Part shown: positions 1 through 32,000 of the stretch, piece after piece
Position numbering within the stretch: position 1 is the stretch's first letter
Layout of the letters: the number at the start of each line of letters is the position of its first letter
Assembly: GCA_004563595.2 (NCBI GenBank)
Contig: CP042461.1
Location: 30,001-62,000, forward strand
DNA: 32,000 bases
Source of the DNA: Candidatus Saccharimonadota bacterium
Lineage (GTDB): Bacteria; Patescibacteriota; Gracilibacteria; BD1-5; UBA6164
Direction of reading: 5' to 3'
Program-made: the position numbers and the translations under genes
The notes under the pieces: model-generated
Told to the model about the DNA's origin: nothing
The model's database searches: none
The model's input: only the letters and a program-made list of their open reading frames with translations

Positions 1-290
1 AGAAATTAAGAGTAATTGCTGAAATTATTAGAGGGCAAGATGCTGAAAGTGCTTTAAAATTTTTAAAGTTTGCTCCTAAGAAATGAGCAGATATCTTATA
101 CAAGATATTATTCTCAGCTGTAAAAAATGCTGAAAATAATGATAATCAAAAATTGACAGATTTATCTATTGAAACATTATTAATTCAAAAATGAATAGTG
201 TACAAAAGATGAAATCCTGTTTCTAGATGAAGATCACATAGAATCTTAAAAAGAACGTCTAATATAAAATTAGAATTACAAGTTAAATAG
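1..290 (+). CDS. rplV: 50S ribosomal protein L22, C-terminal part (5' end outside window)
   Basis: Frame starting at nt 3 with TGA=Gly gives KLRVIAEIIRGQDAESALKFLKFAPKKGADILYKILFSAVKNAENN...GRSHRILKRTSNIKLELQVK*, co-linear with bacterial L22. Stop TAG at 288-290. Sits in the expected position upstream of rpsC. Confidence 0.9.
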
Positions 291-374
291 AAAAACAAAT
301 AGTATTTGAGAGTTTGTTAGCCCATTCTATTTAGAATAGATAATAGACCGTATTAATTATTAACATATTAAAAT

Positions 375-1007
375 ATGTGACATAAAGTAAGTCCAATATC
401 ATTTAGAATACCATATATTAAAACATGGAAATCTGCTTGGTATGCTGGAAAAAAATGATATAAAGGTATTCTAAGTCTTGATTTAAAAGCAAGAGCAATT
501 TTAGAAAAAGAATTAACGGGAATTCCTCTTGGAGATGTTCTTGTTGCTAAGAATCAAGATAGTATAGATGTTGTTGTTTATACTGCAAAATCAGTACTTA
601 TTCTCGGTAAAACTTGAGAAAATAAACAAAAGATTGAAACATTACTTACAAGAAAGCTTGGATTAAAAGTTACTCTAGAAGTAAGAGATGTTAAAAATCC
701 TGATTTAAATGCAAAAATCGTATGATTTTTAGTTGCAAATCAAATTGAAAAAAGAATGCCATATAAAAGAGCCATTAAACAAGCTATAGCTAAAACTATG
801 GAAAAATGAGCTAAATGAATTAAGATTAAAGTAGGTTGAAGATTAAATGGTGCTGAAATAGCAAGAAAAGAAACATTTAAAGATGGGAATATTCCTACTC
901 AAACTATTAGAGCTGATATTGATTATGCTACTATTAGAGCTGAAACTGTATATGGTACACTTGGATTAAAAGTATGGATATATAAATGAGATATTTATAA
1001 AAAATAA
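375..1007 (+). CDS. rpsC: 30S ribosomal protein S3
   Basis: ATG 375; [33 protein letters not shown]... with several in-frame TGA read as Gly. Stop TAA at 1005-1007. Synteny L22-S3-L16. Confidence 0.95.
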
Positions 1008-1079
1008 AAGCTTTTAGGGTGTCTTCAAGAAAAAAAACTTGACATAATAAAATTTTTTATATACTAACATGTGCTAAAA

Positions 1080-1484
1080 ATGTTACAACCAAAGAAAACG
1101 AAATATAGAAAAACTCATAGATGAAGATTGAAATGACTAGCTGTGAAAGGTTCTACAATTGCTTTTTGAGATTATGCAATGAAAGCAACGACTAGAGGTT
1201 ACATAACTTCAAGACAGATTGAATCTGCAAGAAGAGCTATGATAAGATGTCTCAAAAGATGAGGAAAAATATGGATCAGAATTTTTCCAGATAAAGCTTA
1301 TACTCAAAAACCTCTAGAGGTTCCAATGGGTTGAGGTAAATGATCTGTGGAAATGTATAGAGCTCCTGTAAAACCTGGTAGAATTATGTTTGAGATAACA
1401 TGAGTTGAACCAGAAGTTGCAAGGGAAGCTTTTAGACTAGCTTCTTACAAGTTGCCAGTTAAAACTAAGGTATTAGTTGACTAA
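1080..1484 (+). CDS. rplP: 50S ribosomal protein L16
   Basis: [91 protein letters not shown]... is residue-for-residue co-linear with E. coli L16. The TGA codons fall on conserved Gly positions (HKGRNRG, MGKGKG). Stop TAA at 1482-1484. Confidence 0.95.
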
Positions 1485-1494
1485 TCATTTTAAA

Positions 1495-1704
1495 ATGAAA
1501 GCGTTAAAAGATTTAAAATTACAAGAATTTTCTAAATTACAAGGATTAAGTGAAAAAGATTTAAATACAGAAAAAATTGTTTCTGCAAAAAAGCTTTTTA
1601 CTTTAACTATGAAATTAAGAGTGGGAGAATTAAAACAAACTCACCTAATTAAATTCTTAAGAAGATATATAGCGAAATTGAATACAATCACCGCTACTAA
1701 ATAA
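1495..1704 (+). CDS. rpmC: 50S ribosomal protein L29
   Basis: MKALKDLKLQEFSKLQGLSEKDLNTEKIVSAKKLFTLTMKLRVGELKQTHLIKFLRRYIAKLNT... matches the L29 pattern and its position. ATG 1495 preferred over the track's alternative start at 1477. Confidence 0.85.
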   Translation: MKALKDLKLQEFSKLQGLSEKDLNTEKIVSAKKLFTLTMKLRVGELKQTHLIKFLRRYIAKLNTITATK

Positions 1705-1742
1705 TTGAAGAATATGTTAATTATCTTTAAATAAATATATTT

Positions 1743-1970
1743 ATGAGAACAAAAAAAGGTATTGTTACTAGCTCGAAAATGGATAAAACAATTGTTGTTT
1801 CTGTTGAATCATACAAAAGTCATGCAAAATATAAAAAAAGATTTAGAGTTACTTCTAAGTTTTATGCACATGATGAAAAAAACTCTTGTTCAGAATGAGA
1901 TATTGTAACAATCAAAGAAACAAGACCATTATCTAAATTAAAGAGATGGGACTTATTAGAAGAAAAATAG
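1743..1970 (+). CDS. rpsQ: 30S ribosomal protein S17
   Basis: [75 protein letters not shown], a typical S17 with one TGA=Gly. Stop TAG at 1968-1970. Confidence 0.9.
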
Positions 1971-1995
1971 TTAGTTTAACTTTTAAGTAGTATTT

Positions 1996-2364
1996 ATGAT
2001 ACAAACTGAATCAAGATTGGCAGTTGCTGATAACTCTTGAGCAAAAGAAGTACTATGTATAAAAGTACTATGAGGATCAAAAAGAAAATATGCTTCTATT
2101 TGAGATATCATAGTATGTACTGTTAAAAAAGCAGCTCCAGATGGAACTGTAAAAAAGAAAAAAGTAGTAAAGGCAGTTGTTGTTAGAACTAGAAAAGAAG
2201 TAAGAAGAAAAGATGGTTCTTACGTAAGATTTGATGACAATGCATGTGTTATTATTGATGATAATAATAATCCAAGATGAACTCGTATATTTGGACCTGT
2301 TGCAAGAGAATTAAGAGCAAGAGGGTATCAAAAAATAGTGAGTTTAGCTCCAGAAGTACTTTAG
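1996..2364 (+). CDS. rplN: 50S ribosomal protein L14
   Basis: [46 protein letters not shown]...[26 protein letters not shown]. The universal ADNSGAK motif uses TGA (2038-2040) for its Gly. Confidence 0.95.
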
Positions 2365-2410
2365 TCATATATAAAGACTATTAAAGTCGTTATTTTTAAT
2401 AAAGAATATC

Positions 2411-2761
2411 ATGAAAATAAGAACTTGAGATACAGTTGAAGTTTTGTCTGGAAAAGAAAAAGATAGATGAGTAAGATCAGAAGTCTTAAAAGTATTTAAA
2501 GACGAAAATAAAATTCTTGTAAAAGATATAAATGTTGTTACAAGACATATGAAGAAACAATGAACTACTCCAGGTCAAATCATTAAAATGGAAAAATCAA
2601 TTCATGCATCAAATGTAAAAATTGTTTGTCCATTTACAGATAAACCTACAAGAGTATGATTTATTACAATCGAAGAAAAATGAAAAACGAAAAAATTTAG
2701 ATTTTCAAAAGCTGCTCTCAAAGAGAAAGGTGGTGAAGCATCTAAATATATAATTAAATAG
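2411..2761 (+). CDS. rplX: 50S ribosomal protein L24
   Basis: MKIRTGDTVEVLSGKEKDRGVRSEVLKVFKDENKILVKDINVVTRHMKKQ... has a KOW-type N-terminus and the expected position after L14. Stop TAG at 2759-2761. Confidence 0.9.
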
Positions 2762-2833
2762 AATTCCGAGTCATCCCAAAATGCAGGGAGTAATGAGTGG
2801 AGTTCAAACGTTTATTTTTATTAAACTGAAATA

Positions 2834-3370
2834 ATGCTAAAGGAAAAATATATAAAAAAAATCATTCCTGCTTTAAAAACAAAGTTAGAAATTGAAAATA
2901 TTATGGATGTTCCAAAAGTAGAGAAAGTTGTTCTTAATATGTGAATTTGAACATATGTAAGATCATGAAACAAAGACTTTTCTTCTTTACAAGAACATTT
3001 ATCTCTTATTGCAGGTCAAGCTTGTACGGTAAGATATGCTAAAAAGGCTATTTCAAACTTTAAATTAAGAGCTTGAATGCCAGTATGACTCAGTGTTACA
3101 CTAAGATGAGAAAAAATGTATGATTTTTTAGAAAAACTTATCCATGTTGTATTACCAAGAGTAAGAGATTTTAGATGAGTAAGTAAGAAAGGTTTTGATA
3201 CTCAATGAAACTATAATTTTTGAGTAAAAGAACATTCTATATTTTTGGAAGTTCCACAAGATGATGTAATTAAAACACATTGATTACAAATTACAGTGAA
3301 AACAACTGCAAAGAACAAAGAAGCTTGAAAGGAATTATTAGTAAATATGTGATTTCCTTTTGCTAAATAA
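2834..3370 (+). CDS. rplE: 50S ribosomal protein L5
   Basis: MLKEKYIKKIIPALKTKLEIENIMDVPKVEKVVLNMGIGTYVRSGNKD...[50 protein letters not shown]..., a typical L5. Stop TAA at 3368-3370. Confidence 0.95.
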
Positions 3371-3425
3371 AACCATAAGGGTTGTCCTTTAGAAAAAAAA
3401 GTTTACTTATATAAATATAAATGAG

Positions 3426-3650
3426 ATGGCTAGAAAGTCAAAAATTGCTAAGGCAAATAGATTAAAAAAGAATTTTTTACAAGCACTTGCAGATGGTAGA
3501 AAGCCTAAGTTTGCTACAAAGGTTTTTAATAACTGTTGTATCTGTGGGAGAACAAGAGGATACTTAGGTAAATTCGATATTTGTAGAATATGTTTTAGAG
3601 AAAAAGCGAATGCTTGAGAATTACCAGGGGTTAGAAAATCTAGTTGGTAG
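3426..3650 (+). CDS. rpsN: 30S ribosomal protein S14, zinc-binding (type Z-like)
   Basis: The track ORF 3426-3617 continues through TGA 3615-3617 to ...[22 protein letters not shown], the canonical S14 C-terminus. Carries a CxxC...CxxC zinc motif (CCICG...CRIC). Stop TAG at 3648-3650. Confidence 0.9.
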
Positions 3651-3693
3651 TATAAAATTGTTCAAAATAAATTTAATTATTAATTTTGTGGTT

Positions 3694-4086
3694 ATGATAA
3701 TAGATCCTATTGGAGATTTATTAACAAGAATTAGAAATGCATATCTAGCAAGAATTATTGAAGTAAAACTTCCTTATTCTAAATTAAAAGCTGATATCCT
3801 TAAAATTCTTAAAAAGAATAAATATCTCAATGATTTTGAGGTGGTAAGTGAAGAAGATAAAAAATATTTACTTGTTACCTTAAACGATGTTAGAACAACT
3901 AAATATGTTCCTACATTAAAAAGAATTAGTAAACCTGGTCAAAGAATATATATTTGATCTAAGGATATTAAAAAATCTAGAAATGGAGTTTGAATTTATA
4001 TTGTTTCAACACCAAAAGGAGTTGTAACTGGATATGAAGCAAGAACTTTAAACGTAGGTGGAGAACTTTTATGTGAAGTATTCTAA
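3694..4086 (+). CDS. rpsH: 30S ribosomal protein S8
   Basis: [51 protein letters not shown]...[51 protein letters not shown], read through TGA codons. Stop TAA at 4084-4086. Confidence 0.9.
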
Positions 4087-4161
4087 AACCTAAAAAGAGT
4101 TATGAATGAGAAATTATATGAAAAGTATAATTGATCCAGTTTATATATTAAGTAAAAAAAT

Positions 4162-4701
4162 ATGTCAAGAATTTGAAAATTACCTATTGCTCTATCTGAT
4201 AAAATTTCAGCAACTATTGCAAAAAATGTAATTACAATTAAAGGACCGTTATGAGAATTATCTTTTTCTTATGCTGATTGTGTACAAGTAGCACAAGAAG
4301 AGAATAACCTTATAGTAACTCCAGTGAATGATACTGCAAAAGCTTTATGGGGTACTACAAGATCAATTATCAACAATATGGTATTTTGAGTTTCAGAAGG
4401 ATATAAAAAAAGTCTAGAAATAGTCTGAGTATGATATAAATTTGAAGTTCAATGAAATAAACTTGTATTAAGTATTGGTTTTTCACATAAAGTTGATATG
4501 GTTGTTCCTGCTGGAATAAAAGTAGAACTAGATGATAAAGTAAAAAATACACTTCACATTTCAGGAGTTGATAAACAACTTGTTTGAGAATATGCTTCTA
4601 AAATTAGATCGAAGAAAAAACCTGAACCTTATAAAGGAAAGTGAATCAAATATGTATGAGAACATATTAGAAGAAAAGCTTGAAAAACAGGTGCTAAGTA
4701 A
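4162..4701 (+). CDS. rplF: 50S ribosomal protein L6
   Basis: MSRIGKLPIALSDKISATIAKNVITIKGPLGELSFSYADCVQV...GFSHKVDMVVPAGIKVELDDK...[25 protein letters not shown], a typical L6. This gene is missing from the standard-code track because of frequent TGA. Confidence 0.9.
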
Positions 4702-4738
4702 TAAATAGCATATTGAATACAAATTTTTAACTTTTAAA

Positions 4739-5092
4739 ATGACAAGAATGTTAGCAAAAGCATTAAATAGATTAAGAAGAAAAAATAAAATCAGATCAAA
4801 GATCAATGGTACAGCTGTAAGACCTCGTCTAGCAGTATATAGAAGTAATTCAAATATTTACGCTCAACTTATTGATGATGTTACAGGAAAAACTTTATGT
4901 TCTTCTTCTGACTTAAAAATGAAAAAATCAGGAACAAAAACAGATATGGCAAAAAAAGTTGGTGAAGATATGGCAAAAAAAGTATCTGGACTGAAAATTG
5001 CATCAATCGTTTTTGATAGAGGTTGATTCGCATATCATGGAAGAGTAAAAGCTTTAGCTGATGCTCTCAGAGAGAATTGAGTTACAATTTAA
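4739..5092 (+). CDS. rplR: 50S ribosomal protein L18
   Basis: The track ORF 4739-5026 continues through TGA to ...[27 protein letters not shown], the characteristic L18 C-terminus (FDRGG..[9 protein letters not shown]). Confidence 0.9.
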
Positions 5093-5111
5093 TTACCTAA
5101 CACTAATAAAC

Positions 5112-5588
5112 ATGGCTTTTTCTAGAAACGATAATAGAAAATGACAATTTTCAAAACCAAAAAAAGAGTTTAAAGAAGAACTACTTGCTATTGATAGAGT
5201 AACAAGAGTTACAGCTTGAGGGAGACAACTAAGATTTAGAGCTGTTATGGTTATCTGAGATGGAAAGTGAAGAGTTGCTCTTTGAACTGGTAAATCTTGG
5301 GAAGTTGTTGATGCAATTGCTAAAGCTGTATCAAACGCAAAGAAAAATTTAACAAATGTTGCCATTAAGAATGGGACTGTTCCATATAATATTGAAGCAA
5401 AATATAAAGCTGCAAAAGTTATGGTTCATCCTGCTTCAGAATGAACATGAATCATCGCTGGTGGAGCAATGAGAAAAGTTTTAATGGTTGCTTGATATAA
5501 AGATATATTAGCAAAAAGATATGGTTCATCTAACCTTATCAATAATGCAAGAGCTACAATACAAGCACTATCTTCATTTAAAAAATAA
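5112..5588 (+). CDS. rpsE: 30S ribosomal protein S5
   Basis: [73 protein letters not shown].... The S5 motif GDG.G.vg.G.GK is encoded partly by TGA. Stop TAA at 5586-5588. Confidence 0.95.
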
Positions 5589-5633
5589 AAAACACTCCCT
5601 TTCGGGAATATATTAATTAACCAAGATGAGATT

Positions 5634-6089
5634 ATGATATCTTTAACTAATATCAAACCTACAAGCTGATCTAGAAAAAAATTCAAAAGATTAGGGAGAG
5701 GAAATGCTTCAGGTAAATGAACTTACTGTGGAAGAGGTTGTAATGGTCAAAATTCTAGATCAGGTGGATGAGTTCCATCATGGTTTGAATGAGGTCAAAC
5801 TCCTTTATTTAGAAGAATGCCAAAGCTAAAAGGTTTTACAAATGCATTATTTAAAAAAGAATACAATTTAGTAAACTTATCAGATTTAGCTATTTTAGCT
5901 GAAAAAGGTATTACAGAAATTACTAAAGAAGTATTACTTGCTAATAACGTCATTAGAAGAAAAACTTTAGATGTAAAGTTACTTGGTAAATGAGAATTAT
6001 CTTCTAAAGTTACCATTAGTGTAAACAAAGCTTCAACTACAGCGAAAGATGCAGTTGAAAAAGCTTGAGGAAAACTTGAAATAGTATAA
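5634..6089 (+). CDS. rplO: 50S ribosomal protein L15
   Basis: [69 protein letters not shown]..., a typical L15. It starts 45 nt after the rpsE stop, leaving no room for rpmD. Confidence 0.9.
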
Positions 6090-6166
6090 TCATATACCCT
6101 TGCTAAAAACTTGGGTTTTTTGATTTTTTGGGTATATTACCCATATTAATTAATAATTAATCTTTT

Positions 6167-7435
6167 ATGATACTTAAAAGTATAAAATCTGTCTTTGAAG
6201 TAAAAGATATCAGAAAAAAAATAATTGCTACACTTGTTTTAATACTTGTATATAAATTATTAGCTGTAATACCAGTTCCTGGAGTTGATACTACTTGACT
6301 TGCTGTCATTATGGAACAACAAAAAGGATTATCTTTTTTTAGTGCTTTAATGTGATGAGGGTTATCAAACTTCTCCATTATTCTTATGTGATTATCACCA
6401 TATATTAATGCAGTAATCATTATTCAACTAGTTGGGGTTATTATTCCAAAAATTTGAGACTTACAAAAAGAATGAGAAGCAGGACAAAGAAAAATAACTA
6501 AAATGACAAGATGGTTAACACTCCCACTTGCATTTGTACAAAGTTACTGAATGATTGTTCTTCTGAATACTTTAGCTGGAGGGTCAATTATTGATATATC
6601 TAATACAAGTACAGTACTTATGGCAATGACAATTATTACTGCTTGAACTCTATTCCTTATGTGGTTAGGTGAAGTAATGACTGAATATGGTATCTGAAAT
6701 GGTATCTCTGTAATTATCACTGCTTGAGTACTTTCATCTGTTCCTGGAGTAATTATGGGGCATATAAGTGCATGAAATTATCCACTCTTTGTTTGATTAT
6801 TACTTGCGACACTTCTTATTATTTACATAATTATTAAGTTTACTGAATGAAATAGAAGAATACCAATTATATATACAAGAACATGAAGAGAAGAAAAATC
6901 ATATTTTCCAATTAGAGTGAACCAAGCTTGAATGATTCCTATCATCTTTGCTGTTTCACTTGTTACATTTCCTTCAATCTTAGGGCAAATACTTTCTAGA
7001 TCTACTGGAGAGACTGCATCTCAAATTGGGAATACACTTTTGACATACTTTGATCTTGGGAATCCAACTTGGATTTTCATCATTGTATATTTCTTACTCG
7101 TACTTGGTTTTGCTTTCTTTTATGTATCTATTACATTTAATACTGATCAAGTTGCTGAGAATATTCAAAAAAGAGGCGGATATATTCCTGGTATTAGACC
7201 TTGAACTGAAACAGCTGAATATTTAGCAAAGGTTTCTGCTCATTTAAATCTCTTCTGAGGGAGTTTTCTAGCATTCATTGCTGTTCTACCATATATCATG
7301 TGAAAGATCATGTGACAATCAATAGATTTCATTATATCAGCAGCATGACTTATCATTATAGTTTCAGTTATACTTGATATTGTGAGAAAGGTTGATTCAG
7401 AAATGAAAATGTTTGATTATAGTAAATTTAAATAA
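6167..7435 (+). CDS. secY: Preprotein translocase subunit SecY
   Basis: MILKSIKSVFEVKDIRKKIIATLVLILVYKLLAVIPVPGVDTTGLAVIMEQQKGLSFFSALMGGGLSNFSIILMGLSPYINAVIIIQL.... The track fragment 6932-7204 is in the same frame. Stop TAA at 7433-7435; 422 aa. Confidence 0.95.
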
Positions 7436-7440
7436 AATAA

Positions 7441-7479
7441 AAATCCTTGATATTACATTGTAATATCAAGGATTTTTTT
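7441..7479 (+). terminator. Rho-independent terminator closing the ribosomal protein/secY operon
   Basis: Perfect 16-bp stem (7441-7456 pairs with 7460-7475), 3-nt loop ATT, followed by a T-run. Lies 6 nt after the secY stop. Confidence 0.85.
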
Positions 7480-7540
7480 ATGTTTTTAAACACGAATATA
7501 AGAATTCCCCAGTTAGAAAGAAAAGAGCCTAAATAAAATA

Positions 7541-7569
7541 TTGACAAATTACACATAATACATATTGTA
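7541..7569 (+). promoter_or_regulatory. Candidate sigma70-type promoter for the 7641 lipoprotein gene
   Basis: Exact TTGACA at 7541-7546, then a weak -10-like hexamer (TATTGT/ATTGTA) after a 16-17 nt spacer. Purine-rich Shine-Dalgarno AGGAAG at 7631-7636 just before ATG 7641. AT-rich background makes false positives likely. Confidence 0.3.
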
Positions 7570-7640
7570 TGTTTGCTAAATTTTTAGTAAATACAAAAAT
7601 CAAATGAAGTTGACTGTGGTAGAACCACAAAGGAAGCCTT

Positions 7641-8780
7641 ATGAATAAAATATCATTAATATTGTTAATGGGAGTAGTGAGTTTATTAGCTGCTTGTAAA
7701 GATACTGAAACAGAGTCCATAGTGATTAATGCTTCAGATATTTCTTTAACTGAAGTAAATGCTACGTGTTATCGTATGCTGGATTGTAATTTTTCTATTA
7801 TAATACCTACTCAGATACCTGCTTTTACACTGAATACTTCTCGTAACGCAACTATAACATTACGCCTTGATGGCGAAGAGGATATTGTATTAAATACTGA
7901 TAATGAAGATCAGGTTACTTTTGAATCTGATTTATCAGGATCAGGAATATTGTTTTTTCAAATTCCTAAATCTGGTGAATTTACATTTACGATTTCTGAT
8001 TATAAAGTTGGAGGTGTAAAACAAGAAGTACAAGAATATAAGGTTGCTGTTTCTGAACTTTATGTGTCTACGTTTGAATATAATGGATGGTTTGAACTTG
8101 AAAACCATAAGCTGATCGATGCAAATTATTTTTCTGTTGAGATGGAGCGTCCAGAATCTACTTTAGCAACGCATTATTATTTGAATAGAAAAGATGTGGA
8201 ATGCTTTGAGGGCTATTATAATAATATTTGGGTAAATCATTATTCTCCATGTTATAATATAGGTGGAGATAATAAAGTTATTGCTGAAATATTTTCGAGT
8301 GAACCTGTAGCTGACTCAGAATTGCTTCTTGTTGATTATGAGGTAGAAAGTGGCTATTTCCATTATGGAATTAGATTGAATTCTGAGATCCCATTTTACA
8401 CTCATCAGAGTGAATATACACTTATTCTTTCTGATATTGTGCTTCAGCCAAAGAAGTTGCTTCCAGTTGGAAATTTTGATATTCGTATATCTTATCATGG
8501 TTATGTTGATGATGAGTGGCAGGACATCATTATCCTTACTGAATCTATTTCTCGAGATATTGCTTCATTAGATGTTATTTCATTAACTGAGCAACTAGAA
8601 GTGGGAGATTCCTATAATAGTAGTACTACAGAAATTAGAGCTACTCATGTTGAATCTGGAAATATTTTTGAATTAGCATTTACTTCTTCGGATGTAACGG
8701 ATACTTATTATCATTTCACGTCACCTTTTGGTGAAGCTGAAAGAAATAAATTAGTATTCCATCGAGTTGAAAATTATTAA
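7641..8780 (+). CDS. Hypothetical lipoprotein, 379 aa, contains no TGA codon
   Basis: Intact ORF under both the standard code and code 25. N-terminus MNKISLILLMGVVSLLAAC has a lipobox L-A-A-C. All 18 Gly (my count) are GGN. 7 of 11 Arg codons are CGN, against almost exclusive AGA in neighbouring native genes. Has its own SD and terminator. No family recognised. Confidence 0.8.
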   Translation: MNKISLILLMGVVSLLAACKDTETESIVINASDISLTEVNATCYRMLDCNFSIIIPTQIPAFTLNTSRNATITLRLDGEEDIVLNTDNEDQVTFESDLSGSGILFFQIPKSGEFTFTISDYKVGGVKQEVQEYKVAVSELYVSTFEYNGWFELENHKLIDANYFSVEMERPESTLATHYYLNRKDVECFEGYYNNIWVNHYSPCYNIGGDNKVIAEIFSSEPVADSELLLVDYEVESGYFHYGIRLNSEIPFYTHQSEYTLILSDIVLQPKKLLPVGNFDIRISYHGYVDDEWQDIIILTESISRDIASLDVISLTEQLEVGDSYNSSTTEIRATHVESGNIFELAFTSSDVTDTYYHFTSPFGEAERNKLVFHRVENY

Positions 8781-8828
8781 GATTATTGCTATTCTCTAGA
8801 ATCGTGCAATAAGTCGTATATAAAACTA

Positions 8829-8857
8829 CCCAAGACCACTTATGGTCGGGGTTTTTT
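8829..8857 (+). terminator. Probable rho-independent terminator of the lipoprotein gene
   Basis: CCC-AA-GACC (8829-8837) pairs with GGTC-GGG (8844-8850), leaving an AA bulge. Loop ACTTAT, then T6 at 8852-8857. Confidence 0.55.
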
Positions 8858-8984
8858 ATTTATAACAATAGTACTCTATAAAAGGGAATACTTTTTTAAG
8901 ATGCGCATCAAGATTAGGTTTCTTTTTAAATCCCTTTAATTATTAGTACCCTTAGGGACTAGTCGTCCTTAAATAAATGAAAAA

Positions 8985-9287
8985 CTATGATTTAAGACAA
9001 TTTATTAAAACTTCTTTAACTTTAGACTTTATTCTAGCTGCTAAGTTTTCATGAAGAGAATACATATTAAGACCACTCAATTGCTCAAGAGCAAGTTGCC
9101 TTGTCTTACATAAATGATCAAGTATAGCCATTTTTTTTCTATCTTCTACTGATAATAACTCTTGATTATTCGGGAGTAGAGCTATATGATTACTACTTTT
9201 AAAATAACTCATAGAATTATTAATTTCTTCTGGGGAAAATTGTTCAGAAGTGGTTGTTTGTACTCATTTTCAAATTCAAAAAGACAT
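8985..9287 (-). CDS. Hypothetical protein (~100 aa)
   Basis: The track ORF 8985-9212(-) extends upstream through three TGA=Gly codons to ATG at 9287 (MSFGIGKGVQTTTSEQFSPEEINNSMSYFKSS...). Lies 25 nt downstream of def on the same strand. Start is uncertain (9212 is possible). No family recognised. Confidence 0.5.
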
Positions 9288-9312
9288 AGTAATAGTTTTA
9301 AAAATAATTTTT

Positions 9313-9780
9313 TTACACTAACTTATCCACAAACAATACACCATTTATATGATCGATTTCATGTTGGACTATCCTTGAGCTGACTCATTCTAAGAGAAGG
9401 ACTCTATCTTTTCCTTTTCAGTCGAGATATTTTAGTTTGATTGTATGGTATCTTTCTACATTCCCTTTCATTCATGGAATAGATAAACACCCCTCTTCTT
9501 CTTTATCCATATTATCCGAATGAGTAAGTATTTCAGGATTTATCATCATGATAGTTTTGAAGTCTTCGTCATCCCGGTCTTTTAATAGACTCACAACGAT
9601 GAGTCGCTTATTTACTCATACTTGTGGAGCAGCAAGTCATACGCCATTATTGTCTGGATTTTTAACGTATTTAATCATCTGATTTCCAAGTTTTTCTATT
9701 TTTTTTATTTCAGATTGTTTTACTTGGTCGGAAACTTTTCTGAGTACTTGATTGTTTGTTCAAGTTTCAATATGTAACAT
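9313..9780 (-). CDS. def: Peptide deformylase
   Basis: Minus-strand translation with TGA=Gly: MLHIETGTNNQVLRKVSDQV...NNGVGLAAPQVGVNKRLIVV...EEGCLSIPGMKGNVERY...SRIVQHEIDHINGVLFVDKLV*. All three PDF motifs are present (G.G.AAPQ, EGCLS, QHE.DH). Length 468 nt, in frame. Confidence 0.9.
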
Positions 9781-9810
9781 AATATTTTTTAATAATAATT
9801 GTTCTCATTA

Positions 9811-9834
9811 TATCTATTTTTAGTCAAATAGATA
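9811..9834. promoter_or_regulatory. Perfect 9-bp inverted repeat in the def/ruvB divergent intergenic region
   Basis: TATCTATTT (9811-9819), 6-nt spacer TTAGTC, AAATAGATA (9826-9834). Located between divergently transcribed def (start 9780) and ruvB (start 9900). Candidate operator; function unknown. Confidence 0.35.
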
Positions 9835-9899
9835 GTTTTTTCTTTACAATTTAGTCTATATCCTTAATATATACATATATAAATTTTAACTCATTTCAT

Positions 9900-10907
9900 G
9901 TGATAGAATCATCAAATATAGAAGCAACAAGAGTTGTCTCTGCAAAGGAGAAAGAGGCTGATAAAGTTATGGGTTGAAATATTTTGAGACCAAAACAATT
10001 ATCTGATTATGTTGGACAGGCAAATATAAAAAAGCATTTAACGGTGTCTATCTCATCTGCAAAAATACGTTGAAACAGTTTAGAACATATATTGTTTTAT
10101 TGACCTCCAGGGCTTTGAAAAACCACTTTGAGTTCTATTATATCCTGAGAAATGTGAACGAACCTGAAATCAACTTCTGGACCTGCAATTGATAAACAAT
10201 CTGACCTGGTGAGTATACTTTCAAATTTAGAAGAGGGGGATATATTATTTATTGATGAAATTCATAGACTCAGACCCCAGGTAGAAGAAATACTTTATAC
10301 AGCTATGGAAGATTTTGAAATAGATATTATTGTATGAAGTGGTACTGGTGCTCAGAGTGTGAAACTCTCTTTGAAACCATTTACTCTTATAGGTGCAACA
10401 ACAAGGCTCTCAGCTCTATCATCCCCACTTAGAGATAGATTTGGGAATGTGTTAAAGCTTGATTTTTATAACAAAGAAGACATATCAATTATTATTCATA
10501 ATAACTGTAAAAAACTTGAATTAAATCTTACAGAAAGTACTATTGAAATAGTAGCAAAAAAATCAAGAGGAACACCGAGGATAGCGAATAGGCTCCTAAA
10601 AATAGTGAGAGATTATAAGACAATTTGAAAAGAAGTTTCAGATACAAAAGTGCTAGAGGAAATATTCCATGATATTTGAATAGATGATCTATGATTGGAT
10701 TACCTTGATAGAAAATACCTTGAAACTATTCAATCAAAATTTCGTTGATGACCTGTAGGGTTGAACACTCTTGCATCAGCTCTTTGAGAAGAAGAATGAA
10801 CTTTGGAAGATGTTGTAGAACCATATCTTCTTCAAATATGATTTATTGAGAGAACATCAAGAGGGAGAAAACTTACAGGATCAGCAATTAATCATTTAAG
10901 TATTTAA
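9900..10907 (+). CDS. ruvB: Holliday junction branch migration DNA helicase RuvB
   Basis: ...[97 protein letters not shown]...[22 protein letters not shown].... Both Walker A Gly codons written as TGA (10101-10103, 10116-10118). Start is GTG 9900 (MIESS...) or ATG 9969. Stop TAA at 10905-10907. Confidence 0.9.
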
Positions 10908-10908
10908 T

Positions 10909-11604
10909 ATGCAAGATAAAAATTACTCTTTATATGATGGATTATTTCATGTAAAAAAAATTATAAAAAAGAGGTTAGAATTTGATCCAAATATTTTTAT
11001 ATTTGTGACTTGATGATCAGCAAGTGGAAAGACATCAAGAGTAGCAAATAATATACAAAAATTTTTTAAAGAAGAATCGATCGTTCTTTCTATGGATAAC
11101 TACTTCAAATGAAAGGAATACTTTCAGAAGCATAATATTACATTTGATGAACCGGAGGCTATTGATATTGATTTACTCGTGAGTCATCTGGAGTTATTAA
11201 AAGATGGAAATATAGTGTATATTCCAGGTTATGATTTTAATAAAGGAGTTTCCATACCAGAGTCTATTAAAGTAGAGCCAAAGCGCATTATTATCATTGA
11301 GTGACTGTTTACTTTGGATGATAGGTTTGAAGAGGTATCAGACTTAAATATCTTTGTTGAGACAGCAGTAAATGGAAGGCTAATCAGGAGAGTTTTAAGA
11401 GATGTAAAAAGAACAAAACAAAAAGTAAATCAGATTGTAGACATCTTTGTAGAAGTTGTCCATCCTATGCATATGAAGCACATAGAGCCTCAAAAGAAAA
11501 ATGCAGATGTGATCATCTTAAATGAATTTATTCCTTATTTAGAGGTAAAAGGTTTAGATATAGAAAAATTTATAAATGAGAATAATATACCTACACTAAG
11601 TTAA
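10909..11604 (+). CDS. udk: Uridine kinase / phosphoribulokinase-family nucleoside kinase
   Basis: MQDKNYSLYDGLF...IFIFVTGGSASGKTSRVANNI...SMDNYFKGKEYF...FDEPEAIDIDLLVSHLELLKDGNIVYIPGYDFNKG...IIIIEGLFTL...D. P-loop GGSASGKT has its first two Gly as TGA (11011-11016). The track fragment 11314-11604 is in the same frame. Confidence 0.7.
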
Positions 11605-11609
11605 AATAT

Positions 11610-12512
11610 ATGAGCATATGGCAAGCAAAAACTTGGGGGGATTTATTAGTTTCCTCAGATCAAGTTGAAAAAATTATTGAAATAGACTGATTACAAGTAG
11701 AGAAAAGAAGTATTTGATTATGACAATATGGCTTGTTTATTTTGTGAATTGAAAAGGATGTTCATGATGATGTTCTTTCTAAAATAGAGGAAGTTTGCAA
11801 AAATGAAAGTTGTATCTTTTTCCAAATTGAAACAGTAAATTATAGATGAAAAATTATTAAAGTTGGATGAAAAAAGTGATATTACAAAAAATTTATTACT
11901 CCATACACAGCTATTATAGATCTAGAAAAATCGGAAGAAGAAATTTTGGCAAATATGAAGCCGAAATGAAGATATAATATAAAGCTTGCAGCGAAGAAAT
12001 GAGTAGAAGTAAAGTCTGTTGAAAAAACACAAGAAAATATAAAAGTTTTTTATAGTTTAATGTTTCAAACAACATCAAGAGATAAATTTAATGGGAATAA
12101 AATAGAGTATTATATAGATTTTCTGAATAAGTTAGATAATTCGCAATTATTAGTAGCCTATGCAGAATGTCAGACTCCAATTGCTGCTGGAATTTTTATT
12201 TTTGCTGCTGAAGTTTCTATTTATTATTATTGAGCATCAACTTCAGATAAAAAATATAGAAATCTGATGGCTCCATATTTATTACAATGGGAAGCGATAC
12301 AAGTTGCAAAAAAATCGGGATCTCAAATATATGATTTCTTATGAGTAGCAAGCCCAGGAGAAAAGAACTCACCTTTGTCTTGAGTGACAGACTTTAAAAA
12401 GAAGCTTACAAAGGATGTCAGAGAGGTTTCCACGAGTTATATTTGGATAAATAAGAGATTTATATATACTATGCTCGATTTATTGAGAAAAATAAAAAAT
12501 TTTATAAAGTAA
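11610..12512 (+). CDS. FemAB-family aminoacyl-tRNA-dependent peptidoglycan peptide-bridge transferase (FemX/MurM-like)
   Basis: MSIWQAKTWGDLLVSSDQVEKI...ILANMKPKGRYNIKLAAKKGVEVKSVEK...FYSLMFQTTSRDKFNG...AAGIFIFAAEVSIYYYGASTSDKKYRNLMAPYLLQWEAIQVAKKSGSQIYDFLGVASPG...SGVTDFKKKLT.... Matches the remembered FemAB-family layout (K.RYNIR.A.K.GV; YYGAS...LLQWEAI; YDF.G). Invisible in the standard-code track. Confidence 0.8.
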
Positions 12513-12522
12513 TTATAGACAA

Positions 12523-13782
12523 GTGTTAGACCTAAAAATAATCAGAGAAAATCCTGATGTTGTAAAAGATAATATCAAAAAAAGAAATCTAAAATTACAT
12601 TTAGATGATTTTTTAAGTCTTGATAAAGAGAAGCTAGGGTTTATCGTAAAGGTTGATGAATTGAGAGCAATCAGAAACAAAGTAAGTAAAGAAATTCCAT
12701 CTCTTCCGAATGAAGAGAAACAAGGAAAAATTATAGAAATGAAACAACTTTGAGAAGATTTGAAAATATTAGAAGAATCTCAAAAAGAAAATCTAGAGAA
12801 ATGGAACGCTTTATATTATCAAATTCCAAATGTATTAGATGATACAGCAGCAATTTGAGATACTGATGAAGATAATGTTCTTGAATCTAAATTTCTAGAA
12901 CCCACTTCATTTGATTTTGAAGCTCAGCCTCACTATGAAATTTGAGAAAAAAAATGATGGATAGATGTTGAAAAAGGATCAGAGGTTTCATGAGCACGTT
13001 TTTGGTATTTAAAGTGAGATTTAGTGTTATTACAATTTGCCTTAATTAATTATGCTATGTCTGTTTTGACGTCAAAATGATTTAATCCTATTCTTCCTCC
13101 AGTGCTTGTAAGAGAAAAAGCAATGTTTGGGACAGGTTTTTTTCCTGCAGGAGAGGATGGTTTATATAGGGTAAACCCTGATGAAGATGATCTTCATTTA
13201 GTAGGGACATCAGAAGTTCCAGTAACGAGTTATCACAGTGATGAGACTTTAGATTTAGATCAGCCAAAGATGTATGCCGCATATAGCTCATGTTTTAGAA
13301 GAGAAGCATGATCTGCATGAAAAGATACGAGAGGTATTCTTAGAGGACATCAATTTGATAAAATTGAAATGGTGACTTTTTGTAAAGCAGATGAATCACA
13401 AAAAATGCATGATTTTATGATAGGAGTAGAAGAAGAAATTTGGCAAGGACTTGAAATTCCTTATCAAAAAGTAAATGTATGTTCATGAGACCTTTGAAAT
13501 CCTGCAATGAAAAAATTTGACCTTGAGGCATGGATGCCAGGGCAAAAAAAATATAGAGAAGTAACCTCTTGTTCAAATGTGTGAGAGTATCAAACAAGAA
13601 GGTTATGAATCAAATACAAAGATGAAAATGGAAAATCTCAATTTGCACACACTCTTAATGGAACTGTTATTGCAATGAGTAGATGTATGATTGCGATTAT
13701 CGAAAATTATCAAACAACAGAAGGAGACGTGAGAGTTCCAGACGTATTAATACCATTTATGGGAGGAAAAAAAGTAATATAA
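12523..13782 (+). CDS. serS: Seryl-tRNA synthetase
   Basis: GTG start; [23 protein letters not shown]...[27 protein letters not shown]...[39 protein letters not shown].... Class II SerS motifs present. Track fragments 12523-12753 and 13102-13311 are in the same frame. Stop TAA at 13780-13782. Confidence 0.9.
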
Positions 13783-13806
13783 ACTTTATTATTTCAGTTG
13801 TTTTTT

Positions 13807-14478
13807 ATGAAAAAAAGAATTAAAATTATATTTATTGGATTATTTATAATTGCTTTTATAGGGCTACTTTATTTGATGTTTTCATTAGATAACTCTGAAG
13901 AAAACATTGATATTATTAAACCTGTTGATTTATCTAAAGGTACGTTTATACCTAATTTACCGCAACCAAATGAGGAAACAAGGATAAAGTTTATTTATGA
14001 TGGTGATTTATCAGGTGTAATATGGGGTGTTAAAGAACAACCTAAGGACTCAAGCATTGTTTTAAAAGTGTCTGAAGATAAAAAAAATATAAGTTTCGTT
14101 CCTAAAAAACAAGGACGTTACATATTAGAAGCGAGAGATCAAGAGAGTAATTCTAAAAGAGAGTTTTCTATAGCTGTATATAAGAGTTTATTAATTGATA
14201 AAAATAAAGTAAATAATAACGGAATAGTGCAAAATCAAAGATGGATTGAATCATCTGCCCTTCTTGAAGATGAAATTATTACCCTTCTTGAATCTAATGC
14301 TTATAGTGAATTGAATTATATTGGATATAAAAAAGATATATTTGGAGGGTTTCTTATTGAATTTGACGAGACAAACCCTGAAGCTTTCAAGCAGATTGAA
14401 TTGTTAAAATTAGATCAAAATATAGATGATGTAAAAAGTAGAAGAGATTGGAATTATTTTAAATATTCCATAAATTAA
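13807..14478 (+). CDS. Hypothetical N-terminally membrane-anchored or secreted protein, 223 aa, no TGA codon
   Basis: Intact in the standard-code track (13798-14478); ATG 13807 preferred (MKKRIKIIFIGLFIIAFIGLLYLMFSL...). All 11 Gly (my count) are GGN. Sits directly upstream of the giant ORF. No family recognised. Confidence 0.7.
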   Translation: MKKRIKIIFIGLFIIAFIGLLYLMFSLDNSEENIDIIKPVDLSKGTFIPNLPQPNEETRIKFIYDGDLSGVIWGVKEQPKDSSIVLKVSEDKKNISFVPKKQGRYILEARDQESNSKREFSIAVYKSLLIDKNKVNNNGIVQNQRWIESSALLEDEIITLLESNAYSELNYIGYKKDIFGGFLIEFDETNPEAFKQIELLKLDQNIDDVKSRRDWNYFKYSIN

Positions 14479-14556
14479 AATATAAGATTTAGCAGCTTAA
14501 ATTTCATAAAATAATGCATATTTTCTGTACACAAAAATAGTACAAAAAATGTTTGT

Positions 14557-14597
14557 AAAAAGGAGTTTTTTTCGTAAAATGTTAAAAACTCCTTTTT
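14557..14597 (+). terminator. Rho-independent terminator-like hairpin between the 13807 gene and the giant ORF
   Basis: Perfect 14-bp stem AAAAAGGAGTTTTT (14557-14570) / AAAAACTCCTTTTT (14584-14597), 13-nt loop, T-rich tail. A possible -35 TTTGTA (14552-14557) and -10 TAAAAT (14575-14580), 17 nt apart, overlap the hairpin; this is low confidence. Confidence 0.7.
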
Positions 14598-14625
14598 GTT
14601 TATTTGTTGAACGGAATACTATTTT

Positions 14626-17600
14626 ATGAGCTACTCAAAGATCCAAAAATTTTTATCAAGTCTTGTGCTTTTTAGTATCCTTTTTTCTATCACTGTTAGA
14701 GTACCTTTTTATAACTTTAGTGCTTTTGCTGGAAGTTCAGATTTTTATGATATAGTCTCAGTAATTGTTGAAGAGGAGATATATGATGATATAAAAATGG
14801 AAGTTAATAGATATGCAGCAGATATAGAGGGAGTATTAGATAATACAAAAGTAATTATTCTTCCTACTCCAAAAGATACTGACGTTTTTAATATTGCATC
14901 TGTAAATGAGGCTTTATATTTCGAGTGATATAAATGAGTAGAGAAAACGAACTTTGAATCAAAATTAGTTTGAACAGTGATTGTCGGAGATATAGGATTG
15001 CCCGTTGTATATGATGGTAATAATTCTTCAAAAACTATTCTTCCATTTGTTGATTTTGAAGATAAAGCATATATCTATAATCATTCAACGAAAAAATACG
15101 AAAAAAACTCAGGGAATGCAAATGGTTTACAAGCTGAAATATGGCATGGCCTCATTTCTCCAAATTTTTGAGATGACAAAAAAAATCTATCGTGACTCAA
15201 GGATTACTTCGATAAGAATCATGATTATTATGAATGAACAGGAAATTTTGACTGAGCAAATGGTCTTATAAATTGAAATATATGAGAAGGGAATCCCGTA
15301 GGATATGATCCAAATGTATTTTACTTTGATGCATTTAGGGAGTCAAAAGCCCTTAATTATAATAGTTTTGTTGGTTATAAATGATATCTAGAAAATAAAG
15401 AAGATATTGTCTACAATAGATTTAGTAATAGCTTAGCAGAAAAACTAAAAGACCAAGTTTTATGAAACTCAAACGATCAAATATGAGATTTACTTCAATC
15501 TGTTGCTCCTGATTTAGATGCGGGCTCACTTTCTCAATGACCAGACCTATCAAATACACCAGATATTCAATCAAGGCATGTGACTCAAAAAATAGCAAAG
15601 AAATTTATTGAAATTTTTGCGGGAGGAGCTTTGTGAGACTTTAGAAAAAATGTCCATAATGCATGACGTTATAATTGAATATGAGCAGAGGTAAATATGG
15701 ATATGATTCCATATTTTGTTACGGTACTCGATTCTGTAAATGATGAAGTTATAAAAGATGTTACCAGTGAGCTGGAAAATAAAATTGATGATTTGGTGAA
15801 AACTGAATTACAAGAAGATATATATGTTCCAACTATTTTAGAAGAATCAAATGCATATATTGATAGGTATAGAACATCAAATAATGGAAGTAGTAGGGAT
15901 GAGAATCTTTCGTATATAGACTATCAAACAAATATTCTGTACTGAATCCAGGCATCAAATATAACTGATGCGCTTCAATGTAGTATTTATAGAGGAGCTA
16001 CATATAACTGATGAACCCTTGTTGAAGCAAATAGGTGATTAAATATATCTCTTGTTACAGGTGATGTGGCACTCTTGGAAAATGAATCTATCAGTTGTCT
16101 ACAGGCTATTGAATCATGAGATTCGCTCAATTGATATTGGGGAAAAAATACCTGATTAAATTTAGATAGTGCAGCAGCTTGAACTTCAGGTTTACAATTA
16201 AAAGAGCATGATTTGAATGGTTCTATTCAACCTCTTTTTGACCTCGTTGGTTCAAGAGCAGTAGATAATACGGATAATAACCCATCGTACCTTGATTGTT
16301 TTGATAATAACTTCTTTGTTTCACGTGAGTATACTTTGAGTGGTGATAACACAAGTAGCAGACAAGATAGATTTACTACACTTACCTATGGATTACCAAT
16401 ATCCGGTAACTCGGCTGTAAATTGGAGCTGTAAAACAGTATCAAAGAAGTATGACTATACAAGGAAATATAATGATTTAAATGCAGAATGAAAATGTAGC
16501 GATGAAATATGTGTTGATTGAAAAAATAAAATATTTTTTAAAAAAATACCATCTTATATAGAACATAAATCCCCAACTGTAGATGAATTAAAAATTGAAA
16601 TCGAGAGTGGTATTACTCCGTCACTTCCAATTGATAGAGATAGATATATTGATTTTCAATGAAAAGGGGGGAATTATAAAAAAATAAATTACCCATATTT
16701 ATTCAGATTAACAGTTGAAGAAGGAGATGAACTCAGTACTAAAAATATTGAAAAAGCATTGACTAAATACCTTGATTCTAAAAAGAGTGAATTATGAGAT
16801 TTTGATCTGGTGAATTTTTTAAAATCTAAAGAAGACCAGTCAATAAACATCTGATGAGAAACAAAAACATTGAGTTATTACGATACATTGATTTTTGCGA
16901 TTTATTGGAATAATTTAAATACAGTCTCTTCAAAGTATAAATTTGTTTTTGAAAATTATCTTTCAGATCAACTTTGATCAGATGATGATAATTTTTATTT
17001 AGCAAAAAATAAAAAACAATATGAACTTGCGTATATTTGAGCTCCATGAGATGCACAAAATATGTATGTAAAGTTAGATCCAGAAGAAAAAGCAGAGAAT
17101 CCATATAGCGAAGTATTGAGTAAAAACAGCACTTTATCTACCCAGTTGCTTGGCTCAAATATTTGAATTTCAGAAAACCTAGGGAATGAATGAGTATTTC
17201 AATGTGCTCCACCTGAATGAGTTCCTATTTTTGAATGGGTGCCAGCTCTTGTATGTTGGATTTGAAACATGCTTCCTCCAACGATTTCTATATCTGATTG
17301 AGTGTGTGGACCCAGTTTATTGTCAGCTGATGAAAGACAAGAAATATTTGAGTGTTCTGGAGATGTAAATAAAAATGGTATTAATGATTGTATTGAAAAT
17401 AAATTACAATGAGGAAGTTTAGAACTAAAAACATCTTCAGATAAATACTACTATAACAAATCATGATCCCTCACTTCTCAGATCAAAGATAAAAACTGAA
17501 AAGTAGTCAAATTAGATAGTGCCAGTGAAGTTCATTTCGAACTCGTAAAACTAGAAATAAAAAAAGATAAAAATAAAGAACTCACTTCATCAAACACAGA

Positions 17601-20600
17601 AGTTATCTATGATACACAAAATAAAAATAATTTTGATCTTACAAAAGAATACATTTATTTTAAAAATGGAAAAGCAAAAGTAGCTTTATGAGAAGTAAAT
17701 TATGCTTTTGTTTCAAAAAATGAAGACGTGAATGCTTATTTTAAAGCTTCTGTTGAAACTTATGATAACCAAGAAAAGAAGGAAATATTTTTAGAGTCAG
17801 AGGAAATACAGATTTCAGTAAGAGGTGAAAGGCTCTTTACTTCAAGTTATAAAGTAGAGCAAGATAACTGATGAGTACATATAAATGTTTGAGAAAACTC
17901 TGTAAAAGTGAGTGATAAAATAAATATCTTTCTTGTCGATAAAGATAAACAAGATGTGAATGACATTTCAAAAAAAATTAGTTTTTCTTCAGTGTCATCA
18001 GAAAAAATGATACTTTCTTTAGAAAATATTTCTGATCTAGGAAAAACAACTCCTATTTCTTACCCAATAGCATTACAAATATCTCGAGATGGAGTGACTC
18101 TAGATACTTTCACTGTTCATGAGTCTGAAATGTGAGAGTTTAAGAATTTAGCTTCATTAGAAAAATCTTGAACCTATACTTTTGAGATACAAGATAATGA
18201 TTGATTTATATCAACACAAGATATAAATTTGATAGCAGAAGAACCAAGCGATCTACAAATACAGCTATGATCTACTCTTATTGAGGCAGGTTGAAATATT
18301 ACTACAAATATAATAAGTATATTAGATAAGTTCTGAAACCCTGTTATATGAGAGTTTTTAGACTTAGATATTGATATAGATGGTGCTTGATTGCTCTTTG
18401 AAGAAAATGAAAAAGATAATATATCATTACAAGTTTTAGAGTGATATAAAGTTTTTAGGCTACAGTCAACAGGTTCAGAATGAACAAATACTATCAAAGT
18501 AAATGTATGAGATGGATTTGGAAAAACACTTGCGAGTGCTCAGTCTGAAATCCAAGTATTAGATAAGATACAAACAGTTTTAAAACCTTTAGATTCAAAT
18601 ATTAGAGTAGGTGGGAACAGCTACAAATATGAGCTGAGTTTAAGGGACTCTAGGTGAAAAATTCTTTCAAATTTTAATTCAAGAGTGTATCTTGGAATAC
18701 AAAAAAACTATGGTTCAGCGATATCTCCATACGTTGAAATAAAAGGTGGAAGAGCTGAATTAGAATTTAAAACAGCAACTATAGCATGAGAAGTACCATT
18801 TGAGTTTCAAATAGAATGATTATGAAGAATTATTACAAAAAATATAACTATTCTTCCGGATGCAGCAATTAAAATTGATATGTCACTATCAAAGTCAAAA
18901 ATTGAGGCTTCAAAAGATGAATTTTCTCTTTTGAAAGTGGAACTAAAAGATAGATACTGAAATATTGTTCGTACTGATAACACTACAAACACAAAATTAG
19001 AGATTTTAGATCAATACAAAAACATTATTAGTTGAGATATATTATCTCAAACAGTACAAGCATGAGTATCTACATATAAGATTTTTTGAACAGAAAATCC
19101 ATGAACAGCCTATTTCAAAATTTCTACAAACCCATGACTTGAAAATAACGGCTTTGTTATAAGTGATGGTGCCTGAGAAATTACAGTGCAGTGAGTTTGA
19201 GAAAATATGGGAAAAATAGAGACATTCTATTTCTGGAATGCTCAAAGAATACAAGATACTAGATATAATGCGTTATATACTACTTTGTTGGGTGCTCCAT
19301 ATTGAGATGTGACTCAAGAAGATTACCTTGCATGAAGTCTATTGTTTCAAAAAGACAATAGGTCCCTTGCTGTTAGTTCATTATTAAATAGCCCATATTG
19401 ATATAGTGATATTATTGATATTAACCCTGAAGGATGAATAAAATTTGTTTATAATGATTCAGATGTTACTCAAGATATTGAATCAAGCATATGATTTGAT
19501 GAGAATAATTTGTTTATTAACCTATTCAATGCCTCATTATCTACATATTTATGAAAAGTTTATTTTAATTTTCCAAGTGATACAAACTTACAAGTTTGTG
19601 AAGGAACAAGCTTGTCTATTTGTGAAATAAGTTCAGAAAAAACAAGTATTTCTCTTCAGAGTAACGCCCAGGATTATTCTGCATATTTAGATTGAGATCT
19701 TTTAATACTACAGGACAAGTTTTGAAAAAAAATATTAGATATCGATTCAAGTGGACATATTAATAAATATTGAATTGTTGATTTTGTCTTGAGGAGTACA
19801 AATAATGGAAAATATCTTGATCTTGATATTCTATCATGAGATACAAATATAGGTTCTCTATGATTTCATTTTGTTGATGCAAATATAAATGTCTCAAGAG
19901 ATCAAAATAAATTTGAGAATAAAATTAAAAACCTTAAAAATAGTATATTAGTTTTATTATCTACGAATTCATACCAAACAAGAGATTCTTATAATTGAGA
20001 TCAATCAAGCAAAATCATCTATTACAATGATCCATTTTCTACAAAATATAGTTTAAATAACTTTACTAAAAACAATTCATTTTGATACGAAAACTTTGCA
20101 AAAAAATGATGACTATGATGGTCAGAAGAAAATAAAACTTTGCTGAACTTTGCAGCATGAAAGAGCGTTTGAGAATCTATAAAAGATTACTCAAGTTTTT
20201 CAGTTGTAAACTTATGAGACCCCGTACTTCAACTAAAAAAATCACCAAAAAAATTACCAAAAACTATAAAGGATAGGAAGTTTGATAGGACAATATGAAA
20301 CCAACTTACCTGAGATAAAGATATTCTTTCATATCAAGTATTTGATTATAATGCAGATGAAATTGATGACATTTTATTAATCAAAAATAATAATTACTTC
20401 AAGCTTTTAGAAAATACTCTCAATGATCAGAAATTTTTAGATACCTGAAATCTTGCTTATATATCTGATCTTGGAAATAAGGATTTAGTAAAAACTTGAG
20501 ATTTCACATGAGATAATTATGAAGATATCTTCTTTGTTAATAAAAATGGAGATCCCTTCTTATTAAATAATCAGGAAAAAGATTTTGTTCGAATTTCATT

Positions 20601-23600
20601 GAAAGATCAGTTTCAGTTAGAATGAAAGATTATTAGAGTGGAGAAATTTGATATGGATAATGATAAAATAACAGACCTTGTTATTTTAGATGACTCATGA
20701 GAGATCCATATATTTTATTGAACTTTAGGTTCTTGAAATCCAGAATTTAAAAAACTCCTTGTATCCGATTCTTATTGAATTAAATTAAGCTCTGAGATCA
20801 GAAGTGATAATGGTTTTATCTATTTTGATGGATTATCATCAGTTGAAAGTTCAGATGATTATAATGCAGACTTATTAAAAGATAATGAAGAATACCTTCG
20901 TGAATTACAAAAGAATATTAATTCTAATAGTCTTCCTCAAAATACGTCTAGTCAAGAGATAAATGAATGACTTGTGGATAAACTTATTTATGTGACTGCA
21001 TCATACTGAACATCAGATCAAGAAGACATCAGTACAGAGAGTGTCCTTTGAAATATAAATCTGACATCATCAGCTGAAACGAGTGATTCACTTGCTCTTA
21101 CAAATACTACCCTCAGTAATTTTATTAATTCAAATGATAGCTATGTAAGTCTTCCTGCTAGGCTTCCAATTACAAAACAAACATCGTTTATAAAAAGTGA
21201 TTATTCATCACTTGTCTGATTAGATGTGGAGAAGAAGTTTATAGATAGAAATGAAGGATTCTTAAAGTCTGATGATGTTGTGGATGTGGAGATCGTTTTA
21301 AAAAATACTTCAAATCAAATTGCAAACAATGTTGTATATTTAGAAAAACTAGATCAAATTTTTACTTTGAATACAGAAACTATTCGTGTATCTTCGGATG
21401 CAAATATAGCTTTTTGAGTCCCTTGATATGATTTTGTAATTGATAATTTTTCACTTGTTCCGGGTTGAACGATTACTATAAATTATGAAACAAAAACAAA
21501 AGCTTTGAAATACGGATATCTGAAAGTATGACTATTTGAAAAGGGTGAATTATGAGATGATTTTTATGGTGATATTATTATAAAAAAGAATAATCAAAAC
21601 TGTTCTCAGCCACAAACAATTTTAAAATCGCAAACCAAAAGAACATATACACAATGAGTAAAAGAAGTTTCATGTGATGAAAATAAAAATGCTCTTCCAG
21701 ATGAGATAGAAAAGAATACAGAAGATTCTGACAATAATGGTATACCAGATTATATAGATAATTTAACGGATCCAAACAACATTGACGCTCAAGCTGAGTA
21801 TGCAAAGAATGCACTTGCAGATGTAAACAAATGAGCAGTATCAGAATTTGATGATAGTCCGAATATTGTATGAGACTTATCAGAAATGAATGCAAATATA
21901 GATGAAACTCTGGACAAAGTTGATAATATACTCCAAGGATTTAGTTGTGGTTTTTGATGATGAGGGTGTATAGCAACACCTTTGAACTGGGCTCCACTAG
22001 CACCAGGTTGAGATCCAACATTATTTTGAGTTCCAGTATGAGACGGTTTACAAGTAGGAGAATGACTCCCGATTTTTTCAGCACTTACATGGTTCTGAAT
22101 ATGACCACTCTGTTTACCAATTGCAGTATGGCCTCCAAGTCCATTGTGACCAGGATGTTGAGCAACTCTATGAGCATGAGGGTATTTATGAACTATGAAT
22201 CCAACAAATTTTTTCAGACTGTTTATAACACCAACATTAACTTGATGAATGTGAACGGCAATGTGTTTTGGAGCTCCACCAATGCTTGCTTGATATGCAA
22301 ATATGCCATGACTGAGTCCTCTTTTACCTGGATGAAACTGTATTGTAACAGCTGCACCCCTAGGAACATGTAGTGACGATGGATCAGATTGATATGTTGC
22401 ATGAATTTGAGAATCAGATATTACAACAGGAAGCTTTGGATTAATCAACTGAAATTGTTCTCCTCAAGTATCAAAAAGCCAAACACTTGATTCGGAATTT
22501 GTACAAGATTATTTACAGTACAAAACAACAGGCTATAAATCAGATACGTTATTTGATAGATATAAAGAGTCTTTTACAAAAATTTCTGAAAATACAAATG
22601 GGAGAGGATGATTTTCTTCTGAACCCTTGTTAAGTATAAATTGAGAATGAAATGGAGACCAAGTTGATATAGCTATTGACTTTTCAGCAGGACAAGATTG
22701 AGACTTTTCTGATGTTTTACAAATACAGCAAACAAGAATTTCCCCTTTTCCAGATTTCTTGATGTGATGGGTAACGAGGCAAATTGAAGAGATTGTCACA
22801 AAATTAACAGATTTCCCAACTGTGTTTGTTATTCTTCCAGATTTACAATGAGTATTAGATTCAGGAATATTAGATGGGTGAGATAATAAAGCTGAAAATA
22901 GAGAGGATGCATTTGTTGTTAATAAAAATATAGCAAATATTACATGAACTGGTTGAATAAATACAGTAAATTCTTGAATAAAAGAAGCATATAATTATAT
23001 GTCTAATATTCCTCTGATTCAAATTGAACAAGAAGTTATTAATATAAGTGTTCCTTATCCAGAAGAGGAAAGTATAAATAGGACTCTGAAGTCTTGGGGG
23101 AATACAGTAGATAACTGGACAGATGAATTAGAAAGAGCAAAGTGAGCATGGACTTTATGAGCTTTCTGTAGCTGAACATGAGCAGAAAAATCAAGATGTG
23201 AACAAGAAAATGCTATCTGAGAAAAAATTCTTATCGATACTCAAGGTTTAATATCTTCTTTGGAAAGAAATATAGACGTACTGAATGATTATAAAACTTT
23301 CCCAGAAAAACTTGGAGAATTAGTAAATAAAAAACAAGATTATTTAGAACAAATTTTATGTAATGTTGAATCTATTTCATGAATTTTAGGTGGCCGGATT
23401 TGAAAAAATGGAAAAAGATTTAAAGCATGGGTTGAAGCATACGTACTTATAAAAGCAATTTTAAAATCTTGGCAAGTATTGATAGATGTTTTTATTGATT
23501 ATGAGGCAGAATGTCACGAATGTAAAAATGAGAGAGGTGACCTGATGACTTATATATGGAAACTCATTAGTGTAATTATTCCAAAAATACCAGTTATTCA

Positions 23601-26600
23601 ATTTCCTAAATGGCCAGACGTTATTATTGATTTACATAATATCCGTGCATCATTAAGTATTACCCTCCCAGAGTTTCAGTTTACAACCAGGCCAATATTA
23701 TTACCGACACTTCCTGATTTAATTTTACCAGATGTTCCAACGGTGAATATTACTCTTCCAGAGCTTCCCGTGCTCCCAACTTTGGAAATACCTGAGCTTC
23801 CGGATCTCCCAACTCTTCCAACGGTTGAGCTTCCAAACTTACCACCAGCACCTACTCTTCCAAAAATGTTTGCTTCTTTAGAATGAGTATTAGATATTCT
23901 CAAGTTAGTCACAAAAGCAATGTGTATTTTGAAAACAAGCCCATTTGTTCCAGAGTGGAGAGCTTGAGATCAAATCGCATTTTTGACAGAAAGGCAATGA
24001 TATCTCCCAACAGATTTTATAGATATTAATCTTCCTCAATTTTCATTTCCATTTGTTGATGCGATAAAAATTACCAGCTATGTAAATTTAGAATTTGAAA
24101 CAGATTTTATATTAGAACTGGCAAGGCAAGTTGCTATGCCTATTAATTGAGTTTGAAACAATTTCACACAGATGCTTGATATTGAGGTTTCAGATTTGGA
24201 TTTTTCAATTCTTCCATCAAGTGTTGATATAAATATCTGAAGTGAAGGAATAGAGGGAGATATTTCTCAAAATTCACAAAATAAAAAAGCTGCAATATTT
24301 GCAACTCTTGTTGTAAAGTGAATATGAGAACTATATTCATATCTTGAAACAAATAAAAATGAAACAGTTTCTAATGATGAGTTTAAACAATTGATTTTTA
24401 CAGCTTTATCATCAAAGAGTATAAGTTCAAATCCAAAGTTGGATAATTTGAGATCAGTATGGAAAGAAGTTGAAAGCATGACATATTCAAAAGAAGATAA
24501 GATCATTGAAGCACTTGAGAAAAATAACTTTAAAAAATTTGAATTATTAAAAGAAATACTCTCAACTGAAATACAAAAAACGAAAGAACAGGAGAAAAAC
24601 CTTCAAAAATTTATTGAGCCATCTTATATTACTCAAGTAGCATTTGAGCAATCAAGTGATGTAAAATATTACAATGAGAAGCTCAGAAAATATAATGAAA
24701 AATTTATCACTGCGGCAACGTCTCTTCAAGATGGAAATGGAAATGAACAGAGAAAAGAGTTGAAGCAAGAATGAGATAGGCTTCTCTCAAATATAAAGAC
24801 ACCACTCAGTCAATATGCGGAGTGATTTAATAATAATTCATTGTCAGCAGTAACGAGCACCGTACCAACAACAAGTTCTTCTACAAATAGTTGTAGTGCT
24901 CAGTCACAATCTGCATATCATTATAATTATAAAGGATTGTATGTTCTTGAGGATAATATCAGTTATAGACTCTTTGATTATTTGGATGAATTAGATGGAA
25001 ACGAAGTAAATACACTTATAGATTTTGATAATGATTCTGATGATGATCTTATCTATATGACAAATGGTCAGATTTTTATAAAAGAAAATTTAAATAATTC
25101 TCCAATAAAAAGAAAAACTTTATGATGACCTATAGTTATTGAGAGTGACGATAATAAATTTTATGATACAACTCTGAGTGAAGAACCAATCTTTTATGAA
25201 TCTGTAAATAACTTTGAGGAAGTATCAGTAGATAATAGCTCAATTAACATGAGATTTTCAAAAGCTGCTTATAACCACGGGAAAAACTATAGAGTGGAAT
25301 TTTATGATATCACTGATAAGTTTCTTCATATTTGAGATGATAGCTATTTTCCAAAAAAGAAAAAAAAGTATCTTATAGATGCATTTGCTAATAGAGATGA
25401 AATTACATATGTAAAAGAGAATGAGACCTATAAGACGAGTAAGAATTTAGCATATATAAAGAATATTTGAATCCTAAAAGGGATAAAATTACAGACAAAG
25501 AATTTAATTAATATCAAAGATAGCTTAGAGGAAGGAAAAATAGTGAATATATCTCCTCTTACGAAACTATATGCGTGAAGGTCTTCATTTGTACTAAAAT
25601 ATTTAGAAGAATGATCTCAAGAGCTTCAATGACTCGTAGTAGCAAAACATCAAAATATTGAGATGAAACAAGCTATTAAAGTAATATGAATTACTTGAGA
25701 TGCATATATAAAAGGAACAACAGATATATTTTTAGAATGAGAAGAAATAAGATGATATTTACATAAACCTCTTTTTGCTTGAACGTGAATAAAACATGAT
25801 TCATCTATTCATTTATCAGAGAAACCATATGTTGATATCATGTACTATGATGATACAGAAGTTTGATTAGACTTTAATGAAATAAATGATTATAAAATAT
25901 ATGACTTATGATCAAGTAATCAAGATTACTTGATCAACGTTTCAAGAGAGAATGACTACTATTACTCTAAGATAAGAACTTTTAAAGAATGAGTTTTTGG
26001 AACCTATTCAAAGCCAATACTTCTTTCTCCACAAAAAGAAGCGGATTCAAGCTCCCCAGAACTTTCTCTGTGAACTGTAATAAGAGTGCCTGTATATCAA
26101 AAAAAGATAATTGATATTACAGAAAATATATATGAGGATTCATGAATAAGAAATATAAATGAAGTACGTATCGACATGGACTTGAGTGTTGATAGTGATT
26201 GAGATGGGAATCCAAAAAATGATGCAGATAATATGACAAGCGATACAATAAATGTGGCACAAAGTCTTACAAGTATACAGATTGAATTCGGTGCATTTGA
26301 GACATTATTTAAAAGAAATATTTGAATTACTCTTGTAGATAATAATAACAATGCTTCATATACTGAAGCTCCGTTAGAAGTATATGCTCCTAATCCTGAG
26401 ATACAGTTATACAATAATAATATCATACAATGAAGCTTGGATGAAGAGCTTACAAATGAACCGGTTCATTTGTATAGATATAGATGATGAACTATTTCAA
26501 AACTTGAAAATATAGATGGTGAGGATATTTCATTAACGAATAATGGGATATACGATTTTGATATGAACATTGATTCAAAAAATTTACTTCTTACTCAGAA

Positions 26601-27111
26601 TGATCTAATTATCGCTGAAATAGATGAAAATACCTGAAAAATAGATATCAAAAATCCTCTTTCTCAAATAGAAGTACTTTCATCTAATGATATAAATAAT
26701 GATTCGGCGTATCCAAAAATGACCCTTCAGAAAGGTTGAGAAGATGTATATTATCAATATTTACAATTCTCTTCAGACACGAGTATACAAGTTGTGAGTA
26801 ACTTTGATGATTTAGATAATGAATGAATGTATGTACAATTTACGAATGGTACAGATTTTAATTATTATCAGATCCCTGAATGATCAGTGTACGCTCCATG
26901 ATCTCTGAGTATCTATAGAATAACAAATCCAAATAAAGATCCGTTATTTACTTTCTTCAAAGATGGTAGAATAAATACATGGAATGAATTCTATAGACTA
27001 GAATATTCTACATACGGGGACTATATAGTATTGAAGCTCATAGATAAAAACTTTAATAAAGAAGTTGCAAAGGTATTATTTAAAGTAGATTGAGAGTATG
27101 TAATGAAATAA
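14626..27111 (+). CDS. Giant secreted/cell-surface protein, 4161 aa (putative adhesin or host-interaction protein)
   Basis: With TGA=Gly, one uninterrupted frame runs from ATG 14626 to TAA 27109-27111, with no in-frame TAA/TAG in my manual read. Nine supplied ORF fragments are all in this frame (starts 14626, 14977, 15697, 16213, 17908, 21226, 23479, 24391, 24841). N-terminal hydrophobic signal/anchor MSYSKIQKFLSSLVLFSILFSITV. Internal Ig-like repeats, FG-GAP-like and Ca-binding motifs, a hydrophobic G/P/W/C module and an LP repeat. Terminator immediately downstream. Confidence 0.8.
23761..23859 (+). repeat. Three imperfect in-frame 33-nt tandem repeats (11-aa Leu-Pro units) inside the giant ORF
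   Basis: Units 23761-23793, 23794-23826 and 23827-23859 each begin GAGCTTCC. They encode ELPVLPTLEIP / ELPDLPTLPTV / ELPNLPPAPTL. Units 1 and 2 share 21/33 nt by my alignment. Degenerate LP-rich sequence extends upstream to about 23640. Confidence 0.8.
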
Positions 27112-27114
27112 AAA

Positions 27115-27144
27115 AGTTCCTTTCATTTGGAAGGAGCTTTTTTA
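27115..27144 (+). terminator. Rho-independent terminator of the giant ORF
   Basis: AGTTCCTT (27115-27122) pairs with AAGGAGCT (27131-27138), including one G-U wobble. 8-nt loop, then a T-run from 27139. Begins 4 nt after the stop codon. Confidence 0.6.
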
Positions 27145-27239
27145 TAAAATTGTTTTGCTTAATGTCAAAAATTTTATAGAATACGCTTGCTTCGTTAAGA
27201 GGTATACTTATAACTTGGTAAAAAGGAGAATTACCAAAT

Positions 27240-27695
27240 ATGAACAATAAGATCATATTGGCTATTACTATTAGTGTTTTATTTATTTCAAATTTACAGG
27301 CAGAGGCATTAGAGAAAAAGTCATTTGAGTTGGAGTGGTATTATGCTCCACAGCAAGTAAAAGCAATACAGAGTAGGATATTTTTCCATGATGAACAAAT
27401 AAATACTACAAGTACTACTATTTCTATTGAAAATAAATCGGATGAAACATTAGTTGGAGTTGCATATCGATTACTTCTTAAAAACCCGGATACTCAACCA
27501 TTGAGTGCTTCCTGTAATGATAATGAACCACGGAATATAGTTATTGATAAAAAAACTGGAGATAGTTACTTTGAACTTCCTATTGAAGGTTTACAAGTTG
27601 GTCATATTGTGATTTGCCAACTTAATTTTATAAGATCTACTATTCCTCCTTTCTATACGGTTCTTGTAGATGAGGGCGAGTTAATTGAGCCTTAG
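27240..27695 (+). CDS. Hypothetical secreted protein, 151 aa, no TGA codon
   Basis: Intact in the standard-code track. Signal peptide MNNKIILAITISVLFISNLQA/EA. Strong SD AGGAG at 27224-27228. Possible promoter TTGCTT (27187-27192), 16 nt, TATAAC (27209-27214). All 5 Gly are GGN. Has its own perfect terminator. No family recognised. Confidence 0.75.
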   Translation: MNNKIILAITISVLFISNLQAEALEKKSFELEWYYAPQQVKAIQSRIFFHDEQINTTSTTISIENKSDETLVGVAYRLLLKNPDTQPLSASCNDNEPRNIVIDKKTGDSYFELPIEGLQVGHIVICQLNFIRSTIPPFYTVLVDEGELIEP

Positions 27696-27704
27696 TTAAA
27701 ATAA

Positions 27705-27740
27705 AAACAGGTTGCTAGAAAGCAACCTGTTTATTTTTTG
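27705..27740. terminator. Bidirectional rho-independent terminator between convergent genes
   Basis: Perfect 10-bp stem ACAGGTTGCT (27707-27716) / AGCAACCTGT (27721-27730), loop AGAA. An A-run lies upstream and a T-run downstream, so it reads as a terminator on both strands. Sits between the stops at 27695 (+) and 27747 (-). Confidence 0.8.
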
Positions 27741-27746
27741 TAACTT

Positions 27747-30392
27747 TTATTTCAATACTTCTTTAAAATCAACTGTATTAGTGGGAGTATCGATTTCTAC
27801 TTTTTTATAATCTATAGTAGAGGTATTATCCATTTCAAACTTGATGATATTTGCATCGTTGACGTTGATATTAAAATAGATATTTTCATTATCTTTATTT
27901 CACCTTTGATCAACATCAATATTTAGGTTTCAAGTCACTTCAGTGACTGTATTATTTATTTCTTTTTGTTCCCAAGTTGAATAAGTATTTATATAAAACT
28001 TTTCATTAAAGTTTCATTGTATATCAATTCACCTTTCATATCTTTTATTATCTGATCATCAATCTTTCATAGCTTTTCCCACTATATTTGAATTTGCTTC
28101 AAAACAAGTAGAGAGTTTATATTTTTGATTTTTAATGCCATTTTTATCACTTCATACTTCATAAATATATCAAAACTTACATCCATTGATTTCAATGGCT
28201 CCTGAAGGATCTTTCGGAGTATTAGATAAGAACATAGAGGTGTTTTTATGAAAATTTTCTTTTGTTGGGTATTCACCATTATCTTGGTACGACTGTTCTA
28301 TAGCCGAAATAAGATGTAATACATCTGTTACTCTTACGGAGTCTCTTGCTTTTTCTATTTGAGTATTTTTGTCAAATATTGATGCAACTTTTGGATCAAT
28401 ACTAAAATTATTATTTAATATTAAGTAATCTTTTTCATATGATCAGTCAGTAGATATAGAGATGAAATCTTCTCACTTAGGAGTTTTTAAAACTGTAGTT
28501 CATGTAATTATTGTATTTTTTAGAGTCAGAGACGAATGAGCTGTTTCATATTCTTTTCCTGTCAGTTCATATTTATAAGTATCATAGTTATACTCTTTTT
28601 CTTTTGCAAATGATTTGAAATCAAGATCTAGGTCACTAAAATTTTTATTTGTAGTATGCCATACTCATTGAAGAGAAATATCTGATTTATAGTATTTTCC
28701 ATTATAATGATTTATAAAACTTATTTTTGGTTTTGAAAAATCAAATGAACCATCCAGATATTCAGTATTTGTTTTTAGGTCTGTTCAATCATAATTAATC
28801 ACTAGGTTTTGTAATTCATTTGAAGAATTTGTAGCTCATGATATGTTTCCAGAAACTTTTTTTGATGGAACATATGATCACTTCCTTGTATCATAATTAT
28901 ATTTATACTCTTTGTTGCTGTATTCAAAGTCTCATAAAATCTTTTTATTTTTTAAGTTCAGTGTTGTTTTTAATTCATTTTTTGAGCTTGAGATATTTCA
29001 CTTGTATTCGATCATTGTGAATTTATTATTTGAAAGAGTGGAAGTAAATATTATATCTGCTTCTCCTTTATTTGCATAAAAATCTATGTTCAGATGAGAA
29101 TTCTTTTTATAATCGAGTGTAAAGTTTTCATTTGGATATCTTGCTTGATCAGGAGAAATATTGATTGATGCTTCTTTGATATCAGAATCAGAGAATATGA
29201 TAAATCATTCAATATTATCAATTCATGTCTTTGTAATTCACTCAAAACCAAGTTTTGAGTATGTTCATAACTCTATATACATACTTCACGTTTTTGCGAA
29301 CTCTCTTAACATGTTGTTGTATTGTGAATCACTACATGTTCTTCCATTAAATGGATCAAATTTATTTGCAAGTTCTTTGAGGCTATCACATGCATATCTT
29401 GTAGGAGTCAGATAATATTTATCACCATCTTTTTTATATGCTTGAAACATAGGCTGAGATAAAATTTCTTTTCCATCAGCAAGAACTTTGTGAGGAGCCA
29501 GGCTTCTTAATATTTTCATTGCTTGTTCAGAATTTTTATCATTATATTTGATGTATTTATTCTCTTTTGCAATTTCTTCAAGCTTATCTAAAGTATCTTT
29601 AAAATTATCAATATTTTCTTCAGAAATTATATCAAGATCTTTTATTAATACATACATATTTCCATCTTTTGAAATGAAATCTAGAAAGTTTTTAAATTCT
29701 AACTTTATTGCGTCCTGTCATTTCGGCGCAGCATCTAATAATGCTGAGATATGTCATTCTACTTGAGAATCAAAATTCGATGCTTTTACTATGTAATCAT
29801 CAAGTTTAAATTCAGCTTTTATTGTTCAAATTTTTTCTTGGTCTATATCTAGATTCATTCTTAAATCACCTTTTGCTTCGTAGTTTGATAATTCTTCAAA
29901 ATCTTTTATCAGTTTTTCTAAGCCTTTTGTTCCTTTATTAAGAAGGTTTAGTTGAATTTTTACCAGTTTGTCATTTACTTTTTCTTGTTCACTTCTCGAT
30001 AGAGTAGATGTTTCAAATTCCTTTAATATAAGTTCAGTTGTATCATATTGTAATAGTGCAAGCTTAACTTTTGATGCAAGGTAGTTTACTATCTTGAGTG
30101 TTTTTTTTGCTTTGAGAGAATTATTTCATGATAGTTTTCATTGAGCGAGAGAAAGTCTCTTTGACAACTTTTGTAATTTTTTCTCACTTTTGCTGAGAGT
30201 AGCAATTACTGTATCTATACTTTTTATATATTTCTCTCCACGAGATATACTTTTTAAAGCAGTTCTTGATATATCCACTTTATTAATGAGAATAGTTTCT
30301 TCTAAAGAAGTCTCTGCATAGGCAAAAGAACCACTTTGAAAAATAAAAGCTATTAACAATAATGAAGTGAAACACTCCTTAATAATCTTCAT
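27747..30392 (-). CDS. Secreted protein, 881 aa, with a type IV pilin-like globular domain embedded near the C-terminus
   Basis: Minus-strand frame is open from ATG 30392 (alternative ATG 30422) to TAA at 27747-27749 with TGA=Gly. Track fragments 30138-30422(-) and 29286-29657(-) are in this frame. Signal peptide MKIIKECFTSLLLIAFIFQSGSFAYA/ETS. The N-terminal part is Lys/Glu/Leu-rich and helix-like. Residues encoded around 28080-28360 read ARDSVRVTDVLHLISAIEQSYQDNGEYP...SNTPKDPSGA...GCKFGYIYEV...YKLSTCFEANS...DGGSDNKRYERG. Confidence 0.8.
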
Positions 30393-30457
30393 AAAATAAG
30401 AGTTTAAAAAATAATAACCCATCTATTTTATTTTTTGTTGACCATTAATCAAATAAA

Positions 30458-31810
30458 TTATTTAGTTAATGAGTAATGCTTTCAAATATATGCTCATATT
30501 ATTAAAAACAGTAAATAACTTGTTGCTGCTTCTTCAAATGCGTGAGTGAAATTTGCCATGAAACATAAGCTCAAAAAAGCAGTGAGGAGTCATATAGAAA
30601 AATAGGTGGTTGTTTTTTGCATAATTTTATACAAAGCTATACTAATGAATATGAGTAAGCCAAGAAAGAAAAAGAGTCATAAAAAAGATTGTTCTAAAAG
30701 TATCTGTACATACCAGTTTTCGGGCAAGTACTTATATACTTCTATAGAGTTTATTGAACTCTTCCATCATACATCAGTTTCAAGTGGACCAATTTGAGTT
30801 GCAGGACCACTTGTTCATACTCCACTTCCAATGGGGTTATATAAAAACTTTTTTACAGCAAGAGCAAGATTATCAAATCTATTTATGAGAGATCATAAAT
30901 GAAGAAAAAGGCCTCTTTTTATAAACATAATGATAGTTGCAGAAACTGCTATGAGTATAGGAACTATTTTAAGCACCTTTTTTTGCTTGCTCGTGAGCTT
31001 TCACTTAAATATGAATTTATTCAGAAAGTAAAAGAATATAAATGCTCATATCATTAATCCCAACATAGATGTTTTTGAATATGAGAAAAAGACTGATGTG
31101 ACAACAAATAATGAAGGAATGGATATAAAGATACTTCTATATATATGATTTTTTACGGTATCTAATATATATCAAATATATAAAAAGAGGAATACAATAA
31201 GGAATACGGAAAACCTTATTGGTCAACCAAAAGAAGCTTGAAATCTATGATGTCATGAAACATTTTGAGAAAAACTAATACAAGAATTTGCATTATAGGT
31301 AGATACTTTATCTGAGTATCCAAAAAAATCTGAAACAAGAGCTATGTCTCCAAAAATATACCATGGAAGAAAAATAATTAAAATGAGTCATGTTGATGCA
31401 AATACACTTTTTAAAATGGTATCAATTGAATTTCTGATGCTGATAAGAGAAAAACCTGCAATGAGGGTAAAAATAAAAAATACATCATATTTAAACCCCA
31501 GAAGGTTATTTATCCCAACAGAAAAGAATGGAAAAAATATATAGAGGAGTGACGAAAATATAAACGCAACAGAGAATCATAATATATAGTTCCCTTGAAA
31601 TATCTTTCATATTTTAAAATGGTACCTTTTTAAAATACTATATGTTCAAATGAAAAGTAAAAAAATAACTATAAACTCTTTCCAGAATCTAATAATATCA
31701 GTATTGGCTCATAATTTACACTTTAAAATTGTAACAAATAATGCATGGAGGGGTAAAAAGAATGCAAAAAGTATGAGTAAAAGCTTCATAGGAATGTTTC
31801 AGAGTTTCAT
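30458..31810 (-). CDS. O-antigen ligase-like (Wzy_C family) polytopic membrane protein
   Basis: Minus-strand frame with TGA=Gly: MKLGNIPMKLLLILFAFFLPLHALFVTILK...SYSKTSMLGLMIGAFIFFYF...LYNPIGSGVGTSGPATQ...PENWYVQILLEQSFLGLFFFLGLLIFISIAL...*. Many hydrophobic segments, arranged as I remember for O-antigen ligase/polymerase-like proteins. Length 1353 nt, in frame. Alternative start ATG 31789. Confidence 0.75.
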
Positions 31811-31819
31811 AAATTATAG

Positions 31820-32000
31820 TTATTTAATTAAGTTTTTTAATCATTTTTCAAATATATCTTCAGAAAATTTTTCTGCCTGTTTTCTGCATTTTTCAGGGCT
31901 ATATACTTTGTTTCAGTTATTTATATCAAATTTGAGGAAATTTTCTATAAAATCAGATCAATCCTTTTCAGAGAAAAATTCTCATGTGATTCACTCAGAT
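31820..32000 (-). CDS. C-terminal end of a probable group 1 (GT4-like) glycosyltransferase (5' end outside window)
   Basis: Minus-strand frame from 31999: SEGITGEFFSEKDGSDFIENFLKFDINNGNKVYSPEKCRKQAEKFSEDIFEKGLKNLIK*. It resembles the E.G.tG.lf...d...l...i..l......m....r...e.FS tail of GT1/GT4 enzymes. Only 59 residues are visible, so the call is tentative. Confidence 0.45.

Follow-up and report, generated by a model that had tools for sequence, protein, structure and literature searches.

Gene content of the locus

The window (the whole 32-kb stretch of DNA that was analysed) belongs to a code-25 Gracilibacterium, in which TGA is read as glycine. Among secY, def, ruvB and the r-protein genes lies a single ORF placed between its own putative promoter and an intrinsic terminator, both of which were recognized as sequence matches (7541-7568 and 8829-8857); we refer to this unit as the cassette (Table 1). 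The promoter was called purely by consensus match, and comparable sites occur at native genes. An earlier sequence-only reading of this DNA had pointed out the TTGACA box, the Shine-Dalgarno (SD) sequence AGGAAG, the cassette's own terminator, the secY terminator and the LAAC lipobox, and all of these were reproduced. A scan of 7400-9350 gave zero matches to known RNA elements in Rfam. The segment also includes a 100-aa gene, in which three of four Gly codons are TGA, all within the first eight codons. Read in the standard code, this gene is open only as a 75-aa ORF (8985-9212).

Table 1 Features of the cassette and of the other TGA-free genes, in window coordinates
Feature	Position	Strand	Description
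secY terminator, bidirectional	7439-7477		18-bp perfect palindromic hairpin between A and T runs; left edge of the inserted segment
Segment absent from closest relative (L002)	7446-9305		1.86 kb; cassette and 100-aa minus-strand gene; blastn homology stops at 7445 and restarts at 9306
Sigma-70-like promoter (putative)	7541-7568	+	TTGACA 7541-7546, 16-nt spacer, TATTGT 7563-7568; 10/12 consensus matches
Small hairpin GTGGT-AGA-ACCAC	7616-7628	+	Directly 5' of the SD, within a structured 5' UTR (fold of 7570-7670, z = -2.67)
Shine-Dalgarno AGGAAG	7631-7636	+	4 nt 5' of ATG; -5.8 kcal/mol with a generic anti-SD
Lipoprotein precursor ORF	7641-8780	+	379 aa and TAA stop; predicted all-beta
Signal peptide with lipobox L-A-A-C	7641-7697	+	Lipobox codons 7686-7697; Cys19 7695-7697
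Intrinsic terminator (consensus-level match)	8829-8857	+	CCC-AA-GACCA CTTA TGGTC-GGG, then G and T6
100-aa gene without known relatives	8985-9287	-	25 nt downstream of def; also missing in relatives
Third TGA-free accessory gene	13807-14478	+	223 aa, N-terminal membrane anchor; TGA 0/11 Gly (P = 5e-4)
Second cassette	27155-27739	+	Promoter-like TTGCTT-16-TAGAAT (by eye); terminator 27703-27739

The cassette encodes a predicted lipoprotein

The N-terminus of the product (MNK-ISLILLMGVVSLL) has a basic n-region followed by a hydrophobic h-region, and this layout is the same in the only two homologues found (P0122 and P0123). The lipobox L16-A17-A18-C19 matches the pattern [LVI][ASTVI][GAS]C and corresponds to LSGC and LSAC in the homologues, while Cys19 and the LL that precedes it are invariant in an alignment of the three family members. 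The product thus resembles bacterial lipoproteins processed by Lgt and LspA in its positive N-terminus, hydrophobic core, LAAC motif and family-invariant Cys. It is unlike them in its mature part, for which sequence searches of Pfam, PHROGs, NCBIfam and the PDB returned no family; the best PHROGs match was a tail-tube protein (E = 0.27, not significant). AlphaFold2 run on the three-sequence alignment gave an all-beta model of low confidence (pLDDT 51), and Foldseek matches of this model in the PDB reached a TM of only 0.1-0.2, to generic beta-sandwich proteins, and were treated as uninformative. The ORF contains a family of 26-nt direct repeats. Tandem domain repeats in the protein were considered and dropped, with protein segment comparisons at chance (z < 0.2).

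From these features, the product would be exported by Sec and lipidated at Cys19 by Lgt/LspA, giving a beta-rich protein of about 360 residues anchored on the cell surface. Such a protein probably binds or interacts with a partner cell, although we assign this role with low confidence. A literature search on lgt/lspA or lipidation returned nothing for Gracilibacteria.

The cassette is inserted between secY and def

In 27 related loci, def lies directly after secY on the opposite strand, tail to tail. In the closest relative (L002, SecY 86% identical), secY is followed by a 44-bp spacer and def, and the gene order from there onward is that of the window. A 44-bp spacer is found throughout L002-L004, and in L002 it contains a hairpin analogous to the secY terminator. 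The cassette is thus missing from the closest relative, and it was found at the secY/def site in 0 of the 88 other loci fetched. It has been inserted into the tail-to-tail secY/def spacer. The sequence-only reading had described the site as the point where the r-protein operon normally continues, which does not hold here. The r-protein operon ends at secY in this lineage, so no r-protein operon is interrupted and nothing is displaced.

No integrase or transposase ORFs were found in 7440-9320. Flanking repeats at the borders of the cassette are short and no better than chance, with the exception of an echo of the secY end. In this case, the 3' end of secY (7401-7430) matches 8975-9004 at 23 of 30 nt, a similarity considered as a candidate target-site duplication; it beats 2000 shuffles but was noticed post hoc and is not extendable.

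Codon usage and translation signals differ from those of native genes

TGA accounts for 216 of 433 Gly codons in the native genes of the window and for 407 of 744 when the giant gene is included (50-55%); rplP has seven TGA and six GGN, the count given in the sequence-only reading. In contrast, ORF 7641-8780 has no TGA and 18 GGN codons (10 GGA, five GGT and three GGC). The probability of 0/18 under native usage is 4e-6, in keeping with the order of 0.5^18 estimated in the sequence-only reading. Its Arg codons are also unusual, with seven CGN (four CGT, one CGC and two CGA) vs four AGA, P(at least 7/11) = 4e-7, as against a CGN share of 3.5-5.4% in native window genes, so that the contrast with AGA-dominated neighbors described earlier was reproduced as well. 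The ORF ends in TAA, a stop valid in both codes, and the flanking genes are TGA-rich. GC, GC3 (0.177) and the codon families other than Gly and Arg are within the native range.

CGA has been reassigned to Trp in the Absconditabacteria (PMC8629427), and if this were so in the host, the cassette would not be code-neutral. Reassignment was rejected for CGA, since the single native CGA located in a conserved protein lines up with Arg.

The predicted SD duplexes of all 23 native genes in the window have energies of -3.5 kcal/mol or weaker vs -5.8 kcal/mol for the cassette. These values were computed with a generic anti-SD; the fetched loci contain no rRNA. The earlier statement that native genes show no SD therefore stands for these 23, and the only other exception in the window is the second TGA-free gene, at 27240.

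Both homologues share the codon pattern

P0122 and P0123 (27-30% identity) were the only homologues detected among 1.84 billion representative proteins. Both are lipobox proteins encoded on code-25 contigs with TGA-using neighbors, and both genes are TGA-free (0/18 and 0/24 Gly codons), SD-led and CGN-enriched. The three family members together have TGA at 0 of 60 Gly codons, CGN at 13 of 26 Arg codons and an SD in three of three cases. The homologue in L007 also has a TTGACA-16-TATAAA sequence at the equivalent promoter position. The three genes occupy three contexts, namely after secY, after a class II (D/K/N-type) tRNA synthetase gene that is probably of the lysyl type, and beside a gene for a YgaP-like membrane protein.

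No homologue was found in standard-code organisms or viruses among the same representative proteins, IMG/VR, GenBank phages and JGI contigs. Searching 5.8 billion proteins with a profile and scanning JGI metagenomes twice gave no further family members. IMG/VR contained no relative of the family as a whole, of P0122 or P0123 individually, of the 151-aa protein of the second cassette or of the class member in L074, and a tblastn search of 50,697 GenBank phage records gave no match to the cassette.

The cassette belongs to a small class of TGA-free, SD-led genes

The statistics on TGA and SD rest on the 32-kb window and 80 related secY loci. In loci with a TGA share of 40% or more among Gly codons, 783 genes contain at least five Gly codons, and 10 of these (about 1%) are TGA-free. 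For genes with at least 15 Gly codons the count is 3 of 369, including ORF 7641-8780, which confirms the outlier status that had been proposed for it. The SD and the TGA-free state co-occur across the 80 loci (odds ratio 171, P 5e-7). A terminator-like hairpin accompanies every member of this class, and a promoter-like site was recognized by eye in most of them. Their products are mostly secreted, as judged by signal peptides, and mostly lack known relatives. CGN enrichment is not common to the other members.

Two further TGA-free genes are present in the window. The second cassette has an ORF (27240-27695) for a 151-aa protein with a signal peptide, TGA at 0/5 Gly codons and CGN at 2/4 Arg codons, and its SD (AAGGAGA, 27223-27229) sits in the loop of a 7-bp hairpin (27215-27237). 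The third gene has neither an SD nor unusual Arg codons, and the closest relative lacks it at the corresponding position between serS and the giant gene. As this gene is TGA-free but without an SD, the TGA-free class is not uniform.

Gly codons turn over rapidly in this lineage. At 46% of the conserved sites where the closest relative has GGN, the window has TGA, and the SOD orthologues (77-85% identity) hold one, six, four, seven and four TGA codons. Gly codon choice is thus scrambled even between the closest relatives, so the 0/60 of the cassette family is not inertia. With such fast turnover, a gene that had long resided here under neutrality would not have remained free of TGA, which suggests that the TGA-free state is either actively kept or constantly renewed.

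Origin of the cassette

The reading that we favor, with roughly even confidence, is that the cassette is a recently inserted, self-contained accessory lipoprotein gene that came from a TGA-free, SD-using gene pool and is one of a recurrent class. Genes of this type seem either to originate in a form that can be read in both codes or to be maintained in one. Its own sigma-70-type promoter would drive transcription of the cassette and its SD would direct translation, and origin in a TGA-free, SD-using pool would account for the lack of TGA, for the SD and, in this family, for the CGN codons. Code-11-compatible phages, mobile DNA or standard-code neighbors taken up as DNA are candidates for it. 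Arrival would be recent relative to the fast GGN/TGA turnover of the lineage, but only on the condition that the gene evolves neutrally. The presence of three family members in three contexts, together with absence from close relatives, looks like mobility. Counting against pool origin, no donor was found and all three known members are in TGA-recoded genomes; furthermore, the native-like GC3 and codons other than Gly and Arg mean that any donor would have to be of almost identical composition.

Recent acquisition from a standard-code organism had been one of the options raised in the sequence-only reading. Of this option, the insertion stands and recency becomes conditional on neutrality, while the standard-code donor is not supported, as no homologue was found there in the databases searched. 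The second option, a gene kept translatable in both codes, gains weight. Both homologues are borne by recoded genomes and are TGA-free, which moves the weight toward a dual-code gene or gene pool.

Three known systems bear on these options. In the concept of a one-way leak through the genetic firewall, a cell that reads TGA as Gly can translate a standard-code gene unchanged, provided that the gene ends in TAA or TAG. A TGA-free, SD-bearing cassette is the expected look of a recent inward transfer of this kind. However, very large databases contain no standard-code donor or homologue, and a one-off transfer does not predict TGA-free homologues confined to recoded genomes. Lambdoid phage morons are single ORFs with their own promoter and factor-independent terminator that lie between unrelated genes, often encode lipoproteins or secreted proteins and have atypical codons. 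The cassette is likewise an autonomous single-gene islet with atypical Gly and Arg codons and a lipoprotein product, but it lies outside any prophage, its base composition is not atypical and no role such as superinfection exclusion is evident for its product. The code-11-compatible phages predicted to infect Gracilibacteria and Absconditabacteria share with it TGA-free DNA, dual-code stops and hosts in which TGA is Gly (Liu et al. 2023, PMC10746230). Among predicted Gracilibacteria phages, 34 of 38 have no in-frame TGA and so constitute a documented TGA-free pool, a state proposed in that study to reflect selection for broad host range and not recency (PMC10746230). Integrated Gracilibacteria prophages, in contrast, are reported to be TGA-rich (PMC10746230), which counts against pool origin. 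The cassette also differs from these phages in being a single chromosomal gene amid housekeeping genes, with no phage hallmark genes nearby and no match in IMG/VR or GenBank phages.

Alternative explanations

Selection inside the Gracilibacteria could instead keep the family TGA-free, SD-led and AGA-poor as a group of secreted proteins that is specially regulated or fail-safe, and whose translation would be independent of tRNA-Gly(UCA), partly of tRNA-Arg(UCU), and of SD-less initiation. We consider this rather unlikely but still a serious rival, and several observations point to it. The three members are only 27-30% identical, and yet they keep their Gly, Arg and SD pattern amid TGA- and AGA-using neighbors. 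The family is seen only in code-25 contexts, the codons of the cassette beyond Gly and Arg look native, and rapid Gly codon turnover means that the TGA-free state needs upkeep or renewal. Against selection, the cassette is missing from every close relative and from the syntenic sites, and the members are in differing contexts. Elsewhere in the window, genes for secreted proteins are rich in TGA (191, 27 and 18 codons), the CGN enrichment does not extend to the rest of the class, and the family consists of three members. To our knowledge, no mechanism links SD use to TGA avoidance, which also counts against this explanation.

Transfer within the phylum from a TGA-poor, CGN-rich Gracilibacterium, such that the odd codons mirror the habits of another lineage, is in our view improbable. 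The lineages sampled do vary widely, as TGA makes up 4% to 80% of Gly codons and CGN 0% to 96% of Arg codons among the 80, and transfer of this kind would account for the restriction of known homologues to code-25 genomes. The full codon usage of the cassette is also a better fit to lineages with a GC of 0.33-0.35, a TGA share of 0.23-0.37 and a CGN share of 0.2-0.5; its own genome ranks 12th, whereas the controls secY and serS rank their own genome first. However, with the TGA shares that fit best, 0/18 is still at P < 0.01. It becomes plausible (8-40%) only for lineages with 5-13% TGA, and the 0/60 of the family then has a probability of about 2e-4 to 0.05. In addition, an SD of -5 kcal/mol or stronger is a minority feature (11%) even in low-TGA lineages, yet every family member has an SD, and the GC3 of the cassette is native-like and unlike that of a donor with 35-45% GC.

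A broader proposal is that TGA-rich, SD-less Gracilibacteria hold a dedicated code-neutral, SD-led class of secreted proteins and lipoproteins, kept translatable for expression in, or exchange with, a standard-code partner, so that the codon pattern would mark host-interaction genes. We regard this as very doubtful. Its specific form, in which the cassette itself would be an effector-like, code-neutral gene for expression in, or shuttling through, the standard-code partner of a presumed episymbiont, is highly improbable. The perfect -35 box, SD, TAA stop, lipobox and intrinsic terminator would suffice for a standard-code, SD-using bacterium, the recoded codon is avoided and AGA is partly avoided, and the class is enriched in secreted proteins. 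On the other hand, GGA is the dominant Gly codon and overall usage matches a Gracilibacterium, standard-code genomes hold no homologue, and promoters and terminators of the same type also serve native genes. We know of no evidence for delivery of DNA or RNA from CPR bacteria to their hosts. A candidate partner does appear in the publication on BD02T64, very probably the source genome, which linked that genome to a co-occurring Colwellia population (PMC6851277).

An assembly chimera or contamination, in which a standard-code piece was wrongly joined into the contig, would account for the codon anomaly itself and for the position in an intergenic gap beside hairpins, but this option of the sequence-only reading is effectively excluded: 18.8 kb including the cassette are 100% identical in a separate Logan assembly, four contigs carry the gene, BD02T64 is closed and read-curated (1.343 Mb, 28.87% GC; PMC6851277), the GC, the GC3 and the codons other than Gly and Arg are those of native genes, and the two homologues are on independent contigs that likewise have TGA-using neighbors.

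Implications for gene flow in recoded bacteria

Alternative codes are often seen as obstacles to gene flow, and this locus is a concrete case in a closed genome with a testable pattern. If the cassette arrived by inward transfer, the pattern would provide a simple signature for recent acquisitions in recoded bacteria and would indicate a hidden TGA-free pool. If selection is responsible, as the three TGA-free members hint, these genes would be the first known example of a chromosomal class maintained in code-neutral form, and the class could mark surface proteins through which uncultured episymbionts meet their hosts. The combination of no TGA, an SD and a signal peptide can be screened for across Gracilibacteria and Absconditabacteria genomes.

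The cassette and its genomic setting

The window contains an inserted, self-contained accessory lipoprotein cassette, which belongs to a small protein family and, more widely, to a class of TGA-free genes led by Shine-Dalgarno (SD) sites in recoded, SD-less Gracilibacteria. It is the class pattern, rather than one gene, that merits follow-up. The window has a GC content of 29%, and its genes are coherent only with TGA as a sense codon. Read under code 25, they run from rpsC to rplO (the ribosomal protein operon) through secY, def, ruvB, a PRK-family kinase gene, femAB and serS to a giant gene, together with several genes for membrane or secreted proteins. Proteins named Candidatus Gracilibacteria share 73-86% identity with its SecY. 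The closed, read-curated BD02T64 Gracilibacteria genome (1.343 Mb, 28.87% GC) comes from a Gulf of Mexico oil-degradation experiment (PMC6851277). In the operon, starting rpsE at its first ATG gives 175 aa and an overlap of 32 nt with rplR (5061-5092); S5 of the closest relatives (L002, L005, L006) has 157-159 aa, and the true start probably lies further downstream.

Features of the cassette locus and of other genes discussed in the text
Feature	Position	Strand	Description
secY terminator	7439-7477		
Promoter-like site	7541-7568		TTGACA-16-TATTGT, upstream of cassette ORF
Cassette SD	7631-7636		AGGAAG, -5.8 kcal/mol duplex with generic anti-SD
Cassette ORF	7641-8780	plus	379 codons
Cassette terminator	8829-8857		
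100-aa ORF	8985-9287	minus	25 nt downstream of def; TGA-using; missing from all relatives
Third TGA-free gene	13807-14478		223 aa, N-terminal membrane anchor, 0/11 TGA (P 5e-4)
Giant gene	14626-27111		4161 aa, N-terminal signal-like sequence, 191 TGA (61% of Gly codons)
Second cassette	27155-27739		Between giant gene's terminator and convergent 891-aa gene
Second-cassette SD	27223-27229		AAGGAGA, in loop of 7-bp hairpin (TTGGTAA/TTACCAA)
Second-cassette ORF	27240-27695		151 aa, signal peptide, 0/5 TGA, 2/4 CGN
Second-cassette terminator	27703-27739		Strong, bidirectional

The cassette differs from native genes in a few specific features

The codon observation made in the sequence-only reading is real and highly non-random. 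All 18 glycine codons of the cassette ORF are GGN and none is TGA, and its arginine codons comprise seven CGN and four AGA. Across 22 native genes (giant gene left out), TGA accounts for 216 of 433 glycine codons, giving a probability of 4e-6 for 0/18, and CGN for 9 of 260 arginine codons; with the giant gene counted the CGN figure becomes 19/349 (5.4%), and the probability of at least seven in 11 is 4e-7. The reported TTGACA box, both terminators and the SD were likewise found, and no native window gene has SD pairing stronger than -3.5 kcal/mol, all such strengths being pairing energies with a generic anti-SD.

The anomaly is narrow, consisting of absent TGA, few AGA and a present SD, because the remaining codon usage, GC, GC3 and the promoter and terminator types are all native-like. 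GC is 0.318 and GC3 0.177. With Gly and Arg excluded, native usage gives the cassette a log-likelihood of -0.866 per codon, against -0.67 to -1.01 for natives, -0.906 for secY and -0.81 to -0.92 for 380-codon segments of the giant gene. Leu CTN codons show no enrichment, and sigma-70-like promoters and intrinsic terminators serve native genes too.

In Absconditabacteria, both CGA and CGG are predicted to stand for Trp, and CGG possibly does so in some Gracilibacteria (PMC8629427). CGA occurs twice in the cassette, and CGG is absent. Reading CGA as Trp is disfavoured here, since the native CGA in def corresponds to Arg in orthologues; CGA most likely encodes Arg in this genome, and the cassette would therefore read identically under both codes. 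Among conserved proteins, CGG occurs natively only at def codon 69 (9574-9576, minus strand), where orthologues have Arg in 20 cases and Trp in 4; this bears on the published suggestion for CGG. The second cassette also has one CGG.

The cassette is an insertion between secY and def

Comparison with related loci shows that the cassette was inserted, though no operon was interrupted: the ribosomal protein operon of this lineage ends at secY, so the earlier description of a site where it normally continues does not apply. In the closest relative (three independent marine assemblies, L002-L004; SecY 86% identical to that of the window), secY is followed by a spacer of 44 bp that contains a single bidirectional terminator, then by def in the opposite orientation, ruvB, PRK, femAB, serS and a giant gene, whose product there has 4236 aa. 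By blastn, homology between this relative and the window ends at 7445 and returns at 9306, and the extra 1.86 kb consists of the cassette and the 100-aa gene. The gene def directly follows secY in 27 related loci, and no relative of the cassette occurs at the closest relative's secY/def site or in the 80 related secY loci.

All three TGA codons of the 100-aa ORF fall within its first eight codons, and the standard code leaves a 75-aa TGA-free ORF (8985-9212) within it. On the far side of the cassette, positions 8975-9004 match the last 30 nt of secY (7401-7430) at 23 of 30 nt, exceeding 2000 shuffles (maximum 22) and 11 control regions (maximum 20). This echo may be a trace left by the insertion, although it was noticed post hoc and the similarity does not extend.

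Homologues are few, distant and free of TGA

A word-indexed search of 5.8 billion proteins returned only the cassette protein itself, and an exhaustive phmmer search of 1.84 billion representatives added two. P0122 (334 aa, 30% identity, E 5e-15) has 0/18 TGA and 3/11 CGN, and P0123 (402 aa, 27% identity, E 1.4e-6) has 0/24 TGA and 3/4 CGN; neither homologue contains TGA, and the family totals (n=3) are 0/60 Gly codons TGA and 13/26 Arg codons CGN. Profile search, IMG/VR, JGI contigs and GenBank phages yielded no more members. Both homologues lie on short, low-GC contigs whose other gene has in-frame TGA, in one case a class II aminoacyl-tRNA synthetase fragment (8 TGA within one uninterrupted Pfam match) and in the other a YgaP-like membrane protein (4 TGA), with AGA as the only Arg codon in these neighbours. 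P0122 and P0123 are preceded by SDs (AAAGGAGAA and AGAGGG) and each is followed by a terminator, with TTGACA-16-TATAAA upstream at the P0122 locus.

The cassette protein begins with a textbook lipoprotein signal peptide, including the LAAC lipobox already reported; the homologues have LSGC and LSAC. The lipobox Cys is conserved family-wide, as are further Cys residues and the motif YLNxxD...C...CYNxxGxNKV. Transcription would start from the promoter-like site, and a moderately structured 5' UTR of about 65 nt would precede SD-assisted initiation. The product would be exported by Sec, lipidated at Cys19 and displayed as a surface-anchored, putatively beta-rich protein (model pLDDT 51). Its predicted role is binding or interaction at the surface; confidence in this is low, because family, structure and sequence searches gave no assignment for the mature domain.

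Origin of the cassette

Glycine codon choice is close to randomised over the divergence between the window and its closest relative. Among conserved Gly sites that are GGN in the relative, 46% are TGA in the window; of those that are TGA in the relative, 35% are GGN in the window. SOD orthologues (77-85% identity) have 1, 6, 4, 7 and 4 TGA, and HU orthologues 0/10 and 2/8. For a neutral gene resident since the split, the chance of 0/18 TGA is about 1.5e-5. Inheritance alone cannot account for the lack of TGA in all three homologues, which are as distant as 27-30% identity; each must have come in recently from a reservoir of TGA-free genes, or else selection acts against TGA.

Origin in a TGA-free, SD-using pool is the best-supported reading, at roughly even probability. 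Liu et al. (PMC10746230) reported no in-frame TGA in 34 of 38 predicted Gracilibacteria phages and argued that selection maintains this state so that hosts of both codes stay within range; integrated prophages, in the same study, were TGA-rich. These phages are the nearest documented TGA-free pool, although the cassette has no sequence link to any virus searched. The main rivals to this pool are selection on the gene itself and a donor within the phylum. Selection for code-neutrality, which we consider unlikely, fits family members that are so far apart and yet all TGA-free. An intra-phylum donor seems slightly less likely still. Cassette codon usage fits Gracilibacteria of GC 0.33-0.35 and higher CGN slightly better than its own genome, which ranks 12th for the cassette and first for control genes, but TGA still makes up 23-37% of Gly codons in the best-fitting lineages, whose genes mostly have no SD. 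Ordinary standard-code bacteria would explain the SD and missing TGA most simply, but no homologue was found outside recoded genomes among 15 billion proteins; of the proposed recent acquisition from such an organism, the insertion is supported and a standard-code donor is not. Mis-assembly, also raised earlier, is excluded for practical purposes by an independent Logan assembly (100% identity over 18,780 bases spanning the locus), four contigs carrying the gene, a closed, read-curated genome and native-like composition, which argues against a foreign fragment.

TGA-free, SD-led genes form a rare class

Genes were called under code 25 in the 80 Gracilibacteria secY loci. Between lineages, TGA supplies about 4% to 80% of Gly codons and CGN 0% to 96% of Arg codons. 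TGA share drops with rising GC across these loci and the window, and at nearly equal GC it is about 53% in the window and 24% in its closest relative, L002, roughly a two-fold difference. In loci with a TGA share of at least 0.4, TGA-free genes are rare outliers, numbering 5/599 (the window contributes two) when a gene must have at least 10 Gly codons and 3/369 when it must have at least 15. Strong SDs are equally rare (1.1% reach -7 kcal/mol), and correctly placed AAGGAG sites are nearly all in TGA-free genes. For genes with at least five Gly codons, the two-by-two table of SD against TGA-free status is 4/3/6/770 (odds ratio 171, P 5e-7); the ratio is a conservative one, since the cassette (-5.8) narrowly misses the -6 kcal/mol cut-off.

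Class members have terminator-like hairpins 3' of the gene, most have promoter-like sites and signal peptides, and none has a Pfam domain. The second cassette is a further complete member of the class within the window, and its 151-aa protein has no homologue in 88 loci or IMG/VR. The 223-aa gene has no SD, shows native AGA usage and starts 24 nt after serS; it is missing between serS and the giant gene of the closest relative. A TGA-free gene therefore need not have an SD.

One related locus, L074, carries two TGA-free, SD-led secreted-protein genes (12746-13375 and 18187-19748; 0/15 and 0/18). One of these adjoins a superoxide dismutase gene with 1/12 TGA, against 4-7 TGA in orthologues elsewhere, and the region resembles a small island of genes that are TGA-poor or arrived recently.

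Follow-up and report, generated by a model that had tools for sequence, protein, structure and literature searches.

A single gene occupies 39 % of the 32,000-nucleotide stretch of DNA analysed here (hereafter the window), as an earlier reading of the letters (the first-pass annotation) had estimated. Judging from sequence comparison, its 4161-aa product is a member of an unnamed and uncharacterised family of colinear giant proteins of Gracilibacteria and Peregrinibacteria, and purifying selection acts over the entire protein. We give an even chance to the reading that this family is a fixed cell-envelope component in Gracilibacteria (including Absconditabacteria-type members) and in the sister Peregrinibacteria, and we infer that its conserved core most likely serves in assembly or in membrane contact at the host interface. 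Genomes of ~1 Mb (~1.0-1.4 Mb) devote ~1 % of their length to this one gene, i.e. to a protein of 4,000 aa or more, whose constraint over the whole molecule at dN/dS ~0.1 is unusual for a 'giant adhesin' and whose most conserved 750 aa have no described match. The family is group-wide and is carried by lineages with cultured predator-host pairs, and it is a concrete candidate for how CPR episymbionts and predators hold and exploit their hosts.

Reading frame, genetic code and gene borders

The giant gene (14626..27111, + strand; 12,486 nt) consists of 4161 sense codons followed by TAA and encodes a product of 463 kDa with a pI of 4.6. As first proposed, one frame is open from the ATG at 14626 to the TAA at 27109-27111 when TGA is read as glycine: it contains 191 in-frame TGA and no TAA, TAG or frameshift, and the 49 full-length orthologues, colinear over its entire length, rule out the chimeric assembly against which the first-pass annotation had cautioned. 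The closest in-frame stop upstream of the ATG is a TAA at 14575, and the start codon is backed by the N-termini of homologues (MSYSKIQKFLSS in the giant protein vs MKYSKFQKFLSS and MSYIKIQKILSS). Under code 25 the second-longest ORF of the window reaches 891 aa, and within the gene none of the other five frames is open for more than 232 aa, so that the length of the giant frame is far beyond chance. A promoter-like site, TTGTAA-16-TAAAAT, recognised by consensus match only, precedes the start codon and sits within an inverted repeat (14553..14580, + strand), and the terminator attributed earlier to the gene was found as a terminator-like hairpin with a 17 bp stem that overlaps the stop codon (27108..27145, + strand).

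At the 191 TGA columns of the homologue alignment, residues encoded by ordinary codons in homologues are glycine in 40 % of cases, against a background of 5 %, and tryptophan is not enriched there. TGA is also the commonest glycine codon of the giant gene (191 vs 120 GGN), and all housekeeping genes of the window need it as a sense codon. TGA = Gly holds in the giant gene, and code 25 in the organism; its placement among Gracilibacteria-type CPR bacteria, assumed at first, is supported by these columns and by the related genomes found.

The gene is surrounded by housekeeping and envelope-glycan genes (serS; der, ftsH; GT4, PMT_2, orf450). Its convergent neighbour orf891 (27747..30422, - strand), which has an N-terminal hydrophobic segment, keeps this position in 13 related loci and is a possible partner. 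The hydrophobic orf450 (30458..31810, - strand), probably a membrane protein, is found downstream in 16 loci and is followed in relatives by GT4 and PMT_2-type glycosyltransferases.

Domain organisation of the giant protein

The protein starts with a predicted signal peptide or anchor (aa 1-35; 14626..14730, + strand, as for all features of the protein below), made of K-x-QK, a 16-residue h-region, a conserved (T/S)-x-(R/H/Q)-x-P motif and AFA|G. K-x-QK and the hydrophobic segment (aa 6-31) are present as in other family members, and this segment is the sole stretch that is consistently hydrophobic across the family (median KD 1.79). The signal-like N-terminus, the extracellular-type modules, the conserved Cys pairs and the SLH domains of sister-lineage homologues all point to an exported protein, as initially suggested; the recognisable modules (Ig-like, FG-GAP-like, DUF11-like and D-rich Ca-type loops) belong to types that extracellular proteins often contain.

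A conserved N-terminal region follows (aa 36-930; 14731..17415), which matched nothing in Pfam, NCBIfam or PDB at any threshold. A flavodoxin-like alpha/beta domain is predicted for its first ~165 aa, and the invariant residues of the region include W173-H174, D143, D235 and an NAGRY motif. Towards its end lies a Cys-clamped hydrophobic motif, C-x-PP-x-GV..W..A..C..PP..G-x-C (invariant columns C831...C865 of A3), followed by the Ca-loop-like DVNKNGINDCIE, which fits D-x-N-x-N-G-x-x-D-x-x-E (aa 860-925; 17203..17400). Loops of the type D-x-D/N-x-D/N-G-x-x-D occur in the protein at aa 913-924, ~2366-2378 and ~3855-3868.

Divergent Ig-like domains make up the next part, a stalk (aa ~930-1530; 17413..19215). 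A search for invasin/intimin-type domains (PF09134, PF02369) gave an Invasin_D3 match of 22 bits, below the cutoff of 33, and at colinear positions of homologue P0134 Invasin_D3 reaches 41.7 bits and GH2_C5 83.8 bits; self-BLAST detected no internal repeats in the giant protein. Beyond a region conserved in the orthologue alignment and without family match (aa ~1531-1899; 19216..20322) come FG-GAP/VCBS-like repeats (aa ~1900-2060; 20323..20805), where FG-GAP_3 (PF13517) scores 24.0 bits at aa 1959-2020 against a Pfam gathering cutoff of 26.9; orthologues P0084 and P0099 clear this cutoff at the colinear place (28.2 and 32.8 bits, respectively).

A poorly conserved Ser/Thr/Asn-rich linker (aa 2061-2199; 20806..21222; identity 0.12-0.24) leads to a DUF11-like Ig domain (aa ~2200-2310) and to a Cys pair with the TSP3-like loop SDNNGIPDYID (aa ~2311-2436), which together span 21223..21933. 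DUF11 and DUF7507 occur in homologues at the place colinear with aa ~2200-2310, the DUF11 match in P0134 scoring 21.2 bits where the cutoff is 24.6; the giant protein itself has no DUF11 or TIGR01451 match. Likewise, TSP3_bac (PF18884) is significant in homologues and has no Pfam match in the giant protein, and the equivalent of the TSP3-loop region in homologue P0001 was modelled at a pLDDT of ~90. RTX-type Pfam matches were not found in the giant protein.

The best-conserved parts are a Cys-locked module and, within a core at aa ~2700-3190, a CxxCxN helical bundle and FPKWPD with a Leu-Pro rod; all family signature motifs of module and core are present in the giant protein (aa 2437-3190). 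The hydrophobic Gly/Pro/Cys module (aa 2437-2590; 21934..22395) has an identity of 0.6, five invariant Cys and the motifs G-x-SCGFGGGxC..P.NWAPLAPG ... GAGGYLG ... R..TPT.T..G..CF ... GGNC.V ... C.DDGSDG; it is predicted to be beta-rich (pLDDT 61-89 in the P0001 proxy), and its hydrophobicity across the family is below TM grade. The superfamily-wide core begins with the motif R-I-S-x-FPDF-M-x-W-x-RQ-x-EE...L...P (aa 2700-2750; 22723..22875). It continues with five long helices predicted to pack into a bundle (aa ~2809-2992; 23050..23601; pLDDT 57-74 in P0001), the last two of which form a hairpin whose turn holds the invariant C2963-x-x-C2966-x-N. FPKWPD (aa 2993-2998) and, after it, a Leu-Pro repeat whose prolines are invariantly spaced (aa ~3005-3082) were delimited by alignment (23602..23871); the repeat has ~25 invariant P/L columns and a low pLDDT. 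A post-repeat conserved domain (aa 3083-3190; 23872..24195) with LKL..K..C...SPFVPE..GD.IA..TERQ...DF....P.F closes the core.

The core is followed by a poorly conserved Lys/Glu-rich helical stretch, probably a coiled coil (aa ~3200-3400; 24223..24825; composition and alignment), and a Ser/Thr linker recognised by composition (aa ~3405-3432; 24838..24921). The C-terminal region proper (aa 3433-4161; 24922..27108) has no family match and no SLH domain, and carries an FG-GAP-like DFDNDSDDDLIY and a TSP3-like loop DSDGDGNPKNDAD. SLH (PF00395) was found neither in the giant protein nor in its Gracilibacteria orthologues at E<=0.1, no profile scan returned a beta-barrel or LysM anchor, and neither LPXTG nor a conserved TM segment besides the N-terminus was seen in the giant protein. 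SLH and TSP3_bac sit in the longer C-terminal tail of sister-lineage homologues (SLH in P0195 and P0134).

The elements listed in the first-pass annotation were recovered along this layout, i.e. the N-terminal hydrophobic signal or anchor, the Cys-rich segment with DVNKNGINDC (aa 860-925), the Ig-like and FG-GAP-like repeats (as weak Invasin_D3 and FG-GAP_3 matches), the thrombospondin-type-3-like D-rich loop, the hydrophobic G/P/W/C module, the LP tandem repeat, the Lys/Glu-rich stretch (aa ~3290-3390) and the Ser/Thr linker (~24850-24920). Searches of Pfam, NCBIfam, PDB sequences and Foldseek libraries upheld its statement that most of the length is without described family, and the conserved core (module, CxxCxN bundle, FPKWPD/Leu-Pro rod) matched none of them. 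Structure models were made on proxies 51 % and 59 % identical, with pLDDT of 41.6 and 53.5, i.e. mostly low confidence, so that the claim of a core without known fold is weak.

Distribution and conservation of the family

The gene has a colinear orthologue in ~80 related genomes (genome scan: 96 matches, 80 loci kept), mostly of 3,970-4,570 aa and with modules in identical order; in code-25 lineages we define the family by one ORF of ~3,900-4,600 aa that is colinear with the other members. ORFs were complete in 53 of 82 loci (median 4171 aa), and in these the module always lies at aa ~2320-2850. The 49 full-length orthologues align end to end at 26-49 % identity with an occupancy mostly >0.8, and the nearest relative shares 59 % identity with the window's protein over aa ~2293-3185, which means that the collections searched did not contain the window's own species. 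Module order is unchanged in ~80 or more species over 21-59 % GC, some full-length orthologues having just 2-7 TGA in >4,100 codons, and nearly all genomes hold one copy.

Between close pairs dN/dS is 0.07-0.11, and all windows of 300 codons lie at 0.03-0.17, none higher. Colinearity across a class-level radiation together with dN/dS ~0.1 implies that the whole molecule is functionally constrained. The 'mosaic layout' described at first, if taken as a patchwork, does not hold: the gene is instead a colinear, apparently single-copy orthologue throughout. A fixed envelope component accounts for the uniform purifying selection and the class-wide conservation better than a variable adhesin of host specificity would; selection so strong and uniform could equally well reflect enzymatic activity or a purely structural role.

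The wider superfamily comprises 587 representatives at E<=1e-3. Most are without source name; the names given are Peregrinibacteria/Gracilibacteria and 'SLH domain-containing' or 'VCBS repeat-containing' proteins, and two homologues bear the JGI label 'TIGR01451 family'. In 61 standard-code giants (3,200-6,066 aa), colinearity extends from the N-terminus to aa ~4020, and 58 of them have a divergent form of the hydrophobic module. As to the well-characterised homologue over most of the length that had been envisaged, whole-length homologues are many and none is characterised.

The module is represented in one large protein database by fragments of 84-290 aa only, and another holds many full-length entries with Trp where Gly belongs. 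The use of TGA for glycine keeps the family largely out of sight in protein databases, and family-level work on code-25 lineages therefore needs retranslation.

Proposed role and alternative explanations

Under the reading as a fixed envelope component, the giant protein would be exported by Sec and would build a long, acidic and probably Ca-binding surface fibre, which Ca2+ would stiffen and which the N-terminal segment and/or non-covalent wall binding would keep at the envelope. The central core would be its functional heart, acting in self-assembly and/or touching a lipid or envelope surface where the cell joins its host, through a disulfide-locked hydrophobic beta module, a CxxC-hairpin helical bundle, FPKWPD and a rigid Leu-Pro rod. 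Host contact, which the first-pass annotation had proposed as attachment or attack, is plausible through this conserved apparatus rather than through a variable recognition tip. A bolder version, to which we are disinclined, makes the family an ancient, lineage-defining 'envelope machine' whose core of novel folds would be the host junction, for attachment and possibly as a feeding conduit. If true, it would be the conserved molecular basis of the lifestyle of these ultra-small episymbionts or predators, overlooked since public protein sets hold the code-25 gene either in shreds or mistranslated with TGA = Trp.

The same core could instead belong to a device for attack on, or junction with, the host membrane, opening or fusing the prey membrane for feeding, which we regard as unlikely. 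The models would be the viral class II fusion loop for the module, and for the helical hairpin the latent insertion hairpins of toxins of the colicin or diphtheria-T type. The module is indeed conserved more than any other piece, rich in Gly, Pro, Cys and aromatic residues and predicted to be beta-rich, the hairpin made by the final two long helices is relatively hydrophobic, a lipid target could explain the conservation, and relatives in culture live as epibiotic predators and drain the host of its cytoplasm (PMC8080830; PMC12428579). However, module and hairpin stay below TM grade (median KD 1.3-1.4, 1.6 being reached in just 10-26 % of orthologues), the hairpin helices contain invariant polar residues (E, K, Q, D), Foldseek gave no toxin or fusogen match (E>=0.02 throughout), and the family also occurs in Peregrinibacteria, where predation is unreported.

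Similarly doubtful is a purely structural envelope or S-layer-associated scaffold without direct host recognition, serving envelope spacing, shape, or the stacking and cohesion of daughter cells. Lattice-forming S-layer proteins are typically far shorter and weakly conserved, the window's protein lacks SLH, and modules of the FG-GAP, Ig and DUF11 types are typically held by adhesins, all of which speak against a scaffold. Class-wide conservation, near-single copy, uniform dN/dS ~0.1 and the lack of a variable tip would nevertheless suit it, as would the SLH domains of sister-lineage homologues, the adjoining glycan/envelope genes and the stacks of attached cells formed by relatives (PMC8080830).

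Far less probable is a surface-tethered giant enzyme, in which aa 36-930 would be a hydrolase (a clan-CD-like peptidase or a wall or polysaccharide degrader) on a long stalk. The predicted flavodoxin-like fold and the invariant residues of this region (W-H, D and E) would fit an enzyme, and the title of a preprint by West-Roberts et al. ties giant genes of predatory Omnitrophota to wall degradation (bioRxiv 10.1101/2023.11.21.568195). Foldseek with the N-terminal model, in which pLDDT is <50 at 719 of 1010 residues, gave nothing significant, a C11 cysteine protease appearing among the weak matches (rank 7, E=0.32), and profile and PDB searches were likewise negative. A clan CD peptidase (C25 gingipain/C11 clostripain) was rejected: W-H-G is invariant, but homologues have F, H, Y, K or E at the position expected for the catalytic Cys, which follows FYFDA, and there is no Pfam match.

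Finally, an artefact (assembly chimera, pseudogene or TGA read-through of several genes), for which the splitting of the frame into 192 pieces under the standard code is the only point in favour, has virtually no chance and is refuted by full-length colinear orthologues in ~50 independent assemblies over 21-59 % GC, some with 2-7 TGA, by glycine at the TGA columns, by dN/dS ~0.1 and by the housekeeping genes of the window, which all need sense TGA.

Comparison with known systems

Giant modular adhesins are in general very large, acidic, exported and fibrillar proteins built of Ig domains and Ca loops. The window's protein resembles Ebh, SiiE, LapA, BapA and intimin/invasin in being very large, acidic and, as predicted, exported, in consisting partly of Ig-like domains with Ca-binding-type loops, and in being presumably fibrillar. 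Unlike these adhesins, it has no tandem near-identical repeats, no RTX/T1SS signal, LPXTG or beta-barrel anchor was seen in it, its signal is N-terminal, nothing in them corresponds to its most conserved 750 aa, and uniform purifying selection acts on a single orthologue. Likeness to integrin-alpha-type FG-GAP/VCBS proteins is confined to aa ~1900-2060, i.e. <4 % of the giant. One orthologue bears the NCBI name 'VCBS repeat-containing protein' because of this stretch, at which orthologues pass the Pfam cutoff for FG-GAP_3; the name is uninformative for the other 96 % of the protein.

The SLH giants of Peregrinibacteria, MBI2464194.1 (4699 aa) and MEI7510804.1 (4057 aa), and related standard-code giants are colinear with the window's protein. 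They share with it the N-terminal region, the part with Ig, FG-GAP and DUF11, the module in divergent form, the core at aa 2700-3185 (E as low as 1e-83) and some of the C-terminus. They differ in using the standard code, in having an extra C-terminal tail of SLH and TSP3_bac (with FecR in one), absent from the window's protein, and in a far more divergent module, in which pattern search did not find CGFGGGxC and NWAP.

Closest are the giants of Gracilibacteria, i.e. MCD5380636.1 ('VCBS repeat-containing protein'), MDD2487531.1 ('hypothetical protein') and the partial N8455_00755 and PHV23_05865, all colinear and uncharacterised, which are 26-59 % identical to the window's protein and alike in module order, signature motifs and length. 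In Vampirococcus lugosii, a related predator, the largest protein is VAMP_16_20, a 'hypothetical protein' of 4163 aa (PMC8080830), which has nearly the length of the window's giant and is a candidate orthologue. A metaproteome detected VCBS-annotated Gracilibacteria proteins (PMC11452946), which may belong to the family. For giant proteins of Absconditabacteria, which may include members of the family, a place at the membrane or cell surface has been inferred, as has their being the source of the fibrous cell surface (PMC8080830).

Reading frame and genetic code of the giant gene

The giant gene lies in a single plus-strand frame (14626-27111) of 4161 sense codons that ends in TAA and contains 191 TGA, no TAA and no TAG, the closest upstream in-frame stop being at 14575. 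With only TAA and TAG taken as stops, the second-longest ORF of the window reaches 891 aa, and within the giant gene the five remaining frames contain no ORF above 232 aa, which excludes chance. Homologue N-termini agree with the start at ATG 14626, and a hairpin with a 17-bp stem (27108-27145) overlaps the stop codon. The product has a mass of 463 kDa and a pI of 4.6.

Sense TGA is required by the other genes of the window (GC content of 29 %), i.e. the ribosomal-protein operon with secY, def, ruvB, a uridine-kinase-family gene, a FemAB-family gene and serS. In an alignment of 50 sequences, Gly represented 40 % of the homologue residues derived from ordinary codons at the 191 TGA columns, against a background of 5 %, and no Trp enrichment was found. 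TGA is also the main Gly codon of the giant gene (191 vs 120 GGN). The single 12.5-kb ORF with TGA read as Gly, proposed in the first-pass annotation, is therefore real, and all the segments named there were found at their positions in the protein. Locally, GC content rises to 34 % (22001-24000, vs about 29 % elsewhere), where the Gly/Pro-rich module and Leu-Pro (LP) repeat are encoded; we attribute this to amino-acid composition and not to foreign DNA. Scans of the window for tRNA and Rfam families gave no match.

A colinear family of code-25 orthologues

A search of 5.8 billion proteins using aa 2401-3200 as query returned just four relatives, a low yield probably due to swamping of the word filter by the LP repeat; one of them sits on a contig of 54 % GC that forms one open frame under code 25 (TGA = Gly). 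A genome scan based on the hydrophobic Gly/Pro/Cys module (aa 2437-2590), with one genome per GTDB species, matched 96 genomes, from which 80 loci were kept. All scanned loci were labelled Gracilibacteria, Peribacteria, Patescibacteria group or plain 'bacterium'. The module was located within a complete stop-to-stop ORF in 53 of 82 loci (median of 4171 aa); these ORFs mostly measure 3,970-4,570 aa, always carry the module at about aa 2,320-2,850, contain 2 to 269 in-frame TGA and come from genomes of 21-59 % GC.

Forty-nine full-length orthologues were aligned end to end with the giant protein (26-49 % identity, occupancy mostly above 0.8), which excludes a frameshift, a chimera or a gene fusion; nor was any in-frame TAA or TAG found. 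The 'mosaic layout' initially described is not borne out, the protein belonging to a large family that is colinear over its entire length. Since two loci were found in a single MAG only (contigs JAYWFD010000127 and JAYWFD010000128, nearly equal in length), the gene is essentially single-copy; this pair could represent a duplication or strain variants that ended up in one bin. The orthologue occupies about 1 % of the chromosome in the complete genome CP060226.1 (1.36 Mb).

Some loci carried ORFs of atypical length: three of 3,363-3,419 aa (L053, L066 and L075, module at about 1,630-1,730), two of about 2,100 aa (L018 and L076) and one of 5,034 aa (L081), compared with a norm of about 4,000-4,500 aa. 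They could reflect TAA/TAG due to sequencing errors, real N-terminal truncations or expansion. Another locus, L002 (1-8845 of a JGI 3300008680 contig), is near-identical to the oral GN02-873-type orthologue L032 and begins just about 365 aa before the module, with unrelated genes in front of it (alpha/beta hydrolase, PP2C, PepSY and PycTM); either this locus is a variant truncated at its 5' end or the contig is chimeric.

This family is nearly invisible in public protein sets. In a large protein set, the module profile matched just 65 sequences, all of them fragments of 84-290 aa, because standard-code gene calling (code 11) cuts the ORFs at TGA. Many full-length members of the representative library (P0071-P0074, P0082, P0087 and many more) display 5-7 % Trp and 1-2 % Gly, as TGA had been read as Trp (code 4) and not as Gly. 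The few NCBI entries translated correctly are named 'hypothetical protein' or 'VCBS repeat-containing protein'.

Anatomy, conservation and predicted fold

Conservation is highest at aa 2451-2600 (identity of 0.6), aa 2701-2750 and aa 2901-3150 (0.54-0.63), and lowest in the linker (aa 2050-2200) and in the K/E-rich stretch (aa 3200-3400). In the module (aa 2437-2590), five Cys are invariant, as are long Gly/Pro motifs. In the core (aa ~2700-3190), the motif FPDF.M.W..RQ.EE is followed by several long helices, a turn between two helices with an invariant C2963-x-x-C2966-x-N, FPKWPD, the LP repeat (about 25 invariant positions at fixed spacing) and finally SPFVPE..GD.IA..TERQ.

Comparison of the whole protein with Pfam, NCBIfam and PDB sequences yielded nothing significant, and profiles of aa 30-930, 2590-3200 and 3430-4161 had no match there; the module, the core, the N-terminal 900 aa and the C-terminal 730 aa are thus unmatched in these databases, whether by single sequence or by profile. 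No internal tandem repeats were found. Structure prediction was carried out on homologues used as proxies, P0070 (aa 36-1012) for the N-terminus and P0001 for the core. The P0070 model (mean pLDDT of 41.6) was confident only for a flavodoxin-like alpha/beta domain made up of the first ~165 residues. In the P0001 model (mean pLDDT of 53.5), the D-rich loop region was well modelled, the module was beta-rich (pLDDT of 61-89), five long helices were predicted (57-74) and the LP repeat was left unmodelled. Foldseek comparison of these low-confidence models with PDB and BFVD gave nothing better than E = 0.02, a weak negative given model quality. A clan-CD peptidase was considered for the N-terminus and rejected (catalytic Cys absent, no significant match).

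Hydrophobicity is consistent across orthologues only in the N-terminal segment (median KD of 1.79). Values of transmembrane grade occur in just 10-26 % of orthologues for the module and the helical hairpin, which are therefore unlikely to be permanent membrane spans; a transmembrane anchor in the central hydrophobic segments was rejected as the default on this ground.

Selection

Three orthologue pairs about 93 % identical in protein gave dN/dS ratios (Nei-Gojobori, code 25) of 0.105, 0.077 and 0.072, and all 300-codon windows fell between 0.03 and 0.17, with no diversifying selection on any region, such as a 'tip'. Compared in the same pairs of genomes, SerRS shows 73-77 % identity and the giant protein 46-49 %; the latter thus evolves faster than a core enzyme yet is constrained throughout. 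The host attachment or attack proposed in the first-pass annotation is compatible with these results, but they speak against an adhesin of variable, mosaic type.

Gene neighbourhood

Housekeeping and envelope genes surround the giant gene. In the clade of the window, serS lies upstream of it, and orf891 (27747-30422) and orf450 (30458-31810), both on the minus strand, converge on it from downstream. The former, which has an N-terminal hydrophobic segment, adjoins the giant gene in 13 related loci; by eye, it also shows a pilin-like stretch near aa 700 (D..R..D...I..A.E.Y..DNGEYP). The latter is hydrophobic, probably a membrane protein, and is kept near the giant gene in 16 related loci. GT4 and PMT_2-type glycosyltransferase genes come after this pair in relatives, and the two genes may be functional partners of the giant protein or part of an envelope-glycan cluster. 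In a second clade, the giant gene is followed on its own strand by der/engA, 51 nt away, and then by ftsH.

Three small plus-strand ORFs lack TGA, i.e. 7641-8780 (18 GGN Gly codons), 13798-14478 (11) and 27240-27695 (5); TGA accounts for 18-86 % of Gly codons in all remaining window genes. Their N-termini resemble signal peptides or those of lipoproteins, and two of them are immediate neighbours of the giant gene. In the 82 related loci no homologue of any of them was found, and Pfam gave no match. These ORFs may be recent gains from a standard-code donor, or not genes. Between orf226, the upstream ORF, and the giant start, an inverted repeat (AAAAAGGAGTTTTT...AAAAACTCCTTTTT, 14548-14596) overlaps a promoter-like site and could be the terminator of the upstream gene or a regulatory hairpin. 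Elsewhere, the plus-strand ORFs of rpsH (3610-4086) and rpsE (5061-5588, overlapping rplR) carry N-terminal extensions, their true starts being probably further downstream (e.g. MIIDPIGD for S8).

A wider superfamily and the putative role of the giant protein

P0001, a partial orthologue (59 % identical, spanning aa ~2293-3185), was used as query in an exhaustive HMMER search, which retrieved 587 representatives at E ≤ 1e-3, 267 of them at E ≤ 1e-30. More than 60 of these superfamily proteins (3,200-6,066 aa) have normal Trp and Gly contents and are regionally colinear with the giant protein, at aa 57-470 and 640-890 (N-terminal), 1200-2080, 2190-2580, 2700-3185 (core, 61 of 61) and 3770-4020; a divergent form of the module is present in 58 of 61. 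Where a name is given, it is 'S-layer homology domain-containing protein' (Candidatus Peregrinibacteria or Gracilibacteria) or refers to a 'TIGR01451 family' repeat protein. Their Pfam domains run from Invasin_D3/Big/GH2_C5 Ig-like through FG-GAP_3 and DUF11/DUF7507 to the core, an order kept by the weak Pfam matches of the giant protein.

The giant protein, predicted from its sequence to be exported, is acidic and modular, with conserved Cys and a constant place in these genomes. We infer a surface-fibre or envelope role because the modules that can be recognised in it are of types often seen in extracellular proteins, because sister-lineage homologues have SLH domains and because published observations fit: giant proteins of Absconditabacteria are predicted at the membrane or cell surface, which looks fibrous (PMC8080830; PMC13059738), Peribacter genomes encode large extracellular proteins (PMC4736985), and a Gracilibacteria metaproteome contained VCBS-annotated proteins, which may or may not belong to the giant family (PMC11452946). 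Our preferred reading, with about an even chance of being correct, is a fixed fibre of the envelope; its conserved central core would act in assembly and/or where the fibre meets a membrane or envelope surface at the junction with the host. A membrane-attack or fusion device is unlikely, and a purely structural scaffold seems improbable as well. A stalked enzyme is very doubtful, and an artefactual ORF is practically inconceivable given its full-length orthologues.

No description of the colinear family and its core modules was found in the literature searched, and neither Pfam nor NCBIfam holds a family model covering it. Giant surface proteins were known earlier in these lineages, including a 4163-aa hypothetical protein of Vampirococcus (PMC8080830); what is new is a putative giant bacterial surface protein with a substantial, highly conserved and uncharacterised core. 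Compared with the Gracilibacteria orthologues, which are devoid of SLH, the standard-code giants bear an additional C-terminal tail with SLH and TSP3_bac.

Follow-up and report, generated by a model that had tools for sequence, protein, structure and literature searches.

A conserved glycine-, proline- and cysteine-rich domain, dense in UGA codons, within a giant secreted protein of Gracilibacteria

The window, by which we mean the whole 32,000-nucleotide stretch of DNA that was analysed, derives from a low-GC genome of the Gracilibacteria, which are uncultured, recoded and host-dependent bacteria, and in this genome UGA is read as glycine (genetic code 25). It encodes a secreted, single-copy giant protein of 4,161 amino acids, and in the mid-region of this protein lies a domain some 175 residues long (aa 2438-2611), here called the module. 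The host reading frame extends from 14578 to 27111, has its first ATG at 14626, contains 192 in-frame TGA codons, and is open only when TGA is a sense codon. From its N-terminus the protein consists of a signal peptide, Ig-like domains, FG-GAP/VCBS integrin-like repeats, a short amphipathic helix and the Gly/Pro/Cys module, which is followed by a conserved core, consisting of very long helices and a Pro-rich part, and then by C-terminal beta-rich domains. The features of the gene are as follows.

14626..27111, + strand: giant gene, 4,161 aa with genetic code 25; frame open from 14578
14626..14730, + strand: N-terminal hydrophobic signal peptide or signal anchor, MSYSKIQKFLSSLVLFSILFSITV... ending SAFA before G, a cleavage site placed by eye; Kyte-Doolittle value at least 1.6 (19 residues) at aa 6-31
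18871..19122, + strand: Ig-like (Invasin_D3 / Big_1-like) region, with weak Pfam matches in the window protein
20500..20685, + strand: FG-GAP / VCBS-type integrin-like repeats; FG-GAP_3 at 24 bits in the window protein, cut-off 26.9
21724..21759, + strand: DSDNNGIPDYID, a D-x-D-x-[DN]-G-x-P-D motif directly upstream of the module, seen in the sequence and conserved in the homolog alignment
21874..21939, + strand: amphipathic helix leading straight into the module; predicted as helix at residues 8-39 by AlphaFold2 on the proxy ortholog P0001
21937..22458, + strand: the module, aa 2438-2611, rich in Gly, Pro and Cys and close to uncharged; six core cysteines are invariant
22738..22842, + strand: ISPFPDF(L/I)MxWVTRQ... 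block that opens the downstream conserved core; 12 positions at least 90% conserved in aa 2701-2750
23266..24165, + strand: downstream conserved core, aa 2881-3180, with 77 positions at least 90% conserved

The giant protein is colinear from end to end with a 4,217-aa ortholog (L002), as well as with more than 55 orthologs of 3,940-4,550 aa, and the N-terminal hydrophobic segment is present in nearly all orthologs. The domain assignments draw on relatives as well as on the window protein: L013 and L073 match the same Ig-like families at the equivalent position with sub-threshold scores, P0230 supports the Ig-like region with a Pfam match to Glyco_hydro2_C5 (53.9 bits), and FG-GAP_3 exceeds its 26.9-bit cut-off in L013 (49.7 bits), L073 (39.4 bits) and P0230 (36.5 bits). 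GenBank and NCBI label family members as "VCBS repeat-containing protein". The aspartate-rich motif at 21724..21759 is of a putative calcium-binding type, and a similar DSDGDG motif is found C-terminal of the module in the window protein, L013 and L034, such that D-x-D-x-[DN]-G motifs flank the module on both sides in the window protein. In the amphipathic helix, at least 70% of the residues are I, L, V, M or F at positions -23, -16, -13, -9, -6/-5 and -2 from the first cysteine, a heptad-like spacing of 3-4. The downstream core, for which very long helices and beta-hairpins are predicted and which contains a Pro-rich LPxLP stretch (23701-23865), was seen in this giant-protein family only. Among 77 loci no conserved partner gene was found; the largest shared neighbour family occurred at no more than 21 of the 77, synteny being at clade level only. 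The genes adjoining the giant gene had no Pfam match, and Rfam and tRNA scans of the 32-kb window returned, respectively, no match and no tRNA gene, the tRNA-Gly with anticodon UCA expected under code 25 included. In our literature search the module was described in no paper, and giant or VCBS proteins were mentioned generically only; a proteomic study of Gracilibacteria, for example, mentions "VCBS repeat" proteins without specifying them (PMC11452946).

The module itself is 21% Gly and 12% Pro, has two runs of more than 50 residues without a charged residue, and keeps as invariant positions Gly, Pro and Cys, many of the Gly and Pro positions among them, plus conserved Arg, Asp and Glu. Its parts are listed below.

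21946..21969, + strand: C1-GFGGGG-C2 loop (consensus CGFGGG[SG]C), which holds the triple TGA at 21955-21963; both cysteines invariant
21979..22008, + strand: PLNWAPLAPG, the family signature; N, W, A, P, L, A, P and G invariant
22090..22170, + strand: variable sub-region with the hydrophobic peak of the window protein, WFGIGPLCLPIAVWPP; 0, 2 or 4 cysteines in orthologs
22207..22272, + strand: NFFRLFITPTLTGGMGTAMCFG, predicted to form a conserved beta-hairpin, in which an Arg and a Cys are invariant; P0001 strands at 132-138 and 144-150
22327..22392, + strand: PGGNCIVTAAPLGTC, a strand followed by the acidic motif SDDGSDG; C171 and C181 invariant

Translation of 21934-22470 with code 25 gave exactly the peptide written out in an earlier sequence-only reading of this DNA, which had treated TGA as a sense codon and had placed the segment within a giant protein, both correctly. 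Its count of roughly two dozen in-frame TGA codons also holds (24 among 179 codons, with TGA TGA TGA at 21955-21963). TGA is indeed dense here, at 0.134 per codon in the module vs 0.042 in the remaining gene (binomial p=6e-7), but its share of the glycine codons is the same in the module (24/38, 63%) as elsewhere in the gene (167/273, 61%; Fisher p=0.86), and it is glycine that is enriched (odds ratio 3.7, p=1.4e-9). Because the module is so rich in glycine and UGA is the genome's preferred glycine codon, used at its usual share, the UGA density is a by-product and by itself without biological significance. The locally higher GC content, which had been noted earlier, is real (0.388 at 22001-22500 vs about 0.29 for the window): the rise is found at codon position 2 (0.60 vs 0.32) and is absent at position 3 (0.156 vs 0.181), so amino-acid composition is behind it.

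Glycine as the meaning of TGA is evident from the orthologs. In those with few TGA codons, Gly stands at 46% in the columns where the window has TGA, vs 47% in GGN columns, and within the module Gly is found in 70% of TGA columns; Trp, which fills 70% of the TGG columns, does not rank among the commonest residues at TGA columns. Homologs write the CGFGGGSC motif with GGN codons, and TGA and GGN are exchanged synonymously at the same columns. Over 82 loci the same giant protein uses TGA for anything from 2/275 to 275/325 of its glycine codons, a share that follows locus GC (Spearman -0.92). The Table-4 translations of the family held in public databases contain 5-8% Trp and about 1% Gly.

It had been proposed that the stretch might define a conserved module among giant CPR proteins, and alignments and a profile search with the module agree in placing it among the best-conserved regions of the family; within the giant protein it ranks in the top two for conservation. 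In an alignment of 41 sequences 34 columns do not vary, those of CGFGGG[SG]C and P[LI]NWAPLAPG among them; over 55 full-length orthologs, 42 module positions are at least 90% conserved. Relative to an ortholog of 55% GC the module is 50-58% identical, compared with 32% for the whole protein, and its position-specific conservation holds over genomes of 21% to 55% GC; the NFFRLFITPTLTGGMGTAMCFG hairpin is kept even by the most distant relatives. Scanning with the PLNWAPLAPG motif recovered 105 species-level genomes, all Gracilibacteria, "Peribacteria" or Patescibacteria, in which it is almost always single-copy. When 1.84 billion representatives were searched exhaustively with HMMER, 190 matches were obtained and no module was found outside giant proteins: all long matches are proteins of 3,000-5,140 aa, in which the module lies around residue 1,060-3,230, mostly 2,000-3,200, and divergent copies occupy the same relative position. 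No relatives of the module were found on the viral contigs that were searched.

The earlier statement that the segment could not be assigned to a known domain stands after comparison with Pfam, NCBIfam, PDB and viral folds. The module has no match in Pfam-A or NCBIfam at E values up to 1, scans of the whole protein and of two orthologs placed none on the module, and its profile hit only chance antibody matches among PDB sequences (E at least 0.014). About 130 residues separate the first cysteine from the site between GGN and Cys, a spacing for which Hint- or intein-like self-processing was considered. Such domains have a conserved block-B Thr-x-x-His and a C-terminal His-Asn ahead of Cys, Ser or Thr. 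The idea was rejected: the window module has no His, there is no Pfam Hint or intein match, and distant relatives have Gln or Lys in place of the Asn that precedes the Cys. An internal lipobox at G[LF]SC was likewise discarded, as positions -3 and -1 are wrong and the site is not at the end of a signal peptide.

The number of cysteines in the module is even in 78 of 81 orthologs (6, 8 or 10), which indicates disulfides, although these counts are phylogenetically non-independent and paired metal ligands would fit them as well. Among orthologs that have all six core cysteines, the variable sub-region shows 12 distinct cysteine arrangements, all of them even. The flanking parts of the protein served as an internal control, and there parity was random (25/55 and 24/55), N- and C-terminal parity being uninformative on topology. 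Judging from these sequence patterns, the module is probably braced by three invariant disulfides, plus none to two that are lineage-specific.

The AlphaFold2 models used proxies that share 48-54% identity with the window protein, together with shallow, fragmentary alignments, and their overall confidence is low (pLDDT 62 and 57, pTM 0.42 and 0.36, the module proxy being the one at 62). For the module (P0001), short beta-strands and not helices were predicted, with pLDDT of 80-92 in the core and below 50 at the most conserved motif, CGFGGGSC...NWAPLAPG; for the downstream core, the model contains a 115-residue helix with pLDDT up to 92. A Foldseek search with the pLDDT-62 model, covering the module only, gave best E values of 2.2 in the PDB and 1.1 among the BFVD viral structures, and the downstream-core model had no significant match in the PDB. 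Several independent lines thus point to the module as a compact extracytoplasmic domain of short beta-strands and many Gly/Pro turns.

Two other reading frames of the standard code overlap the module.

21789..22448, - strand: spurious 219-aa antisense ORF, standard code; the frame is rarely open in orthologs
21945..22373, + strand: spurious 142-aa off-frame ORF, standard code; overlaps the sense frame conserved in more than 100 genomes

These frames exist as the sequence-only reading described them and, as it held, they are spurious. Their length, together with the biased composition of the segment, might favour the view that there is no functional unit here, the stretch being a low-complexity Gly/Pro linker or its true product one of the alternative frames. 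This explanation is refuted by the conservation data, and we regard its probability as negligible: the 34 invariant columns comprise mixed residue types that are conserved by position across the whole GC range, the TGA/GGN interchange is synonymous in the sense frame, and an antisense gene at 21789-22448 was rejected, as its frame is open over the module in just 11% of 80 orthologs with code 11 and in 26% of them with code 25. A membrane anchor, whether a transmembrane segment, a helical hairpin or a re-entrant segment in the cell's own membrane, with the protein split into two exposed halves, had been suggested from hydrophobicity. The window protein does have its only strongly hydrophobic interior stretch here (aa 2481-2501 is the sole 19-residue Kyte-Doolittle segment of at least 1.6 besides the N-terminal signal, with a maximum of 1.81 at aa 2483-2501), and window-type orthologs carry no other recognisable cell-anchoring domain, with no SLH match in the window-type Gracilibacteria proteins. 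This peak is not conserved, however. Homologs have Arg, Gln and Ser at its position, and over 57 orthologs the 19-residue maximum has a median of 1.41, reaches 1.6 in 19% and 1.9 in none. On the additive Hessa scale, the insertion dG of 19-residue segments has a median of +4.6 kcal/mol and is +1 or lower in no ortholog; for the window sequence alone this scale discriminates weakly, as the true N-terminal signal also scores about +3 kcal/mol and the module +3.3. Neither measure, then, finds a hydrophobic or insertion-competent segment that is conserved among orthologs. The invariant Gly and Pro, the predicted strands and the three to five disulfides implied by the even cysteine counts also argue against an anchor. 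In distant relatives the module is preceded by FG-GAP and Ig-like domains and followed, some 1,400 residues on, by SLH domains (88 and 31 bits), which bind the cell wall; both halves would therefore be outside, and a single-pass anchor is excluded. The N-terminal signal and the D-x-D-x-[DN]-G motifs that flank the module in the window protein likewise point to an external location. We conclude from these independent lines that the module is not a transmembrane segment, and an anchor of any of these kinds appears very improbable.

The explanation that we favour, at a probability of roughly 0.6, is that the segment is a conserved, extracellular, disulfide-braced domain of a giant protein in a recoded genome, acting as a contact knob on a helical stalk. 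The module and its flanking helices would form the invariant mechanical and functional core of a giant surface protein, in which the module may be a rigid, nearly uncharged, aromatic-studded knob at the end of the stalk, making a contact that is kept across all Gracilibacteria. The knob might contact another subunit, a component of the envelope, or a hydrophobic surface of a generic kind, for instance a lipid bilayer, and the more variable Ig-like and FG-GAP parts may provide reach and specificity.

Two further readings share the extracellular placement with the contact knob and differ in function. One is that the disulfide-braced, Gly-rich aromatic loops (CGFGGGSC, NWAPLAPG) at the tip of the helical stalk insert into the host membrane for attachment or as a conduit, in the manner, by analogy, of class II viral fusion loops or the insertion hairpin of a beta-pore-forming toxin. 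This is unlikely but credible: the module is close to uncharged, invariant Trp and Phe adjoin the disulfide-closed loops, long helices flank them, and the most conserved loop is modelled at low confidence, as is common in exposed functional loops. Conservation over lineages with presumably different hosts suggests a generic target such as lipid, and those relatives that have been cultured live as epibiotic predators and have giant surface proteins (PMC8080830). Against it, no viral or PDB fold similarity was detected (best E above 1, with a weak model), the predicted strands of about 7 residues are too short for a bilayer, the most hydrophobic conserved hairpin holds an invariant Arg, and the resemblance to the flavivirus fusion-loop sequence is a tentative one. 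A bolder extension of this analogy, which we consider rather improbable, would make the module the tip of a device with which all Gracilibacteria attack their hosts or feed, and whose disulfide-braced, fusion-loop-like knob would enter the host membrane and dock the epibiont or open a conduit. Improbable, too, is a domain that binds glycan or peptidoglycan through an aromatic platform, in host or own wall polymers, or one that serves structurally in the oligomerisation of a multimeric fibre. Such roles would suit an extracellular domain that is rich in beta structure, stabilised by disulfides and endowed with invariant Trp and Phe, the heptad-like helix ahead of the module is compatible with a coiled-coil multimer, and extreme conservation suits self-interaction; yet no carbohydrate- or wall-binding family was matched in Pfam, NCBIfam or PDB, and the polar and charged residues that usually line sugar sites are few.

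The largest gene of these Gracilibacteria thus encodes a fixed-length, single-copy protein and not a fast-evolving repeat adhesin. Its best-conserved regions are the module, an undescribed disulfide-rich hydrophobic domain, and the neighbouring long-helix core, which together offer a testable candidate for conserved host-contact machinery. A knob that did insert into host membranes would represent a new, non-viral class of membrane-penetrating module. The module is also a candidate for a new domain-family entry. Public databases hold the family mostly as code-11 fragments or as Trp-laden code-4 mistranslations, and the domain is therefore hidden from routine searches and structure-prediction pipelines.

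Among known systems, the family of the window protein is most readily compared with the giant FG-GAP/VCBS integrin-like surface proteins, being secreted, longer than 4,000 aa, and equipped with FG-GAP_3 repeats, above the cut-off in orthologs and borderline in the window copy, and with Ig-like domains of the Invasin/Big type. It departs from the described VCBS/FG-GAP adhesin families in its Gly/Pro/Cys module and long-helix core, for which there is no Pfam or NCBIfam model, and it is fixed in length and single-copy, unlike typical repeat adhesins, which differ from one another in length and in the number of repeats. In the predatory Absconditabacterium Vampirococcus lugosii the longest protein, VAMP_16_20, is a "hypothetical protein" of 4,163 aa, and the giant proteins of this organism, some with DUF11, integrin or fibronectin domains, were inferred to be located at the surface and proposed to act in host attachment; the module is not described in that paper (PMC8080830). 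Vampirococcus lugosii belongs to a sister lineage that also uses code 25, and VAMP_16_20 is near-identical in length to the window protein, of which it may be a relative.

Large clostridial toxins and Tc toxins, on which the earlier pore-forming suggestion implicitly draws, resemble the window protein in having one interior hydrophobic region in a very large secreted protein. Their translocation regions are highly hydrophobic helical hairpins that are not known to have conserved cysteines, whereas the hydrophobicity of the module is modest and unconserved and its Gly, Pro and Cys are conserved. The class II fusion loops, of which that of flavivirus E reads DRGWGNGCGLFGKG, are like the module segments short, Gly-rich, Trp/Phe-containing, probably disulfide-braced in the module too, and extracellular, with elongated flanks. 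The likeness is one of analogy only; sequence searches, and fold searches with a weak module model, detected no homology to class II fusion proteins. Fungal hydrophobins are free proteins of about 100 aa, and their sequence and cysteine spacing are unrelated to those of the module; what they would have in common with it is a pattern of eight cysteines in four disulfides, low charge, and exposed hydrophobicity that is kept soluble through disulfide bracing.

When only TAA and TAG are taken as stops, a single ORF extends over 14578-27111 (+) with 192 in-frame TGAs and, from its first ATG at 14626, encodes a giant protein of 4,161 aa; under the standard code the region falls apart into short ORFs. 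The interval 21934-22470, which a sequence-only reading had singled out as a UGA-dense hydrophobic module, lies in the frame of this gene and spans aa 2437-2615. That observation was accurate. The interval holds 24 TGAs in 179 codons, among them TGA TGA TGA at 21955-21963, and the peptide reported for it is identical, in every letter, to the code 25 translation (UGA read as Gly). Its GC content is indeed elevated (0.388, in an AT-rich window of ~29%), and, N-terminal signal aside, the Kyte-Doolittle 19-residue window reaches at least 1.6 only at aa 2481-2501. The two standard-code ORFs described as spurious are present exactly where they had been placed; a reading of the region as an antisense gene was tested and rejected.

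The density of UGA in the module is ordinary codon usage. In ten orthologs with hardly any TGA, the columns written TGA in the window are Gly in 46% of cases, equal to the GGN columns (47%), and Trp accounts for 70% at the TGG columns. Homologs write the triple TGA as GGN-GGN-GGN, inside the motif CGFGGGSC, and database translations of the family under table 4 (UGA read as Trp) have absurd compositions of 5-8% Trp and ~1% Gly; the code is therefore code 25. This genome prefers TGA for Gly, and the TGA share of Gly codons is 24/38 (63%) in the module versus 167/273 (61%) in the rest of the gene (p=0.86). Gly itself is enriched 3.7-fold in the module (odds ratio; p=1.4e-9), so the UGA density follows from composition and has no independent meaning. 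The rise in GC is due to Gly, Pro, Ala, Cys and Thr codons, since it sits at codon position 2 (0.60 versus 0.32) and not at position 3. Across 82 loci, TGA-written Gly codons range from 2/275 to 275/325 in the same protein, and the fraction correlates with local GC (Spearman -0.92).

When the segment by itself served as query, 22 homologs were returned; since gene calls in public databases stop at TGA, all of them were short fragments. One belongs to a genome of 55% GC, and the ORF around it proved to be a colinear 4,217-aa ortholog (L002) with only 11 TGAs, 32% identical to the window protein overall and 50-58% identical over the module. Scanning 185,579 species genomes for the motif yielded 105 loci, all labelled Gracilibacteria, 'Peribacteria' or Patescibacteria, with one copy in nearly every genome that has the motif. 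Where the contig permits, the gene is 3,940-4,550 codons long, and the module lies ~2,300-2,850 residues in. Within aa 2451-2600, 42 positions are at least 90% conserved in 55 full-length orthologs, a number that only aa 2901-3150 surpasses (77), and the 34 invariant columns of a 41-sequence alignment include G-x-x-C-G-F; C...P-x-N-W-A-P-L-A-P-G; A-G-G; R...P-T-x-T...G...C; and P...G-x-C...C.

HMMER, run exhaustively against 1.84 billion representative proteins, produced 190 matches; the long ones are all 3,000-5,140 aa with the module at the equivalent position, and none was found outside such giant proteins. Much more divergent versions keep C...C...P-x-P-[FI]-N-x-A-[FP]-L-x-P-G, F-R-x-Y-x-x-P-T-L-T-x-x-x-G-x-A-x-C-x-G and G-N-C-x-V. 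A search of viral contigs for relatives found none, and sequence profiles from Pfam, NCBIfam and the PDB did not match the module. The earlier proposal of a conserved module among giant CPR proteins was right, and it was the valuable part of that interpretation. GenBank names family members 'VCBS repeat-containing protein' or 'hypothetical protein'. Public databases hold the family mostly as short fragments, where code-11 calls end at TGA, or as table-4 mistranslations (P0097-P0131 and others), which hides the domain from routine homology searches and structure-prediction pipelines.

Pfam scans of the window protein and its orthologs gave the following domain order:
N-terminal hydrophobic signal, the first element
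~aa 1,200-1,550, Ig-like domains of the Invasin/Big type
~aa 1,900-2,030, FG-GAP/VCBS repeats (49.7 bits in the ortholog L013; 24 bits in the window, just under the cut-off)
a weak DUF11-like stretch, between these repeats and the module
the module, then an unannotated conserved core, C-terminal of the DUF11-like stretch

AlphaFold2 was run on P0001, a proxy 48% identical that covers the whole module. It predicts a 32-residue helix, with hydrophobic positions at 3-4 spacing, leading straight into the CGFGGGSC motif, followed by short beta-strands (core pLDDT 80-92, overall 62, signature loop below 50). In a model of the downstream core on a second proxy, P0044 (overall pLDDT 57), very long helices dominate, one of 115 residues with pLDDT up to 92, along with beta-hairpins and a Pro-rich LPxLP stretch. 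Neither model has significant structural neighbours in the PDB or among predicted viral structures. That core contains a second conserved block at 23266-24165 (aa 2881-3180) that is more strongly conserved than the module (77 positions at 90% or above), is found in the same family alone and has no Pfam or fold match. Proline codons of this block, whose Pro-rich stretch lies at 23701-23865, account for the second GC peak, where GC skew is negative (23501-24000), and for a TGA-free standard-code ORF at 23404-23886. A small Cys/Pro/Trp-rich, hydrophobic motif at 17197-17316 (aa 858-897), FQCAPPEGVPIFEWVPALVCWIGNMLPP...CGPS, is conserved to at least 90% across orthologs at 12 positions and is similar in style to the module, against which it might pack.

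The module had also been suggested to anchor the protein in the membrane. Several independent lines speak against a transmembrane anchor: its hydrophobic peak is unconserved, beta-strands are predicted, its cysteines are paired and its flanks look extracellular. The peak in the window protein falls in the one variable sub-region, where homologs carry Arg, Gln or Ser. Among 57 orthologs the Kyte-Doolittle 19-residue maximum has a median of 1.41, with only 19% at 1.6 or more. On a scale penalising Pro and Gly, no ortholog window has an insertion energy below +2.9 kcal/mol (median +4.6), a result that is only supportive, since this crude additive scale also rates a true signal peptide at ~+3. Gly, Pro and Cys, the invariant residues, do not suit a helix, and an invariant Arg sits in the conserved hairpin of highest hydrophobicity. 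Cysteine counts in the module are even in 78 of 81 distinct orthologs: six are invariant, the variable sub-region adds 0, 2 or 4 in 12 arrangements, all even, and the three odd-count orthologs are missing the final core Cys. Even counts are not a trivial property, as parity in the rest of the protein, N- and C-terminal, is no better than random (25/55 and 24/55 even). Such paired gain and loss is, at the level of sequence, the signature of disulfides, that is, of a predicted folded extracytoplasmic domain.

The flanks point the same way, in part through distant relatives (P0229, P0230) at two loci:
L083, 2697-15249
L084, 6001-17991

These divergent members lack in-frame TGA, and 14 of 15 gene calls checked there end in TAA or TAG. 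They adjoin type IV pilus genes (T2SSE ATPase, N_methyl pilin); an apparent frameshift splits the L083 gene into 1,118 + 3,082 aa. On the C-terminal side, ~1,400 residues from the module, distant relatives carry cell-wall-binding SLH domains (88 and 31 bits); on the N-terminal side they have FG-GAP/Ig domains. In the window protein, D-x-D-x-[DN]-G motifs, which we take to be of the extracellular calcium-binding type, occur on both sides. With extracellular-looking domains on both flanks, both halves lie outside the cell, which excludes a single-pass anchor. Readings of the module as a TM helix, a Hint/intein or a lipobox were each tested and rejected.

Across loci, the giant gene has no constant neighbour. 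The neighbourhood in the window includes:
372-7435, housekeeping stretch with a ribosomal-protein operon (uS3 ... uL15)
6161-7435, SecY
9855-10907, RuvB
within 9855-13782, a uridine-kinase-like gene, then a FemAB-like gene
12508-13782, seryl-tRNA synthetase
27747-30422 (-), 891 aa, converging on the giant gene
30458-31813 (-), 450 aa, converging on the giant gene

The upstream genes (372-7435 and 9855-13782), assigned by eye from translations, all write roughly half of their Gly codons as TGA, and this housekeeping context places the giant gene in the core genome rather than an island. The ~1 kb gap at 8781-9854 holds only overlapping low-quality ORFs, 9308-9823 (+) and 9313-9807 (-), and no Rfam family or tRNA was found in it. 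The 891-aa and 450-aa neighbours, syntenic in 18/77 and 21/77 loci, have no Pfam match. By eye, the former has a signal peptide and, near its C-terminus, ARDSVRVTDVLHLISAIEQSYQDNGEYP, reminiscent of where the globular part begins in CPR type IV pilins; the latter appears polytopic and O-antigen ligase-like.

The module is a family-defining domain and almost certainly extracytoplasmic and disulfide-braced. It is nearly uncharged and carries many invariant aromatic residues; an amphipathic helix precedes it and a long-helix core follows, all within a giant surface protein of fixed length and single copy. We propose that the module would form a rigid hydrophobic knob on a helical stalk, making one contact that may be identical across all Gracilibacteria. 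That it is so extremely conserved while the Ig/FG-GAP region varies speaks for a constant partner, which could be another subunit, a component of the envelope or a generic surface, for example a lipid bilayer. A fusion-loop-like element inserting into the host membrane would agree with the module's composition, with its Gly-rich loops closed by disulfides and with the predatory or epibiotic life of cultured relatives (PMC8080830), but no fold match was found for it, and we consider this reading unlikely. Glycan binding, or a role that is purely structural, is an alternative of similar standing. The likenesses to viral fusion loops and hydrophobins are no more than analogies.

The whole giant protein belongs with the giant FG-GAP/VCBS integrin-like surface proteins. 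Giant surface proteins were noted in Vampirococcus, the longest being a 4,163-aa 'hypothetical protein' (PMC8080830), and the protein described here is probably their Gracilibacteria counterpart, by putative homology. Unspecified Gracilibacteria 'VCBS repeat' proteins were seen in the proteome in a metaproteogenomic study (PMC11452946), which is a lead for expression of the giant protein, not proof. No new kind of system is demonstrated, and the module has no described relative, with neither a family model nor a fold match across Pfam, NCBIfam, the PDB and viral structures. It is an undescribed domain in a giant protein that is remarkably conserved within an uncultured, host-dependent lineage, and a good candidate for a new domain entry.
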